From: Deltaproteobacteria bacterium
Lineage (GTDB): Bacteria; Desulfobacterota; Desulfobulbia; Desulfobulbales; SURF-16
NCBI GenBank assembly: GCA_024277655.1
Contig: JAJRUT010000056.1
Location: forward strand, 3,683-67,682
Reading direction: 5' to 3'
Length of the DNA: 64,000 nt
The position numbers and the translations under genes are program-made. The stretch's first letter is position 1; each line of letters opens with the position of its first letter. Positions 1-64,000 of the stretch are shown in pieces. The notes under the pieces were generated by a model, which saw only the letters and a program-made list of their open reading frames with translations, had not been told where the DNA came from and ran no database searches.

Positions 1-582
1 ATGAAACCCCATTGTCTCAACGACCGTGAAGAAGAACTTGATGTCTTTTTCGGTATCATTAACCGCTTTATCGGCTATTTTACCCAGGATTCTATCCGCC
101 ACACCGCTAATGACACCACCAGCGAATATCCATTTGTCCCCATGGATACTAGGCAGGCCTACGATCAGATCAAATTGGCTAAGGGGCTGGTGACCAGCAA
201 GAATCCAACTTTTATAGATGTGGGGTGTGGTATCGGCAATGTCATGCTCATGGCGGAACTTATGGATTTCCAGGTGTATGGTATTGAAAAGGATGCGTAT
301 CCATTTAAGATTGCCCAGAAACTCATGGGCAAAGAGGCGGTGGCCCAGGATGATATCTGGCAATTTGAGCGTTTTGATCAGTTTGATGTGCTCTATTATT
401 TTCGGCCTTTTTCAGAAAAAAACCTCCAGTATAAATTTGAGAAACTGATGGAGGACAGCCTGAAACCTGGTGGTATTCTTATCGCTAACCGCAAGATGAA
501 TATGGATATTGACGAGAATCCTGAATTTAAACGAATTGCTGAAATGTTGCCGGTTTGGCAGAAAAAAGGAGAGGATGGCTGA
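1..582 (+). CDS. class I SAM-dependent methyltransferase (true start uncertain, ORF begins at window edge)
   Basis: 193-aa ORF with AdoMet motif I 'FIDVGCGIGN' and Rossmann-type layout. Confidence 0.7.
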   Translation: MKPHCLNDREEELDVFFGIINRFIGYFTQDSIRHTANDTTSEYPFVPMDTRQAYDQIKLAKGLVTSKNPTFIDVGCGIGNVMLMAELMDFQVYGIEKDAYPFKIAQKLMGKEAVAQDDIWQFERFDQFDVLYYFRPFSEKNLQYKFEKLMEDSLKPGGILIANRKMNMDIDENPEFKRIAEMLPVWQKKGEDG

Positions 583-617
583 GTATAGTTAAGTCTACAA
601 CTCCTTCTCCTAAAAAA

Positions 618-1019
618 ATGTATAAAACTTCATTTACCCTAAAAACGTCCAGCTATCTCGAGCTTGTCGATATCCAACGTCAGGTTGATCAGGCCGTGAG
701 TGACTGCGGTATTATTGATGGTATCTGCCATGTCTATAATCCTCACACTACGGGTGCGATCACCATTAACGAAGGGGCCGATCCCACTGTTCAGACTGAT
801 ATTGTCATGGCTTTGGAGGGTATGATTCCCTTTAGTCTGGATTACCGGCATATGGAGGGCAACTCGCCATCCCATGTGCTGGCATCCCTGTTCGGCACTT
901 CTGAAACAATTTTTGTTGAGAACGGGCAACTACTACTTGGCACCTGGCAGAAGATCTATTTCTGCGAGTTTGATGGGCCACGCACCAGAACGGTGCATGT
1001 ACGGGTGGTGGCTGGTTAG
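618..1019 (+). CDS. yjbQ: YjbQ/UPF0047 family protein (secondary thiamine-phosphate synthase-like)
   Basis: Motifs 'HTTGAITINEGADPTVQTDI', 'SPSHVLASLFG', 'GTWQKIYFCEFDGPRTR'. ATG at 618 preferred over the upstream in-frame ATG at 555, which overlaps the previous gene. Confidence 0.8.
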   Translation: MYKTSFTLKTSSYLELVDIQRQVDQAVSDCGIIDGICHVYNPHTTGAITINEGADPTVQTDIVMALEGMIPFSLDYRHMEGNSPSHVLASLFGTSETIFVENGQLLLGTWQKIYFCEFDGPRTRTVHVRVVAG

Positions 1020-1237
1020 GACAAGGTGCTATAAAGTGATGTGAGCCACTTTCATAACGGAGGTTGGGAGTGGGGGCTTAGGTGGATTGGTGCCTAGTAA
1101 TCTATCATTTGCCATCTTTTTGGCTGACAAGTGGTGTCTTGTTTTTAGACACTTTAGGGTGGGTTGCTTGGCGATGTCGTTCGTGTTCGCCAGTTAAAAC
1201 AGCAAGTTGAGGCTGTTAGCCTAAGCTTTTTTTGCGG

Positions 1238-1253
1238 TGGCACATTCTTGGCA
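1238..1253 (+). promoter_or_regulatory. candidate sigma-54 (-24/-12) promoter
   Basis: TGGCAC-attct-TGGCA has GG and GC at consensus spacing (consensus TGGCAC-N5-TTGCW). It lies about 140 nt upstream of the first small ORF of the metal-efflux cluster. Confidence 0.3.
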
Positions 1254-1393
1254 GGTACGGATAAAAGGTAAAAGGAGTTAGGTGGATAAAATATGAAATA
1301 TCTGACTTATCCTTGCTCTTTAATAAGATTATGATTATGGAACTGGTAGTAATCAGTCTAAAGTTAGAAATTAAAACAGGATGACCGCTCGGC

Positions 1394-1714
1394 ATGAAAA
1401 AAGCAATATCTCTCATACTTATCACCTTGGTGGTAATGGTGTTGCCCGCCCTGTCGGTCGCCAAAACCTATATGCTTAATCATCATGGGGATGTTGCTAC
1501 TGCCAGCTCTGTTGAGCAACATAGCCATGAGCATGAAGATGCGTCACATCATAATGACCATCGCTGTTGTCATGGTCATTTGCAACTTGTTTCCCTTCCC
1601 CACCGTTTTGATCAAGCGTATTATTCTTCTTTGCGCGCCCAGCATACGACTGAGTATCGTTTTGTCGTATTAACGGCCTGTCTCTTCCCTGAGTTTCGCC
1701 CCCCCATCGTCTAA
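1394..1714 (+). CDS. small exported His-rich protein, possible metal-binding accessory of the RND cluster
   Basis: Signal peptide 'MKKAISLILITLVVMVLPALSVA'. The mature part is rich in His ('HHGD','HSHEHEDASHHNDHRCCHGH'). Located directly upstream of czcCBA-like genes. Confidence 0.5.
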   Translation: MKKAISLILITLVVMVLPALSVAKTYMLNHHGDVATASSVEQHSHEHEDASHHNDHRCCHGHLQLVSLPHRFDQAYYSSLRAQHTTEYRFVVLTACLFPEFRPPIV

Positions 1715-1884
1715 AGTCCTCTTTTTCTTTAAGAGGAAATTTTCTCGTTTTATCTGTGCTATCGGTGGCTCTTCCGCCCCCTCGTTCTATTGTTGCGTCT
1801 TGTCCCCTGTAACCATGAGCTTGAAGGGAGAGGGTGTTTCTCGCCGGAATTATTTTTATTTTGCTGTTTCAAAGGGATAATTTT

Positions 1885-2319
1885 ATGAAAATTTTCACAT
1901 TAATCTTATTTTCAATCGTTATCGTAAGCCCCGGCTTCGCTGCTGAGCCGTTTGAGGTTAGGATCCTCAGACCGGCGGACGAGACGCTGCGAATTCAGAG
2001 AGTTACGACTTCGCAGACTCCAACAGGGATTTTGGTCCAGGGTCGCGTTACGGCCAGTAGGGCTCAATATTTACCGGCTGGGCATGTGGATATCGCGGCC
2101 TATTCGCCTGATGGGGTGCTTATTGCGGAGACCACTGCCATGGTGTGTCCCCCCAATTTGAGTCGGCAGGCAAAACGCAAGGGGGGAGTCCGCTTCAGTG
2201 GTGAAGTCGGCGGAATTTTCCCTGCCGAGGTCATAGTCAAACTGGCCTACCACCGTGCCGGTACATGTATGGCTCAGCCTGGCGCAACTGTTCATAAATC
2301 ATTTTTTAAGGATAAGTAG
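1885..2319 (+). CDS. exported hypothetical protein
   Basis: ATG at 1885 gives the signal peptide 'MKIFTLILFSIVIVSPGFAA'. Its stop abuts the start of the next gene (2320). Confidence 0.5.
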   Translation: MKIFTLILFSIVIVSPGFAAEPFEVRILRPADETLRIQRVTTSQTPTGILVQGRVTASRAQYLPAGHVDIAAYSPDGVLIAETTAMVCPPNLSRQAKRKGGVRFSGEVGGIFPAEVIVKLAYHRAGTCMAQPGATVHKSFFKDK

Positions 2320-3552
2320 ATGGCTAAACGTTATTTGAATTATTTTATTATGGGCTGTTTCTGCCTATTAGTGTCTCCGCTGGCAGGTTTGGCAGACTCC
2401 GCTGATTTAAACTGGAAAAATTGGCTCCAGAAGCAGGTGCAGCAGCACCCGGATGTTCTTGCGGCTGGGAAAAGTATGGATGCCGCCTTGGCGCTTGCCG
2501 AGGGTAATCAGCGGCCTTTGTATAACCCTGAGCTTGAAACGGAGTATGAGCGCAATGGTGATGATGATGTTTACTCTGTGGGCATAAGTCAGACCATTGA
2601 CCTGTGGGATAAGCGCGGGGTTCGCACCAATCAGGCCAACTCCATGCGTGTGGTGGCCCAGATGGGTTATAACCTGGCGGTGCAGGAAAAATTCGCTGAG
2701 GCCATGCGGGCAATCGTTGAATATCAGTCGAGTAAAGAGCTTGTTGGCTTTGCGGAAAAGCAGGAGGCCCAGATGAATACCCTGCTTGGTCTTGTGGAGA
2801 AACGACTGCAGGCTGGTGATATGGGCCAGGTGGATATGGAGCTGGCCTTTTTAGGCTTAAGTCAACGTCTTAATGCCACAGCCCAGGCCAGGGCAACTCT
2901 CCGGCAGCTGGAATCTCGTTTGGGGGAATTATTGCCTGACTGGTCTGAGTCGAAAATACAGATACCGGTCTCTTTTTGGGAGATTAAAGGGGTAAACCTC
3001 ACCTCGCAGGAGCTGGAGCGGTTGCCTTTGGTGGCTGGGGCCCGGGCCGAGTATGAAGTCGTTGAGCATCAGGCCAGGCTTGCTAAACTGGCAAGCAAGG
3101 TTGAACCCACCATTGGCATCAGTGCTGGCGAGGATGGCGAGGAAGATGTGGTGGCTCTGAGCTTGTCGGTGCCCCTTAATTTCCGCAATAATTATCAGGC
3201 AGAGGCAACGGCCTCGACCCTTGAGTCGGTATCGGCAAAGCTTCGCTACCGTGCCCTGAAACGGCAGGCGCATTTTGCTGGCAAAGCTAGTCTTAACGCC
3301 TTTGACGAATATCGTCGCTACTATAAGCGTTGGCAGACCCTGATCCGGGGGCGGGGGGAGACAAGTGACAAATTGCTGGCCCAGCAATGGGATAGTGGTG
3401 ATCTCAGTACCACTGAATATCTCCTTGCTCTGGGGCAGATTACCGAGGGCATGGTTGCTGGAATTGAACTTAGGACCCAGTTTCATCTGGCCTGTGTCGA
3501 CTGGTTGTTTATCTCTGGACAGCTCGGCGTGAGTGCTGAAGACGTAAAATGA
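2320..3552 (+). CDS. TolC-family outer membrane efflux protein (CzcC-like)
   Basis: 410 aa with a signal peptide and two coiled-coil/beta repeats typical of OEP family proteins. First gene of a C-B-A efflux triplet. Confidence 0.85.
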   Translation: MAKRYLNYFIMGCFCLLVSPLAGLADSADLNWKNWLQKQVQQHPDVLAAGKSMDAALALAEGNQRPLYNPELETEYERNGDDDVYSVGISQTIDLWDKRGVRTNQANSMRVVAQMGYNLAVQEKFAEAMRAIVEYQSSKELVGFAEKQEAQMNTLLGLVEKRLQAGDMGQVDMELAFLGLSQRLNATAQARATLRQLESRLGELLPDWSESKIQIPVSFWEIKGVNLTSQELERLPLVAGARAEYEVVEHQARLAKLASKVEPTIGISAGEDGEEDVVALSLSVPLNFRNNYQAEATASTLESVSAKLRYRALKRQAHFAGKASLNAFDEYRRYYKRWQTLIRGRGETSDKLLAQQWDSGDLSTTEYLLALGQITEGMVAGIELRTQFHLACVDWLFISGQLGVSAEDVK

Positions 3553-3680
3553 ATTTAGCGACTTACATATTGAAAGCTGTTGAGGGAATAAGAAACTGGA
3601 AACATTTTTTTAAACAAGGATTTAAGGCTACCACCAAGGCACTTATCCTATTTAATGGATTAGATTAAGGAATAGGTATT

Positions 3681-4820
3681 ATGAAAGATATTATTAAAAA
3701 ATTTAGCCTTATAGCTCTTCTTCTATGCCTGCCGTTGTCGGCTATGGCAGAAGATGGACATGGCCACGGCCACGGCCATGGCGGAGAAGAGGCGGAAGTT
3801 GAGGCGGAAGAAGAGGGTGGAGTTGAGCTTTCTGCTAGCCAAATCAGTCTTGCCGGGATCAAGGTTGCAACCCTTGACCCTCGGCCCATGACCTTTCAGG
3901 TTTATGCTCCGGGTGAGGTGCTGGCCAACGGTTACACCAGTTATCTGGTTTCGTCTCGGGTTGATTCTGTTGTCCTGCATCGCCACACCAGTCTTGGGGC
4001 CTATGTTGAGGAGGGCCAACCACTGGTAACACTGTTTAGTGATACGGTGGCTGAGGCGCAGGCCGCCTTTCGCATTGCCGATGCGGAGTATAGGCGTGTG
4101 CAGAAAATGGGACGCAAAGCGGTGGGTGAAAAACGCTTTATTCAGGCAAAAAACGATTTTGAGGTGAGCCACGGCAGGTTGCTGGCCTTTGGTTTGTCTG
4201 AGCAAGCGATCAAGGATACCAGCAAAAATAAAACACAAACGGGAGAATATACCCTGACGGCTCTGGCCCAGGGCGTGGTGCTATCCGATGACTTTCGTCA
4301 GGGACAGCGGGTTGAGGCGGGGGATCCGCTGATGGAGCTTGCCTGTGAGAAAGAGCTGTGGATTGAGGCGCGTCTTGCCCCAAGCGCCAAGGTGGTTGTG
4401 CCGGCCGGGACAATGGCTCAGGCAAAAATCGCTGGAGAAACTTTCCCTGCCAAAGTAATTCAGGAGGCACACACCATTGACGAGGTGACAAGGACTCGTA
4501 TTGTTCGTCTTTTGGTGAATAATGAGGAGCATAAACTCCATCCCGGTCAGTACGCCGATGTTTATTTTAGTTTCAGTACCGATGAAGAGGTTCTTGCCGT
4601 ACCGGAGACGGCTCTTATGCGTAGTGCTGATGGTGACTGGGTTGTTTTTGTTGAGGAGGACCCGGGCCATTTCATGCCGCACGAGGTTGATTTGGGTCGC
4701 AGTCTTGGTGCCTTTAGGGAAATAACTGGTGTACCTGCTGGCAGCCGTATTGTCATGGAAGGCGCGTTTTTTGTGGCCTCAGAGATTGCCAAATCAGGAT
4801 TTGATCCCCACGACCATTAA
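3681..4820 (+). CDS. RND efflux periplasmic adaptor (membrane fusion protein, CzcB-like) with His-Gly N-terminal tract
   Basis: Signal peptide, then 'EDGHGHGHGHGGEEAEVEAEEEGG'. Lipoyl/beta-barrel MFP layout, sited between OMF and RND pump genes. Confidence 0.9.
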   Translation: MKDIIKKFSLIALLLCLPLSAMAEDGHGHGHGHGGEEAEVEAEEEGGVELSASQISLAGIKVATLDPRPMTFQVYAPGEVLANGYTSYLVSSRVDSVVLHRHTSLGAYVEEGQPLVTLFSDTVAEAQAAFRIADAEYRRVQKMGRKAVGEKRFIQAKNDFEVSHGRLLAFGLSEQAIKDTSKNKTQTGEYTLTALAQGVVLSDDFRQGQRVEAGDPLMELACEKELWIEARLAPSAKVVVPAGTMAQAKIAGETFPAKVIQEAHTIDEVTRTRIVRLLVNNEEHKLHPGQYADVYFSFSTDEEVLAVPETALMRSADGDWVVFVEEDPGHFMPHEVDLGRSLGAFREITGVPAGSRIVMEGAFFVASEIAKSGFDPHDH

Positions 4821-4842
4821 TCAGCCCAAGGAGTGACTTGTT

Positions 4843-7800
4843 ATGTTAAATCGCATTATTGATTGGGCTGTAGTGAACCGTTTATTGGTTCTTATTGCCC
4901 TGGTGACCCTAATTGCGTCATCAGTTTTTATTATTCCGAATTTAAATCTGGATGCCTTTCCGGATGTAACGAACGTCCAGGTGTCGATTAATACTGAGGC
5001 CCCCGGCCTTGCCGCCGAGGAGGTGGAACAACTCATCACCTTTCCCATTGAGGCGGTGATGTATGCCCTGCCGGATGTGGAGGAGGTTCGCTCTATTTCC
5101 AAGACAGGTTTGTCCGGGATCACAGTGGTATTTAAGGAGGGGACGGATATTTATTTTGCCAGGCAACTGGTCTTTGAACGGTTGCAGTCGGCCAAGGAGA
5201 TGGTGCCAAATGGGGTTGGAACCCCTGAGATTGGTCCGAACACCTCTGGTTTGGGTCAGGTGTATCAATACCTGCTCCTTGCCGAACCCGACTCCGGGTA
5301 TGATGCCATGTTGTTACGCAGTTTGAACGATTGGGTTGTTAAGCTTCTTCTTATGCCCGTTGACGGGGTGACCGAGGTACTGTCCTTTGGTGGAGAGGTA
5401 CGCCAGTATCAGGTGAACCTCAACCCCTCTCTTCTTTTGGCCTATGGTTTGACCCAGCAGGATGTTGTTGATGCCCTTGAACGCAACAATAACAATGCCG
5501 GTGGCTGGTATATGAACCGAGGTCAAGAACAGCTTGTTATTCGCGGAATGGGCTGGCTTGGTCATGATGAAGAGGGCCTTGAGCAGCTTCAGCAGATCCC
5601 CTTAAAGACTATTGACGGGGTGGTGGTGACGGTTGCCAACGTGGCGGAGGTAGCCTATGGCGGTGAGATTCGCCAGGGTGCTGTAACCATGACTCGGCGC
5701 GATGAAAATGGTCAAGCCGAAGGGTTGGGTGAGGTTGTCTCCGGCATTGTTATGAAACGCATGGGGTCAAACACCAAGGCTACCATTGACGGGATTAACG
5801 AAAGGGTGGAACTCATCAAACAGGCCTTGCCGGAAGGGGTCAGCTTTGAACCTTTTTACGATCAGGCTGATCTGATTTCCAAGGCGGTAAAGACGGTGGT
5901 GGATTCGCTACTTTTGGCCTTTGTTTTTATCATTATTGTCCTTGCCCTCTTTTTGATGAATCTCCGGGCTACCTTTCTGGTGCTGATATCCATTCCGATT
6001 TCAATCGGTATTGCCCTGATGGCCATGGCCTGGTTCGGGCTGTCGGCAAACCTCATGTCCCTTGGCGGTATTGCTGTGGCCATTGGTATGCTGGTTGATG
6101 GCTCGGTGGTGATGGTGGAGAATATATTCAAACATCTATCTCATCCAGATGCTGAACATGAAGAGGTCAAGCAGAAGAGACTTGCTGCCGATGATCCTGA
6201 TCCCCATGATGTGGTCCGTGATACCGGCGGTATTTCTCTGCGCTTGCAGGAGGCCGGAAAAGAGGTGGCGAGACCCATCTTTTTTGCCGGAGCCATTATC
6301 CTGGTGGTGTTTATGCCACTCTTTAGTTTTCAGGGGGTTGAGGCCAAATTATTTCAGCCCATGGCGATATCCATCATGCTTGCCATTGCCGGTGCTGTTC
6401 TTACGGCCCTTATTATTGTCCCTGCCCTTGCGACCTTTTTGTTTAAACGCGGGATTCGTGAGCGGGAAAGTCTGGTTTTAAAGCCGCTCAATTATTTGTA
6501 TAAACACGGTTTGCGCTGGGCTATGGAGCATGCAAAACTGGTTGTAATTATGGCGTTGCTGCTCATTGGTGCAGCCTTTGCACTGGTGCCACAATTGGGG
6601 ACGGAGTTTGTGCCGGAGCTTGAAGAGGGGACAATCAACCTACGGGTGACCCTTGCCCCATCCTCAAGTCTTGAGACATCCCTTACACTCAGTCCCAAAC
6701 TTGAAAAGATGCTCATGGAATTTCCTGAGGTGACCTATGCCCTCAGCAGGATTGGTCGGGCCGAGATAGGCGGTGATCCGGAGCCGGTGAATAATATTGA
6801 AATTTTTATCGGGCTTAAACCTGTTTCCCAGTGGACCAGTGCGACAAATCGCTTTGAACTGCAGGATCTTATGGAGCGCAAACTGGAACAGCATCCGGGT
6901 CTGCTCTTAAACTTTTCACAACCCATTGCCACCAGGGTGGATGAACTCCTGTCCGGGGTAAAGGCGCAGCTTGCCATTAAGCTGGTCGGCCCTGACTTGC
7001 AGATCCTGTCGACAAAGGGGGCGGAAATTCAAAAGGCGGTGCAGACGGTGAAAGGCACTAAGGAGGTGGCCATGGAGCAGATTGCCGGTGAGTCACAGCT
7101 TGTGGTTCAGCCTGATCGCCGCGCCCTCTCCCGTTACGGTCTGTCGGTTGCTGATGTTATGGATATTGTCCGTGATGGCATTGGTGGTGTTGAGGCTGGG
7201 CAGATTATTAATGGTAATGAGCGTTATGATATCTATGTTCGTCTCGGCGAGGAGTACCGCAAGACACCGGAGGCCATTGCCAATCTGATGCTTCTGTCTC
7301 CTTCAGGGGCGCAGGTCAGGCTTGGTGATGTCGCCAAGGTTTCAGTGGAATCTGGCCCACCCCAAATCAGGCGTGATGATGTCCAGCGCCGGGTGGTTAT
7401 TCAGGCCAATGTTCAGGATCGGGATATGGGTTCTGTGGTGGCTGATATCCGCAGTGCCATTGCCAGCCAGGTTAAACTGCCCCCCGGATATTCAGTGAAT
7501 ATTGGTGGCCAGTTTGAAAATCAGCAGCGGGCCCAGAAACGACTGGCCATGGTGGTGCCCATCTCCCTGGCTCTCATCGCCCTCTTGCTCTACTTTGCCT
7601 TTAATTCGGTGGGCCAGGCCATGCTTATTCTGGTGAATGTACCCCTGGCCGTTATTGGTGGTGTGTTTTCCCTGTATCTCTCTGGTCAGTACCTGTCAGT
7701 GCCAAGCTCTGTGGGTTTTATTACCCTATTCGGAGTGGCGGTATTAAACGGAGTTGTTATGGTGGAGTCGATCAATCAGCGGGTGATGGATGGTCTGGCA

Positions 7801-8040
7801 GTTCCTGAGGCGGTGTTCTCCGGGGCTTTTTCCAGGCTACGTCCGGTGCTGATGACCGCCATCACCTCAGGTCTTGGTCTTATCCCCATGCTGATGTCCA
7901 ATGGCGTAGGAGCCGAGATTCAGAAACCGCTGGCCACTGTTATTGTCGGCGGTCTGGTGACGGCAACACTGCTTACCCTCTTTGTTCTGCCAACTCTGTA
8001 TGGCTTCTTTTCAAGGGGCAAGGTGGCTGATATGCGCTAG
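4843..8040 (+). CDS. czcA: CusA/CzcA-family heavy-metal efflux RND transporter
   Basis: 1065 aa with a 12-TM RND architecture. N-terminus 'MLNRIIDWAVVNRLLVLIA...' and 'DAFPDVTNVQV' are typical of the HME-RND family. AGGAG RBS upstream. Confidence 0.95.
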   Translation: MLNRIIDWAVVNRLLVLIALVTLIASSVFIIPNLNLDAFPDVTNVQVSINTEAPGLAAEEVEQLITFPIEAVMYALPDVEEVRSISKTGLSGITVVFKEGTDIYFARQLVFERLQSAKEMVPNGVGTPEIGPNTSGLGQVYQYLLLAEPDSGYDAMLLRSLNDWVVKLLLMPVDGVTEVLSFGGEVRQYQVNLNPSLLLAYGLTQQDVVDALERNNNNAGGWYMNRGQEQLVIRGMGWLGHDEEGLEQLQQIPLKTIDGVVVTVANVAEVAYGGEIRQGAVTMTRRDENGQAEGLGEVVSGIVMKRMGSNTKATIDGINERVELIKQALPEGVSFEPFYDQADLISKAVKTVVDSLLLAFVFIIIVLALFLMNLRATFLVLISIPISIGIALMAMAWFGLSANLMSLGGIAVAIGMLVDGSVVMVENIFKHLSHPDAEHEEVKQKRLAADDPDPHDVVRDTGGISLRLQEAGKEVARPIFFAGAIILVVFMPLFSFQGVEAKLFQPMAISIMLAIAGAVLTALIIVPALATFLFKRGIRERESLVLKPLNYLYKHGLRWAMEHAKLVVIMALLLIGAAFALVPQLGTEFVPELEEGTINLRVTLAPSSSLETSLTLSPKLEKMLMEFPEVTYALSRIGRAEIGGDPEPVNNIEIFIGLKPVSQWTSATNRFELQDLMERKLEQHPGLLLNFSQPIATRVDELLSGVKAQLAIKLVGPDLQILSTKGAEIQKAVQTVKGTKEVAMEQIAGESQLVVQPDRRALSRYGLSVADVMDIVRDGIGGVEAGQIINGNERYDIYVRLGEEYRKTPEAIANLMLLSPSGAQVRLGDVAKVSVESGPPQIRRDDVQRRVVIQANVQDRDMGSVVADIRSAIASQVKLPPGYSVNIGGQFENQQRAQKRLAMVVPISLALIALLLYFAFNSVGQAMLILVNVPLAVIGGVFSLYLSGQYLSVPSSVGFITLFGVAVLNGVVMVESINQRVMDGLAVPEAVFSGAFSRLRPVLMTAITSGLGLIPMLMSNGVGAEIQKPLATVIVGGLVTATLLTLFVLPTLYGFFSRGKVADMR

Positions 8041-8116
8041 GCGCAGAAGGTGTTTTTTGCACCCGGTACTTTTTTTATGGTGCTGGGTGCAAATAAATGG
8101 AACCTTTTAAATAAAC

Positions 8117-8731
8117 ATGACGTTATCCATGGGTATGGAACAGGTTATAAGCATCAGTGAAAATATGAGTTGCGCCACAGAATTTGAGATAATCCTCAAG
8201 CCGTATCTGCACCATTTGTATAAGGTTGCGTTGCGTTTTACGGGTGGTGTAGTTGCCGATAGTGAAGATTTGCTTCAGGAGCTACTGATCAAACTTTATG
8301 GTCGGCGGGATCAGTTGGAAACGATTGAAAAATTACGGCCCTGGTTGGTAAAGGTACTGTACCGGCTCTTTATTGATAAGGTGCGTCGTGAGAATCGTTC
8401 CCCTCTGCATCTTGTGGTTAAACCAGCCGGTGAAGAGCCTGATCCGGTTGAGACTCTGGTCTGTTCTGCGAATGGCCCGGCAGAAAGTCTGGCAAGCCAT
8501 GATCTGAAGAGTAAGCTTATGCTTGCGGTGCAAAGTCTTAATGAGGAACAGCGCACCGTCTGTATTCTGCATGATATGGAGGGGTACACCCTGGTTGAGC
8601 TTGAGGAAATTTTAGAGACACCTCTCGGAACATTGAAGTCACGTTTGCACCGGGCAAGAGCTCGTTTGCGCAAGATTTTACGTTTGCAAGGGGTCACCAG
8701 TAAGAGGGAGGAGCACCATGATGAACTGTAA
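8117..8731 (+). CDS. ECF-type RNA polymerase sigma-70 family factor
   Basis: Region 2 ('DLLQELLIKLY') and region 4 HTH ('EQRTVCILHDMEGYTLVELEEILETPLGTLKSRLHRARARLR'). Confidence 0.85.
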   Translation: MTLSMGMEQVISISENMSCATEFEIILKPYLHHLYKVALRFTGGVVADSEDLLQELLIKLYGRRDQLETIEKLRPWLVKVLYRLFIDKVRRENRSPLHLVVKPAGEEPDPVETLVCSANGPAESLASHDLKSKLMLAVQSLNEEQRTVCILHDMEGYTLVELEEILETPLGTLKSRLHRARARLRKILRLQGVTSKREEHHDEL

Positions 8732-9359
8732 AGAGTGTATCGTTAATCAGGATGATTATCTCGATAATCGACTGCCCCATGACCTCTATGAGGCCATGAC
8801 AAGGCATCTTGCCCAGTGTCCTGAGTGTCAGCTGATGATGCGTGAAAATCGTGAATTGCTCCAGGGGCTCAGGACCCTTGAGTCGCCTCCGCCATCCCCA
8901 GGATTTTTGAAGCTTGCCATGGAGAATGCCGCCCGGGTTGAGCGTCAGCGCCTTCACAGGAAATGGTTTATTCAATATGCAGCTGTCGCAGCCATGGTAT
9001 GTCTGGTGGTTCTTGGTTCGCTGAAGTTTTCACCATGGATGGTAGCCAATACCGGGCAGTCGGCTCCTGGCGTTATTTTGTCGCTACATGAGAGCAAGGA
9101 TGTGATCCTTCTGGTACAGTCAGCAAGGGCTCTGGACAATGCCACTATCACCATTAATCTGCCACCGCAACTGATGCTTGCTAATAATCCGGGTCTGCAT
9201 CAGATTTCCTGGCAGGCCGATATTAAAGAGGGAAAGAACTTGATCCCGTTGCCACTGGTTGCCACTGTTACCGGTTCGGCCCAGATTACGGCCAGAATAG
9301 AGCACGAAAGCCGGGTTAAAACGATGCGTATGCAGGTGGAGATTGTGCCACAGGTGTAA
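8718..9359 (+). CDS. zinc-finger (zf-HC2/ZAS-type) anti-sigma factor, single TM plus periplasmic domain
   Basis: 14-nt overlap with the sigma gene. H-x3-C-x2-C motif 'HLAQCPEC', preceded by 'CKEC', and a central TM 'YAAVAAMVCLVVLGSL'. Confidence 0.7.
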   Translation: MMNCKECIVNQDDYLDNRLPHDLYEAMTRHLAQCPECQLMMRENRELLQGLRTLESPPPSPGFLKLAMENAARVERQRLHRKWFIQYAAVAAMVCLVVLGSLKFSPWMVANTGQSAPGVILSLHESKDVILLVQSARALDNATITINLPPQLMLANNPGLHQISWQADIKEGKNLIPLPLVATVTGSAQITARIEHESRVKTMRMQVEIVPQV

Positions 9360-9467
9360 GGGTGTACAGCAGGACTGTTGTGGAACGTATGCAACTACTT
9401 ATTCTAGTTTGGAGTATCGTACTCCTTGTGGGAATGGTTGTCTTTTAAATTTTTTTGGGATGCTATA

Positions 9468-10757
9468 ATGTTACGATCAAGGTTCACCAGAGGCGTATTG
9501 TTACTTGTTGTTTGCATGAGTATGAATATGGGGGGAGCATTTGCCGCTGGGGCAAATAGTTCTACCTTCTTTGCCCAGGGGCAAAAGGCGTATAATGCCG
9601 GTCAACGCAAGGAGGCCTTGAGACTATTCAGAAAGGCTGAGGCGCAGGGCATGAAGAAGGCCTCATTGTACTACAATATCGGCGTCTGCTCCTACAGCCT
9701 TAAGCAATATCCTGAGGCAAAGGCCGCCTTTCAAGAGGTTATTGTTCTGAGCAAGGATATGGCTCCCCTTGCCCATTATAATCTTGGTCTGATTGGTATG
9801 CGGGAGGGCAATCGCCAGGAGATGATTGCTGGCTTTGAGACGGCAATTGCCACAAGCTCCGACCCCAAGATCCGCGATATGGCCGCGGCAGCTCTGGATG
9901 AAAATAATGTCAGGCAGAGGGCTGGTGCAACACCGTATGCCGGCTATTTTGAAATTAGTGTCGGTTATGATGATAATATAGAGTTGTACAGTGACCTATT
10001 GGGAAGTAAGGGCGATGGTGACTGGTTCACTGAAGTGTTTGCGGCAGGAACGATGCCGATTAATGGTGGGACGTTTAGGCGGGGCACTCAGCTGTTTGGT
10101 AGCATGTACTATCAAAAATTTGCCGATTACGATGAGTATGATCTTGGCACGGTTGCTGTTGGTGTTCAGTACCTCTTCGATTACAATGGCTGGAAGATTA
10201 AGCCTGGGGTGGATTACTCCTACACCATCCAGGATACCAAGAGCTATGACCAGACCCCAAGTTTTAGTATCAAGGGTCGCCATGGATTTTACTGGGATAC
10301 CCAGATTCGTTTAAGTTATAAAATAAGTTATATTGATATTCTTGACTCCACCTATGATGCTACCCAGGGAACTAGGAACAAGTTTAGGACTGAGATTATT
10401 AAGAAATGGCAGAAGACCAGTGTAAGTTTGCGCTATACCCTGGAGTTAAATAGCCGTGATAGCGATGACCTCTCTCCCACCAGGAATACAGTTGCCGTTA
10501 AGGTTCGCCATCGCTTTACCGATCAGTTTTCCGGGGTGGCCAGTGTTGCTTTCCGGAACTCAAGTTATGATAATACCGTAGCCTATGACCGGGATGAAGA
10601 TCGCTGGAAGACAACGTTGCGCGGGATATACAAGATTGATCCAATCTGGACTGTCGTTGCGGATTACACTTATAGTGATAACGAAGATAATCAGGCCTAT
10701 GCACGGTATAACTATACGAGAAGTGTGTCGGCCTTGAGACTGGAGAGGTCCTTTTAG
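9468..10757 (+). CDS. TPR-domain + C-terminal beta-barrel outer-membrane protein (Slam/DUF560-like or mini PgaA/BcsC-like architecture)
   Basis: Signal peptide 'MLRSRFTRGVLLLVVCMSMNMGGAFA' and TPR-like repeats in the N-terminal third. The C-terminal part shows an alternating aromatic/polar beta-strand pattern and ends in 'LRLERSF' (terminal Phe). Confidence 0.6.
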   Translation: MLRSRFTRGVLLLVVCMSMNMGGAFAAGANSSTFFAQGQKAYNAGQRKEALRLFRKAEAQGMKKASLYYNIGVCSYSLKQYPEAKAAFQEVIVLSKDMAPLAHYNLGLIGMREGNRQEMIAGFETAIATSSDPKIRDMAAAALDENNVRQRAGATPYAGYFEISVGYDDNIELYSDLLGSKGDGDWFTEVFAAGTMPINGGTFRRGTQLFGSMYYQKFADYDEYDLGTVAVGVQYLFDYNGWKIKPGVDYSYTIQDTKSYDQTPSFSIKGRHGFYWDTQIRLSYKISYIDILDSTYDATQGTRNKFRTEIIKKWQKTSVSLRYTLELNSRDSDDLSPTRNTVAVKVRHRFTDQFSGVASVAFRNSSYDNTVAYDRDEDRWKTTLRGIYKIDPIWTVVADYTYSDNEDNQAYARYNYTRSVSALRLERSF

Positions 10758-10836
10758 GGCGATCTGTGTTTTTTTGGTCGCACATATGGTAAATGTGTTA
10801 CTGTTTGTTTTAGAAAGCATAAGATCTGTTTTTATG

Positions 10837-10878
10837 CCAAAAAACGTTTATGGAGAATACTCCGTAAACGTTTTTTGG
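10837..10878. terminator. long perfect hairpin between the OMP gene and the cyclase gene (terminator-like, symmetric A6/T6)
   Basis: CCAAAAAACGTTTA-t-GGAG-aata-CTCC-g-TAAACGTTTTTTGG: 14-bp outer stem plus 4-bp inner stem. Confidence 0.5.
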
Positions 10879-10934
10879 CGTGGTGGGTCTTTAGTCTTGT
10901 TGTTTGAATTTTACTTTTACCGAGCTTCTTTATT

Positions 10935-12479
10935 ATGGCCTTTGCAAAAATATTCGCGATGCAGGTACCGTTTATGATGCGTTTTAATCGCCGGATTTCT
11001 GACATAGTCGAGCAGCTTACGCCAAGCTATATGCCCATTGCCTATAAGCTGGCCCTGTTTTTGACCCTGTTGATCTCAACTGGTATGACGCTACTTGGTC
11101 TTATTATTGTCTCCAATCAAACTTATATTCTTCAAAAACAGATTAATGCCTTTGGTGAATCTTCAGCCAATCAGCTTGGTGAGGCCTCCAAGGAGCTGAT
11201 CCTCTCGGAGGATGCCCTGGGTCTTATGATGGCGACCAAAAATTTTGCCAACAACGCTAATATTCTTGGCTCGGCGCTCTATTCAGAAAAGGGTGAGTTG
11301 TTGACCGTGTCGGGCTTTATTCCGCAAAAAGACATCCTGAAGAGTTATATTACCATGATCCACCCTGGTAGTAGAAATCACAGGGTTGAATGGTGGGGCG
11401 AGAACGGGGAAATGGCGGGGGTTGGTACCGTAACCTTTATCTCTCATATTTATTTCAATAATATTATTATTGGCCATGCCTTGGTGACATTTAGTCAGGA
11501 AGCCATGGGCCAGGCTCTAAGGCAGACCATCCGTACCATCACTCTGGTGACCCTCTGTATGGTGGTGCTTGGTGTGGTGATTGCCTTTATTACAAGCAAG
11601 CGATTTAGTCGGCCCATTAATACGTTGATGACAGCCAGTATCGCCATCGGTAATGGGGCCCATCCTCCCTGCATTGATGAGGGGCGCAATGATGAAATTG
11701 GCTATTTGAACAGGGCCTTTAACCGGATGAATACCAGCTTGCTTGAAAAAACAAAGGTTGAAAATGCCTTCTCGCGCTTTATGTCAAACAAGGTTGCCAG
11801 ACATATTCTCTCAAACCCCAATAATGTTGAGCTTGGTGGTGAGAATGTGGAGGGAACGGTACTTTTTGCTGATATCGTTGGTTTTACCAGCTTTTCTGAA
11901 AATTTACCGGCCAATGAAGTACTCGATATGTTGAATGAATATTTTACCTATATTTCAACGGTGGCCAGCCTCTTTAATGGCACCATTGATAAATATATGG
12001 GTGATTGTGCCATGATTATTTTCGGTGTGCCGGATGCAGATGTTGAACATAAATTTAACGGTCTGCGCTGTGCGGTGATGATTCAGCATCTGATGGTGCG
12101 CCTTAATGCCAGGTTTCTATCCAGGGGTAAGCCAGCCATTCATTTTAGAATTGGTTGCAATAGTGGGCCCATGGTGGCTGGCAATATGGGTTCAGTGGAC
12201 AAGATGCAGTATACCGTGGTTGGTGACACCGTGAACCTTGCCTCCCGTTTGCAAAGTGAGGCAGAAAAAGATCAGGTTATTGTCACAGAGCAACTGGTCT
12301 ACGATGCGGATCTAAACGGTAAACTGGTAACGACCAGGCTACAACCCATCCGTCTGCGGGGTATTAAGGAGGAGGTGTCAATCTTTAATGTGGAGCGCTT
12401 AAGTCCCAGGTATCAAGCTGAAATAGAGACGCAGATCGCTTCTATGCTCGAACTTAAATGGGGGTCGTCGTTTAGATGA
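10935..12479 (+). CDS. membrane sensor class III adenylate/guanylate cyclase with HAMP domain
   Basis: Two TM segments flank a roughly 150-aa extracytoplasmic region, followed by HAMP ('SRPINTLMTASIAIGNG...NDEIGYLNRAFNRM'). The cyclase core has 'VLFADIVGFTSFSE' and 'GDCAMIIFG'. Confidence 0.85.
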   Translation: MAFAKIFAMQVPFMMRFNRRISDIVEQLTPSYMPIAYKLALFLTLLISTGMTLLGLIIVSNQTYILQKQINAFGESSANQLGEASKELILSEDALGLMMATKNFANNANILGSALYSEKGELLTVSGFIPQKDILKSYITMIHPGSRNHRVEWWGENGEMAGVGTVTFISHIYFNNIIIGHALVTFSQEAMGQALRQTIRTITLVTLCMVVLGVVIAFITSKRFSRPINTLMTASIAIGNGAHPPCIDEGRNDEIGYLNRAFNRMNTSLLEKTKVENAFSRFMSNKVARHILSNPNNVELGGENVEGTVLFADIVGFTSFSENLPANEVLDMLNEYFTYISTVASLFNGTIDKYMGDCAMIIFGVPDADVEHKFNGLRCAVMIQHLMVRLNARFLSRGKPAIHFRIGCNSGPMVAGNMGSVDKMQYTVVGDTVNLASRLQSEAEKDQVIVTEQLVYDADLNGKLVTTRLQPIRLRGIKEEVSIFNVERLSPRYQAEIETQIASMLELKWGSSFR

Positions 12480-13606
12480 GGTGGTTTTGTCTGGGGCTTC
12501 TTGTCCTTGTAAATATAGTTCTTTCTGGTTGCGCCTATTTTCAGGCCCTTGGGCCGGATGTTCCCCAGAAAATAGATCTGCTTATTGCCGATGAACGGTA
12601 TGGTGCAGCCCTCGATATTTTGAGCTATAACAATCCCAACAAGTCAAACTATAACGAATTGCTGGCTCAGCAGAAACGGGTCATTATCTTGGCTGAGCAA
12701 CTGGAAAAAGAGACTTTGCAGGAAACCCGCCAGCTAGTTCGTCAGGATGAGTGGTATAGGGCGGAGCAACTCTACCTTGAGAGTCTTGCAAAACTACCAG
12801 ATAGTGACAAGCTTATAAAACAGTACCAGCTCTTTCTAGAATCACGCAAGATTCTTCTTGCCCACCTTGAACTCAAACTGGATACCAACAGGGCCCATTG
12901 GCTTATTGCCAATATTCCGGTGCAACAGGAGATGATTCGTGTTTTTCCCACCGCCGAGGATGAGTTTAGTGAGTTGAATGATTTCCGGGCCCAAAAAGAG
13001 AAAACAGCCCTGCATCTGTTGCGATTTACTACTCAGGCCCTTGACCGAAAGGATCACCTGGGGGCTGCCTCCTTGATTGCTTTAATTGACCGCCTTGCGG
13101 TGGATAATCTGGACGAAGAGCTGTTGGTGATGTCCCGTTATCGTTTGCAGGAATTGCAACGTATCCAGCGGATAAGCGATAACCTGCGCCAGAGTAAGGT
13201 TGAACAGCAACAGCTACGGCTTGAACGTATCCTCCTTGTGGGCGAGAAAAAGGAAACCGAAGCGCTGATTATGCTACTTGAGGATGATGCAAGTCTTGAA
13301 AATGTGTTACGGGCAAGAACTCATTTAGATTCCATTTCACGCGCCAGTCGTGAGTATCCAAGCTCCTTTGAGTTGCATCGTCATTTAGAGCAGTTGTACC
13401 AGCAGGCCGTGGTTATGCATAGTCAGTCAGGGCGCACTCTGTACAGCCAGGGCAAGATTTATGAAGCGTTGGAGATATGGCAATTTCTTTTAAAAATTGA
13501 CTCTGATAATCAGAGGATACAGGAGTATGTGGATCGGGCCAATCGGGTGCTTGGTAAATTGCAACGACTCAAGCAGCAAACGGCCAGTGATGCCCCTGGG
13601 AAATAG
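12476..13606 (+). CDS. lipoprotein, helical/TPR-like, unknown function
   Basis: ATGA overlap with the cyclase stop. Lipobox 'VLSGC'. The rest is predicted helical repeat sequence. Confidence 0.55.
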   Translation: MRWFCLGLLVLVNIVLSGCAYFQALGPDVPQKIDLLIADERYGAALDILSYNNPNKSNYNELLAQQKRVIILAEQLEKETLQETRQLVRQDEWYRAEQLYLESLAKLPDSDKLIKQYQLFLESRKILLAHLELKLDTNRAHWLIANIPVQQEMIRVFPTAEDEFSELNDFRAQKEKTALHLLRFTTQALDRKDHLGAASLIALIDRLAVDNLDEELLVMSRYRLQELQRIQRISDNLRQSKVEQQQLRLERILLVGEKKETEALIMLLEDDASLENVLRARTHLDSISRASREYPSSFELHRHLEQLYQQAVVMHSQSGRTLYSQGKIYEALEIWQFLLKIDSDNQRIQEYVDRANRVLGKLQRLKQQTASDAPGK

Positions 13607-13804
13607 GGATGCAAATGTGGCTTGCTGTCTTGGTATTTTAAAAATTCCCCATAGCTTGCGTAAAAAAATGGAACCTTTCGAAATTCTTTAACGTTAGAAG
13701 AGTATGCAAGATGACGATGGCGATATTTTGCCACTTCATGAGGGTCGACCGTTTAGTTTACAATTTTACAGAGATTCGAAAAGGTTAAATTTAAGGAGAA
13801 TACA

Positions 13805-14272
13805 ATGAAATTACGCAAAAAGTACATTTTGGCCCCGATTATGCTCATGATGAGCGCAACTCCAGCCTTCTCAGCTGTGGATGATCTTGATGTCACTATG
13901 GAGATGATCAATGAAACCGTGCGTACGCAGATAGAAGTTAGTCGTACTATTGAGGTGCCTGAGCAGTATCGAAATCGTCACCAAGAGCGGATGGAACATT
14001 TGGGTGAGGACGCTGAGCATGCTACTGAAAAGTATGGTGAAATGGCAGAAGATGATGATGCTCGTAATGAGTATATGGACGACCGTGACGATGAGCGTGA
14101 TGAGCATATGGACGACCGTGACGATGATCGTGATGAGCATATGGATGATCGCGATGACATGCGTGACGAGCACATGGATGACCGCGAAGACATGCGTGAC
14201 GAGCAGTCTGACAGCCGCGAAGACATGCTTGATGATCAGGCTGACAGTCATGATGATATGATGAACGACTAA
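13805..14272 (+). CDS. secreted acidic Asp/His/Met/Arg tandem-repeat protein
   Basis: AGGAGA RBS and signal peptide 'MKLRKKYILAPIMLMMSATPAFSA'. The C-terminal half consists of 11-aa repeats 'EHMDDRDDxRD'. Confidence 0.6.
   Translation: MKLRKKYILAPIMLMMSATPAFSAVDDLDVTMEMINETVRTQIEVSRTIEVPEQYRNRHQERMEHLGEDAEHATEKYGEMAEDDDARNEYMDDRDDERDEHMDDRDDDRDEHMDDRDDMRDEHMDDREDMRDEQSDSREDMLDDQADSHDDMMND
14069..14233 (+). repeat. five tandem 33-bp coding repeats
   Basis: Units start at 14069, 14102, 14135, 14168 and 14201 (gagcatatggaYgaYcgYgaYga...cgtgaY), with a degenerate sixth unit after 14234. Confidence 0.85.
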
Positions 14273-14293
14273 TACCGCCATGGTATCTGTTGT

Positions 14294-14334
14294 AAAAAAA
14301 AGAACCCCAGGGACTTCCCTGGGGTTCTTTTTTT
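14294..14334. terminator. bidirectional rho-independent terminator between convergent genes
   Basis: A-tract, then the stem agaaccccaggga/tccctggggttct, then a T-tract. Confidence 0.8.
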
Positions 14335-14359
14335 ATTTGTATTTGCGGTGGTGAAATTT

Positions 14360-15109
14360 CTAGTAATCGCTTAAGCCTTTTCTGAGCACCTCAAGTTCCC
14401 GTTGTCGTACATAACGGAGGATTTTTTCTTCGTCCTGACTGTCAGGGTAGAAACGTATTCCGTAGCTAAAGAGCATAAGGGGTCGCTCTTGAATAAATTC
14501 TCGGACGATGTCCCCTCCCTTAAGTTTTAGTTGCCATCTACCATCTTCGGCGCCGCAGGACTCTTCATCACAGGGGATGGTGATCTGCAGGTTGTTGAAG
14601 TGGTTCCCGGCCTCAGGGATGCCATAGTTGAATTTGGCAAAGATAAGCAGGCCACCGGCACTGATATCTTTTATGGCAAAATGACATTCTTCATTGTTGT
14701 AGCTACAGGTTAGACGACTGCCCTGGGGGGTGCCGACCCGGTAATGCATCCGGCGTTGGAGCATAAAAAGGGCGTTGGGGGGGTCGCAACGCAGGCTATC
14801 CTTACCCACGCTCCGAACAGTGGTCATAAAATGCATCCAGACCTTTGATTCATTTCTGAAAACAACGCGGATCTTGGTGGTATCCTTGGCCCAGTCCTTG
14901 GGCTTGTCAATCAGGATATGGGCATTGTTGATCTCGTAGAGAATCGTCCCTCCGGATTGATATCCTTTGCACAGGAGATTGAGCAGAACTCTACCTTTTT
15001 GCAGATATTCCAACGTATTTCTGATAATAACAGGGGACCTGGTGGTTTCGTATCCACCTTCCATGGTGACCCATCCTGTTTTGGCGGCGTGGCTATGTTC
15101 TATGTCCAT
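14360..15109 (-). CDS. PilZ domain protein (YcgR-like, c-di-GMP receptor)
   Basis: RxxxR motif 'RRMHYR' and D/NxSxxG motif 'DISAGG', with an N-terminal YcgR-type domain. The start may instead be the internal Met at 15064, because the 15109 start is only 20 bp from the divergent ORF. Confidence 0.8.
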   Translation of the reverse strand: MDIEHSHAAKTGWVTMEGGYETTRSPVIIRNTLEYLQKGRVLLNLLCKGYQSGGTILYEINNAHILIDKPKDWAKDTTKIRVVFRNESKVWMHFMTTVRSVGKDSLRCDPPNALFMLQRRMHYRVGTPQGSRLTCSYNNEECHFAIKDISAGGLLIFAKFNYGIPEAGNHFNNLQITIPCDEESCGAEDGRWQLKLKGGDIVREFIQERPLMLFSYGIRFYPDSQDEEKILRYVRQRELEVLRKGLSDY

Positions 15110-15129
15110 AATGTATACTATAAAACAAA

Positions 15130-15381
15130 ATGTTAAAAAAAGTGAGTGATATGATGACAGACCTTGATCCTAATAGTATCTGTTTCGGCTTTAATCGCAA
15201 GACAGATGAAGAATCTCTCCAATGTTTTATAAGAGCCTTTGCAAGTCCCGAACTTTTAGAGGTTTTGATCCCACGTATGGATAACGATGAAATCACCAGC
15301 CTCCTTGATAAATTATCGACCTTGATGGGCACGCACCTCAAGGAGAGGGAATATCACAAACTTTTTCTAGGGCGAAAATGA
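15130..15381 (+). CDS. small hypothetical protein
   Basis: 83-aa ORF with no recognised motif; alternative start at 15151. Confidence 0.4.
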   Translation: MLKKVSDMMTDLDPNSICFGFNRKTDEESLQCFIRAFASPELLEVLIPRMDNDEITSLLDKLSTLMGTHLKEREYHKLFLGRK

Positions 15382-15479
15382 GTATAAAACCAGCATAACT
15401 CATTTCTATTTCTGCTTGATAGTGTAATAGTATTTTTTGGCAATAATTTACAAGAGGAACTTTGGGAGAAGGGAATAAT

Positions 15480-17258
15480 ATGGGGCAGTTAATCATGCGA
15501 AATTTGCGGGACTTTTTGACGGTTCTTCGCCAGGATAAGGATCTCCTTGAGATCGACGTGGAGGTTGATCCTTATCTGGAGATTGCTGAAATCCACCGGC
15601 GGGTGATCCGCCAGGGTGGTCCGGCGCTCCTGTTTACCAATGTTCGTGGCAGTAAGTTTCCTGTTGTCACCAACCTCTTTGGCACCGCTCGGCGGATGGA
15701 GCTTGCCTTTGGCAATCGGGCCCAGCAATTTGTCGCTGATGTTGTTCGTGCCGCGGAAACCATGCTCCCGCCGACCTTGAGTAAGGTGTGGGGGATGCGT
15801 GGTCTGATTCCCCAGGGGATGAAGATTGGTCTCAAGGAGCTAAAGAATGGCCCGGTGCTGGAATGTTGCCAGTCGCCATCACGCCTTACCGAACTACCCA
15901 TGCTTACCTCCTGGGATACCGATGGCGGCGCCTTTGTTACTCTGCCCCTGGTGTATACTGAACATCCCGGCGGCCGTGGTCATAATCTGGGGATGTACCG
16001 TGTCCAGCGTTATGACGATCAGACCACGGGCATCCACTGGCAGATCCATAAGGGCGGCGGCTATCATTATTATGAGGCCGAACAGCGCAATGAAGCCCTG
16101 CCTATGACCCTGTTTATCGGTGGCCCCCCGGCTCTGATGATGGCGGCCATTGCTCCTCTGCCGGAAAATTTACCGGAACTCATGCTGGCCTCGCTTCTGG
16201 TGGGGGAAAAACTTGGCATGGTTAAAAATCCGCTGGGTGGTCATCGTCTGGTTGCTGAGGCCGAATTTGCTGTGTGTGGCAAGGTTCCGCCCCATGTGCG
16301 CCGTCCCGAAGGCCCCTTCGGCGATCATTACGGGTATAATTCCCTTACCCATGAGTATCCGGTCTTTCAGGCCAGTCATCTCTATCACCGCAAAGATGCC
16401 ATCTATCCCGCCACCGTTGTTGGTAGGCCACGGCAGGAGGATTATTATATTGGAGATTTCCTCCAGGATCTCCTCTCGCCCCTGTTTCCTCTGGTCATGA
16501 CCGGCGTAAAACAGTTAAAAACCTTTGGCGAGGCAGGCTTTCATTGTCTTGCGGCGGCAAGGGTGACGGATCGCTATCCCCGTGAGGCCTTCGCCTCCGG
16601 TTTACGGATCTTGGGTGAGGGGCAGTTGTCCTTAACAAAGTTTTTGATGATTACCGATGGTGATATTAATATTGAGGATTTTAAGGAGTTATGGGTTCAT
16701 ATCCTTGAGCGGGTTGATTGGCAGCGTGACCTATTTGTTTTTGCCAATGTTTCTCAGGATACGCTTGATTACACCGGTCCTTCGGTTAATAACGGTTCAA
16801 AGGCTCTGCTTATGGGGCTTGGCAAAGAGGCACGCAATGTCCTTCCCACCGAATTTCATGGCGATCTTCCTCGTGGTTGTCGTCGGCCAAACCCCTATCT
16901 GCCCGGCACCTTGGTTGTTGAGGGCGATGCCTACGATGAGGATAAGGAGCTTGCTAAGAGACTGGCCAGCCACGCAGGAATTGCCGGGTTTCAGGTAGTT
17001 CTGCTGGTGGATAACTCCGCTGAGGCCACCGAAAATATCCAGGAATTTATCTGGTCATTCTTTACCCGCTTTGAGCCTGCTGCCGATATTTACGGTGCCG
17101 GTCATCAGGTCGACCGTTTCCATGTTGGTTTGAAACCACCTATAGTCTTTGATTGTAGGATGAAACCTTGGTATCCTCATGTACTGGAGGTGGATGACGC
17201 CACTCGTAAATTGGTGGATTCGAGGATTATGGATATCCTGCCGTCGGCATTACGGTAA
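15480..17258 (+). CDS. UbiD-family (prenyl-FMN-dependent) decarboxylase, long menaquinone-biosynthesis-type form
   Basis: About 590 aa. N-terminus 'LRDFLTVLRQDKDLLEIDVEVDPYLEIAEI', plus 'GMYRVQ' and 'HWQIHKGG' motifs characteristic of UbiD. Confidence 0.85.
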   Translation: MGQLIMRNLRDFLTVLRQDKDLLEIDVEVDPYLEIAEIHRRVIRQGGPALLFTNVRGSKFPVVTNLFGTARRMELAFGNRAQQFVADVVRAAETMLPPTLSKVWGMRGLIPQGMKIGLKELKNGPVLECCQSPSRLTELPMLTSWDTDGGAFVTLPLVYTEHPGGRGHNLGMYRVQRYDDQTTGIHWQIHKGGGYHYYEAEQRNEALPMTLFIGGPPALMMAAIAPLPENLPELMLASLLVGEKLGMVKNPLGGHRLVAEAEFAVCGKVPPHVRRPEGPFGDHYGYNSLTHEYPVFQASHLYHRKDAIYPATVVGRPRQEDYYIGDFLQDLLSPLFPLVMTGVKQLKTFGEAGFHCLAAARVTDRYPREAFASGLRILGEGQLSLTKFLMITDGDINIEDFKELWVHILERVDWQRDLFVFANVSQDTLDYTGPSVNNGSKALLMGLGKEARNVLPTEFHGDLPRGCRRPNPYLPGTLVVEGDAYDEDKELAKRLASHAGIAGFQVVLLVDNSAEATENIQEFIWSFFTRFEPAADIYGAGHQVDRFHVGLKPPIVFDCRMKPWYPHVLEVDDATRKLVDSRIMDILPSALR

Positions 17259-17469
17259 GAGTTGCTTGGAATTCAGGATCAAGGAGTCAGGATTCAGTAG
17301 AATGGCAGAAAATGTATTGTGCTGAATTCTGAATTCAAATTTTTGTTACGATTCTCTAAGTCCGACAGACCTCTGGTAAAGTTGAGTAATGAATGCTTGC
17401 ACAACGTATCAAAGCTCCTAGCTAAATAAAGGTGGGAAGGTTGAAGTGCCAATTTAACAGCGTGCCATT

Positions 17470-17898
17470 ATGAAAATAACAAAAAACAACCAAACAGCAA
17501 AAGGTTCATCTGTTCGGAAATCATCTGCAACGCCCTCGGTTGATTTCAGGCAACTCTTGCAGGGGCAGATGTCACCCGTCCAGGATGTGGCTTCTGCAAG
17601 TCAGGTGGCTGAGGTGCAGGGGCGGGAACAGGCTGACCCCCAGGTGCGGATGCGTGGCGTGAAGCTTACAGAGTCAACCATTGATTCCATGGAATCCTTC
17701 GCTGTAGCACTTGCCGATCAGACATTGTCCGAAGATGCTTTGCAAGCCTTTGTGACCCGTCTGGAAGAGGACGCCCAGGTCCTTGTTGATATTAAAGAGC
17801 AACTTCCAAAGAATGACCCCCTTGCCGAGCTCATCGAACGAGTCTCTGCCGCCTGTTATCTGGAAACAGCCAAATTTCGCCGTGGAGATTATTCGTGA
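17470..17898 (+). CDS. hypothetical protein
   Basis: 142-aa ORF, polar with a helical C-terminus and no diagnostic motif. Confidence 0.45.
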   Translation: MKITKNNQTAKGSSVRKSSATPSVDFRQLLQGQMSPVQDVASASQVAEVQGREQADPQVRMRGVKLTESTIDSMESFAVALADQTLSEDALQAFVTRLEEDAQVLVDIKEQLPKNDPLAELIERVSAACYLETAKFRRGDYS

Positions 17899-18068
17899 GA
17901 GGACGTAGGGGCCAAGGGTTAAGGGGAAAGGAGGGTGTATTAGGATCCTGTTTCTAGTTTGTTTCAAGACCTTTAGTCCCATCGCACCTAAAATTATGTT
18001 AGTCTGCAAGGCTGTATTATGCATGACCCCTTTTAATCTTACCCCTTAACCCTTTTTACCTACAGATA

Positions 18069-18827
18069 ATGAAAGAACGACTACAAAAAATAATCGCTAG
18101 AGCCGGGATTTGTTCGCGCCGTGCTGCAGAGACACTCATCCGTGACGGGAAGGTTTCCGTTGATGGGGAGGTTGTAACCGAGATGGGCATGAAGGTGGAT
18201 CATAGGATTCAGAAGGTCATCGCTGATCGTATTCACGTACGTTTTACGGAGAAGAAGGTGTATGTGCTTTTAAATAAGCCGGAAGGGTATGTTACAACGA
18301 TGAATGACCCGCAGGGGCGTCCCATTGTTACATCACTTTTGAAAGGCATAAAAGAACGGGTGTATCCTGTTGGCCGCCTTGATTTCGAAACAAAGGGCGC
18401 GCTTATCCTCACCAACGATGGTGAGCTTGCCCAGCGCATTCAACATCCGAGTTTTGAAGTGAAGAAAACCTATGTGGTCAGGGTTCAGGGGGCGCCCACA
18501 AACGATGCAATTCAGTTGCTTGAAGCGGGTGTTGAGCTTGAGGGTAAGATGACAGCTCCGGCCCAGGTCAAGGTGTATCGCCGGGGGAAGAAGGATTCCG
18601 TGCTGGAAATTACCATCCATGAGGGGCGGAAGCACCAGGTTCGCAAGATGTGTCAGGCTATCGGTCATCACTGTGTTGAGTTGACTCGTACGGCCTATGG
18701 GAACCTCAATCTGGGCTCTTTGCCTTCGGGTAAATTTCGCTATCTCTCCACCAGTGATCTGACTCGGATCACTAAGACCGCAAAAAAGATGAGAGTTAGT
18801 AAGCGGGTGAATAAGAGGCGTAAATAG
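18069..18827 (+). CDS. rluB: RluB/RsuA-family 23S/16S rRNA pseudouridine synthase
   Basis: S4 domain 'RLQKIIARAGICSRRAAETLIRDGKVSVDG', catalytic 'VGRLDFETKGALILTNDGELAQRIQHP', and a basic C-terminal tail. Confidence 0.85.
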   Translation: MKERLQKIIARAGICSRRAAETLIRDGKVSVDGEVVTEMGMKVDHRIQKVIADRIHVRFTEKKVYVLLNKPEGYVTTMNDPQGRPIVTSLLKGIKERVYPVGRLDFETKGALILTNDGELAQRIQHPSFEVKKTYVVRVQGAPTNDAIQLLEAGVELEGKMTAPAQVKVYRRGKKDSVLEITIHEGRKHQVRKMCQAIGHHCVELTRTAYGNLNLGSLPSGKFRYLSTSDLTRITKTAKKMRVSKRVNKRRK

Positions 18828-19124
18828 GTGATATGTCTAGTCAGGACAAGGTTTTAGGGCGAGACAGCCCGTCCTGGTCTACCCGTCTTGATTTCATTTG
18901 CATTTTCAGCTTTACTTTCGTTTCATCGTCATTATAGAATGGTTCTGTAGGAAATAAAGGGGCAGAAAATCAAGAGCATACATGACGTAATTCATCTTTT
19001 CTCCACGTTGGCTTTTCACCATTTCAATCGCCTTTTTTTTCTCTGCGAAGCTGGATTCGCTCTCCATTTGTTAGTGGAGAGCGAAATTCCCTAAAAGATC
19101 AGAACGATAAAAATGGAGAGTGTA

Positions 19125-19409
19125 ATGAACAAGTCTGAACTCGTTGAGGCGATGGCCAGGGAAATGGACATGAATCCGAAAGAGGCCAGTTTGGTGGTGA
19201 ATACGATTCTGGACTCTATGTGTAGTACGCTTATTGGCGGGAACTCCATTGAAATTCGTGGCTTTGGCAGTTTTGTGATTAAGGATTATGACTCTTATTC
19301 CGGGCGGAATCCCAAGACTGGTGAAAAGATTGAGGTGCCAGCCAAGAAGTTACCCTTTTTCAAAGTGGGGAAGGAGCTTCGGGAGCGGGTTAATTCTCGA
19401 ACCCAGTAA
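19125..19409 (+). CDS. integration host factor / HU family DNA-binding protein (IHF-beta-like)
   Basis: 'MNKSELVEAMA...' and 'GFGSFVIKDYDSYSGRNPKTGEKIEVPAKKLPFFKVGKELRERV'. Confidence 0.85.
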   Translation: MNKSELVEAMAREMDMNPKEASLVVNTILDSMCSTLIGGNSIEIRGFGSFVIKDYDSYSGRNPKTGEKIEVPAKKLPFFKVGKELRERVNSRTQ

Positions 19410-19435
19410 AAAATACTCTTCAAAAAGATGCAAAA

Positions 19436-19471
19436 AGGCTATTTCGATATGGATCGAAATAGCCTTTTTTT
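19436..19471 (+). terminator. rho-independent terminator
   Basis: 13-bp stem aggctatttcgat/atcgaaatagcct, 4-nt loop, T7 tract. Confidence 0.8.
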
Positions 19472-19572
19472 GTTTACCTCAGATTCGGAGGTAAATGGCG
19501 CGACTGAAGTCGCACGTCCTCTGTGATTATTTCAGGCGGTGCGTTTTTCAGTTGTGCCACTTAACGGCGGAT

Positions 19573-20058
19573 CTATTTTTTAAGCGTTTTCTGCAAGTCT
19601 TCCAGCACGGATCGTAAGGTCTGACCATCTGGGGTTGTGGCTTCCGGGTTGATTGCCACCGCCTTTTCCCAGGCAGTAATAGCCCCCTCCACATCCTGTA
19701 AATCAACCAGCTTGACGAGGCCGGTGTTAAACAGGGCACTAAGATGATCCGGCTTGCGTTTTAAGGCTTCAGTAAAAGATTCTATGGCTTTTTTAGGCTG
19801 TTTTTCCCGGCGGTACATGATACCCATATCGGTCCAGACATTGGGATCACTGTTGTTGATCGACAGGGCGCGGTCATAGGCGGTAATAGCCTTTTTATGT
19901 TGGTGGGTGTCGAAGTAGTTATGGCCCAGGGAGACCCAGGCCTCGTAGTTGTCGGGGTTCTGTTTAACAATATCTTCCAGCGCGTTGATTGCGTCATGTT
20001 CTTTGGCATGGTTGTGTCCGTCACCGGCTGGTTCCGCGCTACTGGTTGGTGGTTGCAC
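19573..20058 (-). CDS. TPR repeat protein (conservative coordinates; see finding on N-terminal frameshift)
   Basis: TPR units, e.g. 'AWVSLGHNYFDTHQHKKAITAYDRALSINNSDPNVWTDMGIMY'. The same frame continues upstream through a TM helix but has no ATG. Confidence 0.75.
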   Translation of the reverse strand: MQPPTSSAEPAGDGHNHAKEHDAINALEDIVKQNPDNYEAWVSLGHNYFDTHQHKKAITAYDRALSINNSDPNVWTDMGIMYRREKQPKKAIESFTEALKRKPDHLSALFNTGLVKLVDLQDVEGAITAWEKAVAINPEATTPDGQTLRSVLEDLQKTLKK

Positions 20059-20421
20059 GTCATCCGGGGTGGACTGGATTGCGGAGAAAATGACGCCACT
20101 GATAAATCCGGCAATAAAGGCAAAGGTGATGGCGATGTACAGCGTGTCTTTTTTATCATTTGTTACGCTCTGTTATTTAAGGTTTTTTTGTAAACGCGCC
20201 AGAATGGCAGGGCCATGATAATATACGTAAGGGATGATAAACTAAATTAAAAAAAAATGTAACGTTGTCCTTCGTAAAGCCGCAAATTTATGCCTTTCTG
20301 ACCGTAGAACTACGGATTTTTTGCCGGACACTGGAGAGGTGTAAGGGTATAAAAAATTAAACTTTGCATCGTTGTTGGGCCGACTATTTAAGGCCTGCAA
20401 CGAAGAAGAAGTGTAAAAAAC

Positions 20422-20450
20422 TTGACCTAGCCGGAGTGAATCTGTTTAAC
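20422..20450 (+). promoter_or_regulatory. candidate sigma-70 promoter for the porin-like gene
   Basis: TTGACC, 17-nt spacer, TTTAAC. Located about 130 nt upstream of ATG 20580. Confidence 0.3.
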
Positions 20451-20579
20451 TACCTGACTTAGGGTGAGGTTAATATTCCTGTGCAAGTTTGTTTGGCTGG
20501 GGTACTTAGGAGTTTTTTGGGGGAAGGGTTTTCTGGTTGATGGGGAAAGCCCGCGTTTGGTAAATTTCAGGAGAGAGAA

Positions 20580-21914
20580 ATGAAAAAGATTTTATCCACA
20601 GTTGTAGCCCTTGGTCTTGCGCTGGGCGCTGCGTCCACGGCGTCCGCCTTGGAATTCAAGGTTTCAGGCCATTATTTTGTGGAAGGCGTATATATGAGTT
20701 CCGGTGATGGTGATGGACTTGTGTTGAATGATGATAAGCAGGGGAATAATTCCTACTGGCGTCATGAGTTCAAGATCCGGCCGATGATTAAGGTCAACGA
20801 TAAAATTGTCATGAAATCTGTCATCTATCTTGCCAATAGTGATATTGCAACTGATGGCTCCGATGGTATTTGGGGCACTCAGGATGATGGCAATAAGGCC
20901 AATGATAATGAAATAAACGTTCAGCAACTGTTTATGGAATATATGTCCCCCTACGGAAAACTCCGGGTGGGTCGTACCTCTGTGGGGCTTTGGCAGGGTG
21001 ATTTTCTCAGCTCCGATGTGCACGGTAATCGTCTGATGTTCTTCCCTAACTTCCTGGGGGAAAATATTGGTGGTTGTGTTTTCCTGCAGAAGACCACAGA
21101 AGGCGATAAGTATACCACTGATGTCGATGGTGATTCAGACGTTTATGAGGTAGCTGTGTGGTATAAAAAACCGGGAATGATTGCCTCTCTTGGGTTTGAT
21201 TATATCCGTGATGCCAATTTCAGTAATACACCTCCCCCTGGACTTGCTTACACAGGTCAGAAAGGTACTATTAATCGCTTTAAGGGATATTATAATCAAA
21301 ATTTCACAAATGTGTATGCCGAGGTGGAATTTCAATATCAGACTGGTGACTTTGAGGTTGATTCCTCTGTAGATATTGGTGCTGGTGTTGGGCAGGATGT
21401 GGACGTTGAAAGTCTAGGGTTTATGGCCGATCTCGGTGTTTACCAGGGAAAGCTTGATGTTGGCATGATGTTTATCTATGGTTCCGGTGATAGTGATGGC
21501 CGGGCTGATGGCGATAAGGGAGACCTTGGTCAACTTGGTGAGCAGTTTCAGCCCTACAATATCCTGACTGGGGCCAATACCGGGATGATGGTAACCGATG
21601 TTAATGGTGCCAATGGCGCAATGACGCAAGCCGGTATTATCTCCCTTGGTCTGCATGCAAGCTACGCCGTATCTGATGTCCTTTCGGTGAATTCGGCTCT
21701 GGCTTATGCCCAGGCCGAGTCAGAACAAATAGGTTGGGAGGATGAGTATGGTTGGGAGATTGACCTTGGCATGACTTACAGCCTGATGGCTAATCTGGCC
21801 TATCAGGTCGATTTTGGTTATCTCATGACTGGTGATTTCTTTGAAGAAGGTGTTGCCGGGGCTGATACAGAGGACGTGTACACCCTCACCCATCGCCTGA
21901 CCATGGAGTTCTAG
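20580..21914 (+). CDS. outer-membrane beta-barrel (porin-like) protein
   Basis: RBS GGAGAG, signal peptide 'MKKILSTVVALGLALGAASTASA', amphipathic beta-strand pattern, and C-terminal 'RLTMEF'. Confidence 0.65.
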   Translation: MKKILSTVVALGLALGAASTASALEFKVSGHYFVEGVYMSSGDGDGLVLNDDKQGNNSYWRHEFKIRPMIKVNDKIVMKSVIYLANSDIATDGSDGIWGTQDDGNKANDNEINVQQLFMEYMSPYGKLRVGRTSVGLWQGDFLSSDVHGNRLMFFPNFLGENIGGCVFLQKTTEGDKYTTDVDGDSDVYEVAVWYKKPGMIASLGFDYIRDANFSNTPPPGLAYTGQKGTINRFKGYYNQNFTNVYAEVEFQYQTGDFEVDSSVDIGAGVGQDVDVESLGFMADLGVYQGKLDVGMMFIYGSGDSDGRADGDKGDLGQLGEQFQPYNILTGANTGMMVTDVNGANGAMTQAGIISLGLHASYAVSDVLSVNSALAYAQAESEQIGWEDEYGWEIDLGMTYSLMANLAYQVDFGYLMTGDFFEEGVAGADTEDVYTLTHRLTMEF

Positions 21915-21949
21915 TCTGACTGATACGTTCTGGTGGTAATATAAAAAAA

Positions 21950-21982
21950 GCCCGAATCGCTTTAAGTGATTCGGGCTTTTTT
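21950..21982 (+). terminator. rho-independent terminator
   Basis: Stem gcccgaatc/gattcgggc followed by T6. Confidence 0.8.
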
Positions 21983-22048
21983 ATTGTTTCTGTTTAGGGT
22001 TAAAACCTTCGCCTTTTAAGAGTATCCTCCCTCACTTACCGGGCGAAT

Positions 22049-22142
22049 AACAGCGTAACAGCGTAACAGCGAAGCGGTGTCTGGTGTCTGTTTTGCTAGC
22101 AGTCGTCGCCTTGCTACTGTTTTATTTGAACTTCCAACTTCC
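22049..22142. repeat. three separate short tandem duplications in the gspG 3' flank
   Basis: aacagcgt x3 (22049-22072, last copy ends in a); ggtgtct x2 (22076-22089); aacttcc x2 (22129-22142). Confidence 0.8.
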
Positions 22143-22174
22143 ACAACATCGAATATGGAACTTTCGTCGCTTCG

Positions 22175-22606
22175 CTACTCCCAACTGACGATATCCATGT
22201 CTTCCTTCTCGCCCCCTTCCTGACGATCCTTGCCAAAGCTGAATACATCAATTTCGTTGCCGTGTTGACTGGGGTTGTTGTACTGATATTCATTCTTCCA
22301 CGGATCAAGGGGAACATTTTTTCTAAGGTAGGGGCCATCCCAGTTTTCGACACCAGGGTCAGAGCGTAGGGCATCAAGACCCTGGGACTGACTGGGGAAA
22401 TCTCCGGTGTCCATCCGGTATGCTTCTAGGGCGCTGTCAATCATTTCTATTTGGGTGCGCGCCGTCTGCTGTTTACCCTTGCGGATGTGTTTATAGACAC
22501 TTGGTACAGCAACAGCTGAGATCAGGCCGAGAATGACCATCACCGCCATCAGTTCCAGTAACGAGAATCCTTTGGCGTTACCAATATGTTTTCGCAATAT
22601 CTGCAT
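22175..22606 (-). CDS. gspG: type II secretion major pseudopilin GspG
   Basis: Prepilin motif 'KGFSLLELMAVMVILGLISAVAVP' and GspG body 'ARTQIEMIDSALEAYRMDTGDFP...GPYL...PLDPWKNEYQY'. ATG at 22606 chosen over the longer ORF. Confidence 0.9.
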   Translation of the reverse strand: MQILRKHIGNAKGFSLLELMAVMVILGLISAVAVPSVYKHIRKGKQQTARTQIEMIDSALEAYRMDTGDFPSQSQGLDALRSDPGVENWDGPYLRKNVPLDPWKNEYQYNNPSQHGNEIDVFSFGKDRQEGGEKEDMDIVSWE

Positions 22607-22616
22607 AAAAAAACAC

Positions 22617-24794
22617 CTACTTTTGTAGTTTGTTGTTGGAGTGCAATTCGTCACGAAAGCCATCCATAGTTGTCTTAAATTCGTTAACATACTGGTCGAG
22701 CACCTGCTCACTTTCAATTACATACAGGGTGAGCATAATGAGGAGCTCTGTCTTCTCAATCTTCTGGGTCTCATATCTAAACAGATAGCCCAGAAGTGGA
22801 ATATCCTTCAAAAAGGGGATACCACTGTCTGACACGGTGCGATCTGTGCCAATAAGACCGCCGATCAGGATGGATTGACCATCTTTAACGGCCAATCTTG
22901 TCTTTAATTCCCGCTTTCTGATGGGAGCCGATTGTACCCCGTTTTCCGGCACCTCCATGGCCTTACTGATGGTCTGTTTGATGTCGAGGAGAATAATACC
23001 GTCATAGTTGATCTGGGGAGTAACCTCAAGGATTACACCGGTATCCTTGTACTGGATGGTCTTGTCCACCTTGTCGGCCGTGGCATTGTTTTCGGTGACC
23101 GAGGTGACAATGGGAACCTCTTCACCAACGTTGACGGTGGCCGTTTCATTGTTGAGTACCAGGACCTGGGGCGAGGAGAGGATGGACAGGTTCGTCTTGC
23201 CGGCCAGGGCGTGGAGCAGGGCGGCCACATCCTCACCGCTGTTAATCATCATGCTCAGGCCGTTGGAGATGGCATTCTCCGGGTTAAAAACGGTGGATGC
23301 TACATCCATGGTATAGCGGGTACCGTTGTTTGTGCCGAGAAGGTTATTATCGATGGCCCATTCAACTCCCATGGACAGTTCATCCTTTAGGTACACCTCG
23401 GCAACGATAACCTCCACCAGCACCTGGCGTGGCAGGTTGTCCAAGCGTTCAAGGAGTTTAACAATGCGGCTGTAGTCTGGTGGCAGGGCGCGGATCAGGA
23501 TGATATTGCGGTTGTCATCAGCGATCAGCATCGGACTGCCGGCAAAGCGCAGGGATGAAAGTGTTTTACCGAGAACCTTGTTTTTTAAGGCGGATTTCTT
23601 CTTTTTACTGTCGGATGTGGTCTTGGAGTTGGTGGCTTTTTTTGTGGTTGCACCGCCACTATCTTCTTGGATTAAACGGTTGACGAGGTTGGTTAATTCC
23701 GAGGCCACCGTATTCTTGGCGTTATAGATGTAAATATTATCCCGGTCGGAACCCACGGTGATGTCAAGCTCCTTGATCCACCGCGCCCCGTTTTCCACCA
23801 GATATTCACTGGGGCTAACCAGAAGCAGGGAGTTAACCTGGCCCAGGGGGACAATGGTTAACCCACCCTGTTTGCCCTTGTTGTTGATGTTCAGGGCATT
23901 GAAAACTTTATCAAGCTCCTCCTTGATCTCTTGAATGGGCGCATTATGAATGCGAACCAGGCGGATATTCAAGGATTCCAGCGGCGAAACGTCTAACTGG
24001 GAAAGTATGGTGAGTATATCAATGATATTGGTCTCGTAGTCGTGGATGAGGAGCCAGTTATGTGCCTCCAGTGGCTGCATTGAGCCGCTGGCTGACAGGT
24101 AGGGCTCAACCAGTTTGACACTGGCCTTTGCCTGTAGATGGAGAAGTGGCACAACCTGGAGCATGATACGGCTTGAGGGGCTGAGATTGCTAATATCCTT
24201 ACTGGTAGAAAATGTGCCTGAGTAGGGCTTTGCGCTTGGGAAAATATAACTGTGAATACCCTCATCACGCAGGTCAAGGCCGTTGATGTGGAGAATCTTG
24301 AGAAATACCTCCTTTAGTTCCGCCAGCGGAACCGGCTTGGAGGAGCGGATATTAACAACACCTTTAACATTTGGGTCAATAATATAGTTTAGGCCCAGAA
24401 GGTCACCAATGATATGGATTACTTCGTAAATGTCGGCATTATCAAAATTCAAGGTAATTGTCGGCGTATCAGGGTTGTCAGGGGGAGTTGTCTTTTCTGT
24501 ACCCCTTGTGTGGTCGATAATGTTGAGGAGATGCTGGTTTCTGGCATCGCCCTGGATTATGTTTTCCATTGTCCCCGCTTTCTGTGGGTGGGGGGTATCC
24601 CCCTTCTGTTCCATCAACACCGAACTGCGGGGTGTTTTTTCAATACGTGAACGGATATCGGCAAGGTCAATATCCCTGGTGGTGGGCATTGTCTGTGGGT
24701 CGATGGGCGCACAGCCAGAGGCGATGATGAGGCAATACAGACATAGGAGGGTTGCTGTTTGCCTAAGTTGTTTAGGGAAAGTTGATCTATACAT
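22617..24794 (-). CDS. gspD: type II secretion secretin GspD, probably lipidated
   Basis: 725 aa. N0/N1-type domains ('ITLNFDNADIYEVIHIIGDLLGLNYIIDPNVKG') and a secretin C-domain ('IPFLKDIPLLGYLFR'). The N-terminal 'LIIASGC' resembles a lipobox. Confidence 0.9.
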   Translation of the reverse strand: MYRSTFPKQLRQTATLLCLYCLIIASGCAPIDPQTMPTTRDIDLADIRSRIEKTPRSSVLMEQKGDTPHPQKAGTMENIIQGDARNQHLLNIIDHTRGTEKTTPPDNPDTPTITLNFDNADIYEVIHIIGDLLGLNYIIDPNVKGVVNIRSSKPVPLAELKEVFLKILHINGLDLRDEGIHSYIFPSAKPYSGTFSTSKDISNLSPSSRIMLQVVPLLHLQAKASVKLVEPYLSASGSMQPLEAHNWLLIHDYETNIIDILTILSQLDVSPLESLNIRLVRIHNAPIQEIKEELDKVFNALNINNKGKQGGLTIVPLGQVNSLLLVSPSEYLVENGARWIKELDITVGSDRDNIYIYNAKNTVASELTNLVNRLIQEDSGGATTKKATNSKTTSDSKKKKSALKNKVLGKTLSSLRFAGSPMLIADDNRNIILIRALPPDYSRIVKLLERLDNLPRQVLVEVIVAEVYLKDELSMGVEWAIDNNLLGTNNGTRYTMDVASTVFNPENAISNGLSMMINSGEDVAALLHALAGKTNLSILSSPQVLVLNNETATVNVGEEVPIVTSVTENNATADKVDKTIQYKDTGVILEVTPQINYDGIILLDIKQTISKAMEVPENGVQSAPIRKRELKTRLAVKDGQSILIGGLIGTDRTVSDSGIPFLKDIPLLGYLFRYETQKIEKTELLIMLTLYVIESEQVLDQYVNEFKTTMDGFRDELHSNNKLQK

Positions 24795-24801
24795 TGGGGT
24801 T

Positions 24802-25479
24802 TTATTTTCTCACAGGGGCACTGTCTTTAGGTGGTGCTATTTTGTTTATTCTGCGGGTAGTTTGCTTGGCTCGGGGTGGTGTGGTCTTTCTGATTTTCTT
24901 CCCGGTTGGTGCCGGACGTTTTTTTTCGGTGGAAAAGAGATCCTTGGTCACTGTATGGCTACCACGGGTGAAGGTGACTTGCAAGGGTTCAACTTCACTT
25001 ACGGTGTAACCGCCGATGGACTCGCCAAGACTTATAATTTGGGAGGTCCGGTCTGATTTTGCCTGGGTTCCGGGGTTATTCGCCCTGCTTGTGGTTTTGT
25101 TTATTCTGGTTGCGGTTCTGGCAGTTTTGCCATTGGTGTAGGAAATCAAGGCCTTGCGGCTGGCACCGACTATAATTGAGCCATTATATTGCAGGCTCTC
25201 CATATTGATCTTTTGGCCATTATGGTCATTAACGCTTGTGCTCGCTGACTTTCTGAATCGTTCACTGTTAAACAGATATCCTTGGTTCAGGTTGGGTAGG
25301 GGCTGTGTGATTTTTGGATTAAGGCTGAGAGTGATGGTTTTTTTCAGGCTGGGTTTTCTTGTCTCAGGTTTGGACTGGCCTGGGACAGCATCATCTTGTC
25401 CATGGTGCTGTCCCAGGCCGAGCGCCCATAACGGTAGCAATGCTACCAGGATAAAGATGAAAATTTGCCTTGGTCTCAT
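24802..25479 (-). CDS. GspC/PilP-like secretin-associated protein with basic Pro/Lys/Thr tail
   Basis: N-terminal TM 'IFIFILVALLPLWALGLG'. Beta-rich core 'YNGSIIVGASRKALISY...LGESIGGYTVSEVEPLQVTFTRG' resembles the PilP/GspC HR domain. Sits immediately upstream of gspD. Confidence 0.45.
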   Translation of the reverse strand: MRPRQIFIFILVALLPLWALGLGQHHGQDDAVPGQSKPETRKPSLKKTITLSLNPKITQPLPNLNQGYLFNSERFRKSASTSVNDHNGQKINMESLQYNGSIIVGASRKALISYTNGKTARTATRINKTTSRANNPGTQAKSDRTSQIISLGESIGGYTVSEVEPLQVTFTRGSHTVTKDLFSTEKKRPAPTGKKIRKTTPPRAKQTTRRINKIAPPKDSAPVRK

Positions 25480-26061
25480 TTATTTACGCCCCAGAGTTTT
25501 AGTAAGCCAATTTGACGAGGGCTGATAATAGGCGCGGAGATCCATGTATATCTTTAGTTTGTCCTGCTGAAACGGTTTTATGGTGAGTCCTTCTATGTGA
25601 AAGAAGGATCTGTTTCTGTAGATGGCAACCAAAAAGGAGATGAACTGATCCATGTCGCCGTTTAATCTTAGTTTTAGTACCACGGATGGCAAGGTGTTTG
25701 TAATTGCTCTTGAGTTTACCGGCCGTAGTGATTCCGGTTCAAGCCCTGATTTTTGTAGCATTGCTTGCACCTTTATCTGCATCTCGGAGGTAACGGTATC
25801 CTGATCATTGTCTTTGAAAAGAGCCTGCTCGATCTGGCCAATCTGCTGTTTCTGCTGTTTGACCTGAAAGCGTAGGCCGTGCAGTTTGCGGACGTTTTTT
25901 TGATCCACAAAGATCTGTTGCTCCAGGTCATCCAACCTTGCGACCATATTGTTGTAGGTGGAAAGAAGAAAGGCCATAAGGGCAATAGCCGTAAGCAGTC
26001 CTGCGGTAAGGAGGAGGAGGGCCTGTTGCGAGCGAAATTGGTTGGGGATAAGGCGGCTCAT
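25480..26061 (-). CDS. GspM/PilO-like inner-membrane assembly protein
   Basis: Single TM 'ALLLLTAGLLTAIALMAFLL', a coiled coil and a ferredoxin-like C-terminus, positioned after the GspL-like gene. Confidence 0.5.
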   Translation of the reverse strand: MSRLIPNQFRSQQALLLLTAGLLTAIALMAFLLSTYNNMVARLDDLEQQIFVDQKNVRKLHGLRFQVKQQKQQIGQIEQALFKDNDQDTVTSEMQIKVQAMLQKSGLEPESLRPVNSRAITNTLPSVVLKLRLNGDMDQFISFLVAIYRNRSFFHIEGLTIKPFQQDKLKIYMDLRAYYQPSSNWLTKTLGRK

Positions 26062-27182
26062 TTGGGCAGTACCTCGATCTTGAAATAGGTCTGGTTGCGC
26101 CGTTTGTGGGTGGACTCAAGGGTTGCGTTGCCGATGGCCTGGAGGCTGGTGGTCAGTGCCCCAAGGTCGCTGGTATAGCCCTGGATGTGGATGGCACCTG
26201 TCTTTTTATCAAGGCGTAACTGGTCAAGGTGGGAGCTGAACGGCAGATTTTGAGAAAGGTTGGCAAAGAGGGCGATCAGGTTTGTGTTTTTAGCGATGTT
26301 GGCGTAGCCTTTTAATTTTATTGCCTGGCGGGCCTGTTGTTTGTTTAGCTTTTTTAATTCGCTAAGCTGGGGGGCCATTTTCTGGCGGGAAGCCTCAATC
26401 TGGTGAATCTGACCCTGGAGACTGAAAAAGTTCATGCCAAACCAGCCAAGCCCCAGAAGAAGATTTAGGGTGAGGAGGCCAAGGAGGAGCCATTTGCCGT
26501 AATCCGTGCGACGAAAGGTCTTGGGTAACAGATCAAAGTCAAGAGGCGCGCCGGGGGGCGAGGGCTGGGCCTTTAGATTGGTGATGTCCTGGATGAATTC
26601 CAGGCCATAGGTTTTTTTCAGCATCTGCTGGTCAGGTTGTCCAGAGAGTTGCAGTCGCTCTGTGACATGACCTGCCTTGAATATCGTCAGCTTATTGAAC
26701 AGGCCACTGCTGATGAGGCCCCAGTTCTTTTTGCGGTTCTTTGAGCTCAGCCCCTGTTGGCTTTCGGGGTACATGCCGTATATACGGTGGCCCAGGCCGA
26801 TAATGGTTTCCAGAATAGGGAGCATGATCCGCTGATCGCTGAGGTAGAGCGCAACATGGATAGCGTCTTTGGCGTGCTGGATATCATAGGCATAGAGACA
26901 GTTTTCGCCAAAGGGAGAGATTATGTCCATTTGCAGTTGTAGGGCTTTTTTTATATTCGGGGTCTGTTTGGGGAGCTTGATGCGGGTAAAGTAGAGGAGG
27001 TCGTCGCTTAGATAAATTGTTATCGGGCGTCCTGCCAAGTTGGCATGTTGTTTACTGAAGGCGGAAAATTGCTGGGCAAACTCAGCAGGAGACTGAGTAA
27101 ACTCTACACTGTTGCCTGTCTGCTTCATATCACAGAGAACAATCTGTCCTTTGCCTATGAGAAGATCTATGCCAGCATTCAA
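26058..27182 (-). CDS. GspL-like (PilM-PilN fusion-type) assembly protein, TTG start
   Basis: Cytoplasmic domain of about 230 aa, TM 'WLLLGLLTLNLLLGLGWFGMNFF', then a PilN-like periplasmic part. AAGGA lies 8 nt upstream of the TTG at 27182. ATGA overlap with the next gene. Confidence 0.55.
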   Translation of the reverse strand: MNAGIDLLIGKGQIVLCDMKQTGNSVEFTQSPAEFAQQFSAFSKQHANLAGRPITIYLSDDLLYFTRIKLPKQTPNIKKALQLQMDIISPFGENCLYAYDIQHAKDAIHVALYLSDQRIMLPILETIIGLGHRIYGMYPESQQGLSSKNRKKNWGLISSGLFNKLTIFKAGHVTERLQLSGQPDQQMLKKTYGLEFIQDITNLKAQPSPPGAPLDFDLLPKTFRRTDYGKWLLLGLLTLNLLLGLGWFGMNFFSLQGQIHQIEASRQKMAPQLSELKKLNKQQARQAIKLKGYANIAKNTNLIALFANLSQNLPFSSHLDQLRLDKKTGAIHIQGYTSDLGALTTSLQAIGNATLESTHKRRNQTYFKIEVLPK

Positions 27183-27251
27183 AACGATTATCCTTATGGT
27201 GAGTTTGGGGTGATAGGGTGGTAATATCTTATCACCCCGATATTACCTGCT

Positions 27252-27280
27252 ATTATTGCCATAAAGGGGAGTTTAGTCAA
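27252..27280 (-). promoter_or_regulatory. candidate sigma-70 promoter for the gspL-M-C-D-G block
   Basis: Minus strand reads TTGACT (27280-27275), 17-nt spacer, AATAAT (27257-27252). The predicted transcript start falls at the edge of the interleaved repeats. Confidence 0.35.
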
Positions 27281-27584
27281 TGACGAAACCGCTGTGGCTT
27301 GCTGTTGTCTAAAGTAGTGAAATATGGGTTTCCCTTGAGGTTAAAGGCGTTGCTGGCGATAATTTGCTGATGCCCCAGTTGTTGGGGCTGGAGAGAGGGG
27401 GGATTCTTGGGCCAAAGCGGTTTTTATTTGCCGGTATATTGTTGGTTCAATCCTCTCGTGCTACTTGTTATGGTATGTGACGAGGTCAGGTGTTCGTTGT
27501 CGGGGAAAGTGACTAAAAAACGTCTTTTTGTGTTAGGTGTATGGTTTTTTTACCTGTTGCTACAGTTAAAAAACGGTGGTTTCT

Positions 27585-27896
27585 TCACTCCAGCGCAAAT
27601 AGTGGAATCTGGAACCCTTGGCTGAGAGTAACAGTCTGATAGTGCATCCTGGGTGGATCTTCTTGGGGACTTGTTCTTCTTTCTGCTCCGCTCTTTCCTG
27701 CGTGACTCCTCCAAATGGTGTGATATGTGTTTTTGTCTTTGGGGTAAACCAGGTGGGGTTGCCACAGGTGGTACTGGTCGTCGAGGATAAGCTGGGCTTC
27801 CGTTGCGCTGAGCAGAAGTTGGCTTTTTTTGAATTCATAATACTGGTCGATCTTCTCGTCATTATGACCGGTCATAATTTCGGGTTTGCAGTTCAT
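27585..27896 (-). CDS. doubtful hypothetical ORF at the position where gspK would be expected
   Basis: ATGA overlap with the upstream pseudopilin gene, but no prepilin motif and no recognisable domain. Two other frames are open over the same bases. Confidence 0.25.
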   Translation of the reverse strand: MNCKPEIMTGHNDEKIDQYYEFKKSQLLLSATEAQLILDDQYHLWQPHLVYPKDKNTYHTIWRSHAGKSGAERRTSPQEDPPRMHYQTVTLSQGFQIPLFALE

Positions 27897-28210
27897 CTGT
27901 TTGGTACCAGGATAAGGCTTTCCACCCGGCTTTTCTTTTGGTGGATCAGCTGATAGCGCCGTCCTTCAAGAAAAATTTCCCCATCCGGGATATCCCCATC
28001 AACATTAGTAAAAAAAAGGGGGGTGGCCAGAATAGTTTGTTCGACCTCAAGCAAGCGCTGATAGTGGCGATCAAGTTTACTGATCCGACCCATGGATGTT
28101 GAAAAACTTTCAAGGATAGCCACATAGGCAATGGATAACAGAAGCATGGCGGCCAGCACCTCAATGAGGGTAAAGCCCTGTTTGTCAGGAATTTCAACCA
28201 TGGCTATCAT
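27893..28210 (-). CDS. minor pseudopilin, GspI-like
   Basis: Prepilin motif 'QGFTLIEVLAAMLLLSIAYVAILE'; about 100 aa. Confidence 0.7.
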   Translation of the reverse strand: MIAMVEIPDKQGFTLIEVLAAMLLLSIAYVAILESFSTSMGRISKLDRHYQRLLEVEQTILATPLFFTNVDGDIPDGEIFLEGRRYQLIHQKKSRVESLILVPNR

Positions 28211-28742
28211 CCTCGAGCTGTTTTAGGCACATGGGATAAAAACGGTACTCTTTGCCCGCCAGGACAAGGGTGACGAGACTTGAATCCTCCCCGGTGTACA
28301 GTTGAAATGGCTTATCTGTCTTCAGGAGAGGGATCATATCGTCCTGTGGTGGGAAATTGTCGTTGTAGTCAGGGTTGTAAAAGTCGCGCCGCTCGGTGTA
28401 GTACAGGGTTCCGGTATCTGGGTCAAACTCGTAGAAGGCAAGAATCAGGGAGGCTGCGGGATACATGATGGAGCTTGTGGTGATGACGGAGAACTGTTGG
28501 TCTGATAGTTGGTTGATATTGGGGCTTTTCGTGGCGGGATCAATCCACGCTCCCTGTACCTGGCGGCGGACGAGGAGCGTCAGGTTGTAGTGCTGTTCAA
28601 GTTTTCTGACCTGTTCTTCACCCTTGGTGGTGAATAGGGCTGAGCGGTCGAGAATGGAAAAGATGAGTACCGATATCATACTGAAGATAAGAATGGAGAT
28701 CATCACCTCCAGGAGGGTAAGCCCACGTTGATCCGGTGTCAT
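28194..28742 (-). CDS. minor pseudopilin, GspJ-like
   Basis: Prepilin motif 'RGLTLLEVMISILIFSMISVLIF'; 182 aa. Confidence 0.65.
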   Translation of the reverse strand: MTPDQRGLTLLEVMISILIFSMISVLIFSILDRSALFTTKGEEQVRKLEQHYNLTLLVRRQVQGAWIDPATKSPNINQLSDQQFSVITTSSIMYPAASLILAFYEFDPDTGTLYYTERRDFYNPDYNDNFPPQDDMIPLLKTDKPFQLYTGEDSSLVTLVLAGKEYRFYPMCLKQLEDDSHG

Positions 28743-29179
28743 TTATTTTTCCCCTTTTTATAGGGACGACCGGTGAGAGGATCAATGAGAATGGTTTGGC
28801 TCAGGTTGTTACGCGAAAGAGTCAGGGTTGCCGGGCGACCCCAGCCCTGGGGGGAGAAGTATAGCTCTTCTGGTTGTAGTTTCAGGTTGGTGTCAGGGTG
28901 AAATTGTAACTCTTCAAAGATGGGCTCCCCGCCCTGAATCGTGATTATAAACTGCGGGTCTGCAAAAGATACCGTAATGGGTTTGCCACAGCTTATGGCT
29001 CTGAGCTTGAAACCACGTAGTTTGGCCATGAGGGTACGACCATCTTTTTTAAACTGGTTTTTACGCATGGAGTTGCCAAAGCTTGGGAGGGCAAGGGTTG
29101 TGCATATCGCCAGGATGACAAGGATTGCCATCAGTTCAACCAGGGAAAACCCCTTATTATGATGAGTCTTTTTGGGCAT
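28739..29179 (-). CDS. minor pseudopilin, GspH/FimT-like
   Basis: Prepilin motif 'KGFSLVELMAILVILAICTTLALPSF'; 146 aa. Confidence 0.7.
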   Translation of the reverse strand: MPKKTHHNKGFSLVELMAILVILAICTTLALPSFGNSMRKNQFKKDGRTLMAKLRGFKLRAISCGKPITVSFADPQFIITIQGGEPIFEELQFHPDTNLKLQPEELYFSPQGWGRPATLTLSRNNLSQTILIDPLTGRPYKKGKNK

Positions 29180-30396
29180 TAGATAATATCATTCATGCTG
29201 AGAATAACCGAAAGCATGGATAGGACAATGGTACCTACCCCGGCGGCCATAATAAGGATAAAGGCTGGTTCAATAACGGCGATTAGGTTTTTGACTGAGT
29301 TGCGCAACTCCCCTTCAAAATGATTGGCAATTTGACCGCAGACCTTGCCAATCTGTCCCGATTCTTCCCCCATGGCCAGTAGGTCCACTGCCAGATCATC
29401 AATCAGTTCCCCCTGAAGTTTCGGAGCCACGGCCTGGCCCTCCTTCAGGGCGGTGGTGGCTCGGATAAGCAGCTCACGGTAGCGTGGGTTGGTTACAACT
29501 CCACTTGAAATTTTAAGGGCAGTGACCAGGTGGACGCCGTTATTCACCAGAACCTCAAGGGTATGGAAAATCCTGGTGGTTTCAAGATTGCGAATGAGAG
29601 TGCTTAGAACCGGTAGTTTCAAGGCGGTATCCGCTACAATTTGCTTAATCTTGGGGGAGCGGTAGAGGTAGGTTCCGGTTGCCGGGGGCAGAAGCAGGAG
29701 GAGCAGGGAAAAAAACGGATGGCTGGTTAAAAAGGTGGATATCGCCATGAGGATAATGATGTTGAGGGGCAGTTCCTGGTCAAGCCCGGCAAACAGGGTC
29801 TCAAAACGGGGCATGATACCGAGAAGAAGCGCCATAATAATCCCGAAACCGGCCACAGCCAGAAAGATCGGGTAGATGGCACTTGAAATAACAAACTGTT
29901 TCAACTCTCTGGCTTCATCTTGACTTTGAGCGATTTTTATCAACATTTCCGGTAAGGCCCCACCCTCCTCGCCAGCCCGGACAATATTAACATACATCGA
30001 AGAGAATAGAGGCTCCTCGGCCAGGGCTTCAGATAGAGAGCCGCCCTCTTTGATTTTGGTTTCAAGGCGCAGGATAAAGGCTTGAACTGCGGGTTTTTTG
30101 GCCTGCTTATGCAGGGTACGTAGGGCACCATCCAGTGATTTGCCACTGTCCACCAGCAGGGCCAGTTGTTTGGTGACAAAGCTGATGTCTGTTTGGTTTA
30201 GTTTTTTGTTATGGATGAAGTCTGCCAGGGAAAAGGCGTGTTTTTTACGAAGTTTATAGGGCAGGATAGAGACCGGTCGTATCCCCTGTTGTAGTAACTT
30301 CCTCTTGACCTCATCTTCATTAGGGGCCTGACTGATGCCTTCAAGAACCTCATCGTTGCGGGTGCCGCTATACTTAAACATGCGTGGCGGCCTCAC
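29179..30396 (-). CDS. gspF: type II secretion inner-membrane platform protein GspF
   Basis: 405 aa with a duplicated T2SF domain and three TM segments, positioned after gspE. Confidence 0.9.
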   Translation of the reverse strand: MRPPRMFKYSGTRNDEVLEGISQAPNEDEVKRKLLQQGIRPVSILPYKLRKKHAFSLADFIHNKKLNQTDISFVTKQLALLVDSGKSLDGALRTLHKQAKKPAVQAFILRLETKIKEGGSLSEALAEEPLFSSMYVNIVRAGEEGGALPEMLIKIAQSQDEARELKQFVISSAIYPIFLAVAGFGIIMALLLGIMPRFETLFAGLDQELPLNIIILMAISTFLTSHPFFSLLLLLLPPATGTYLYRSPKIKQIVADTALKLPVLSTLIRNLETTRIFHTLEVLVNNGVHLVTALKISSGVVTNPRYRELLIRATTALKEGQAVAPKLQGELIDDLAVDLLAMGEESGQIGKVCGQIANHFEGELRNSVKNLIAVIEPAFILIMAAGVGTIVLSMLSVILSMNDII

Positions 30397-32053
30397 GGGT
30401 TATGCGTAGCACTTCGGTCATGGAGGTAAGGCCCTGTTCCACCTTGCTTACGCCATCGTTAAACAGGGTGTGAAATCCTGATTGAAAGGCGGCCTGGGTT
30501 AATTCTTCAAGGTCGGCCCGGCGTGAGATAAGGCTGGCAATTTGGGGCGATATGCTGAGCAGTTCGTAGATTCCCACCCGACCGGAGTAGCCAGTTTGGC
30601 TGCAATCAGGGCACCCTTCCCCTTGTTGTAAGGGGAAGTCACGGCCCGCTGGCAATTGATCCAGATATTCGGAGGCCATCCCTCGGCTGATCCGGCAATT
30701 CGGACAGATCCGCCGAACCAGACGTTGGGCGAGGATGCCCCGTAGGGCCGATGAAATCAGGAATCGCTCCACGCCGATGTCGATCAGGCGAATGACAGCG
30801 GACAGGGCATCGTTGGTGTGGAGGGTGGAGAAAACCAGGTGACCGGTGAGGGAGGATTGGACAGCAATTTCCGCCGTTTCAAGGTCGCGAATCTCACCAA
30901 TCATAATCACATCTGGATCCTGACGGACAATGGCCCGCAGTCCCTTGGCAAAGGTCAGGCCAACCTCGGTCTGTACCTGAATCTGATTGATGCCGTGGAG
31001 TTGGTATTCCACCGGGTCTTCCACGGTGATGATCTTGTTTGAGCCGTTATTGATCTGATTGAGGGCGCAGTATAGGGTGGTAGTTTTGCCGGAACCGGTG
31101 GGGCCTGTGACCAGAACAATGCCGTTTGGTTGTTTGATGATGGACTGGAATGATTCCTCGATGGCGGAGGGCATGCCGAGACGACTCAGATCCAGAATAA
31201 CGTTCTCCTTTTCAAGGATACGAATGACCACTCCTTCGCCATGGATGGTGGGTAGGGTGGAGACGCGCAAGTCAATCTCTTTGCCACTGAGGCGCATGGA
31301 TATCTTACCGTCCTGGGGGACACGGCGCTCGGCAATATCAAGGGTTGCCAGCAGTTTTATTCTGGAGACGATTGCGGCCTGCATGGAGCGGAGCGGGGTT
31401 TCATGCTCGTACAGGATGCCGTCAATCCGAAAACGGATCACCTGCCCGGATTCAAAGGGTTCAATATGAATATCAGAGGCCCGTCGGGACACGGCGGTAT
31501 CAATAAGATTATTGACGTATTTAATGACTGGTGCTTCCGAGGCCATGTCCTTTAGCCGATCAATATCCGATTCTTCAAGAAACAGCTCATCCTCTTTGTG
31601 GTCGGTGAGTTTCAGGTCGTAATGCTCATCACAAAGTTTTTCGAGGTTGGCGGGTAGGGTAAGCTGGATAATGGGGCGGAATTCAGGATAGGAGTTTTGG
31701 CTGCAAATCTCCGCAGCTGACAGGGTTTCGTGGTTGCCCATATCAGCAAAAAGTATGATGAGAATATCTATCCGTTGAATAAGGCAGAAGAGGTGCTGGC
31801 GATGAAACTCCTGGCCGAGGTCAATTGCCAGAAAGATGTCGTCATCCTCCGGTTGATAGAGCGACAGGTTAAGGAGAGTGGCCTTGGTGGTAAGGACATC
31901 CTCTTCACTTAAAAAGCCGAGGGAGAGGAGAATCTCCGGCAGTTGCTGCGAGGACGACTCGAGGTGGGAGATGGCGCGGTCAAGTTTTGATTGGCTCAGC
32001 CTGCCGGTTTCCACCAGAAGGGAGCCAAAGGCTTTGTTGTCAAAAAGACTCAC
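30374..32053 (-). CDS. gspE: type II secretion ATPase GspE
   Basis: Walker A 'GPTGSGKTTT', Walker B 'VIMIGEIRD', His box 'LTGHLVFSTLHTND', tetracysteine 'CPNC...CPDC', and a T2SSE_N-type N-terminus. Confidence 0.92.
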   Translation of the reverse strand: MSLFDNKAFGSLLVETGRLSQSKLDRAISHLESSSQQLPEILLSLGFLSEEDVLTTKATLLNLSLYQPEDDDIFLAIDLGQEFHRQHLFCLIQRIDILIILFADMGNHETLSAAEICSQNSYPEFRPIIQLTLPANLEKLCDEHYDLKLTDHKEDELFLEESDIDRLKDMASEAPVIKYVNNLIDTAVSRRASDIHIEPFESGQVIRFRIDGILYEHETPLRSMQAAIVSRIKLLATLDIAERRVPQDGKISMRLSGKEIDLRVSTLPTIHGEGVVIRILEKENVILDLSRLGMPSAIEESFQSIIKQPNGIVLVTGPTGSGKTTTLYCALNQINNGSNKIITVEDPVEYQLHGINQIQVQTEVGLTFAKGLRAIVRQDPDVIMIGEIRDLETAEIAVQSSLTGHLVFSTLHTNDALSAVIRLIDIGVERFLISSALRGILAQRLVRRICPNCRISRGMASEYLDQLPAGRDFPLQQGEGCPDCSQTGYSGRVGIYELLSISPQIASLISRRADLEELTQAAFQSGFHTLFNDGVSKVEQGLTSMTEVLRITREAATHV

Positions 32054-32460
32054 AGGTAGTTCTCTCGGGTTAGTGGCTTGATACTAAGTGATTTTGCGGA
32101 CTCTTTTTTAGTTGTATAACAGATTACAGGTGGCGGAGCCAATTTTTCTTAAGCCATCCTATGGCAGCGGTGTTCAGAGATGGGCATCTTGGCGAACATC
32201 CCGTAAATACAAGAAAAATATAGATTAAACCAACCAATAGGCCTTTTTAGGCTTCTGCTTGACCTGCACCAATGTCCCTGTTAGATATGTGACATGTTGC
32301 CACATGTGGCGATTGCGCTCGGGGGCGGTGTTGAGTGTTTTATGGCTTTGGAATACCAGACTCCTTATGGTACCTATCGTGTTTTGTCGAGGGGTGCTGC
32401 ATTCTGTCTGAAAAACGAAGACATGGTACTGGTTGCAGAACTAACAGGTGGCATTTTCCC

Positions 32461-33162
32461 ATGAAAGAACGTTGTCAGGATTGTAGTCTAAAGCAGATTA
32501 TCGGCACGTCACAGGCCACCCAGGATCTTCTTGTCGAGATGCAGGTCATTGCCGGGGCTGGGGTTGATACGGTCTTGGTGACGGGTGACTCTGGTACGGG
32601 TAAGGAGCTTGTTGCCGGTCATCTGTATAAACTTATGAGTAAGGGGCACAATACTCCTCTTGTTCGGGTGAACTGTGCGGCCTTGCCGGAGGCGCTCCTT
32701 GAAGAGGAATTGTTTGGCCATAGCAAAGGGGCGTTCACCGATGCCAGATGTGATAAAAAGGGACTGTTTGAGCTTGCTGACGGGGGATGTCTGCTCCTTG
32801 ATGAAATTAAGGACAATGCCCCATCCTGTTCCGAGTGTCATGACGGTTCGGGTCAGACTCCGGATGGAACCAAAATGGTTCCCTTTGCTGCTCTTGGCTA
32901 CCAGTCCTTTCCAACCAGTGCGATGTGTTCTCTCTGTCACGAGAGTGAGAGTATGAACTGGGATGATATGCACGCCAAACATGTGGAAGATAAGGGTCTT
33001 GACTGTGTGTCCTGTCATACTACACCACCCACCGGGCTTAGGGCATCCCGCCTGAGCCTCTGTGCCGACTGTCACGACTATGAGTCCGAGACCGATTCGC
33101 AGAATATCCATAATAAGCATGTGAAGGAGAGTATCGGTTGCGCAACCTGTCATACCTTCTAG
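32461..33162 (+). CDS. chimeric ORF: N-terminal half of a sigma-54 activator AAA+ domain fused in frame to a 5xCxxCH cytochrome c-like domain (possible fusion pseudogene)
   Basis: The first part reads 'IIGTSQATQDLL...VLVTGDSGTGKELVAGHLY...LFGHSKGAFTDA...GGCLLLDEI' (Walker A to Walker B). From about 32809 it switches to 'KDNAPSCSECH..CSLCH..CVSCH..CADCH..CATCH'. No signal peptide. The open frame extends upstream to a GTG at 32335. Confidence 0.5.
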   Translation: MKERCQDCSLKQIIGTSQATQDLLVEMQVIAGAGVDTVLVTGDSGTGKELVAGHLYKLMSKGHNTPLVRVNCAALPEALLEEELFGHSKGAFTDARCDKKGLFELADGGCLLLDEIKDNAPSCSECHDGSGQTPDGTKMVPFAALGYQSFPTSAMCSLCHESESMNWDDMHAKHVEDKGLDCVSCHTTPPTGLRASRLSLCADCHDYESETDSQNIHNKHVKESIGCATCHTF

Positions 33163-33347
33163 TTTAATCCGGAAGGTTTGCTATAAAAGGGTCTGGGGAT
33201 TGTTCCCCCGGACCCTTTTTTGTTTGTTGGCACTGCTGTATGTTTCTTTTTCCATGACATAGTTGCTTCTTGTTTGGTATGACTTCCCTGTAACCTGTTG
33301 TAATTATTCAAGGCACTCATAATGAATATTTCTGGTGTAGGTGGATT

Positions 33348-34043
33348 ATGTCTTCTTTTGTGAAAGTAAAGGCGATGGTGCCTGTTTGCATGCTGTTTTT
33401 TTTGTGTATGCTCCCCGGGGCGGGGTTTGCCAAGGGCGCGCTTAAACCGGTGTGGCTCACCTTTAGCCATGGGGATTGTCCCGATGGTTATCAGGTTAAA
33501 ATTAGAGGTGACCGCCCTTTCAAGGTGGACAATCATTTTTTGATTGCTGATCCGCCACGGCTTGTGGTGGATGTTGCCAATGCCAAGGTGGGGAAAAATA
33601 TATATATCAAAGTGGATCAGCCCGAGATAACCATGATCCGGGTGGCCAACCGAGAGCAAAGGGTGCGGGTTGTCCTGGATTTACCAAAAGACTCAAGCCA
33701 GAAGTATAAGTTTGTTGAGAAAGATCATAGGGTTATCGTTACCCTCTTGGCTGAGAAGTCTGCCGCCGCTAAAGCGCAAATTGCAAATTCTTCCGATTTG
33801 CCCGATGGTTATGTGTCAATCCAACTGCACAGGGCTGAACTGACAGATTTTTTTGCCATTATCTCCAAATCCTCCGGTCAGCGCATTGATGTGGATGAGT
33901 CGCTCAAAACACCGATTTCCCTGCGTCTGGTTAATGTCAGGTGGCAGGACGCCCTGGCCCAGGTACTTAAATTATACTCCCTTGATGTTGAAGAGCAGGA
34001 GGGACGTTGGTATGTCCATTCAGGGCGTGAAGCGCTAAAATAG
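33348..34043 (+). CDS. AMIN domain + secretin N0/STN-like domain protein lacking a secretin core
   Basis: Signal peptide. AMIN-like region 'FLIADPPRLVVDVANAKV...ITMIRVANREQRVRVVLDL'. C-terminal 'VSIQLHRAELTDFFAIISKSSGQRIDVDESLKTPISLRLVNVRWQDALAQVLKLYSL'. Confidence 0.6.
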   Translation: MSSFVKVKAMVPVCMLFFLCMLPGAGFAKGALKPVWLTFSHGDCPDGYQVKIRGDRPFKVDNHFLIADPPRLVVDVANAKVGKNIYIKVDQPEITMIRVANREQRVRVVLDLPKDSSQKYKFVEKDHRVIVTLLAEKSAAAKAQIANSSDLPDGYVSIQLHRAELTDFFAIISKSSGQRIDVDESLKTPISLRLVNVRWQDALAQVLKLYSLDVEEQEGRWYVHSGREALK

Positions 34044-34104
34044 TTTCAGAAAAAGAGTCTCGCAACCGATACGGAGAGTATATTATTTTCTTTGGAGGTG
34101 TCCC

Positions 34105-34638
34105 ATGAAGATCAACGGTGCTGCTGGTGCGGGTCAGCTTAAAACTCTTTTACCCGTAAAGTCAGAAGGTTCTGAGGCCAGGAAGTCGGGGCAGTATTCG
34201 GTTTCAGGGGCAGAGACTCGTTTTAATAGTTTTAAGTTAGAGCTTTTTGGTGAGACAAAGGAGAGATTTTCGGTTCAATCGGGGCTGGCCCATCTTCTCC
34301 AAAATAAGGAATTTGATGTTTCATCCCTAGAGTATGACGGACGATCTATTCTGGATTTATCCCCCGAGGCGGCGGCGGATCTTGTTAGCGAAGAGGGTTA
34401 TTACGGAGTAAAGAATACCGCAGCCCGTCTGTCTGGCTTTGTTATAGGTGGTGGGGGTGCTGATTTTGACAAGATTCGCTCAGGACGTGAGGGTATTGTC
34501 AGGGGATTTAAAGAGGCGGAACAGTTATGGGGCGGTGAATTACCTGAAATTAGTTACAAGACCTTGGAGCTTGCCCTGGGGCAGATTGATGCCCGTATTC
34601 AGGAGCTCGGTGGTTCGGTGATTAATACGGCGGTATAG
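34105..34638 (+). CDS. hypothetical protein
   Basis: 177-aa ORF with GGAGG RBS and no firm motif. Confidence 0.45.
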   Translation: MKINGAAGAGQLKTLLPVKSEGSEARKSGQYSVSGAETRFNSFKLELFGETKERFSVQSGLAHLLQNKEFDVSSLEYDGRSILDLSPEAAADLVSEEGYYGVKNTAARLSGFVIGGGGADFDKIRSGREGIVRGFKEAEQLWGGELPEISYKTLELALGQIDARIQELGGSVINTAV

Positions 34639-34662
34639 AACTTTTTGTGGCAGTGGTAAAAA

Positions 34663-34701
34663 GGGGTTGAGTCAGCATCTTGTTGATTCAACCCCTTTTT
34701 T
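34663..34701 (+). terminator. rho-independent terminator
   Basis: Stem ggggttga/tcaacccc followed by T6. Confidence 0.75.
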
Positions 34702-35005
34702 AATTTAGGGTAAGAAAAATGGTGTAAAAACTAAAGGGGGGCCACTTAGCGCAAGTGGCAGATTCCTATAAATTTAACGTTTTATGGCCATTTTTTTTTG
34801 GGGATCTATCTGCCGAAATTATCATGAAAATTGATATTGTAAAGGTCTAGCCACAGAATCGACGGAACAACACAGAATATTTTGTCCGTGTTGTTCCGTG
34901 GCTAAAAGAAAAGTTGTAATGTTTGGCTAAATAATCCCGTTTTTCTAGTTTACTTGCGTTAAGTGGATATTCCCCCCTAAAACTAAAAATCTGCAACGAA
35001 TAAAT

Positions 35006-35719
35006 ATGAGCCAAGAAAAAAAAGCAGTTATTCTTCTGAGTGGTGGACTGGACTCCACCACTGTCCTTGCCATCGCCCTGCAACAGGGGTTTTCCTGTTA
35101 TTGTCTGAGCTTTTCCTACGGCCAACGGCAAACGGTGGAGCTTGAACGGGCAAAGCAGGTGGCACAGGTTCAGGGTGCGACCAGGCATCTGATCTTGAAC
35201 CTTGACCTTGGTAAAATAGGTGGCTCGGCGCTGACCACCGATATGCCGGTGCCAAAATCAAGATCCATCGGTCAGATGGGAGATTCAGGGGTGCCGGTGA
35301 CCTATGTCCCGGCCAGGAATACGATATTTCTCTCCCATGCCATCGCCTGGGCCGAGGTGGTGGGTTCCTTTGATATCTTTGTCGGGGTGAATGCCCTTGA
35401 TTACAGTGGCTATCCCGATTGTCGCCCGGCCTTTATCGGTGCCATGGAACAGGTGGCCAATCTGGGGACAAGTGTCGGGGTGGAGGATCAGCAACGCTTT
35501 AAGATTCATACTCCCCTTATGCGTCTCACCAAAAAGGAAATTGTCCAGAAGGGGCTTAGTCTTGGCGTTGATTATTCCATAACCCATAGCTGTTATGACC
35601 CCGATACCGAGGGTAAGTCCTGTGGTCAATGTGATGCCTGTCTCCTGCGCTTGAAAGGTTTTGCTGAGGCTGGGTGTGTGGATCCAATCTCATACCAGAC
35701 AGGAAAGTCCCATGGATAG
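35006..35719 (+). CDS. queC: 7-cyano-7-deazaguanine synthase QueC
   Basis: '[15 protein letters not shown]' PP-loop and the C-terminal Zn cluster 'CYDP...[10 protein letters not shown]'. Confidence 0.92.
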
Positions 35720-36716
35720 GTTTGATTGTGGTGGTTGTTTTATGGCCGGTTTGCCGGGGCCGACCCTTGATGGGGGAACAATGCGTCTCATGGCTGAATT
35801 TGGGGTTAATCACTTTATCCTGTTTAAGCGCAATATTGTCGATGCCGCGCAGGTGCGGAATCTCTGTCTGGCTATTGTCGGCTACTGTCAGGAGCAACAT
35901 CTGCTGGAACCGCTTATTGCGATCGATCAGGAAGGCGGAACGGTGCAGCGTCTAAAGCCACCGTTTCCGCAGTTTGCTGATGCCAGAGCGTATGGTACCT
36001 GCAACAAGCCGGAGGAGGCACTCGTTCGCTATAGCCAGGAAAATGGCGCGCTGCTTGCGGGGCTTGGTATCAACGTTAACTTTGCCCCGGTTCTCGATGT
36101 TTGCCCTGAGGGGCAGGACTGTTTTATGGAGCATCGCTGTCTGCATGATGACCCTGATATGGTAGCCCGGCTTGGCGCTCTTGTTATTGCTGGGTTTCAG
36201 GGGCTTGGGGTCGCCGCCTGTGGCAAACATTTCCCCGGCCTTGGTGAGGCTGTTATCGACCCCCATTTGCACCTGCCCCGGCTGGACGATGATCTGGCTA
36301 AAATACGAAGCTTTGATCTTATTCCCTTTAGGCGGGCGATTGAGGTCGGGGTGGGTCTTATGATGACGTCCCATGTCCAGTATGATGGTGTTGACCCTGA
36401 GCATCTGGCCACCATGTCGCCTTTTATCCTGCAGGATCTCCTCCGGGCTGAACTCGGGTTTAATGGTGTTGTGGTGACCGATGACCTGGAGATGGGGGCG
36501 GTGAAGAACCATTTTGGCGTGGCTGAGGCGGCGGTGTTGTCCCTTGAGGCCGGTGCGGATCTTCTCCTAATCTGTGAGGAACAGGGGTATGTTCGCCAGG
36601 GGGTGGAGCTTTTACTAGACCGTTGTCAAGGGGATGGTGTGCTGGCGGCGCGTCTGCACGAGGCCCTGGGCCGAATAAAAAGACTTTCTGCTTGTTTTGG
36701 TCGGAAACATGATTAA
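35712..36716 (+). CDS. nagZ: beta-N-acetylhexosaminidase NagZ (GH3)
   Basis: '[11 protein letters not shown]' and '[18 protein letters not shown]'. ATG at 35712 overlaps the queC stop by 8 nt. Confidence 0.85.
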
Positions 36717-36844
36717 CGTATTGGAATGATTGGCTTTAGAGGTAGAGCGGGTTGGTTTACCTGAAAGAAAAATAATTGACTGCTGGAGGTGGAGTTCTTT
36801 TTTTCGTATACTTAACATTGTAGTGGCAGTTTGAGTTTAGTGCG

Positions 36845-36878
36845 GTCTTGAAAATCAGCACGGACTGATTTTCAAGAC
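36845..36878 (+). promoter_or_regulatory. perfect 14-bp hairpin in the leader of the HPF-CSD gene
   Basis: gtcttgaaaatcag-cacgga-ctgattttcaagac, ending 55 nt upstream of the ATG. Confidence 0.4.
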
Positions 36879-36932
36879 GTTCCTTTGCCGAAGTAACGAA
36901 ATTTTGGCAAACCCTATATTAAGGAGGCGTGT

Positions 36933-37466
36933 ATGGAACTTAAGGTTGAAGGTTTAAATCTGAAGATCAGAAACTCATGGAATGAAAAAATTGCTGAGGA
37001 GCGTGAACGACTCGATCGTCACCATCCCGGCCTGATTCAAAATCTGCGAATTACAGTGGAGGCCACCAAGCATCATAAGGGTGGCGGTCATGAGGTGAGA
37101 CTTATTGCCGGGGTGCCCAATGATACAGTGGTGGTGAAACGCAAGGGTGAGTCGGTTCGACCCATGCTTGTGGATGCCTTTGACACCCTCGGACTTCAAC
37201 TAAAAGAACTACAGCGTAAGCGACAGCGCAGTCAAAAGAGTCATGACGTTGGTGCGACTGCGGCCGGATGTGCCGGGGTGATAAAGACTCTCTCGCCCTT
37301 TGAGTCCTACGGCTTTATTTTTGATGATACCGGTCGGGATATTTATTTTCATGAGAATGCCTTGAAAAATTTGGCCATGGATGAGCTTAAGGAAGGTGAC
37401 AGTGTTGTCTTTGGCGAAACCACAGGCGATAAAGGGCCTCAGGCAAGTTGGGTCAGGGCCGTGTAG
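36933..37466 (+). CDS. HPF/RaiA-type ribosome-associated domain fused to a cold-shock domain
   Basis: The N-terminal 100 aa match the HPF layout ('NLRITVEATKHH...VRLIAGVPNDTVVVKRKGESVRPMLVDAFDTLGLQLKELQRKRQ'). The C-terminal 'GVIKTLSPFESYGFIFDDTGRDIYFHENAL...LKEGDSVVFGETTGDKGPQASWV' matches the CSD pattern. Confidence 0.7.
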   Translation: MELKVEGLNLKIRNSWNEKIAEERERLDRHHPGLIQNLRITVEATKHHKGGGHEVRLIAGVPNDTVVVKRKGESVRPMLVDAFDTLGLQLKELQRKRQRSQKSHDVGATAAGCAGVIKTLSPFESYGFIFDDTGRDIYFHENALKNLAMDELKEGDSVVFGETTGDKGPQASWVRAV

Positions 37467-37582
37467 TTTTTTGTAAGAAAGTAGTGGCAGGATGTGCAGA
37501 AGAGAAGTTTATTGCCAGGCTTTCTGGTCTTAAGCTGCTCAATCTTAAGCGTCCTGTAAAAAAAGAGTAGAAATCTCCATGG

Positions 37583-37623
37583 GGCTTGTTTAGAATCGCT
37601 TTTTTCTAAACAAGCCTTTTTTT
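37583..37623 (+). terminator. rho-independent terminator
   Basis: 13-bp stem ggcttgtttagaa/ttctaaacaagcc followed by T7. Confidence 0.8.
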
Positions 37624-37682
37624 ATACCTGGACGCTAATATGGTTTAGCGTCCAGGTTGAACCCTATTTAAAGAATACGACC

Positions 37683-38777
37683 ATGCAAAAACAGCCGCCA
37701 ATCCCAGCATCCTACAGCCAGACCGATGAGTCCGTTCTGGTCGAAAAGATTAAAGCCCACAAAAAAGAATTTGGCGATAGACTGTTGCTTCTAGCTCACC
37801 ATTATCAGGGGGATGCGGTGTTTCAATGTGCCGATGTGGTGGGTGATTCATTGCTTCTGGCCCGGGAAGCGGCTGCAAGTGGGGCTGAACTCATCGTTTT
37901 TTGTGGGGTACATTTTATGGCTGAGTCTGCCGATGTCCTCACTTCGGATTCCCAGGCTGTTTTTCTGCCTCATCTTGATGCCGGTTGCCCCATGGCGGAC
38001 ATGGCCAGTGCCAGGGAGGTCAGTGGAGCCTGGGAGGCCATGGGCGAATTTTGTGATATGGACAGGGTTGTGCCGGTGACCTATGTCAACTCTTCGGCGG
38101 CAATCAAGGCTTTTGTTGGTGAGCGAGGTGGGTCGGTATGCACCTCGTCAAATGCCGAACGGGTTCTGGCGTGAGCCCTTGAGAAGGGAGAAAAGATGTT
38201 CTTTTTTCCCGATGAGCATCTGGGGCGGAATTCAGCCCTTGCCCTGGGTATTGACTCTGAGCATATTCTTCTTTGGAAACGGGGAGAGGTTTTGGGCGGC
38301 AATAGTCCAGAGGCGGTAAAACAGGCTAGGGTTATACTGTGGGATGGTTTTTGCGAAGTGCATATGGAGTTTGATCCGATTCAGGTGGAGCTGTTTCGTA
38401 AGGAATACCCGGAGGGTAAGGTTATTATCCACCCCGAGAGCCGCTACAGTGCGGTGCGCAAGGCCGATGCCTATGGTTCCACCGAGGCTATTATAAAGGC
38501 GGTACGGGAGTCTCCGGCTGGAAGTGTTTGGGCGGTGGGCACTGAGGTGAATCTGGTTAAGCGTTTACAGTTTCAACATCCGGATAAGATCATTAAACTC
38601 CTTGCTCCAGCCTCCTGTGAATGTAAATTCTGCAAAACCATGGGGCTTGTTACCCCGGCAACCCTGCTTTGGCTCCTTGATAATCTGGCAGATGGCAAGA
38701 TGGTAAATCAGATTACCGTGAGTGCGGATATTGCCGCGGCCGCTAAGCTGTCCCTGGCGCGGATGCTTGAAATTTAA
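37683..38777 (+). pseudogene. nadA: quinolinate synthase NadA, single reading frame interrupted by an in-frame TGA at 38172-38174
   Basis: The two ORFs (37683-38174 and 38196-38777) are in the same frame. Read-through gives '...CTSSNAERVLA*ALEKGEKMFFFPDEHLGRN...', contiguous NadA sequence. Fe-S Cys motifs 'DAGCPMADM', 'GFCEVH' and 'CECKFCKTM' are intact. Confidence 0.8.
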
Positions 38778-39148
38778 TGTTTTTCCCCAGTAGTGTCCGG
38801 TTAGACTTTACGAGTCGTGGCTTACCTGCAGAGGGGGAATGTTGTTTGTCGTAGCGACATTCAGAAAAAAATCGTAGCATTTCGGAGTCTCACAGGTTCG
38901 CTTACCTCTTAGGAAATCAAGAGCTTTTTGTGCCACCAGTGAAGATAAACAACGTTTTTTACCGGTTTTTTGCTCGTGCATATAACGTAGACTTCGATTT
39001 ACTAACCGGACATCACTGGTTTTTCTTCTGAGAATCGTGTAGGTTTCCTGGCAACTTGATGTTTCTTCTTTGAACCGTAACTTTGGTAGTGGTGGCAAGT
39101 TTCTTTTTGTCGACCTATGGTTCGTGTCTTTTTTTCGTGAGATTAGCT

Positions 39149-40987
39149 ATGTGTGGAATTGTTGGTTACGTTGGTCCCCGTCGGGTTGTCCCCATTGTTC
39201 TTGAAGGGTTGAAGCATCTGGAATACCGGGGGTATGACTCGGCTGGTATTGTCTTTGTTGAAGATGGTGTGCTGCAAAAGCATCGCAGTGAAGGCAAACT
39301 CGCCAATCTGGTTGAAATTATGGATGAGGTGGAGACCCGCTCCCGTATTGGTATGGGACACACCCGCTGGGCTACCCATGGTGCGCCTTCTGAGCGCAAT
39401 GCCCATCCCCATTCTGACTGCACAGGCGAGCTTGTGGTGGTGCATAACGGCATCATTGAAAACTATATTGATCTCCGCACCATGCTCCGGGAAAAGGGTC
39501 ATGTTTTTACCTCTGAAACCGACACCGAGGTATTAGCCCATCTCATTGAAGAGTATCTGGACGGTGACCTGCGTACGGCCGTGACCCGCGCCGTCCAAGA
39601 CGTCGAGGGGGCCTACGCCCTGGGAGTAATGTGGCTGCAGGAGCCTGATAAGATTATTGCTGTGCGTAACCAGTCACCCCTCGTCCTCGGGGTGAAAGAT
39701 GGCGGTGGCTCCTTTATGGCCTCGGATGTTCCGGCCCTTCTACCCTACACCAACAAGGTGATCTATCTTGATGATGGTGATATGGCAGTGCTAAAGGCCG
39801 ACTCCTGTGAGATTTTTTCTTTGGCAGGTGGCGCAGGGCAGGATCGTCCGGTACAGGAGATTTTATGGAATGCCGGTATGGCGCAGAAGTCTGGTTATCG
39901 GCATTTTATGCTCAAGGAGATTTTCGAGCAGCCCCAGGCCATTCTCAACACCTTTCGTGGTCGTCTGGAGGTGTCCACTGGCGAGGTTAATCTGCCTGAG
40001 ATCGGCCTTAGCGATGAGGAACTGCAGTCGGTTAGCCGCATCTTTCTGGTGGCCTGCGGAACCTCGTGGCATGCGGCATTAGTGGCAAAATACTGGATTG
40101 AAAAATGGGTTAGGGTACCGGTCGAGGTGGACATTGCCTCTGAATTTCGTTATCGCACCCTGCTCCTTGATGAATCTGTTATGGTGATCCCCATTTCCCA
40201 GTCGGGGGAAACGGCAGATACCCTAGCTGGGCTACGTCTGGCCAAGGATCTTGGGGCCAAGGTGATCTCCATCTGCAATGTTCTTGGCTCCACCATAACC
40301 CGTGAGTCCCATGGCACCATCTACACCCATGCCGGGCCGGAGATTGGTGTGGCCTCCACCAAGGCCTTCACCAGCCAGCTTACAGCCCTGTTCCTGCTTA
40401 CCATGTATATGGGCCAGGTATGCAAGACCATTGAGCCTGAGGTGAGTCAGAAGCTTGCCCATGGTCTGTTTGAGCTTCCGGCGGTGATTGAAGAGGTGTT
40501 GCCCCGTCTCCACACGGAGCTTGAGGTTTTGGCGGAAGAGTTTGTTGATAGCCGTGATTTTCTCTATCTTGGTCGGGGTATTCATTTCCCCATCGCCCTT
40601 GAGGGGGCGCTTAAATTAAAAGAAATCTCCTACATCCATGCCGAAGGCTACGCCGCCGGAGAACTTAAGCATGGCCCCATTGCCCTGATAGACAAGGATA
40701 TGCCGGTTCTGGCCTTGACTCCGCCCGATGAGGTATACAGCAAGGTCGTGTCCAATGTGCAGGAGGTCAAGGCCCGTCATGGTCGTCTTGTCCTGGTGGG
40801 GGACGAAAATAACAAGGATCTGGCCGAGATTGCCGATGACTGCATCTTTATGCCGCCCGTACATCCTGAGATGCAGCCCATTCTCTATACCATTCCCCTG
40901 CAAATCCTCTCCTACCATATTGCCCATCTGCGTGGTTGTGATGTGGATCAGCCCCGGAATCTGGCAAAATCGGTAACGGTGGAGTAA
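39149..40987 (+). CDS. glmS: glutamine--fructose-6-phosphate aminotransferase GlmS
   Basis: 'MCGIVGYVG' Ntn start, two SIS domains, and the C-terminal 'LAKSVTVE'. Confidence 0.95.
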   Translation: MCGIVGYVGPRRVVPIVLEGLKHLEYRGYDSAGIVFVEDGVLQKHRSEGKLANLVEIMDEVETRSRIGMGHTRWATHGAPSERNAHPHSDCTGELVVVHNGIIENYIDLRTMLREKGHVFTSETDTEVLAHLIEEYLDGDLRTAVTRAVQDVEGAYALGVMWLQEPDKIIAVRNQSPLVLGVKDGGGSFMASDVPALLPYTNKVIYLDDGDMAVLKADSCEIFSLAGGAGQDRPVQEILWNAGMAQKSGYRHFMLKEIFEQPQAILNTFRGRLEVSTGEVNLPEIGLSDEELQSVSRIFLVACGTSWHAALVAKYWIEKWVRVPVEVDIASEFRYRTLLLDESVMVIPISQSGETADTLAGLRLAKDLGAKVISICNVLGSTITRESHGTIYTHAGPEIGVASTKAFTSQLTALFLLTMYMGQVCKTIEPEVSQKLAHGLFELPAVIEEVLPRLHTELEVLAEEFVDSRDFLYLGRGIHFPIALEGALKLKEISYIHAEGYAAGELKHGPIALIDKDMPVLALTPPDEVYSKVVSNVQEVKARHGRLVLVGDENNKDLAEIADDCIFMPPVHPEMQPILYTIPLQILSYHIAHLRGCDVDQPRNLAKSVTVE

Positions 40988-41163
40988 AAAAGAGTGTGTC
41001 TCCTTTAGTAACCACGGGGCATAGAAAAATCTTCGTGCCTTTTGTACCCCGCAAGGGGGTATTGAAAAGAACGCCTTCGTGGTTTACACTCTATGTCGTA
41101 ATTTTCATAAGCTCTGTTGCTGCCCCTTGTTTTGTAGATCTTTAGTAGAGGATATTTGCCATC

Positions 41164-43098
41164 ATGACCAAAACCATTCAATTTCTCCCAGATAATGTCA
41201 CCGTTGAGGTTTGCGAAGGTGAGAACCTGCTTGCTGCCGCTGCCAATGCCGGGGTATATGTCCCGGCCTACTGCGGTGGTGACGGCGTGTGTGGTAAGTG
41301 TAAGGTGCGGATCACCGAGGGTGACGCCCCATCTGCCGATAGTCACATGCTTAAAAAAGATGAGCTTGCCGACGGTTGGCGCTTGGCCTGTAAGATTGCT
41401 GTTACCTCTGATATGGTGGTGGAGTTACCTCTGGAAAAGGGGCGGGACGGCAAAATTCATAAGCGTAAACCCAAGACAACCCGTTCCATTTCAGCCAGAT
41501 CACTGGAAGCTATCATTGGTAAGTGGGATGTCGATCCGCCGGTTGAAAAGCGCTTTTTGAAACTGCCGCCGCCAACCATGGATGATAATATTTCCGACCT
41601 TGCCAGACTTTTGCGGGGCATCAAGAAAGGTTGTTTTGATTGTAAAGAGCCAACCTACGATCATCCGGAATTGCTTCAGGAATTGTCGGGTTTGCTCCGG
41701 GAGAATGATTGGGAGATTACGGTTATTCTTCTGCGCGGTAAGCGCCAGCGCGAGCCGGATCGGATTATCGCCATTGAGCCTGGTAACACCACCGACAAAC
41801 TCTATGGCCTGGCGGTTGATATTGGCACCACCACGGTGGGCGGTCTCCTGATGGATCTCAACTCCGGTAAGGTTATGGCTGAGGCCTCGGCCTATAATGC
41901 CCAGATTGCCTACGGTGAGGATGTTATTGCCCGGATGATCTATTCCCAGCGTCCCGGCGGTCTTGCGACCTTGCAGCAAAAGGTGGTGTACACCATCAAT
42001 TCTATTATTGAGCAGGTGTGCAAGGAAATGATTATTTCTCCTTCGGACATCTCTTACATTATGGCGGCTGGTAATACCGTGATGAGTCATTTGCTTCTCG
42101 GTATTGATCCGAAATATGTGCGGGAATCACCCTATGTGCCAACCTGTAGTCAGTTTCCTTTAACCAGGGCGGCTGATCTTGGCGTGTATGCCCATCCTTC
42201 TGTCCGCCTCTTTCTCTATCCGGCTGTGGCCAGCTATGTGGGGGGGGATATTGTTGCCGGTGTCCACGCCTGTCAAATGCACAAGTCGGATCAGGTTACC
42301 CTGTTTATTGATATTGGCACCAATGGCGAGATTGTTGTGGGTAATCAGGACTGGATGATATGTTCCGCCTGTTCGGCAGGGCCTGCCTTTGAGGGTGGCG
42401 GGATCAAATTCGGGATGCGGGCCTCGGCTGGTGCCATCGAAAATTTTCACATCAGTCCCGATACCTATGACCCGATGATTGTCACGGTTGAGCGCACCCA
42501 ACCCAGAGGGATTTGTGGTTCCGGCCTTATTTCCATTGTCGCCGAACTGCTTGAAGCCGGGGTTGTGGATCAGCAGGGTAAGTTTAACCGCCGTATTGAG
42601 CATCCCCGTCTGCGTGAATCCGTTGATGGCTATGAATATGTGTTGGTGTGGGAACGTGACACCCAGGTTGGTCAGGATATTGTTATTACCGAGGTGGATA
42701 TTGATAATCTTATCCGGGCCAAAGGAGCCATGTATGCTGGCTATCAAACCCTGCTTGAATCGGTTGGCCTTACCTTTACTGATCTTGATCGGGTGATTCT
42801 GGCCGGGAACTTTGGTGCCTATATTGACCTTGAACGGGCCATCAGTATTGGCCTCTTGCCCGATGTCGATCGGGATAAGTTTTATTATCTTGGTAATGCC
42901 TCCCTTCTTGGGGCGCAGATCAGTCTCGATGATACCAAGCGTTTCCGCGAGCGGGCTGAGGTGAGCGGGCTTATTACCAATATGGAGCTTGCCGAGAATA
43001 GCGAATTTATGAATTATTACATGGCCTCGCTCTTCTTGCCTCACACCGATATGTCTCTCTTTCCCACCGTACAGGAAAAATTACCCATAGGTGATTGA
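41164..43098 (+). CDS. RACo-like corrinoid reductive activase (2Fe-2S ferredoxin + ASKHA ATPase, DUF4445-type)
   Basis: N-terminal 'CGGDGVCGKCKV' plant-type ferredoxin. ASKHA motifs 'GLAVDIGTTTVGG' and 'IDIGTNGEIV'. 644 aa. Confidence 0.8.
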   Translation: MTKTIQFLPDNVTVEVCEGENLLAAAANAGVYVPAYCGGDGVCGKCKVRITEGDAPSADSHMLKKDELADGWRLACKIAVTSDMVVELPLEKGRDGKIHKRKPKTTRSISARSLEAIIGKWDVDPPVEKRFLKLPPPTMDDNISDLARLLRGIKKGCFDCKEPTYDHPELLQELSGLLRENDWEITVILLRGKRQREPDRIIAIEPGNTTDKLYGLAVDIGTTTVGGLLMDLNSGKVMAEASAYNAQIAYGEDVIARMIYSQRPGGLATLQQKVVYTINSIIEQVCKEMIISPSDISYIMAAGNTVMSHLLLGIDPKYVRESPYVPTCSQFPLTRAADLGVYAHPSVRLFLYPAVASYVGGDIVAGVHACQMHKSDQVTLFIDIGTNGEIVVGNQDWMICSACSAGPAFEGGGIKFGMRASAGAIENFHISPDTYDPMIVTVERTQPRGICGSGLISIVAELLEAGVVDQQGKFNRRIEHPRLRESVDGYEYVLVWERDTQVGQDIVITEVDIDNLIRAKGAMYAGYQTLLESVGLTFTDLDRVILAGNFGAYIDLERAISIGLLPDVDRDKFYYLGNASLLGAQISLDDTKRFRERAEVSGLITNMELAENSEFMNYYMASLFLPHTDMSLFPTVQEKLPIGD

Positions 43099-43724
43099 TG
43101 GATATTCAGCCTGACCTTTCGGTTTATGTGGTGGATGTGGGGGGACGTGGTGATTTGCCGGTTTGTGCCGAGTCTGTTCTCGCCCAGAATGATCCGGTGT
43201 TGCTGGAGGTGTTGCTTCCGAGTGGTCGTGGGCTGGAAGACAGCTTCTGCCACCGGTCTGAAGTACAGTTTGTTAATGCGCCCCACGTCGGGCCTGGGGC
43301 CAATATTTATGAAGTGTGGCAACAGGCACGCGGGCGCTATCTTGCCGTAATATACGCCAATGTTGTGGCTGGGGCCGGATGTTTCCTTGGGATGCTCGAT
43401 TTTTTGGATGAACATCCAGATGTCGGTGCGGCCGCGCCTCGTCTCTTTTCCAGAGATAATGTCTTGCAGGGGAACTGTTTTCGCAGGTCGTTTTTGCCGC
43501 GCAAATCTCCCTTGAAAATGAAGGGTTGGGATGGCTTGTCCTCCATGGAGGTTGATTGGCTGGGGCCAGAACTAGTCTTTGTTAATCGTATAGCCTTTGC
43601 CGAATGTGCGGCCCATGATTTTAGTGGGCCACTCTGGTCAAAGAGGATGTGCAAACAGTTGCGGGGCAATGGGTGGCACCAGTTCTTCGTTCATTACTCC
43701 AGGGGGATAGTCTGCTTGGAGTAA
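43098..43724 (+). CDS. glycosyltransferase family 2-like protein with degenerate catalytic motifs
   Basis: GT-A-like order ('LSVYVVDVGG...CAESVLAQ...LEVLLP...GRYLAVIYANVV...LDEHPDVGAAAPRL'), but no clear DxD. The ATG overlaps the upstream stop (TGATG). Confidence 0.4.
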   Translation: MDIQPDLSVYVVDVGGRGDLPVCAESVLAQNDPVLLEVLLPSGRGLEDSFCHRSEVQFVNAPHVGPGANIYEVWQQARGRYLAVIYANVVAGAGCFLGMLDFLDEHPDVGAAAPRLFSRDNVLQGNCFRRSFLPRKSPLKMKGWDGLSSMEVDWLGPELVFVNRIAFAECAAHDFSGPLWSKRMCKQLRGNGWHQFFVHYSRGIVCLE

Positions 43725-43950
43725 TGATGGATTTATTGGTTTTGCAGGCGTGATGGCAATAGGTATTTTTTCTGATAGCTCAAGCCCCTGAAAACAACGT
43801 AAAATCAATTTATTGTTATTCTTATTGACAATAAAAGCCTAAAACGCTAATTTCCCAGTCGTTTGACTTTATTATGAGACGGATTTATTTCAGGCGTTGC
43901 CTTGTGTGAATGTCTGCCTAAACAGATTAAAATATATCAGGAGAAGTTGG

Positions 43951-44847
43951 ATGGGACAGGTCGTACTTGCAATTGCTGAAAGCATTAATATTATGGGTAA
44001 TAGAAGTGGCGGAGCCATGAAAAAGCGTATTCCTGGGCCTATTCAGGAAATGGCTGGTGAAGAAACTGCTGCCGGTGCTACCTATCTGGATTTGAATATT
44101 GGCCCGGCCCGTAAGGACGGGACAGAGCTTATGCCATGGATTGTTGATGTGATGGAATCCGTGACTGATACGCCTCTCTGTCTTGATACCACCAATACCG
44201 AAGCTATGACTGCCGGGTTTAAGTCTATAAAAAATCCCCACACCGCCATTATGAACTCCATTTCGGCCCAGCCCGAACGGATGGAGAAGCTGATCCCTGT
44301 GGCGGCTGAGGTTGGCTGTAACGTCATTGCTCTCCTCTGGGGGCCTGATGGTATGCCCCGTGATTCCAACGAGCGCGCCTCCATGTCCGTTGAGCTTCTT
44401 ATGGCCTTGAATGATGCCGGTATCCCCAACGAAAAGATTTTGTTTGATCCAATCGGTACCCCCATGACCCTTGGTTCCGATCAGATCATGGCCGGTCTGG
44501 AGTTTATGGAAATGCTGAAAGATATTGCGCCCGGTGCCGGTTCCACCGTTGGCTTGTCCAACGTCTCAAACGGTGTTGCCGAGCATCTTCGCAAGCATCT
44601 TGATCGCACCTACCTCATCATGCTGATGAAAACAGGTTTGACCACAGCCATCGTTAATTCCTACGATAAGGAACTTATGGCAATCTGTAATGGTGAGCGT
44701 CAGGCCGATGTGGATATGGTTTACGGTATGATGGATGGTAATGATCCTGATCCGTCCACCCTGTCCGGTGTGACCCTTGAGCATTATAAGACCTATAAGG
44801 TGTTGTCCGGTCAGATTCTCTTCAGTGAGTCTTGGCTTGAACTGTAA
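43951..44847 (+). CDS. pterin-binding methyltetrahydrofolate:corrinoid methyltransferase (MeTr/AcsE-like)
   Basis: 'AESINIMG', 'YLDLNIGPA' and 'LCLDTTN' motifs of the MeTr/DHPS-like TIM barrel. AGGAGA RBS before ATG 43951. Confidence 0.8.
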   Translation: MGQVVLAIAESINIMGNRSGGAMKKRIPGPIQEMAGEETAAGATYLDLNIGPARKDGTELMPWIVDVMESVTDTPLCLDTTNTEAMTAGFKSIKNPHTAIMNSISAQPERMEKLIPVAAEVGCNVIALLWGPDGMPRDSNERASMSVELLMALNDAGIPNEKILFDPIGTPMTLGSDQIMAGLEFMEMLKDIAPGAGSTVGLSNVSNGVAEHLRKHLDRTYLIMLMKTGLTTAIVNSYDKELMAICNGERQADVDMVYGMMDGNDPDPSTLSGVTLEHYKTYKVLSGQILFSESWLEL

Positions 44848-44871
44848 TTCTTAGGCTCATATTGTTTTTTT

Positions 44872-44902
44872 AAAGGAGCCTTTTTTAAGGGCTCCTTTTT
44901 TT
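44872..44902 (+). terminator. rho-independent terminator
   Basis: Stem aaaggagcc/ggctccttt followed by a T-tract. Confidence 0.7.
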
Positions 44903-44932
44903 ATTGTTATTTGCCCTGTGGAGGATTAAGAG

Positions 44933-45508
44933 ATGAGCGAGATCCCAAGCCATCACATGATCTATGGGTATTGTGACGATTACATCACCGGTGAGAAATT
45001 GGTGGATACTGATGATGAGCGGTGTCGCCAGGAACTGGCGCGGTTTATGGTGGAGGATAGAGGCTGGTTAAAAGGGGATATTGAGATGCGTCTCCGTATT
45101 GAGACCCTTTTTAATCAGCAGTTTGTTGCCTCAAAGATTACCATGGCCTTAAGTCTGCGTGGCAAACGATGCCTGCTTGTTCGCTATGCACCAGGTTCTA
45201 TCGTGACCCGTGAGCGGCCAACGCTGGCGGCGGCACGGGTGTTGGACGCTGATATGCAGGTGCCTTTGGCTGTGGTCACCAATGGTGTTGATGCCGAGTT
45301 GCTTGAGACTGAGAGTGGCAAGGTGCTTGGCACAGGTATGGCGGTGGTTCCACATCGGGCTGAGGTGGAACAGATGGTTCCTAAGCTTTGTTTTGCGCCG
45401 TATGCCACAAAGCGGCGGGAAGCTGAATTACGAATTTTAAATGTCTTTGATCTTGAGGTTTGTTGTGCAGGGCAACCCTGCGCTCTACCGCAAAGCAAAG
45501 AAGGATAA
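44933..45508 (+). CDS. HsdR-N-terminal-domain-like (PD-(D/E)xK-type) small protein
   Basis: 191 aa. The layout resembles stand-alone type I restriction R-subunit N-terminal domain proteins. Weak call, from memory only. Confidence 0.45.
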   Translation: MSEIPSHHMIYGYCDDYITGEKLVDTDDERCRQELARFMVEDRGWLKGDIEMRLRIETLFNQQFVASKITMALSLRGKRCLLVRYAPGSIVTRERPTLAAARVLDADMQVPLAVVTNGVDAELLETESGKVLGTGMAVVPHRAEVEQMVPKLCFAPYATKRREAELRILNVFDLEVCCAGQPCALPQSKEG

Positions 45509-45604
45509 TATTTCTCTGCGTTTGAATGGGCGTAAAATTTTTTATTTGCAGAGTAACGACAAGAGATCATCCAAGATCAATTATTTTTTGAGGAGCATGA
45601 GACA

Positions 45605-46939
45605 ATGGCTGAATGGACAAAGAAAAGCTGGCAGAAATTTGAAGCTCTGCAACAACCTAAATGGCCTGATGCAGCTGATTACGAGAAGGCTGTGGGTACC
45701 ATAGCCAAGTTGCCGCCTCTGGTTTTTGCCGGTGAAATTCGGGCGATGAAAGAGGAGCTTGCGGCCGCTTCCCGTGGTGAGGCCTTTCTGCTTATGGGTG
45801 GTGACTGTTCCGAGGCTTTTGATAATTGTACTGCTCCTGCCATTCGCGAGACCTTGAAGGTCATTCTGCAAATGGCGGTTGTTCTCAGTTACGCCGGTGG
45901 CAAGCCGGTGGTCAAGGTTGGCCGTATGGCCGGGCAATATGCCAAGCCCCGCTCTGCCGATCTTGAGACCATCGATGGTGTTTCTCTGCCAAGTTATCGC
46001 GGTGATATGGTAAACTCCCCCGGTTTTACTGAGGCCGAGCGTATCCCTGATGCCCAGCGCATGGTGCAGGGGTACCATCTTTCTGCTGCCACCATGAATA
46101 TCCTCCGCGCTTTCACCAAGGGAGGCTACGGTTCCCTTGAGCGGGTACATGCCTGGAATAATGAGTTCGTTAAGGCGTCTCCCATGGGTCGCAACTACGA
46201 GCGGCTGGGGAAATCCATGAATCAGGCCCTTAATTTTATGCGGGTAGTCGGGATTGACACCAATACTCCGCAGTTTAATCAGGCCCAGTTCTACACCTCC
46301 CACGAGGCGCTGCTGATGGGCTACGAAGAGGCGTTGACCCGCCAGGACTCTATCACCAATGAGTGGTATGACTGCTCGGCCCATCTGGTTTGGATCGGTG
46401 ACCGTACCCGTCAGCTTGATGGGGCCCACGTTGAATTTTTAAGCGGGGTAAAAAATCCCATCGGCATGAAGGTCGGGCCAAATCATGATCTTGACGTAAT
46501 TCGCGCCTTGGCGCAAAAGCTAAACCCTGAAAATGAAGCTGGTCGTCTGACCTTCATCACCCGTTTCGGTAAATCAATCGAAGATCATTTGCCCGGTCTT
46601 GTCCGTATGGTGAAGAAAGAGGGTATCAATGTTGTCTGGTGTTGCGATCCCATGCACGGCAATACCTATACCGCCGAGACTGGTCATAAGACCCGTAATT
46701 TCAATGATATACTTGAGGAAATTCAGTGCTTTTTTGAGATTCACTGGGCCGAAGGTTCTATCCCAGGCGGGGTTCATTTTGAAATGACCGGCCAGAATGT
46801 CACCGAATGTACTGGTGGCGGGCGTAATATTGTGGATAAGAATCTGGGCGAAAATTATCAGACCAACTGTGATCCTCGTTTGAATGCTGAGCAGTCTTTG
46901 GAGCTGGCTTTTCAAATTTCCGAGATGATTCGCCAGTAG
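45605..46939 (+). CDS. class II 3-deoxy-7-phosphoheptulonate (DAHP) synthase
   Basis: 'W..KSW....A.QQP.WPD' N-terminus, 'GRMAGQYAKPRS' and 'DPMHGNT'. 444 aa. Confidence 0.92.
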   Translation: MAEWTKKSWQKFEALQQPKWPDAADYEKAVGTIAKLPPLVFAGEIRAMKEELAAASRGEAFLLMGGDCSEAFDNCTAPAIRETLKVILQMAVVLSYAGGKPVVKVGRMAGQYAKPRSADLETIDGVSLPSYRGDMVNSPGFTEAERIPDAQRMVQGYHLSAATMNILRAFTKGGYGSLERVHAWNNEFVKASPMGRNYERLGKSMNQALNFMRVVGIDTNTPQFNQAQFYTSHEALLMGYEEALTRQDSITNEWYDCSAHLVWIGDRTRQLDGAHVEFLSGVKNPIGMKVGPNHDLDVIRALAQKLNPENEAGRLTFITRFGKSIEDHLPGLVRMVKKEGINVVWCCDPMHGNTYTAETGHKTRNFNDILEEIQCFFEIHWAEGSIPGGVHFEMTGQNVTECTGGGRNIVDKNLGENYQTNCDPRLNAEQSLELAFQISEMIRQ

Positions 46940-46963
46940 CCTTATTAAGGTTGAAGCACAAAA

Positions 46964-47016
46964 GGTTAAAGGGGTAAGGGGAGAGGTGCTTCTCCTTAAC
47001 CCTGTAACCTTAACCC
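46964..47016. repeat. imperfect hairpin built from GGTTAAGGGG-type motifs
   Basis: Left arm ggttaaaggggtaaggggaga (46964-46984), loop ggtgct, right arm tctccttaaccctgtaacc (46991-47009), then a further ttaaccc. Confidence 0.6.
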
Positions 47017-47033
47017 TTTCTCCTCCCGGATAA

Positions 47034-48740
47034 ATGTCCCCGAAAATAACCCTCCTTATACTCATGCTTGTTGTACTGGCTCTTATCATGAAGGAAAACA
47101 TGACCAAGAGGCCAGATCAGCTCTATGTGACCACCACGGGTCAGGTGGAGATGTGTCTCTCCTGTCACACCACTGAAAGGCTTGATGTCGCCCATGATAC
47201 CAAGGTGCTTGGCTGTTCCACCTGTCATCTGGGGGATGCCCTGGCGATTGATAAAGGCATGGCCCATAAGGGGATTGTTGTTAACCCCGGTGATCTGCGG
47301 GTGGTGGAGAGGACCTGTGGGGTTGAGGGGTGTCATGCGGCGGATGTGAAAAAGGTCAAGAACTCCCTGATGGCAACCAACCGTGGGATTTTGGCGACTT
47401 TACGCTATTACTGGAAGGAGGCTCCCGATCAAAACGGGATGTTTTCGGTGGAGCAACTTTTAGAGAGCGGTGAGACGTCGCTCGCCATTGATTATTATCG
47501 TAAGCTCTGCGGTACCTGTCATCTCTGGAAAAAACGGGGTGATTTGCCCGGTTTCTTTGGTGAGAAAGGTGGAGGGTGTACGGCCTGTCATTATCAGAAG
47601 GATGACGAGGGGCTATCCCCGGCTGAGGCAAAAAAGATCCATCCCAAGATCACCAAAAAAGTCCCCATGAAGAATTGTATCCGCTGTCATAATCGTTCGG
47701 GTCGTATCGGTATTTCCTACACCGGTATCTACGAGTCGGAGAATTATGGTACTCCGTATGAGGATGGTGGGATGAGTTCCAAAGAGTTGCCCGGCAATCG
47801 CTATTATCTGGAGATAACCGAAGACATTCATCATAAGAAGGGCATGACCTGTATTGATTGCCATACCCGGAATGAAATCATGGGTGATGGCACCATGTAC
47901 GCCCATTATGAGGAGCAGGTTGAGATTAAATGTGCGACCTGCCATACCACCGGTGATGTTGGTGTCACTCGCAAGGGTGAAAAATTAAATAATGTAACAC
48001 CTCAGGGCGAGAGCTATGTTCTGAAGAATAAATTAACTGAAAAACTGTACCCGCTCAATCCCCCTAAGTCAGGGGTGTGTGATTTTTCCGGTCATGATCG
48101 TCTGTCCTGTGATTCCTGCCATGCCTCATGGGTGCCACAATGTTATGGTTGCCATGTGAAGTATGATCGCAGTGAAACCGATCTTGATAAGTTGACCATG
48201 GAACAGACGGAAGGGTGGTGGAGTGAGGGACGGTCATATATTCGTTATGAACGCCCCATCCTTGCCGTTTGGGGCAAGAGGGTGGTCATTGTCACCCCTG
48301 GATGTCAGGATATTATTACCCTGCTTGATGAAAATGGTGGCGAGGATAAACAGTTTAGCTCGTTTACCATGGCGGCGATCAGTCCCCATACCACGCAACT
48401 TAAAGGCCGGTCATGCTCGGAGTGTCATACCAACACTAAGGTCATGGGTCTTGGTGAGGGACGGGTGTGGCGTGAGGATGGCACGTGGAAGTTTGCCGGT
48501 ATTGACCAAGGTGTTGAGATTGCGGAGGGTCTCAGCCCTCCCCTTGATGCCTTTGTTGATATCGAGGGGAAACAACTGCAACGGGGTTCAAGGGCTGACT
48601 TACGGCCCTTTAACAAGGATGAACTTGGACGTATTCTGCGGGTTGGCCTGTGTCTAGAGTGTCACTCCGACTACACCGATAAGGCATGGAAGGGCTATAA
48701 GCCTGATACGGTTTGTCCTAAATGGCAGGAAGGGAAGTGA
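47034..48740 (+). CDS. membrane-anchored multihaem cytochrome c (11 CxxCH + 1 CxxxxCH)
   Basis: N-terminal TM 'ITLLILMLVVLALIM'. Motifs: CLSCH, CSTCH, CGVEGCH, CGTCH, CTACH, CIRCH, CIDCH, CATCH, CDSCH, CYGCH, CSECH, CLECH. Confidence 0.85.
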   Translation: MSPKITLLILMLVVLALIMKENMTKRPDQLYVTTTGQVEMCLSCHTTERLDVAHDTKVLGCSTCHLGDALAIDKGMAHKGIVVNPGDLRVVERTCGVEGCHAADVKKVKNSLMATNRGILATLRYYWKEAPDQNGMFSVEQLLESGETSLAIDYYRKLCGTCHLWKKRGDLPGFFGEKGGGCTACHYQKDDEGLSPAEAKKIHPKITKKVPMKNCIRCHNRSGRIGISYTGIYESENYGTPYEDGGMSSKELPGNRYYLEITEDIHHKKGMTCIDCHTRNEIMGDGTMYAHYEEQVEIKCATCHTTGDVGVTRKGEKLNNVTPQGESYVLKNKLTEKLYPLNPPKSGVCDFSGHDRLSCDSCHASWVPQCYGCHVKYDRSETDLDKLTMEQTEGWWSEGRSYIRYERPILAVWGKRVVIVTPGCQDIITLLDENGGEDKQFSSFTMAAISPHTTQLKGRSCSECHTNTKVMGLGEGRVWREDGTWKFAGIDQGVEIAEGLSPPLDAFVDIEGKQLQRGSRADLRPFNKDELGRILRVGLCLECHSDYTDKAWKGYKPDTVCPKWQEGK

Positions 48741-48773
48741 ACGTCCAACGTTCAATAAGAAAAGGTTATATCG

Positions 48774-50084
48774 ATGATTATCAAACCCATCAAAGCTACA
48801 ACGGACGCAGGCAAGGCAATCCTTGCTGGTCTCTACAATCGTTTTCAGCTAGCTGACCCAAAATGTCAGGAGATTGTGGCGGATATTTTGGACAATGTTC
48901 AACGCCGTGGTGACGAAGCGGTGCTGGAGTATTCCCGAAAGTTTGATTCCCCCGAGATGACCCTTGCCGCCATGAAGGCCAGTCAGGCTGAGATGGATGC
49001 GGCCTATGGTTTGGTTGATGATGAGATTTTGGGTTCTATTCGCCTTGCCAAGGAGCGTATCTTTGCCTTCCACGAGCGTGAGAAGGAAGATTCGTGGATG
49101 ATGACCAGAAAGGACGGTACCATCACTGGGCGCATGGTTCAGCCTGTGGCTTCGGCTGGGCTGTACGTCCCTGGAGGACAGGGCGGCAAGACGCCCCTTG
49201 TCTCATCGGTACTTATGAACGGGATTCCGGCGGTGATTGCCGGGGTGAAAAAGATGGTGATGGTCACTCCTCCCTCCGCCGATGGTTCGGTGAATCCGGC
49301 GCTTTTGGTGGCGGCGCAGGAGGTTGGCATTTCTGAGGTGTACAAGATCGGCAGTGCTTGGGCCATAGCGGCGCTGGCCTTTGGCACGGAGTCTGTGCCC
49401 AGGGTCGATGTGATTGTCGGCCCCGGCAACCAGTTTGTCGCTGAGGCCAAACGCCAAATCATGGGGCGGGTGCGGATTGATATGATTGCCGGGCCCTCCG
49501 AGGTGCTGATTATTGCCGATGCCAACGCCACCCCGGCCCACTGTGCGGCCGATATGTTGGCCCAGGCTGAGCATGATCCCCAGGCCTTGGCCATTCTTCT
49601 CACCACAAGTGCTGAGGTCGCGGAGGGGACGGTGCGCGAGCTTGAGCGCCAGTTGCCACTTTTATCCCGGGAGGATATTGCTCGAAAATCATTGGTTGAT
49701 CGCGGGGTTATTGTCGTGTGCGAATCGGTGGATGAATGTATTGGCTTTGCCAACGATATTGCCATTGAGCATCTGGAACTCATGGTGGCGGAACCCTTTT
49801 TACGCCTCGGCCAGATCGAACACGCCGGGGCCATTTTTCTGGGTGATTATTCCCCCGAGGCATGTGGTGATTACGTCGCAGGGCCAAACCATGTCCTGCC
49901 CACCATGGGTACGGCGCGGATTTCCTCTGCCCTCGGGGTTGAAACTTTTTTAAAGAAGGCCTCCATTATCGCCTACTCCAAAGAGGCGTTTATGGCGGAC
50001 GCCGAGCATATCCAGCGTCTGGCAAATCTGGAAGGACTCTCAGCCCATGCCAGGAGTGTGGCAGTGCGTCTTGGGAAAGAGTGA
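48774..50084 (+). CDS. hisD: histidinol dehydrogenase HisD
   Basis: 436 aa with 'AGPSEVLIIAD', 'QAEHDP' and 'GDY.AGPNHVLPT' motifs. Confidence 0.95.
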   Translation: MIIKPIKATTDAGKAILAGLYNRFQLADPKCQEIVADILDNVQRRGDEAVLEYSRKFDSPEMTLAAMKASQAEMDAAYGLVDDEILGSIRLAKERIFAFHEREKEDSWMMTRKDGTITGRMVQPVASAGLYVPGGQGGKTPLVSSVLMNGIPAVIAGVKKMVMVTPPSADGSVNPALLVAAQEVGISEVYKIGSAWAIAALAFGTESVPRVDVIVGPGNQFVAEAKRQIMGRVRIDMIAGPSEVLIIADANATPAHCAADMLAQAEHDPQALAILLTTSAEVAEGTVRELERQLPLLSREDIARKSLVDRGVIVVCESVDECIGFANDIAIEHLELMVAEPFLRLGQIEHAGAIFLGDYSPEACGDYVAGPNHVLPTMGTARISSALGVETFLKKASIIAYSKEAFMADAEHIQRLANLEGLSAHARSVAVRLGKE

Positions 50085-50179
50085 TCTCAGTATCAGTGGT
50101 TTTCGGTCGACGGTTTAAGGATGGTACAGGATATAGCGGTGTGCTGGGTAGAACTTGCAGTTTACTCAGAGGACGGGTT

Positions 50180-50351
50180 CAAGGTTTACACAAGTCCGCT
50201 TAAACTTGCAATTTCTTGATTTATAGGCATTTTTCGCCGTCACTAGTTGGATTATGCGAGTCCCTCGCAAAGACTGATCCAACCAGTGCCAACAAAAAAG
50301 ACCAAAAATGCTACGAAATTTCCAGAATGCCACTCCCTTGTGTAAACCTTG
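50180..50351. repeat. nested inverted repeats in an ORF-free region (candidate structured RNA)
   Basis: Perfect 15-bp inverted repeat caaggtttacacaag (50180-50194) / cttgtgtaaaccttg (50337-50351). It encloses a 12-bp stem with one mismatch (50241-50252 / 50277-50288) and a 6-bp hairpin (50255-50260 / 50264-50269). Confidence 0.7.
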
Positions 50352-50495
50352 CACCCTCGCATATAGCGAAGACTTCGAGATCCTAGTCTGACACCCCTGT
50401 GGCGAATAGGATTTATTGTTGGCTGTAGATTGTACGTCGTTGCCTGAAAGAACGCCGGACACCCCTTTTTAGGTTGAACAGGTGGATGATTACTG

Positions 50496-51146
50496 ATGAA
50501 TGGACTTGAATTTCTCCAGAATGAATGTAAAAGGGCCGGGTTTGCTCTTGATGACGCAGGTCTTTGTCTGGTCTATCGCTACGCCGAAGAGCTATTGAAA
50601 TGGTCAAAGAAGATGAACCTGGTGACGCGGGGTGATCTGCAAACCATGCTCACCGACCATGTCTTGGACTCTCTTTGTCTCTATCCATTGGTGCATAAAT
50701 CCTGTGACTCTCTCTTGGACGTTGGTACTGGGGCCGGTTTGCCCGGTCTTATTTTGGGAGCAGTCTGTCCGGAGATGCAGGTGACCCTTGTTGAGCCTCG
50801 GGCCAAACGGGTGTCGTTTCTGCGGCATGTGGTGCGGACGCTGAAACTTGTCAATATCAGGATTGTCCCCACTCGCCTTGAGCCGGGAATGGATATGGGC
50901 CAATTTTCCGGTGCTACTTCCAGAGCCTTTGCCGAGTTGGCACTTTTTCTGCCGTTGGTGGAGCCGTATCTTGTAGATAATGGTGTGGTATATTGCATGA
51001 AGGGAGCCAAAGGCGAAGAGGAATTTGCCAAATTTGAAAAAGAGAACCCGCAAACATCCTTGCAGTTTAAAGAAAAAGTGAAGGCAGCCTATCCGTTGGG
51101 GGAGCATGGGCGATGTTTAATGATGTTTGTAAAATATGAGAATTGA
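50496..51146 (+). CDS. rsmG: 16S rRNA (guanine527-N7)-methyltransferase RsmG
   Basis: 'LLDVGTGAGLPGL' AdoMet motif and RsmG-type length and layout. Confidence 0.85.
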   Translation: MNGLEFLQNECKRAGFALDDAGLCLVYRYAEELLKWSKKMNLVTRGDLQTMLTDHVLDSLCLYPLVHKSCDSLLDVGTGAGLPGLILGAVCPEMQVTLVEPRAKRVSFLRHVVRTLKLVNIRIVPTRLEPGMDMGQFSGATSRAFAELALFLPLVEPYLVDNGVVYCMKGAKGEEEFAKFEKENPQTSLQFKEKVKAAYPLGEHGRCLMMFVKYEN

Positions 51147-51196
51147 GAAACAGTGTTGTCTGGATAGAAGAAGATTTCTTCATATTGAATCCGGGC

Positions 51197-51236
51197 TTTT
51201 ATGCCCCTTTACTGCGCTTCATAAAGGGGCATAAAA
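51197..51236. terminator. perfect 15-bp AT-flanked hairpin after rsmG
   Basis: ttttatgccccttta-ctgcgcttca-taaaggggcataaaa. Confidence 0.5.
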
Positions 51237-51334
51237 AACCTCGTGTAGATAGTAAAATTTCTGCTACACATTTTGGCAACCACCGATGGACACCGCCCCC
51301 CTATCACCTTAAACCTTCCCCCCCCCCTTAAAAA

Positions 51335-52849
51335 ATGATTGATATTAGTCAAGACCTGCGTCGATCAAAGGTCACCACTCCTGCCCTGATGTTTCAGGGA
51401 ACCTGCTCCAATGCCGGGAAATCCATTTTGACTGCTGCCCTCTGCCGTATTTTCTTGCAGGACGGGTTGTCCGTTGCCCCGTTCAAGGCGCAGAATATGT
51501 CGCTGAACTCCTATGTCACCCGCTACGGCGAAGAGATGGGCCGGGCCCAGGTGGTGCAGGCCCAGGCCGCGCGCCTTGACCCCGATGTGCGGATGAATCC
51601 GGTGCTGTTAAAGCCCTCTTCCGATACGGGCAGTCAGGTGATTGTTATGGGCAAGCCGGTGGCTAATATGAGCGTTGGCGATTATCTGCGCTATAAACCG
51701 GAGGTGTTTGGTCGGGTGCATGAGGCGTATGATTCCCTGGCCCGTGAGCATCAAGTTATGGTGCTTGAAGGGGCAGGTAGTCCGGCCGAGGTGAATCTCA
51801 AGCACCACGATATCGTCAATATGCCCATGGCGCGTTACGCAGGAGCCAAGGTGCTGCTGGTGGGGGATATTGATCGGGGTGGGATCTTTGCCTCTTTTGT
51901 GGGAACCATGGAGATTCTTGATGAGTGGGAACGGGATCTAATGGCGGGTTTTGTGGTCAATCGCTTTCGGGGCCAGAAGTCGCTACTAGATGATGCCCTG
52001 ACCTACATGGAGGACAAAACAGGCAAGCCTATGCTTGGTGTTATTGATTATTTGCAGAATCTTGGCCTGCCTGAAGAGGACTCGGTGAGCTTTAAGGCCG
52101 GTCTTTTTGAGGCACATTACTCGGACTCTGCCGAGGTTGATCTGGCCTTGATTGATCTGCCCCATATCTCTAACTTTACCGATTTTGAGCCGTTTATTGG
52201 CGAACCTGATGTGAATATCCGCTTGGTACAGCGGGGAGATGAGCTTGGCGAGCCGTCGGCCATTTTACTCCCCGGCAGTAAGAATGTTATGGCTGATGCG
52301 GTATTTCTCCACGAGTCGGGTCTTGCTGACCAGATTATGGCAAGGGCAGGTCAGAAGACCCCTGTGGTGGGTATCTGCGGAGGCTTTCAACTTCTCGGCA
52401 AGAGTGTCGCCGATCCCAACCAGATTGAGTCTACAGACGGTGTAGTTCAGGGTTTGGGGTTGCTGGAATTTGCCACGATCCTTGAAAAAGAAAAAACCCT
52501 CACCCTTAAATCAGGAGTTCATCTTGCTTCAGGTTGCGCTGTTCGCGGTTATGAAATTCATCATGGTATCAGCAGCGGTCAGCAAGAATCGTTGTTGCAG
52601 TTCACAGATGGAGAGCGGGCCGGGGTCTGTTCCGCTGATGGTCTTATCTGGGGCTCCTACCTGCACGGTGTTTTTGACGCCGACCCCTTTCGCCGCTGGT
52701 TTATTGATGGGTTGCGGCTAAGACAGGGGCTGGAACCACTTACAGAGGTGCAGTCCGGCTATGATCTGGAACCCGCCTTTGAGCGACTGGCTACGGCAGT
52801 ACGGGAACAACTGGACATGGATAAAATCTACACGATTCTCGGTCTGTAA
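51335..52849 (+). CDS. cobQ: cobyric acid synthase CobQ/CbiP
   Basis: 'MFQGTCSNAGKS', 'PFKAQNMSLNS', and a C-terminal GATase domain with 'ICGGFQ'. Confidence 0.92.
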   Translation: MIDISQDLRRSKVTTPALMFQGTCSNAGKSILTAALCRIFLQDGLSVAPFKAQNMSLNSYVTRYGEEMGRAQVVQAQAARLDPDVRMNPVLLKPSSDTGSQVIVMGKPVANMSVGDYLRYKPEVFGRVHEAYDSLAREHQVMVLEGAGSPAEVNLKHHDIVNMPMARYAGAKVLLVGDIDRGGIFASFVGTMEILDEWERDLMAGFVVNRFRGQKSLLDDALTYMEDKTGKPMLGVIDYLQNLGLPEEDSVSFKAGLFEAHYSDSAEVDLALIDLPHISNFTDFEPFIGEPDVNIRLVQRGDELGEPSAILLPGSKNVMADAVFLHESGLADQIMARAGQKTPVVGICGGFQLLGKSVADPNQIESTDGVVQGLGLLEFATILEKEKTLTLKSGVHLASGCAVRGYEIHHGISSGQQESLLQFTDGERAGVCSADGLIWGSYLHGVFDADPFRRWFIDGLRLRQGLEPLTEVQSGYDLEPAFERLATAVREQLDMDKIYTILGL

Positions 52850-53814
52850 TGACAAACCATCTCCTGCATATTTTCCTTGCCCTTATTCTCGACCAACTAC
52901 TCGGTGATCCCCGCTGGTTTCCCCACCCTGTTCGCCTTATTGGCAGGTTGCAACTGCGCTGTGAAAGGCTGACGCGGGCCTATTTAAGCGCAAAGCTTGC
53001 AGGGGTTGTTACGCTTATACTCTCTTTAAGTGCTGTGATGATTGTGGTGGCCCTGTTACTCCTTGTTGCCATAGAGGTTCATCCTCTGGCCTATCATGCA
53101 ATGTCTGTTTTTTTGCTCTACACCTGTTTTGCCACCCGGGATCTGGCCCGGCATGGGCGCTGGGTGTACCAGGCCCTGCAAGAGGATAATCTTGATTTGG
53201 CGCGGACAAGGGTAGGCTGGATTGTCGGGCGTGACACCGCAGAGCTTGACCGGGCCGGGGTGACGCGGGCCGGGGTTGAAAGTGTGGCAGAGAGCCTAGT
53301 GGATGGGGTCACAGCCCCTCTCTTTTATGCCTTTCTGGGTGGGCCGATAGGCGCCATGTTTTACAAGGCGATTAATACCGGCGACTCCATGTTTGGCTAT
53401 AAGAATGATCGGTACCGGGAGTTCGGTTGGGCGGCGGCAAAACTTGATGATGTGGCAAACTTTATTCCGGCCCGTCTCACCGCCTGGTTTATTCCTGTCT
53501 CTGCCCTGATCCTTGGCCTAGATTTTAAAAATAGTCGCCGTATTCTCAAACGTGATTGTCGCAATCATGCCAGCCCAAACTCCGGCTACTCCGAGGCCGC
53601 GGTTGCCGGTGCCTTAGGTATTCAGCTTGGTGGCACCAATATCTATTTTGGTAAACCTGTACGTAAACCAACCATTGGTGATGTGGGGCAGGCAGTCAAG
53701 CCAAGGCACCTCTTGCAGACGATTCAGCTTATGGAGGTGACCACTCTGCTGGTGTTTGGCGTGGGTTGTGGTCTAGGCTGGTCTATAATGGTTCTGGGGA
53801 GCCATTTTCTTTGA
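52849..53814 (+). CDS. cbiB: adenosylcobinamide-phosphate synthase CbiB/CobD
   Basis: 'LGDPRWFPHPVRLIG' and the polytopic membrane pattern. The start overlaps the cobQ stop. Confidence 0.9.
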   Translation: MTNHLLHIFLALILDQLLGDPRWFPHPVRLIGRLQLRCERLTRAYLSAKLAGVVTLILSLSAVMIVVALLLLVAIEVHPLAYHAMSVFLLYTCFATRDLARHGRWVYQALQEDNLDLARTRVGWIVGRDTAELDRAGVTRAGVESVAESLVDGVTAPLFYAFLGGPIGAMFYKAINTGDSMFGYKNDRYREFGWAAAKLDDVANFIPARLTAWFIPVSALILGLDFKNSRRILKRDCRNHASPNSGYSEAAVAGALGIQLGGTNIYFGKPVRKPTIGDVGQAVKPRHLLQTIQLMEVTTLLVFGVGCGLGWSIMVLGSHFL

Positions 53815-53819
53815 TATTT

Positions 53820-54500
53820 TTATCTTTTTCCTTCCTTGCTTAAGGCTCCCAGAAAGGGGCTGAATAGTTCATCATACTGGCGGAATGATTTCTTTAAAAT
53901 AATAGGGAAATCGGCTAGCTCTGACTCGTTGACCACAAGGTTTGCGCTGTTGATTAGAGCCTCAAGGTTATACAGGGTGTGGAAATCGGGGCCAATCAGG
54001 GTGTAATAGATGTAGCGCCGTTGCACCATGGGTAGCTCACACATGTGTTGGTGAAAGGTGGAGTCAATCAACATCCCCTCATATTGGCTATGGAGGACTA
54101 TGGCGGCGTATTCTGCAAAGCGCATCCGCCTGATGGCATCTTCCGGTGATTCTGGGAAAACCGGTTTATACCCCAGTCCTTCGTAAACCGTGGCGATGGA
54201 GTTTCTGGCAGGATGGGTATTGGGCATAAGGATCATCACCAGTGAAAAATCGTCTAACACCTCTTTGTCGGCGATGGTTCCAGTGCGTAGCCAGTTGAGG
54301 CTTGGCGGTTGCGGGATGTTCGGGTCAATTTCGTGGGGCGCTTGCTGATTTGGCTCAGATGAAATCTCCACCTGTTGTTTACAGGTGGGACACGAGAATT
54401 TGAGACTCTTGCCAATGGCAAGCGAGGCGTGGGCCTCTTCTATTTTTTGAATATGGCTGGGACTAAAGGCGTGGTGACAATGGGGACAGTTTTCAATCAT
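53820..54500 (-). CDS. zinc-ribbon protein with receiver-like C-terminal fold, unknown function
   Basis: 'CPHCHH...CPTCKQ' N-terminal ribbon. The C-terminal alternating beta/alpha pattern ('LVMILMPN','AAIVLHS') has no obvious phospho-acceptor. Lies downstream of pilT on the same strand. Confidence 0.5.
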   Translation of the reverse strand: MIENCPHCHHAFSPSHIQKIEEAHASLAIGKSLKFSCPTCKQQVEISSEPNQQAPHEIDPNIPQPPSLNWLRTGTIADKEVLDDFSLVMILMPNTHPARNSIATVYEGLGYKPVFPESPEDAIRRMRFAEYAAIVLHSQYEGMLIDSTFHQHMCELPMVQRRYIYYTLIGPDFHTLYNLEALINSANLVVNESELADFPIILKKSFRQYDELFSPFLGALSKEGKR

Positions 54501-54565
54501 GGCAAGGCTCGTCTGCTAAGGTTCTGATGAATAGTGTTGTTCTAAGTCCTGAGGCGGTCTGATTT

Positions 54566-55747
54566 CTAGGAAAAACCATCATTTTTGCCATAGGTTGATT
54601 CCTCCTGCATAGCCAGTCCGGTAATAGAGGTGGTGGCTTCTCCCTGGGAGGCCTTGATCTGGTCGAGACCCCGGCCCATGACGTTGGTCTGACTACAATA
54701 GGCCAGGGCATCCTCTGCTGAAACTACGCCTTGTTCAAATAAGCTAAGAATATGTTGGTCAAAGGTGGTCATACCATGGGCTATCCCATCAGTAATAATA
54801 TTATAAAAGGTCTTATCTTCTGTCTCGCCATTTAAGATGAGATCACGGCTACGCAGGGTGAGTTTCAGGATCTCAAAAGAGGCTACTCGCCCGCCACCTA
54901 TTTTAGGGAGCAGACGCTGGCCAACAACCCAGCGCAGGGTATCCGCCAAACGGTTTCTGATCTGGGGCTGTTCTTCATGTTCAAACATGCCGAGGCACCG
55001 GTTGATGGTGGCACCGGCATCAATGGTGTGCAGAGTGGAGAGGACAAGGTGACCTGTTTCAGCTGCGGTGAGACCAATCTCCATGGTTTCCCGGTCGCGC
55101 ATCTCACCAACCAAAATAACCTTCGGTGCCTGACGCAGGGCGGCGCGCAGACCATTGGAAAAGCTGTCAAAGTCCTGACCGAGTTCCCGTTGGTTAAAGG
55201 TGGCCTTATGGTGGGGGTGGACAAATTCTATGGGATCCTCAAGGGTAATAACGTGGGCGGCCCGTTCGCGGTTTATCTTCTCAAGCAGGGCGGCCAGCGT
55301 CGTTGATTTACCAGAACCTGTAGCACCGGTAACGAGAATAAAACCATTGAGCTCTTTTGCCATCTCATGCATGGCAGGAGGCAGGTTCATCTCATCAATG
55401 GTTGGGATAACGGTGGGCAGTTTCCGTAAGACGATGGAGTAATTGCCCCGTTGTGAGAATATATTGACCCTGAATCTGGCCCGCGACCCCAGGCGGTAGG
55501 ATAGATCACAGGAGCCAGTCCTTGCGAGATCGGCAAGAAGTCGTTTGTTGCCGGAGATAAGATTGAGGGCAAAAATCTCGGTCTGAAATGAGGTCAGCTT
55601 CACCACATTTGGTTCAACCTTGACGGGGATAAGCTTACCCGAATATTCGACCTGTAGCGGTTTGTCCACTGTGATATTGAGATCTGAAACACCATCACCC
55701 ATATCCAGCATGGTGTTGATCCAGTAATCAATTTCTGTTTGTTTCAT
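54566..55747 (-). CDS. pilT: PilT-family type IV pilus retraction ATPase with C-terminal extension
   Basis: Walker A 'GATGSGKSTT', Walker B 'ILVGEMRD', 'TGHLVLSTLHT'. At 393 aa it is roughly 45 aa longer than typical PilT. Confidence 0.85.
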   Translation of the reverse strand: MKQTEIDYWINTMLDMGDGVSDLNITVDKPLQVEYSGKLIPVKVEPNVVKLTSFQTEIFALNLISGNKRLLADLARTGSCDLSYRLGSRARFRVNIFSQRGNYSIVLRKLPTVIPTIDEMNLPPAMHEMAKELNGFILVTGATGSGKSTTLAALLEKINRERAAHVITLEDPIEFVHPHHKATFNQRELGQDFDSFSNGLRAALRQAPKVILVGEMRDRETMEIGLTAAETGHLVLSTLHTIDAGATINRCLGMFEHEEQPQIRNRLADTLRWVVGQRLLPKIGGGRVASFEILKLTLRSRDLILNGETEDKTFYNIITDGIAHGMTTFDQHILSLFEQGVVSAEDALAYCSQTNVMGRGLDQIKASQGEATTSITGLAMQEESTYGKNDGFS

Positions 55748-55839
55748 AGAAAAATCCTGATTTTATTTTATGGCTCTGCAGTAATCGCGACCTCTTTCAA
55801 GGTGGTTATAATTCTACAGGGAACGGTTAATAATCACAA

Positions 55840-56964
55840 TCATTTGGGTAGTAAAACCCGCAGGCAGCCATTCTCTTGCATTTCTCCGGCCATTATTTCG
55901 GCTATTCTGCCTCGGCCCATGAAAAGATCCACCCGACTGCGCCCCTTAATCGCGCTACCACTGTCCTGGTTTAACATAAAACGACTAAACTCCCGCCGGT
56001 GGAACGGGGCTCTTTCTTTATGTTGCTTAAGTGTGGTAACCGGTAGGGTGCCCTGCAGGTGAAAGAGAAGCCCCTGGGGGTAAAGATCAGGGTCAAGGGC
56101 AATGGAACGGTTGGGGGTGAGGGGGATATTAAAACTGCCGGTTGGGGACTCTGGCTCATGATTTGGCTTATCCATGGTGAAGTAGATAAAACGGGCATTG
56201 TTTTGCAGGAGTTCAGCTGTTTTTTTAGGGTTTGTTTCGGTGTAGTCCTTAATGGCTTGCATGGACATCTCCTCGCGCCTTATGATGTTTTGGTCAATCA
56301 GTACACGGCCAACGGAGGTGTATGGATGACCGTTACTCCCCTGGTAATGAATTTGGCGCTTGCTACCATCGGCAAAGGTGAGAATGGCAGAACCCTGGAT
56401 ATGGATGGTAAAAGCGGTGAAGGGATCTTCCAAAAAAACCAGCTCATCGCCCTGTAAAATATTGGAGGTTTCAATGGTTTTCCGGGAAGATTTGAACCGT
56501 TGCAATCTTCGGCCTTGGGGCATGGTGTAGAGGGGGGTTGGAAACTGTTTTGTTTTACTGAGGCTTGCTGGCACAGTTGGCTCATAATAGCCGGTAATTA
56601 GAACCGGGGTTGGGGTGCAGAAGGTAAAGTTGTTGTTAATGTAGGTGGAAATTTCACTATCGGTGTGGGTGGGGATATATACCTGTAGCCCGTTATATGC
56701 CTGAATGAGGGCAGGGGTTAAGATGGTTTGCCCGCAGACCTTTAGCTGCTTGGCTGCTGTGCTTTGCAATCTTTTGATATTTGTAGCCAGGCTCCCTGCG
56801 AGATTTTCATAAAATAGGTCATCACAGCAGGTTCTGGGGTTGTCCGGTTGCCATGGATCCTGGCATTCTTCTGCTACTGTTTGCTGGGCCAGACAGGTGA
56901 GGAGGAGCAGGAGGAGGTTAACCCCTGTTAAGAGTCCAACGTGTCTGGTTGTTTTTACGACCAT
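55840..56964 (-). CDS. mltA: membrane-bound lytic murein transglycosylase A (MltA)
   Basis: MltA and 3D domains ('SIALDPDLYPQG', 'QDSGSAIKGRSRVDLFMG'). ATG at 56964 preferred over the GTG at 57003. Confidence 0.8.
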   Translation of the reverse strand: MVVKTTRHVGLLTGVNLLLLLLTCLAQQTVAEECQDPWQPDNPRTCCDDLFYENLAGSLATNIKRLQSTAAKQLKVCGQTILTPALIQAYNGLQVYIPTHTDSEISTYINNNFTFCTPTPVLITGYYEPTVPASLSKTKQFPTPLYTMPQGRRLQRFKSSRKTIETSNILQGDELVFLEDPFTAFTIHIQGSAILTFADGSKRQIHYQGSNGHPYTSVGRVLIDQNIIRREEMSMQAIKDYTETNPKKTAELLQNNARFIYFTMDKPNHEPESPTGSFNIPLTPNRSIALDPDLYPQGLLFHLQGTLPVTTLKQHKERAPFHRREFSRFMLNQDSGSAIKGRSRVDLFMGRGRIAEIMAGEMQENGCLRVLLPK

Positions 56965-57130
56965 TTTTATCTTGACCTGAAGGGGGGAGATTGGTACTCG
57001 CACAGTTGTATGTTTTGTGATTTACTGTTAGGACAGCCACGAATAAATAATAGCACAAGGTTCTCTTTTTACCACCTCTTTAAACCGGTGGAGAGATGGC
57101 TTTTATCACCCCTTACTTAACGTTGGAGAC

Positions 57131-59116
57131 ATGATGAGCGCTGATAATAAAATTGAAAGTATGATGACTGAAAATCGCATTTTCGAACCATCCAAGGACG
57201 CTGCCGCCACTGCCCATATCAAGAGTATGGACGAGTATAAGGCGATTTACAAACGCTCCATCGAAGATCCGGAAGGTTTTTGGGCGGAGCGGGCAAGTGA
57301 GCTGATTACCTGGGATAAGCCGTGGGATACCGTCCTTGATGCCGATATGATTACCCCTGATATTAAGTGGTTCGATGGCGCTAAACTCAATGTTTCCACC
57401 AACTGTCTGGATCGGCATTTAACTGATGGTCGGCGCAATAAGGCGGCCATCATTTGGCAGGGTGAACCGGAAGAGGATGTGCGGATATTCACCTATCAGA
57501 TGCTTCACCGTGAGGTCTGCCGCTTTGCCAATGTCTTAAAATCCCACGGGGTTAAACGTGGTGATCGGGTGGCGGTGTATTTACCCATGGTTCCCGAGCT
57601 TGCCATTACGCTTCTGGCCTGCACCCGTATCGGGGCGATTCACTCGGTGGTTTTTGCCGGTTTCTCGGCCCAGTCTCTGCGTAGTCGGGTTCAGGATTGC
57701 GAAGCCAAGGTCGTGGTTACTGCTGATGCGGTTATTCGGGCCGGGAAGTCTATTCCTCTCAAGAAAAATGCTGATGAAGCCCTGGAAGATTGTGATTCAG
57801 TTGAAAAATGTATCATAGTTAGTCGCGCTGGCCTTGAAGTTTCAATGCAGGATGGCCGCGATTTTTGGTGGGACGATGTTGTGAATGCTGACGGGATCAC
57901 CGATGATTGTCCGCCAGAATCGATGGATGCCGAAGATGATCTGTTTATTCTCTACACCTCAGGCTCAACAGGTAAGCCCAAGGGGGTAGTTCACACCACT
58001 GGTGGCTATCTTACCTATGTGGCCCACACCAGCCAATGGGTTTTTGATCTGAAGGATGATGATGTATATTGGTGTACTGCCGATATCGGCTGGATCACCG
58101 GTCATTCTTATATTTTATATGGGCCTCTCGCCTTAGGGGCAACCTCGCTTATGTTTGAAGGTGTTCCCTCATATCCGGGGCCGGATCGTTTCTGGAAGAT
58201 TGTCGAAAAATTCAAGGTTAATATCTTTTACACCGCACCAACCGTTATTCGGGCCCTTATGCGTGATGGAGAGGAACCAACCAGGAAGTATGATCTCTCC
58301 TCCCTGCGTCTCTTGGGTTCTGTGGGGGAACCCATCAACCCCGAGGCATGGATGTGGTATCACACCAATATCGGTGGCGGGAAACTGCCCATTGTCGATA
58401 CTTGGTGGCAGACCGAGACTGGCGGTATCATGATGTCGCCACTGCCCTTTGCCACCCCGCTTAAACCCGGCTCCTGCACCTTACCACTGCCCGGGATTGA
58501 TGTTGCCGTTTTTGATGAAGAGGGTAATGAGGTCGGGCCAAATGAAGGGGGGAGCCTGGTTGTCCGGCAGCCATGGCCCGGCATTCTCCGGGGTGTCTTC
58601 GGGGATCCTGAACGTTATAAGAAGACCTATTTTTCCAAGTTTGAGGGGATGTACGATCCTGAAGACGGGGTTCGCCGCGATGAAGATGGTTATTTTTGGA
58701 TCATGGGGCGTCTTGATGACGTGATTAATGTTTCCGGTCATCGCCTTGGCACGGCCGAGATTGAATCGGCCCTTGTTAGTCATGCAGCCGTTGTTGAGGC
58801 GGCGGTTGTCGGCGCACCACATCCGATTAAAGGTCAGACTATCTACTCCTTTGTGTCACTTAAAGCTGGAATTGCAGGGACGGATGAACTGGCTAAGGAG
58901 CTACGGATGCATGTCCGTAAGGAGATTGGCCCCATTGCCAGCCCTGAATTTGTGCAATTCGCCGATGGCTTGCCAAAGACCCGGTCCGGTAAGATCATGC
59001 GCCGTATTCTGCGGAAGATTTCGGCCGATCAGGATGATTTCGGCGATACCTCCACCCTTGCCGATCCTGCTGTCGTTGATGTTCTGGTGGCTGGAGCGCA
59101 GGCGCTGAAAAAATAA
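57131..59116 (+). CDS. acs: acetyl-CoA synthetase (AMP-forming)
   Basis: '[11 protein letters not shown]', 'WWQTETGG', '[11 protein letters not shown]'. About 660 aa. Confidence 0.95.
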
Positions 59117-59148
59117 CCATTTTTCTTTAGCACTGGAAGTAAAAAAAA

Positions 59149-59181
59149 CCTGTGTCGCTTGAGTGATACAGGGTTTTTTTT
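59149..59181 (+). terminator. rho-independent terminator
   Basis: Stem cctgtgtc/gatacagg (one G-U pair) followed by T8. Confidence 0.7.
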
Positions 59182-59287
59182 GTTTTTGGCGGAACAATTA
59201 AGCGCCACATTGGTATATCGTGGTACATAGTAGGGCTCGGAGTTTTGAGTTGGTTTATGGCCTTAATCTTTAAATGTAGAAAACGCG

Positions 59288-59947
59288 ATGACAACGTGGC
59301 AAATAAAAAATAGGGGTATGGACTTGCAGCCACCCCTCGTGGTTCTTCCCGGTTGGGGGTTTACGGGGGCAGTGTTTACTGAACACCCGGTCTTTTCCTC
59401 GGAAAACCTGATCACCTGCATGGACTTTCCTACCCCCTTGATGCTGACGGAGTTGCTTGATTTTTTAGACGCCAGGCAGATTGATAGAGTGCGGGTTTTG
59501 GGCTGGTCAATGGGGGGGAATCTGGCTATTGATCTGGCCCTTAAGCACCCACAATATATCGCATCCCTTACGCTTGTGGCGGTGCGCCGGAGTTGGCCTG
59601 GTGATGAGGTTGCTGTTACCAGGCAAGGGTTGTTGGTACCGGAACAGGGGCTGGTAAAATTCCACAGGAAATGTTTTTTAGGGGCGAAAAAAGAGTATAA
59701 CCGGGTTCTGCCTCTACTTACCCTGCCGGAGGGTGAGGCAGAGCTTGCCGTTCTTGATGGCGGCTTGGCGTATCTTGCCTCCTACGCCATGCCTAAATCC
59801 CTGCCGTTTCCAGTGAAGATCATTCAGGGCGATAAAGATGTTGTTTGTCCCCAGTCTGAAATGGTAAAGTTTGCCTCAAAAACGGAAACGCTCATCCTGG
59901 CCGGGGCGGGACATTTCCTCTTCTCTCATCCTGAGTTTACGCTATGA
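59288..59947 (+). CDS. alpha/beta hydrolase, BioH-like pimeloyl-ACP methyl ester esterase candidate
   Basis: Nucleophile elbow 'GWSMGG'. ATGA overlap with bioC. Confidence 0.6.
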   Translation: MTTWQIKNRGMDLQPPLVVLPGWGFTGAVFTEHPVFSSENLITCMDFPTPLMLTELLDFLDARQIDRVRVLGWSMGGNLAIDLALKHPQYIASLTLVAVRRSWPGDEVAVTRQGLLVPEQGLVKFHRKCFLGAKKEYNRVLPLLTLPEGEAELAVLDGGLAYLASYAMPKSLPFPVKIIQGDKDVVCPQSEMVKFASKTETLILAGAGHFLFSHPEFTL

Positions 59948-60717
59948 TTCGTCGCAAACAAGAGATACGCAAACGCTTTGACCGGGCGGCCGCAACCTAC
60001 GATGGTTACGCTGATGTGCAGCAGGAGACAGCTGCGGAATTATGTTCTTTGTTGGTGGGCCATAGTCCCAAAACGGTTCTTGAACTGGGGTGCGGTACCG
60101 GTGGCTTTACGCAAATGTTGGTGGATCTCTTGCCTGGGGCATCCTTTACTGGTCTTGATTTCTCTGGGGCCATGGTCGCTAAGGCCAAGGCGAAAAACAG
60201 AGGCGCAAAGACCAAGTTTTACTGCGTTGATTGTGAGGAGTATCTTGCGGAGACGCGGAAACAGTTTAATTGCATCTGTGCAAACGCCACTTTCCAGTGG
60301 TTTCAGGAACCGGCCCTCGTTCTTCAGCATATTCAGCGCTCTCTTGCGCCCCAGGGGATGTTTGTGGCCTCGGTATTTGGCCCCGATAGTTTGGCTGAGC
60401 TTGGCGCCGGATTGCAGGCTGTAATGGGGCAAGAATACACCTTGGCTTCACCGCAATTTCTGGGCAAAAAACAGCTCCACACTCTATGTCACAGGTTCTG
60501 CGAGGTGGAGATTTATGAACGGGTCTACGAACGGAGCTATGCCACTATTTACGATTTACTCAAGGTTATAAAGTATACCGGCACCGGGGGCTATCATCCC
60601 CTTGTACCCCGTTTTAATAAAACGAATTTACAAAATCTTAGCGACTGGTTTATGGCCCGTGGTGGTTTTACGGTGCAGTATCAGGTCTTTTTTCTAAAGG
60701 CCCGGAAGGGGGAATAG
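59944..60717 (+). CDS. bioC: malonyl-ACP O-methyltransferase BioC
   Basis: 'FDRAAATYDGYADVQQ' and 'VLELGCGTG'. Confidence 0.8.
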   Translation: MIRRKQEIRKRFDRAAATYDGYADVQQETAAELCSLLVGHSPKTVLELGCGTGGFTQMLVDLLPGASFTGLDFSGAMVAKAKAKNRGAKTKFYCVDCEEYLAETRKQFNCICANATFQWFQEPALVLQHIQRSLAPQGMFVASVFGPDSLAELGAGLQAVMGQEYTLASPQFLGKKQLHTLCHRFCEVEIYERVYERSYATIYDLLKVIKYTGTGGYHPLVPRFNKTNLQNLSDWFMARGGFTVQYQVFFLKARKGE

Positions 60718-61389
60718 ATGGCGGAGAAAATCTTTATAACCGGCACGGATACGGATATTGGCAAGACCGTGGTGAGTGCTCTTCTTGCGGGTTATCTTCG
60801 TGAGCAGGGAATTAATTGCGGGTATCTAAAGCTTGTGAGTTGTGGTGGCGATGGGTGTGGCGATTGTACCTATGTCCGGAATCTGGCTGGAGTTCCGGTG
60901 CATAATGTCTATCATTTTCCCCTGCCGGCCTCCCCCCACCTTGCTGCAGAGCAGGCCGGGGAGACCATTGATGTGCGTAAGTTTGACCGGGCTATGGAGC
61001 AGATGGGAAATAAGCACGATCTGCTCCTTATAGAGGGTGCGGGGGGGCTCCTTGTGCCCCTGACCAGGTCTCTGCTGTTGGGGGATTATATGGCGGGCCA
61101 AGATGTCCAGACCTTGGTGGTCACGAGGTCTGGTCTGGGAACCATCAATCAGACCCTTTTAACCCTTGCAGCCCTTGAACAGCGTGGTTTTTCTCCTCTG
61201 GGGTTGGTCTTCAACGATGAACATCTGTATGCTGAGGATGATTTGCTGGTGGTTGATAATCAGCATCTTCTCGGGGATCTGTCTCTGGTGCCTGTTCTGG
61301 GCAGAGTGCATCGTTTTGATTCGTGGGATAGGGGACGTCAGGCATTTCAAACGATTGGTCAGGAATTTTTGATGCGTCTTCGTGGATGA
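60718..61389 (+). CDS. bioD: dethiobiotin synthase BioD
   Basis: 'IFITGTDTDIGKTVVS' P-loop and 'EGAGGLLVP'. Confidence 0.9.
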   Translation: MAEKIFITGTDTDIGKTVVSALLAGYLREQGINCGYLKLVSCGGDGCGDCTYVRNLAGVPVHNVYHFPLPASPHLAAEQAGETIDVRKFDRAMEQMGNKHDLLLIEGAGGLLVPLTRSLLLGDYMAGQDVQTLVVTRSGLGTINQTLLTLAALEQRGFSPLGLVFNDEHLYAEDDLLVVDNQHLLGDLSLVPVLGRVHRFDSWDRGRQAFQTIGQEFLMRLRG

Positions 61390-61544
61390 CAGTTATCTAG
61401 GCCTCTCTTTGGGTGGCAAAAATCATGGTTTGTTGCATCTTTCCGCGAGGTTTTATACGACTTTTGGCGTCGCCATGCTTATGGTGTAGGTACGGAGTTG
61501 TTTGGCTGTTCACAGGTTAGATTCTTACTCAAGGAGGTTATGCC

Positions 61545-61979
61545 ATGTATGCTATTAAAAAGATTTTGGTTCCCATTGATTCCTTTGAAAATTCCAGTGG
61601 CCTGGTTGATTACGCGAGGTTTTATGCCGATAAGTTTGGCGCAAGCCTTACTTTTATCCATGTTCTGGAAAACCCTATGGCCTATGATGGCTTTTCGGTG
61701 ATGGAATTTGAGGTGGAGCTTTTGAAGCATGTTGAACGGAATATGCGTAGTTTTGTCAGTACGCTTAATGATGGCGGCTTGGCCTGTGATGGGGTTGTTG
61801 TAAGCGGTTTTGCCCCTGCGGAAATAGTTGATTTTGCCGAGACCAAGGGTATTGACTTGATCGTGATTGGCTCTCATCGCTACAATGTTTTTGAAAAATT
61901 TATCCTTGGTAGCGTGGCGGAGAAGGTGGCGCATAGGGCCCATTGTCCTGTGGTCATTTATAACGGTCAAGATGATTGA
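61545..61979 (+). CDS. universal stress protein (UspA family)
   Basis: 'ILVPIDSFENS' and 'DLIVIGSHRYNVFEKFILGSVAEKVAHRAHCPVVI'. Confidence 0.85.
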   Translation: MYAIKKILVPIDSFENSSGLVDYARFYADKFGASLTFIHVLENPMAYDGFSVMEFEVELLKHVERNMRSFVSTLNDGGLACDGVVVSGFAPAEIVDFAETKGIDLIVIGSHRYNVFEKFILGSVAEKVAHRAHCPVVIYNGQDD

Positions 61980-61994
61980 TGGCTTTTGGCGCGC

Positions 61995-62207
61995 TTATTC
62001 TCTCGTTTCAGGAACACCCAGGGCTTTAAGGAAGAGGGCCATGGGACAGAACTTTGTAAAGCCAAACTGTAAGAGGTTGGCGCCGACAAAGGCTGTGCCA
62101 AAGAGGAAGTACTCGTGCACGAAAATGGGGCTTGCTGTGACGCCAAGTCCCAAGGTGATGAGGATAAAAAATCCGGCAATGGAGTGAACCCAGTCTGTAA
62201 TAGTCAT
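61995..62207 (-). CDS. DUF2892/YgaP-like small membrane protein
   Basis: 70 aa, two TM segments, 'GANLLQFGFTKFCP' motif. Confidence 0.6.
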   Translation of the reverse strand: MTITDWVHSIAGFFILITLGLGVTASPIFVHEYFLFGTAFVGANLLQFGFTKFCPMALFLKALGVPETRE

Positions 62208-62401
62208 GTTTTTGTTCTCTTTTTTGAGGGTTGATTGAAGCCGCCATCTCTTAATAGCTCAAACTGCAAGTTTTGCCATTTCACTTAATTCTGAAACCTT
62301 ATAAGCCTGAAGTCAATATGGTTGACTTTGGTTTAGTCCGTAATAACAACGTAATTCCTAAAGGCGGGCTATCCACTTAAATATGCCAAGTGGGAAAGTT
62401 G

Positions 62402-63670
62402 TTAATAATTATAACGTAAGCCCATATACGCGTTGCTGTTGTCTTCAAACTGACCGAAGAAGGTATGTAGCTTCTTGCCGATAAAGATATTGCCGCCTGC
62501 TTCAAGACGCCAGTTGTCCGTCATTTTATACTGGGCCTTGGGGCGCAGGTAGGCATCGTCATCGGAGGGAGAGTAGTAACCAAAGAAGGATAGGGTCAGG
62601 TTCTGGTTCATCAGGAGTTTGGTAAGTCTCAGGGTGAGGACGGAGCGGTATTCGTCCTTTTTGGTTGTACCAGGAGCGAGACTGTTTTCGTAATTGCTGT
62701 AATCCTGCATCCACTCCAGATAATACTGAACAGAGGCTGTGAGCTCCTTGCCGATTTCCCGTTCAAAGCCTGCCAGAAAGCGCACCTCATCATTGCGGGT
62801 TAGGGGGTCTTTACCGTTGTCAGATTGGCGGGAGTAATAATAACCTGTTTCCAGATGACCGATACCCCCCAGGAGCTGGTTGCGTAGCGATCCGCCATAC
62901 ACAGACAGACGCGGGTAACGAAGTCTGTAGTTTGTGGTCATACCCTCCGGGGTTTTCCAGAAACCGTGGTAGCCGTACAGTGCAAGTTCAATGCTGCCGA
63001 CATTTTTAAATATTCTTAAGGCATATTCACTGTCGCGCCCGGTGGAATTGCGTTTCTCTAGGCCAAACTGATCGTTTTGGCCGCCAAGTTGTCCGTTTAG
63101 CGGATTCCAGAAGCTGAGCCGTTCACCACTTATATATTCTGAGGGCTCAAAGGTCGGGGTGTAGATAAAATCTATATTTGCCGTGTTGTAGAACAGACTG
63201 GTTTTGACAGCGTTGGCTGGGGCCTTTAAATATTCATCATCGCGCCCGATGAAAAACGCTTGCCAGTCCTTGGGAAAGAGATCGTTGATAAAGAGCATAT
63301 CTCCTGTCCCCCAGGTGAGGATCTGCTGACCGAGTTTTATGTCCATATTATTCAGCGGAGAAAAGAGCAGGCTGAACTCCCGAAATTCCCCCCCCGTTTC
63401 AAAGGTGACCTCATCGTGAAATAGATCTCCCTTTAGTTTGACGACACCCCAGTCAAGATCTTTGGCGAGATCCACCTGGAGGCGCACCTCGGCCAGAGAC
63501 TCGTCTTTCTGGTGCGGGTCGTTCTGGGTTCGCATGCCGTAGCGGGTCTCGATAAAACCGGCAAGATCGATGCCGGTTGTGGCATAGAGATGATCCTTTA
63601 TATCATCCATGGAGGCCTGGGCTGGCTGGACGAAGATGAAAATGCAGAGGATAGTTTTGAGGATTTTCAC
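62402..63670 (-). CDS. outer-membrane beta-barrel protein, unknown function
   Basis: Signal peptide 'MKILKTILCIFIFVQPAQA', Tyr/Gly-rich amphipathic strands, C-terminal 'GLRYNY'. Confidence 0.55.
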   Translation of the reverse strand: MKILKTILCIFIFVQPAQASMDDIKDHLYATTGIDLAGFIETRYGMRTQNDPHQKDESLAEVRLQVDLAKDLDWGVVKLKGDLFHDEVTFETGGEFREFSLLFSPLNNMDIKLGQQILTWGTGDMLFINDLFPKDWQAFFIGRDDEYLKAPANAVKTSLFYNTANIDFIYTPTFEPSEYISGERLSFWNPLNGQLGGQNDQFGLEKRNSTGRDSEYALRIFKNVGSIELALYGYHGFWKTPEGMTTNYRLRYPRLSVYGGSLRNQLLGGIGHLETGYYYSRQSDNGKDPLTRNDEVRFLAGFEREIGKELTASVQYYLEWMQDYSNYENSLAPGTTKKDEYRSVLTLRLTKLLMNQNLTLSFFGYYSPSDDDAYLRPKAQYKMTDNWRLEAGGNIFIGKKLHTFFGQFEDNSNAYMGLRYNY

Positions 63671-63682
63671 TTAAAAAACCTC

Positions 63683-64000
63683 CTATTTCCGTGCTTCTCT
63701 AGGGGGTCTACGCAAATAACGCTCGGTAAACAGCGATTTCTCAAGGCCTAGGTCATATTTAATTTTGCTAAAGGTGGCAATGGTGGAGCCACCACTGTTT
63801 AAATCGCTGATCTTTGACTTGGTTACGGTGACAAATCCCTGAATAGTCTTGGACTCGAGAACTTCCATAGTACGGTATTTTTTCCCTGTCTTGTCAAAAT
63901 ACTCAGCTTTTACCGGGAGGAAACTACCCTTGTCTATCCAGACGGAGTATGAGGAGAACTCAACTTCATCCGGTCTTTTTGGCGTATTTTTGATGATATA
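63683..64000 (-). CDS. LolA-like outer-membrane lipoprotein-sorting family protein, C-terminal part (5' end beyond window)
   Basis: The frame is open to the window edge: 'YIIKNTPKRPDEVEFSSYSVWIDKGSFLPVKAEYFDKTGKKYRTMEVLESKTIQGF...'. It is 12 nt upstream of the barrel gene. Confidence 0.55.
   Translation of the reverse strand, partial: YIIKNTPKRPDEVEFSSYSVWIDKGSFLPVKAEYFDKTGKKYRTMEVLESKTIQGFVTVTKSKISDLNSGGSTIATFSKIKYDLGLEKSLFTERYLRRPPREARK

Follow-up and report, generated by a model that had tools for sequence, protein, structure and literature searches.

What is a reading frame that opens as the ATPase of a sigma-54 activator and closes as a multiheme cytochrome c: a new protein, an error of assembly, or the remains of something larger? 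Such a frame lies on the plus strand of the window, by which we mean the whole 64-kb stretch of deltaproteobacterial DNA that was analyzed. The ORF at 32335–33162 exists as originally predicted and mechanically encodes 275 aa, but its true start is probably not the GTG at 32335. Initiation at ATG 32461 would give a product of 233 aa, which is P0001 in the protein database; the 42 codons that begin with the GTG (32335–32460) fall in the leader of a kinase gene and are probably not translated. We consider the ORF to be a fusion pseudogene, the scar that deletions left of a three-gene unit of kinase (HK), regulator (RR), and cytochrome, with a probability of about 0.82.

The domain content of the ORF is that of two truncated proteins. 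Residues 55 to 161 match Pfam Sigma54_activat (PF00158) over profile positions 1 to 105 of 168 (E 1.8e-32), and the last ~110 residues match Pfam Cytochrome_C7 and Cytochrom_c3_2; the HMM coverage check proposed with the original prediction thus returned a partial AAA+ domain followed by multiheme profiles. All matches to the NCBIfam bEBP models (NorR, NifA, NtrC, AtoC, and others) end at ORF residue ~160. As had been predicted, the AAA+ fragment ends right after Walker B, the ORF contains no HTH (there is no HTH_8 match, and the frame enters cytochrome sequence at 32809), and five CxxCH motifs, confirmed by their coordinates, follow the switch to KDNAPSCSECH at that position. The predicted lack of a signal peptide was borne out as well, the product beginning with MKERCQDCSLKQIIG, a cytoplasmic AAA+ sequence.

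Both Walker motifs of the regulator fragment were found where they had been placed. The claim that the GAFTGA loop is absent did not hold: the loop is retained between Walker A and Walker B as GAFTDA, a form shared by 82 of the 112 close homologs. In bEBPs the motifs follow one another as Walker A, switch Asn, L1 (GAFTGA), Walker B, L2, sensor 1, arginine fingers, and sensor 2 (PMC7175178, Figure 3 legend). With Sigma54_activat covered from 1 to 105 of 168, the fragment, read against this order, is without L2, sensor 1, arginine fingers, sensor 2, and lid, and no match to AAA_lid_14 was found in the ORF with Pfam. What is present of the AAA+ alpha/beta subdomain is its N-terminal portion, from Walker A to Walker B. 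No Response_reg match was found either, and homology to regulators begins at regulator residue ~132 to 135. Over product residues 10 to 116, amino acid identity to the regulators P0004 to P0008 is 68 to 78%. The bEBP regulators matched are ~460 aa long and come from Desulfobulbales and Thermodesulfobacteriota MAGs, a clade of which the GAFTDA form of L1 is typical. The product shares its Walker A–Walker B stretch with NtrC-family bEBPs such as AtoC, ZraR, and NtrC (REC, Sigma54_activat, AAA_lid_14, and HTH_8) but, unlike them, has no REC domain, none of the parts that follow Walker B, no HTH, no cognate kinase, and no nearby sigma-54 promoter. By its sequence, the regulator part is a fragment of the bEBP family and not a member of it.

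The cytochrome part was originally likened to a small periplasmic cytochrome in its mature form, but what the ORF carries is heme site 8 plus the four-heme tail of a twelve-heme protein of ~575 aa. In a tblastn search, the remnant matches residues 455 to 578 of the cytochrome at locus L002. Its amino acid identity is 78 to 79% to the C terminus of the L003 protein and 50 to 68% to other members, and its closest homologs are the C termini of proteins that measure from 574 to at least 729 aa. The five CxxCH motifs are in register with motifs 8 to 12 of the cytochromes of L002, L003, and L027 and of P0002 and P0003. Full-length relatives carry twelve CxxCH motifs and cleavable-looking Sec signal peptides, with N termini that read MNRFFKLSLAAAAISLIYTGPPLFA... 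and MKTALLTATAVLMMSGSGAAA... Residues ~35 to 452 of these relatives match TIGR04315 (OTR) with E values of 4e-69 to 3e-71, and the same N-terminal part matches PDB 1SP3, the Shewanella oneidensis OTR (E 4.5e-43). Because the TIGR04315 scores, at 234 to 241 bits, lie below the 375-bit cutoff, we regard the full-length cytochromes as an OTR-related subfamily and not as bona fide OTR.

The parent protein has an OTR-like octaheme domain of ~420 residues and a four-heme C-terminal extension, ~575 aa in all. Of the five CxxCH motifs in the remnant, the first is heme site 8 of the OTR-like domain and the rest lie in the extension, so the breakpoint falls inside the catalytic domain. Compared with twelve-heme OTR-family cytochromes, the remnant is without signal peptide, hemes 1 to 7, and catalytic region, and retains the last 117 of ~575 residues. 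It resembles small tri- and tetraheme c7/c3 cytochromes (PF14522, PF14537, PF02085) in CxxCH density and matches their profiles weakly (PF14522 scores 27.3 bits, with its cutoff at 24.8). Stand-alone c7/c3 genes, in contrast, encode ~70 to 130 aa with a signal peptide and three to four hemes, whereas closer homologs show the remnant to be the C-terminal end of a large cytochrome.

The arrangement from which such a frame could arise is preserved in relatives. L002 (GCA_018819365.1) and L027 (GCA_039715015.1) encode, on one strand, a HAMP-HisKA-HATPase kinase, a regulator, and a multiheme cytochrome of 574 to 578 aa; the cassette is thus intact on two independent contigs, and the separate regulator and signal peptide-bearing cytochrome that the original prediction expected of relatives are present in both, in the same order. 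A third locus, L024, covers the left flank: pseudopilin, T2SS-F, and T2SS-E genes are followed by a divergent kinase and regulator. Window positions 28375–32056 (T2SS genes) align with L024 3–3687 at 76% nucleotide identity over 3.7 kb, 32277–32352 (an intergenic block between gspE and the kinase gene) with 3962–4037, and 32470–32808 (the regulator part) with 5954–6292 at 74% nucleotide identity. The divergent orientation of the ORF relative to gspE, also predicted, was confirmed. For the right flank the comparison uses L028, a 1.1-kb contig and the only one matched by the AMIN protein in the metagenome scan. Here the cytochrome ends in ...VKKNIACTSCHTF and a stop codon, followed by a hairpin terminator and an AMIN gene, the same order as in the window at 33139–33162, 33185–33219, and 33348–34043. 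Collinearity of the left flank with L024 and of the right flank with L028 implies that the flanks of the ORF are at their ancestral places. None of the missing parts (kinase, REC domain, regulator C terminus, cytochrome N terminus) turned up anywhere in the 64-kb window. The best matches suggest a Desulfobulbales- or Desulfurivibrionaceae-like lineage.

Within this collinear frame, the predicted product is composed of HK residues 1 to 3, RR residues 134 to 247, and the last 117 aa of the cytochrome, in frame throughout. Junction 1 joins HK codon ~3 to RR codon ~134, with a loss of 1813 bp (~1.8 kb) in L024 coordinates. After ATG AAA, the window reads GAA CGT TGT CAG, which corresponds to regulator codons ~134 to 137; at the protein level, the kinase has MKKRF, the regulator RKRCQ, and the window MKERCQ. 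The site carries ~7 bp of microhomology, visible in L002, which has AAACGTT both at HK codons 3 to 5 and at RR codons 134 to 136. Microhomology of the AAACGTT type is of the kind that mediates slippage or illegitimate recombination. The loss at junction 1 is 3n+1, as the offset of one between the kinase and regulator frames requires. Upstream of the junction the kinase leader is kept (GAACTAACAGGTGGCATTTTCCC in the window, GAACGAACAGGTCACCTTTCCCT in L024), and the final ~26 nt before the window ATG match the L024 HK leader, GAACnAACAGGT...CCC-ATG. A decayed REC remnant upstream of the ATG was considered and rejected: the alignment of window 32347–32460 with RR residues 107 to 131 is gappy and of low quality, and at the DNA level the segment aligns as kinase leader.

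Junction 2 reads ...CTC CTT GAT GAA ATT / AAG GAC AAT GCC CCA TCC TGT and joins RR codon 247 (L-L-D-E-I) to cytochrome codon ~455 (K-x-N-A-P-S-C); at the corresponding cytochrome site, codon ~455, L002 has HGVDPK/SSAPSC. It is in frame and shows at most ~1 bp of microhomology. Measured on L002 the loss amounts to 2410 bp, and on L027 to 2463 bp. An ancestor with the longer, L003-type N terminus would have lost more than this; for the window lineage we put the loss at ~2.4 to 2.9 kb. The ancestral sequences at the breakpoints can only be inferred, because the closest intact relatives are just ~74 to 79% identical. The peptides that span the junctions in the product are MKERCQDCSLK and LLLDEIKDNAPSCSECH. 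Table 1 lists the features of the locus from left to right.

Table 1. Features of the fused locus and its immediate neighbors, in window coordinates.
Feature	Position	Strand	Evidence
gspE (T2SS ATPase), intact divergent left neighbor	30374–32053	−	Pfam T2SSE, E 2.6e-141
gspE–HK intergenic region and leader of the lost kinase gene, retained	32054–32460	+	L024 alignment
Promoter-like TTGACC-N17-TAGATA, with TG before it	32259–32287	+	Position conserved in L024 (TTGACC-N17-TACAGA)
10-bp palindrome CCACATGTGG, within the conserved leader block	32300–32309		Chance-level
Junction 1: kinase ATG AAA, then crossover zone (G)AACGTT	32461–32473	+	Codon listing
Regulator remnant, RR residues ~135–247	32470–32808	+	PF00158 1–105/168; L024 alignment
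Walker A, GDSGTGKE	32584–32607	+	Motif scan, homolog comparison
L1-loop signature, GAFTDA	32728–32745	+	Motif scan, homolog comparison
Walker B, LLLDEI; final regulator-derived codons	32791–32808	+	Alignment, codon listing
Junction 2: ...GAT GAA ATT / AAG GAC AAT...	32808–32809	+	Alignment, codon listing
Cytochrome remnant, last 117 codons and stop, heme motifs 8–12	32809–33162	+	tblastn, alignment
CxxCH motifs	32827 (CSECH), 32926 (CSLCH), 33004 (CVSCH), 33061 (CADCH), 33139 (CATCH)	+	Motif scan
Intrinsic terminator-like hairpin and T-run, retained from the cytochrome gene	33185–33219	+	L028 equivalent
AMIN/STN-domain gene, intact right neighbor	33348–34043	+	Pfam AMIN, E 1.2e-9; STN

Expression signals of the kinase gene are still present. 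TTGACC-N17-TAGATA is a candidate promoter of the kinase operon; a consensus promoter scan omitted it, its −10 hexamer matching at just 3 of 6 positions. An RBS-like AGGTGG is retained before ATG 32461. In relatives, sigma-54-like −24/−12 elements lie ~200 bp upstream of the cytochrome start, TGGTAC-N5-TTGCA in L002 and CGGCAT-N5-TTGCA in L027. The pattern YGGYAY-N5-TTGCA, defined post hoc, occurs once in each of these two loci and not at all in the 64-kb window. Where the cassette is intact, the kinase–regulator pair probably drives the cytochrome gene via sigma-54.

A perfect palindrome, CCACATGTGG, had been singled out just upstream of the ORF. It is present, but it is not notable: the window holds 38 perfect 10-bp palindromes, against ~62 expected from its length alone, and L024 carries an imperfect CCACACCTGG at the palindrome position. 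A role as an operator was therefore rejected, the frequency being at chance and the palindrome not conserved in L024.

These observations can be assembled into the following course of events. The ancestor would have carried gspF and gspE on the minus strand and, divergently on the plus strand, genes for a HAMP-HisKA kinase, an NtrC-type REC-AAA+-HTH activator, and a Sec-exported twelve-heme cytochrome. The cytochrome gene would probably have had a sigma-54 promoter on which that regulator acted, with the terminator and the AMIN-domain gene downstream. One deletion of ~1.8 kb, which began at kinase codon ~4, reached regulator codon ~134, and fell within the AAACGTT-type microhomology, would have removed the kinase and REC and placed the AAA+ fragment behind the kinase leader and start. 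Another of ~2.4 to 2.9 kb would have taken out the segment that starts with regulator codon 248 and ends with cytochrome codon ~454. Either could have arisen by illegitimate recombination or replication slippage. With both deletions in frame, a 233-aa ORF would result, extending from the kinase ATG (32461) to the cytochrome stop and terminator. The kinase promoter and RBS that were kept may still drive its expression, which would then yield an unstable junk polypeptide.

The fusion product is most likely nonfunctional. In bEBPs, arginine fingers complete the active site of the neighboring subunit. The AAA+ piece ends after Walker B and is without L2, sensor 1, these trans-acting fingers, sensor 2, and lid, so by the bEBP mechanism (PMC7175178) it should form no ATPase ring and hydrolyze no ATP in one. 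It should likewise receive no signal, since REC is missing, and bind no enhancer, since the HTH is missing. On the cytochrome side, covalent c-type heme attachment (Ccm-type) takes place outside the cytoplasm, in the periplasm. This machinery cannot reach a cytochrome piece that has no signal peptide.

Has the remnant begun to decay? It deviates at 3 of the 39 columns that are conserved at 95% or more, namely the junction residue, an E-to-D change in Walker A, and an H-to-Y change. The second of these turns GESGTGKE into GDSGTGKE at a position where 110 of 112 homologs have E, and the third affects a His conserved at 96%. Intact homologs show a mean of 0.4 such deviations, and 6 of 112 reach three. 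Tajima-type relative-rate tests, which are underpowered here, counted more changes specific to the window than to the nearest intact relatives (13 versus 7 and 12 versus 6), an excess that was not significant. None of the five CxxCH motifs is damaged and the conserved His residues are intact, so there is no positive evidence of long neutral decay. Either the deletions are fairly recent or the decay tests are underpowered.

Among other explanations, a simpler course would be a single deletion that joined the regulator to an adjacent small periplasmic cytochrome. In relatives the regulator and cytochrome genes are indeed next to each other on one strand, and L002 and L027 strongly support the original prediction that deletion fused same-strand neighbors. 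That prediction stands with two deletions and three source genes in place of one deletion and two: the regulator part also lacks its first ~133 codons and starts with the leader and start of the kinase gene, which requires a second deletion, and the cytochrome source was a ~575-aa twelve-heme OTR-like protein and not a small c7/c3. The single-deletion model is refuted on these points, and we rank it last in probability. Better placed, although still improbable, is an assembly or binning artifact, in which an intact locus lost ~4.3 kb in two pieces during assembly or polishing, or a minority deletion variant was captured from a mixed population. It gains from the rarity of the fusion. Among 5.8 billion proteins no second fusion of PF00158 with a cytochrome was found, P0001 standing as a one-member cluster from one contig, apparently of 87,631 bp; the other strong protein matches are either ~460-aa REC-AAA+-lid-HTH_8 regulators, at up to 73 to 78% identity over the stretch in common, or cytochrome-only proteins (P0002, P0003), and a scan of genome contigs returned no second fusion. 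The flanks and all three remnants are nevertheless collinear with relatives, so contigs of separate origin were not joined here. Sequence shared at the breakpoints amounts to ~7 bp at one and at most 1 bp at the other, far short of the overlap at which any de Bruijn or overlap assembler collapses sequence, and neither is bridged by a repeat. An artifact would also take two independent internal collapses within 350 bp, and in an unrelated assembly (L001) this gene has left a similar remnant with an internal deletion.

If the deletions are real, might the product have acquired a function? It could be a new cytoplasmic protein, either an AAA+ poison or anti-activator, which would disturb the rings of paralogous bEBPs by way of its remaining half with Walker A, L1, and Walker B, or a Cys/His-rich metal-binding or redox-sensing polypeptide. 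The locus retains what expression would need, with native leader, RBS-like AGGTGG, ATG, stop, and terminator in place and both junctions in frame, much as a new gene under selection would; the CxxCH motifs and GAFTDA are intact, and no significant rate acceleration was seen. Against this, no more than one record has the architecture, the AAA+ alpha/beta sheet is cut midway, after the Walker B strand, so that stable folding is doubtful, covalent c-type heme would need an export for which the signal peptide is absent, and two near-invariant positions are substituted. Chance alone would put both junctions in frame 1 time in 9, and it was as an open frame that the ORF came to notice. We judge a functional new protein very unlikely. 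Slightly less credible still is a newborn chimera expressed from the kinase promoter, whose half-AAA+ domain would cap or enter the rings of paralogous activators in a dominant-negative manner while its tail bound metal or noncovalent heme; were it true, de novo domain recombination would have been caught in the act. The fusion pseudogene left by two deletions resembles known fusion pseudogenes formed by microhomology deletion in its collinear flanks, loss of essential parts, short microhomology, and restriction to a single lineage. It differs from the usual case slightly, in that two in-frame deletions occurred and that both the upstream start signals and the downstream stop and terminator were kept.

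Ordinary gene decay accounts for the feature, which is an instance of a well-known phenomenon. Its main value lies in annotation hygiene: the 233-aa ORF, present in public protein collections under its Sigma54_activat and cytochrome domains, should carry a pseudogene or remnant flag and should not be taken for a new redox-sensing sigma-54 activator. It also indicates that this lineage lost a two-component-regulated, probably sigma-54-dependent OTR-like twelve-heme cytochrome that relatives keep beside the T2SS cluster, a small addition to what is known of the respiratory and sulfur-/nitrogen-oxyanion repertoire of Desulfobulbales. A literature search on OTR in Desulfurivibrio returned nothing specific to the HK-RR-cytochrome cassette. 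The locus is a curiosity, a clean case of two microhomology-type deletions that yield an in-frame three-gene chimera. It opens no long-standing question.

The same cytochrome has left a second, independent remnant, at L001. There, residues ~137 to 202 abut residues ~386 to 574 in a different frame, the result of an internal deletion that was out of frame; the cytochrome N terminus is missing, and neither a kinase nor a regulator accompanies the remnant. This decayed copy implies that decay of this cytochrome gene by deletion recurs.

Internal deletion has degraded the twelve-haem cytochrome gene in at least two lineages, because an independent remnant of the same gene is found in another organism (Logan SRR12682491; L001:9762-10471). 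There, a junction at nt 9959 places cytochrome residues ~137-202 (frame 3) directly against residues ~386-574 (frame 2). This remnant lacks the N-terminus and a signal peptide, and neither the kinase nor the regulator lies upstream of it. The protein called on this locus (P0002, 156 aa) consists of the cytochrome tail only.

In two relatives with an intact kinase-regulator-cytochrome locus (L002 and L027), the cytochrome gene is preceded by a sigma-54-type -24/-12 element, the sole match in each locus to a pattern chosen post hoc. These elements suggest that the cytochrome is the target of the regulator. Between gspE and the kinase, an intergenic block (window 32259-32352) is conserved in the relative's locus L024 (3944-4037). 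Within this block lie TTGACC-N17-TAGATA and an imperfect inverted repeat whose sequence is TGTGACA-N3-TGCCACA in the window and TGTGTCA-N3-TGCCACA in L024. The block may act as promoter and operator of the kinase operon, or it may instead serve gspE on the opposite strand.

Features of the locus, its surroundings and its relatives
Feature	Position	Remarks
Sigma-54-type -24/-12 element TGGTACTGCTCTTGCA	L002:3421-3436	~200 bp upstream of intact cytochrome gene
Sigma-54-type -24/-12 element CGGCATTACTCTTGCA	L027:11682-11697	~200 bp upstream of intact cytochrome gene
Type II secretion cluster	window 22617-32053; L024:1-3735	Complete-looking; directly adjoins kinase-regulator-cytochrome locus in both
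Secretin GspD	window 22617-24794	Member of type II secretion cluster
AMIN and STN domain protein	window 33348-34043; L028:200-856	Directly downstream of cytochrome terminator
Multihaem cytochrome, 568 aa	window 47034-48740	Resembles ExtM of selenite/tellurite reduction operon (NF040943)

The secretion cluster also includes a GspM-like gene, pseudopilins, GspF and GspE. In Shewanella, MtrC and OmcA are exported by type II secretion, and by analogy a functional link, with this system exporting the large multihaem cytochrome, is conceivable. On the other side, the adjacency of the cytochrome 3′ end and the AMIN and STN gene is kept in a JGI metagenome contig (L028; 69% amino acid identity), and the encoded protein may be secretin-associated or a type II secretion or type IV pilus accessory protein.

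The Desulfurivibrionaceae cytochrome homolog (L003:31-650) has a long additional N-terminal region with two tandem Cys/Asp-rich repeats of ~48 aa each (PPPTCADNDNDGYTAASCGGTDCND.NAAINPGASEVCGDGVDQDCSGADLLC). In L027, a MopE-like copper-binding gene (PF11617) lies downstream of the cytochrome. The ExtM-like cytochrome elsewhere in the window matches NF040943 with an E value of 7.5e-90 and 302 bits, below the 800-bit cutoff; matches to ExtN and ExtO fall in its C-terminal part.

Follow-up and report, generated by a model that had tools for sequence, protein, structure and literature searches.

In-frame TGA at an invariant tryptophan codon of an otherwise intact quinolinate synthase gene (nadA) in a Desulfobulbaceae-like bacterium

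In the 64,000-nucleotide stretch of DNA analysed here (the window), the quinolinate synthase gene nadA carries one in-frame TGA where its relatives have the TGG of an invariant tryptophan. We regard this as a real, very recent nonsense mutation, TGG>TGA, in an otherwise intact orthologous nadA, with a probability of roughly 60%; all readings other than a real mutation or an artefact are improbable, even taken together. The event is thus an ordinary nonsense change or a miscall: it is not selenocysteine, it is not an alternative genetic code, and it is not a demonstrable programmed event.

Table 1 Features of the nadA locus (positions in the window)
Feature	Position	Strand	Remarks
Intrinsic terminator of the upstream CSD/RaiA gene	37581..37618	+	Conserved
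nadA (quinolinate synthase)	37683..38777	+	364 codons including one in-frame TGA
N-terminal fragment, 163 aa (P0145 in the public record)	37683..38171	+	Only cluster cysteine: C102 (codon 37986-37988)
In-frame TGA	38172..38174	+	Codon 164; TGG>TGA is G>A at 38174, by homologue comparison
Shine-Dalgarno-like AAGGGAG	38184..38190	+	5 nt before ATG 38196; read directly
11-bp hairpin GGGAGAAAAGA-UGU-UCUUUUUUCCC	38186..38210	+	Gly-Glu-Lys codons pair with Phe-Phe-Phe-Pro codons
C-terminal ORF, 193 aa (P0146)	38196..38777	+	C224 (38352-38354), C317 (38631-38633); starts at first ATG after the stop

The preliminary description had reported two nadA ORFs in the same frame with a TGA between them, and both the sequence and the reading frame confirm this. 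The frame opens with ATG 37683 and closes with TAA 38775-38777, whereas a mechanical ORF list gives it as two entries, 37683..38174 (163 aa) and 38196..38777 (193 aa). Around the site, the plus strand reads ...GTT CTG GCG TGA GCC CTT GAG AAG GGA GAA AAG ATG TTC TTT TTT CCC.... When the stop was masked, the joined translation matched NF006884 in an NCBIfam profile search with residues 3-363 (E 7.7e-128) and TIGR00550 with residues 15-364 (301.8 bits; cutoff: 262.9), so that it is recognized as NadA by profile (TIGR00550 / PF02445), and NadA chains from the PDB matched it with E values of about 1e-30. Since the NadA profiles run continuously across the stop, we conclude that this is one gene and not two chance ORFs. 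Its sole lesion is the TGA at codon 164, which breaks the uninterrupted frame of a NadA gene. The three Fe-S cysteines had been described as preserved, and indeed the alignment places C102, C224 and C317 on the ligand cysteines of the solved NadA structures from P. horikoshii and T. maritima, and the three do not vary among the homologues; following the established NadA literature, we take them to be the [4Fe-4S] ligands, one per NadA domain.

Aligning homologues over the TGA column had been proposed as a check, and the outcome was clear: the column holds Trp in all of the 120 closest protein homologues (the best 120 matches in a large protein collection) and never Cys. These matches are uninterrupted NadA proteins of 348-388 aa with 59-80% identity, mostly from metagenome bins of Desulfobulbaceae and other Thermodesulfobacteriota, and the Trp column sits in the invariant stretch VCTSSNAERVL-x-W-AL-xx-GEK-x-FFFPDEHLGRN. 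At the DNA level, the codon is TGG in 88 and AGA in one of 89 related loci from many phyla, and none of these 89 loci has an internal stop in nadA. The 90%-identity cluster that contains P0145 and P0146 has one further member, P0147, a full-length NadA of 364 aa that comes from two independent read-set assemblies (L088 and L089) and belongs to a strain different from that of the window. P0147 and the window gene are equal in length and share 93% amino-acid and 89.6% nucleotide identity; this nearest relative reads GCG TGG GCC at the site, and the local sequence is otherwise nearly identical. The unbroken conservation of Trp, together with TGG in all but one locus and in the nearest relative, therefore identifies the event as TGG>TGA, a single transition. 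Judging from the sequences compared, the G>A at 38174 is specific to the lineage of the window. A degenerate DNA pattern for ERVLxWALxxGEKMFFFPDEHLG found one distant contig only among the metagenome contigs (metagenome_contigs), and in a scan of genome contigs (genome_contigs) the relatives among the matches listed were all at most 61% identical.

The gene order QueC - GH3 - CSD/RaiA - NadA - GlmS - RACo (GH3, glycoside hydrolase 3) is common to the window and the related loci L081-L086 and L088. This conserved synteny shows that the nadA of the window is the orthologous copy and not a spare one. The terminator upstream of nadA is conserved too, so that nadA is probably transcribed alone. Between this terminator and the nadA start lies a perfect 13-bp inverted repeat, ACCTGGACGCTAA-N6-TTAGCGTCCAGGT (37626-37657), perhaps an operator or a small insertion; we rejected it as a conserved operator, as it is missing from the spacers of L088, L081, L085 and L086 and has no other copy in the window. 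In L086 (GCA_053937105.1), CCCCTAA heptamer repeats directly precede nadA (about 9960-10000), and these are absent from the window.

We then compared the coding sequence of nadA with that of L088. The preliminary description had seen no decay besides the TGA, and this holds in every respect considered: there are no added stops or frameshifts, the dN/dS is low and the conserved columns are kept. The dN/dS was 0.093 overall, 0.128 upstream and 0.075 downstream of the stop, and the last value shows no relaxation in the C-terminal ORF; for the neighbouring glmS it was 0.044 at a similar dS (0.44, compared with 0.42 for nadA). Such purifying selection, averaged over dS = 0.42, is blind to a recent loss of function. 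When the amino-acid substitutions were polarised with twelve outgroups, five fell on the window branch, all of them conservative, and six on the branch of the relative. Among 136 columns with a conservation of at least 97%, the window gene deviates at one besides the stop (I85V, conservative), which is within the range of intact homologues (median: 0, maximum: 8). A decayed pseudogene is thereby rejected (dN/dS 0.09, five versus six branch changes, one conserved-column change), and nadA is at most an incipient pseudogene. Since the gene shows no decay, the stop is either very young or an artefact.

Several other features of the window were recorded. A type II secretion gene resembling gspK is reduced to a remnant at 27572-27875 on the minus strand, where the last ~105 codons are left in two frames; only residues 216-320 of the 321-aa L086 orthologue match, the first ~215 codons are gone, and the type II secretion genes flanking the remnant are intact. 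In three contigs of close relatives that were found via the RACo gene and end short of nadA (L090-L092), a 134-aa response-regulator gene lies between a 213-aa gene and the pterin-binding gene (L090: 4634-5038, L091: 2970-3374, L092: 3196-3600); nothing in the window matches it, and the corresponding interval there (43724-43951) spans just ~230 bp. The first part of the plus-strand ORF 32335-33162 is the AAA+ domain of a sigma-54 activator, which breaks off at profile position 105 of 168, after ...LLLDEIKD; the frame then runs on into a five-haem cytochrome segment, in which five CXXCH haem-binding motifs are found. This ORF is missing from the corresponding L086 interval and resembles the scar of a rearrangement or a chimeric join. 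A biotin-synthesis-like cluster at 59288-61389 encodes an alpha/beta hydrolase (BioH-like), a methyltransferase (BioC-like) and an AAA_26 protein (BioD-like), and cobalamin genes lie nearby (CobQ-like: 51335-52849, CobD: 52849-53814). As all of these genes appear intact, there is no general decay of cofactor biosynthesis in the window. Finally, GGWCC is strongly avoided in the window (GGACC: 8 observed, 45.7 expected; GGTCC: 12 observed, 50.2 expected), as are GCCGGC (5 observed, 25.8 expected) and TGATCA (8 observed, 30.5 expected), which suggests pressure from restriction-modification systems of those specificities.

A single in-frame TGA exactly at a Trp position is what a UGA=Trp code (table 4 or similar) could leave behind, but the use of TGA in the rest of the window refutes a genome-wide reassignment there. 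Among 53 long ORFs, TAA is the stop of 20, TAG of 17 and TGA of 16, including the nadA stop, so that TGA is the normal stop of about 30% of the window genes; the stops at 580-582 and 3550-3552, cited earlier as ordinary, are confirmed, and the initial lean against recoding is borne out. Four of the 15 other TGA-ended genes were compared with their relatives, and all four match the relatives' ends: RACo, HisD and a multihaem cytochrome do so to within one or two residues, and the end of CobD was assessed from Pfam profile coverage only. Instead of the many in-frame TGA codons at Trp positions that mark a reassigned code, the 52 other ORFs contain about 180 TGG codons and none of these genes is split by a TGA; nadA is the only gene in which two same-frame pieces share one family.

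Selenocysteine at position 164 would make NadA a selenoprotein. In favour of this reading, a stable hairpin begins within 12 nt of the in-frame UGA, and many Desulfobulbales-type bacteria encode selenoproteins. However, homologues of bacterial selenoproteins that have no selenocysteine normally carry Cys at the aligned position, whereas here the aligned residue is always Trp, never Cys or selenocysteine; moreover, position 164 is predicted to lie within a helix, outside the active site. The small hairpin CCCTT-gag-AAGGG that had been noted at 38176-38188 is present in the sequence but unused in the minimum-energy fold, in which the hairpin of Table 1 replaces it. The latter begins ~12 nt after the UGA and consists of an 11-bp stem, in which the purine-rich Gly-Glu-Lys codons face the pyrimidine-rich Phe-Phe-Phe-Pro codons, and a 3-nt UGU loop. 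It forms equally in the TGG-bearing genes of L088 (1065-1089), L081 and L086, with z-scores of -2 to -2.8 in three of the four sequences, and is therefore not a SECIS element or a readthrough signal specific to the UGA-bearing gene; most simply, it follows from the codons of the conserved peptide GEKMFFFP. The hairpin would also occlude the Shine-Dalgarno-like sequence and ATG 38196 of the window gene. No SECIS element, riboswitch or other Rfam family was found in the window at gathering thresholds, and near nadA only noise appeared at E <= 10, with no Rfam family for the hairpin; the annotated ORFs of the window gave no sel-like Pfam matches, and the window contains no tRNA genes. Selenocysteine is thus effectively refuted, as the preliminary description had leaned towards.

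Recoding of codon 164 as Trp, by near-cognate tRNA-Trp, a tRNA-Trp with a 4-bp anticodon stem or a UCA suppressor, and production of NadA as two polypeptides through reinitiation at ATG 38196 are the remaining ways in which the allele could be functional. Since the lost residue is Trp, misreading of UGA by Trp-tRNA yields the wild-type protein, and the downstream half of the gene still shows purifying selection, although the divergence over which it is averaged is too large to detect a recent loss. In E. coli K-12, UGA readthrough by Trp-tRNA competing with RF2 amounts to 2-4% (PMC10570021); 0.3% of standard-code genomes carry suppressor tRNAs, and tRNA-Trp with a 4-bp stem is found in diverse bacteria, including standard-code ones (PMC13092985). 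Programmed readthrough is contradicted by the distribution of the stop, which is absent from the closest relative (93% amino-acid identity) and from all others, and by the downstream structure, which is not specific to this allele; the UGAG context of the stop also ends six other genes of the window. A restart at ATG 38196, proposed earlier, is mechanically possible: this is indeed the first start codon 3' of the stop, it lies 22 nt after it, and the Shine-Dalgarno-like site stands 5 nt before it. However, both this site and the ATG are conserved (E/K)KGEKM codons that are also present in the intact relative L088, and reinitiation would drop eight residues, W164-K171, including the invariant Trp. 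In an AlphaFold model of P0001, which is 80% identical to the window NadA (mean pLDDT: 92), Trp-164 lies within helix 160-170, followed by strand 173-177 (KMFFF); according to this model, the TGA interrupts a helix of the second domain and does not coincide with a domain boundary. Since the cluster cysteines are split 1 + 2 (C102 / C224 + C317), neither fragment should be able to hold the [4Fe-4S] cluster alone. Taken together, functional recoding or reinitiation is very unlikely, and we consider it a long shot that UGA is maintained in a standard-code bacterium and usefully decoded as Trp, throttling NadA, or, as a rarer variant, that a two-piece NadA is assembled from fragments 1-163 and 172-364.

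This leaves the two explanations of the preliminary description that stand after the comparison (one conserved-column change, low dN/dS, balanced branches): a very recent nonsense mutation and a TGG-to-TGA base-call error. In the latter case, the organism has TGG, and the A at 38174 is a miscall introduced in sequencing, polishing or consensus building, or a minor allele in a metagenome-assembled consensus. A lone stop in a gene that is otherwise perfect, with conserved columns intact and a branch that is not accelerated, is also how such an error or minor allele looks, and the halves P0145 and P0146 are known from one contig and one source; all other nadA genes examined are uninterrupted. Nevertheless, no other sign of poor base quality was seen in the window, and twelve neighbouring orthologues align over their full length in a single frame without frameshifts, which shows that the assembly is not error-ridden. 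We also considered miscalling linked to a methylation motif, since the site with TGG restored reads GGGCCC. This candidate was rejected: GGGCCC occurs 12 times in the window and GAGCCC once, compared with 11.8 expected, so that GAGCCC is not enriched. By a rough estimate, which assumes short-read-level accuracy, a real nonsense allele is more likely than one random substitution in 64 kb that hits one of the few stop-creating sites. TGG can become a stop codon through two different single-base changes; each of them is a G>A transition, and no class of spontaneous change is more common. Other inactivating events in the same 64 kb, namely the gspK-like remnant, the missing response-regulator gene and the truncated sigma-54 activator, make real gene loss in this lineage plausible. 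Against a real mutation stands the cost of losing de novo NAD synthesis in a cell that lacks salvage genes, and no NAD salvage genes were found in the 64-kb window. The indirect evidence weakly favours a real allele over an error, and we regard the artefact as possible but doubtful.

If the nonsense mutation is real, a single G>A at 38174 would have converted the TGG of the invariant Trp-164 to TGA in the chromosomal nadA of the strain or population behind the contig, very recently on the scale of the divergence considered here. RF2 would then end most translation after residue 163, and since the resulting 163-aa fragment carries one of the three [4Fe-4S] cysteines, it could not be active, which presumes the established role of these residues in NadA. 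De novo quinolinate synthesis would be lost or cut to a trickle, and the cell would rely on salvage of niacin or another NAD precursor, or on the trace amounts of full-length enzyme that misreading of UGA by Trp-tRNA(CCA) would supply. Among nonsense changes, TGG>TGA is the only type in which background misreading puts the original amino acid back. A real mutation would represent the first step of gene loss toward niacin auxotrophy in an environmental sulfur-cycle bacterium. Otherwise the case is of little consequence except for annotation: one nadA entry with an internal stop (pseudogene or low-quality base) should replace the two proteins of the public gene calls, and de novo NAD synthesis should be treated as doubtful in metabolic reconstructions of this genome.

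Among known systems, bacterial selenoprotein genes such as fdhF share with the window gene an in-frame UGA with a hairpin about 12 nt downstream, but nadA homologues have Trp instead of Cys or selenocysteine, and the hairpin is a coding by-product that is found in TGG genes as well. In the UGA=Trp codes of Mycoplasmatales, Ca. Zinderia and some Patescibacteriota (PMC13092985), UGA likewise stands where Trp is required; in contrast, TGA is an ordinary stop in the window, and one gene has it internally. Leaky UGA termination in E. coli K-12 is similar in that Trp is inserted at a UGA codon, so that misreading at codon 164 would recreate the native protein; it is, however, a general background error, and the site in the window is unmarked by context, structure or conservation. 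Inactivations of nadA and nadB are known from Shigella. A close parallel in kind is the single-base nadA lesion that causes niacin auxotrophy in E. coli NC101 (PMC8207962). That allele is missense and the present one nonsense, and the carrier here is an uncultured Desulfobulbaceae-like bacterium, but in both cases a single base is changed in an intact nadA, and in NC101 this change knocks out de novo quinolinate synthesis, so that salvage is needed (PMC8207962).
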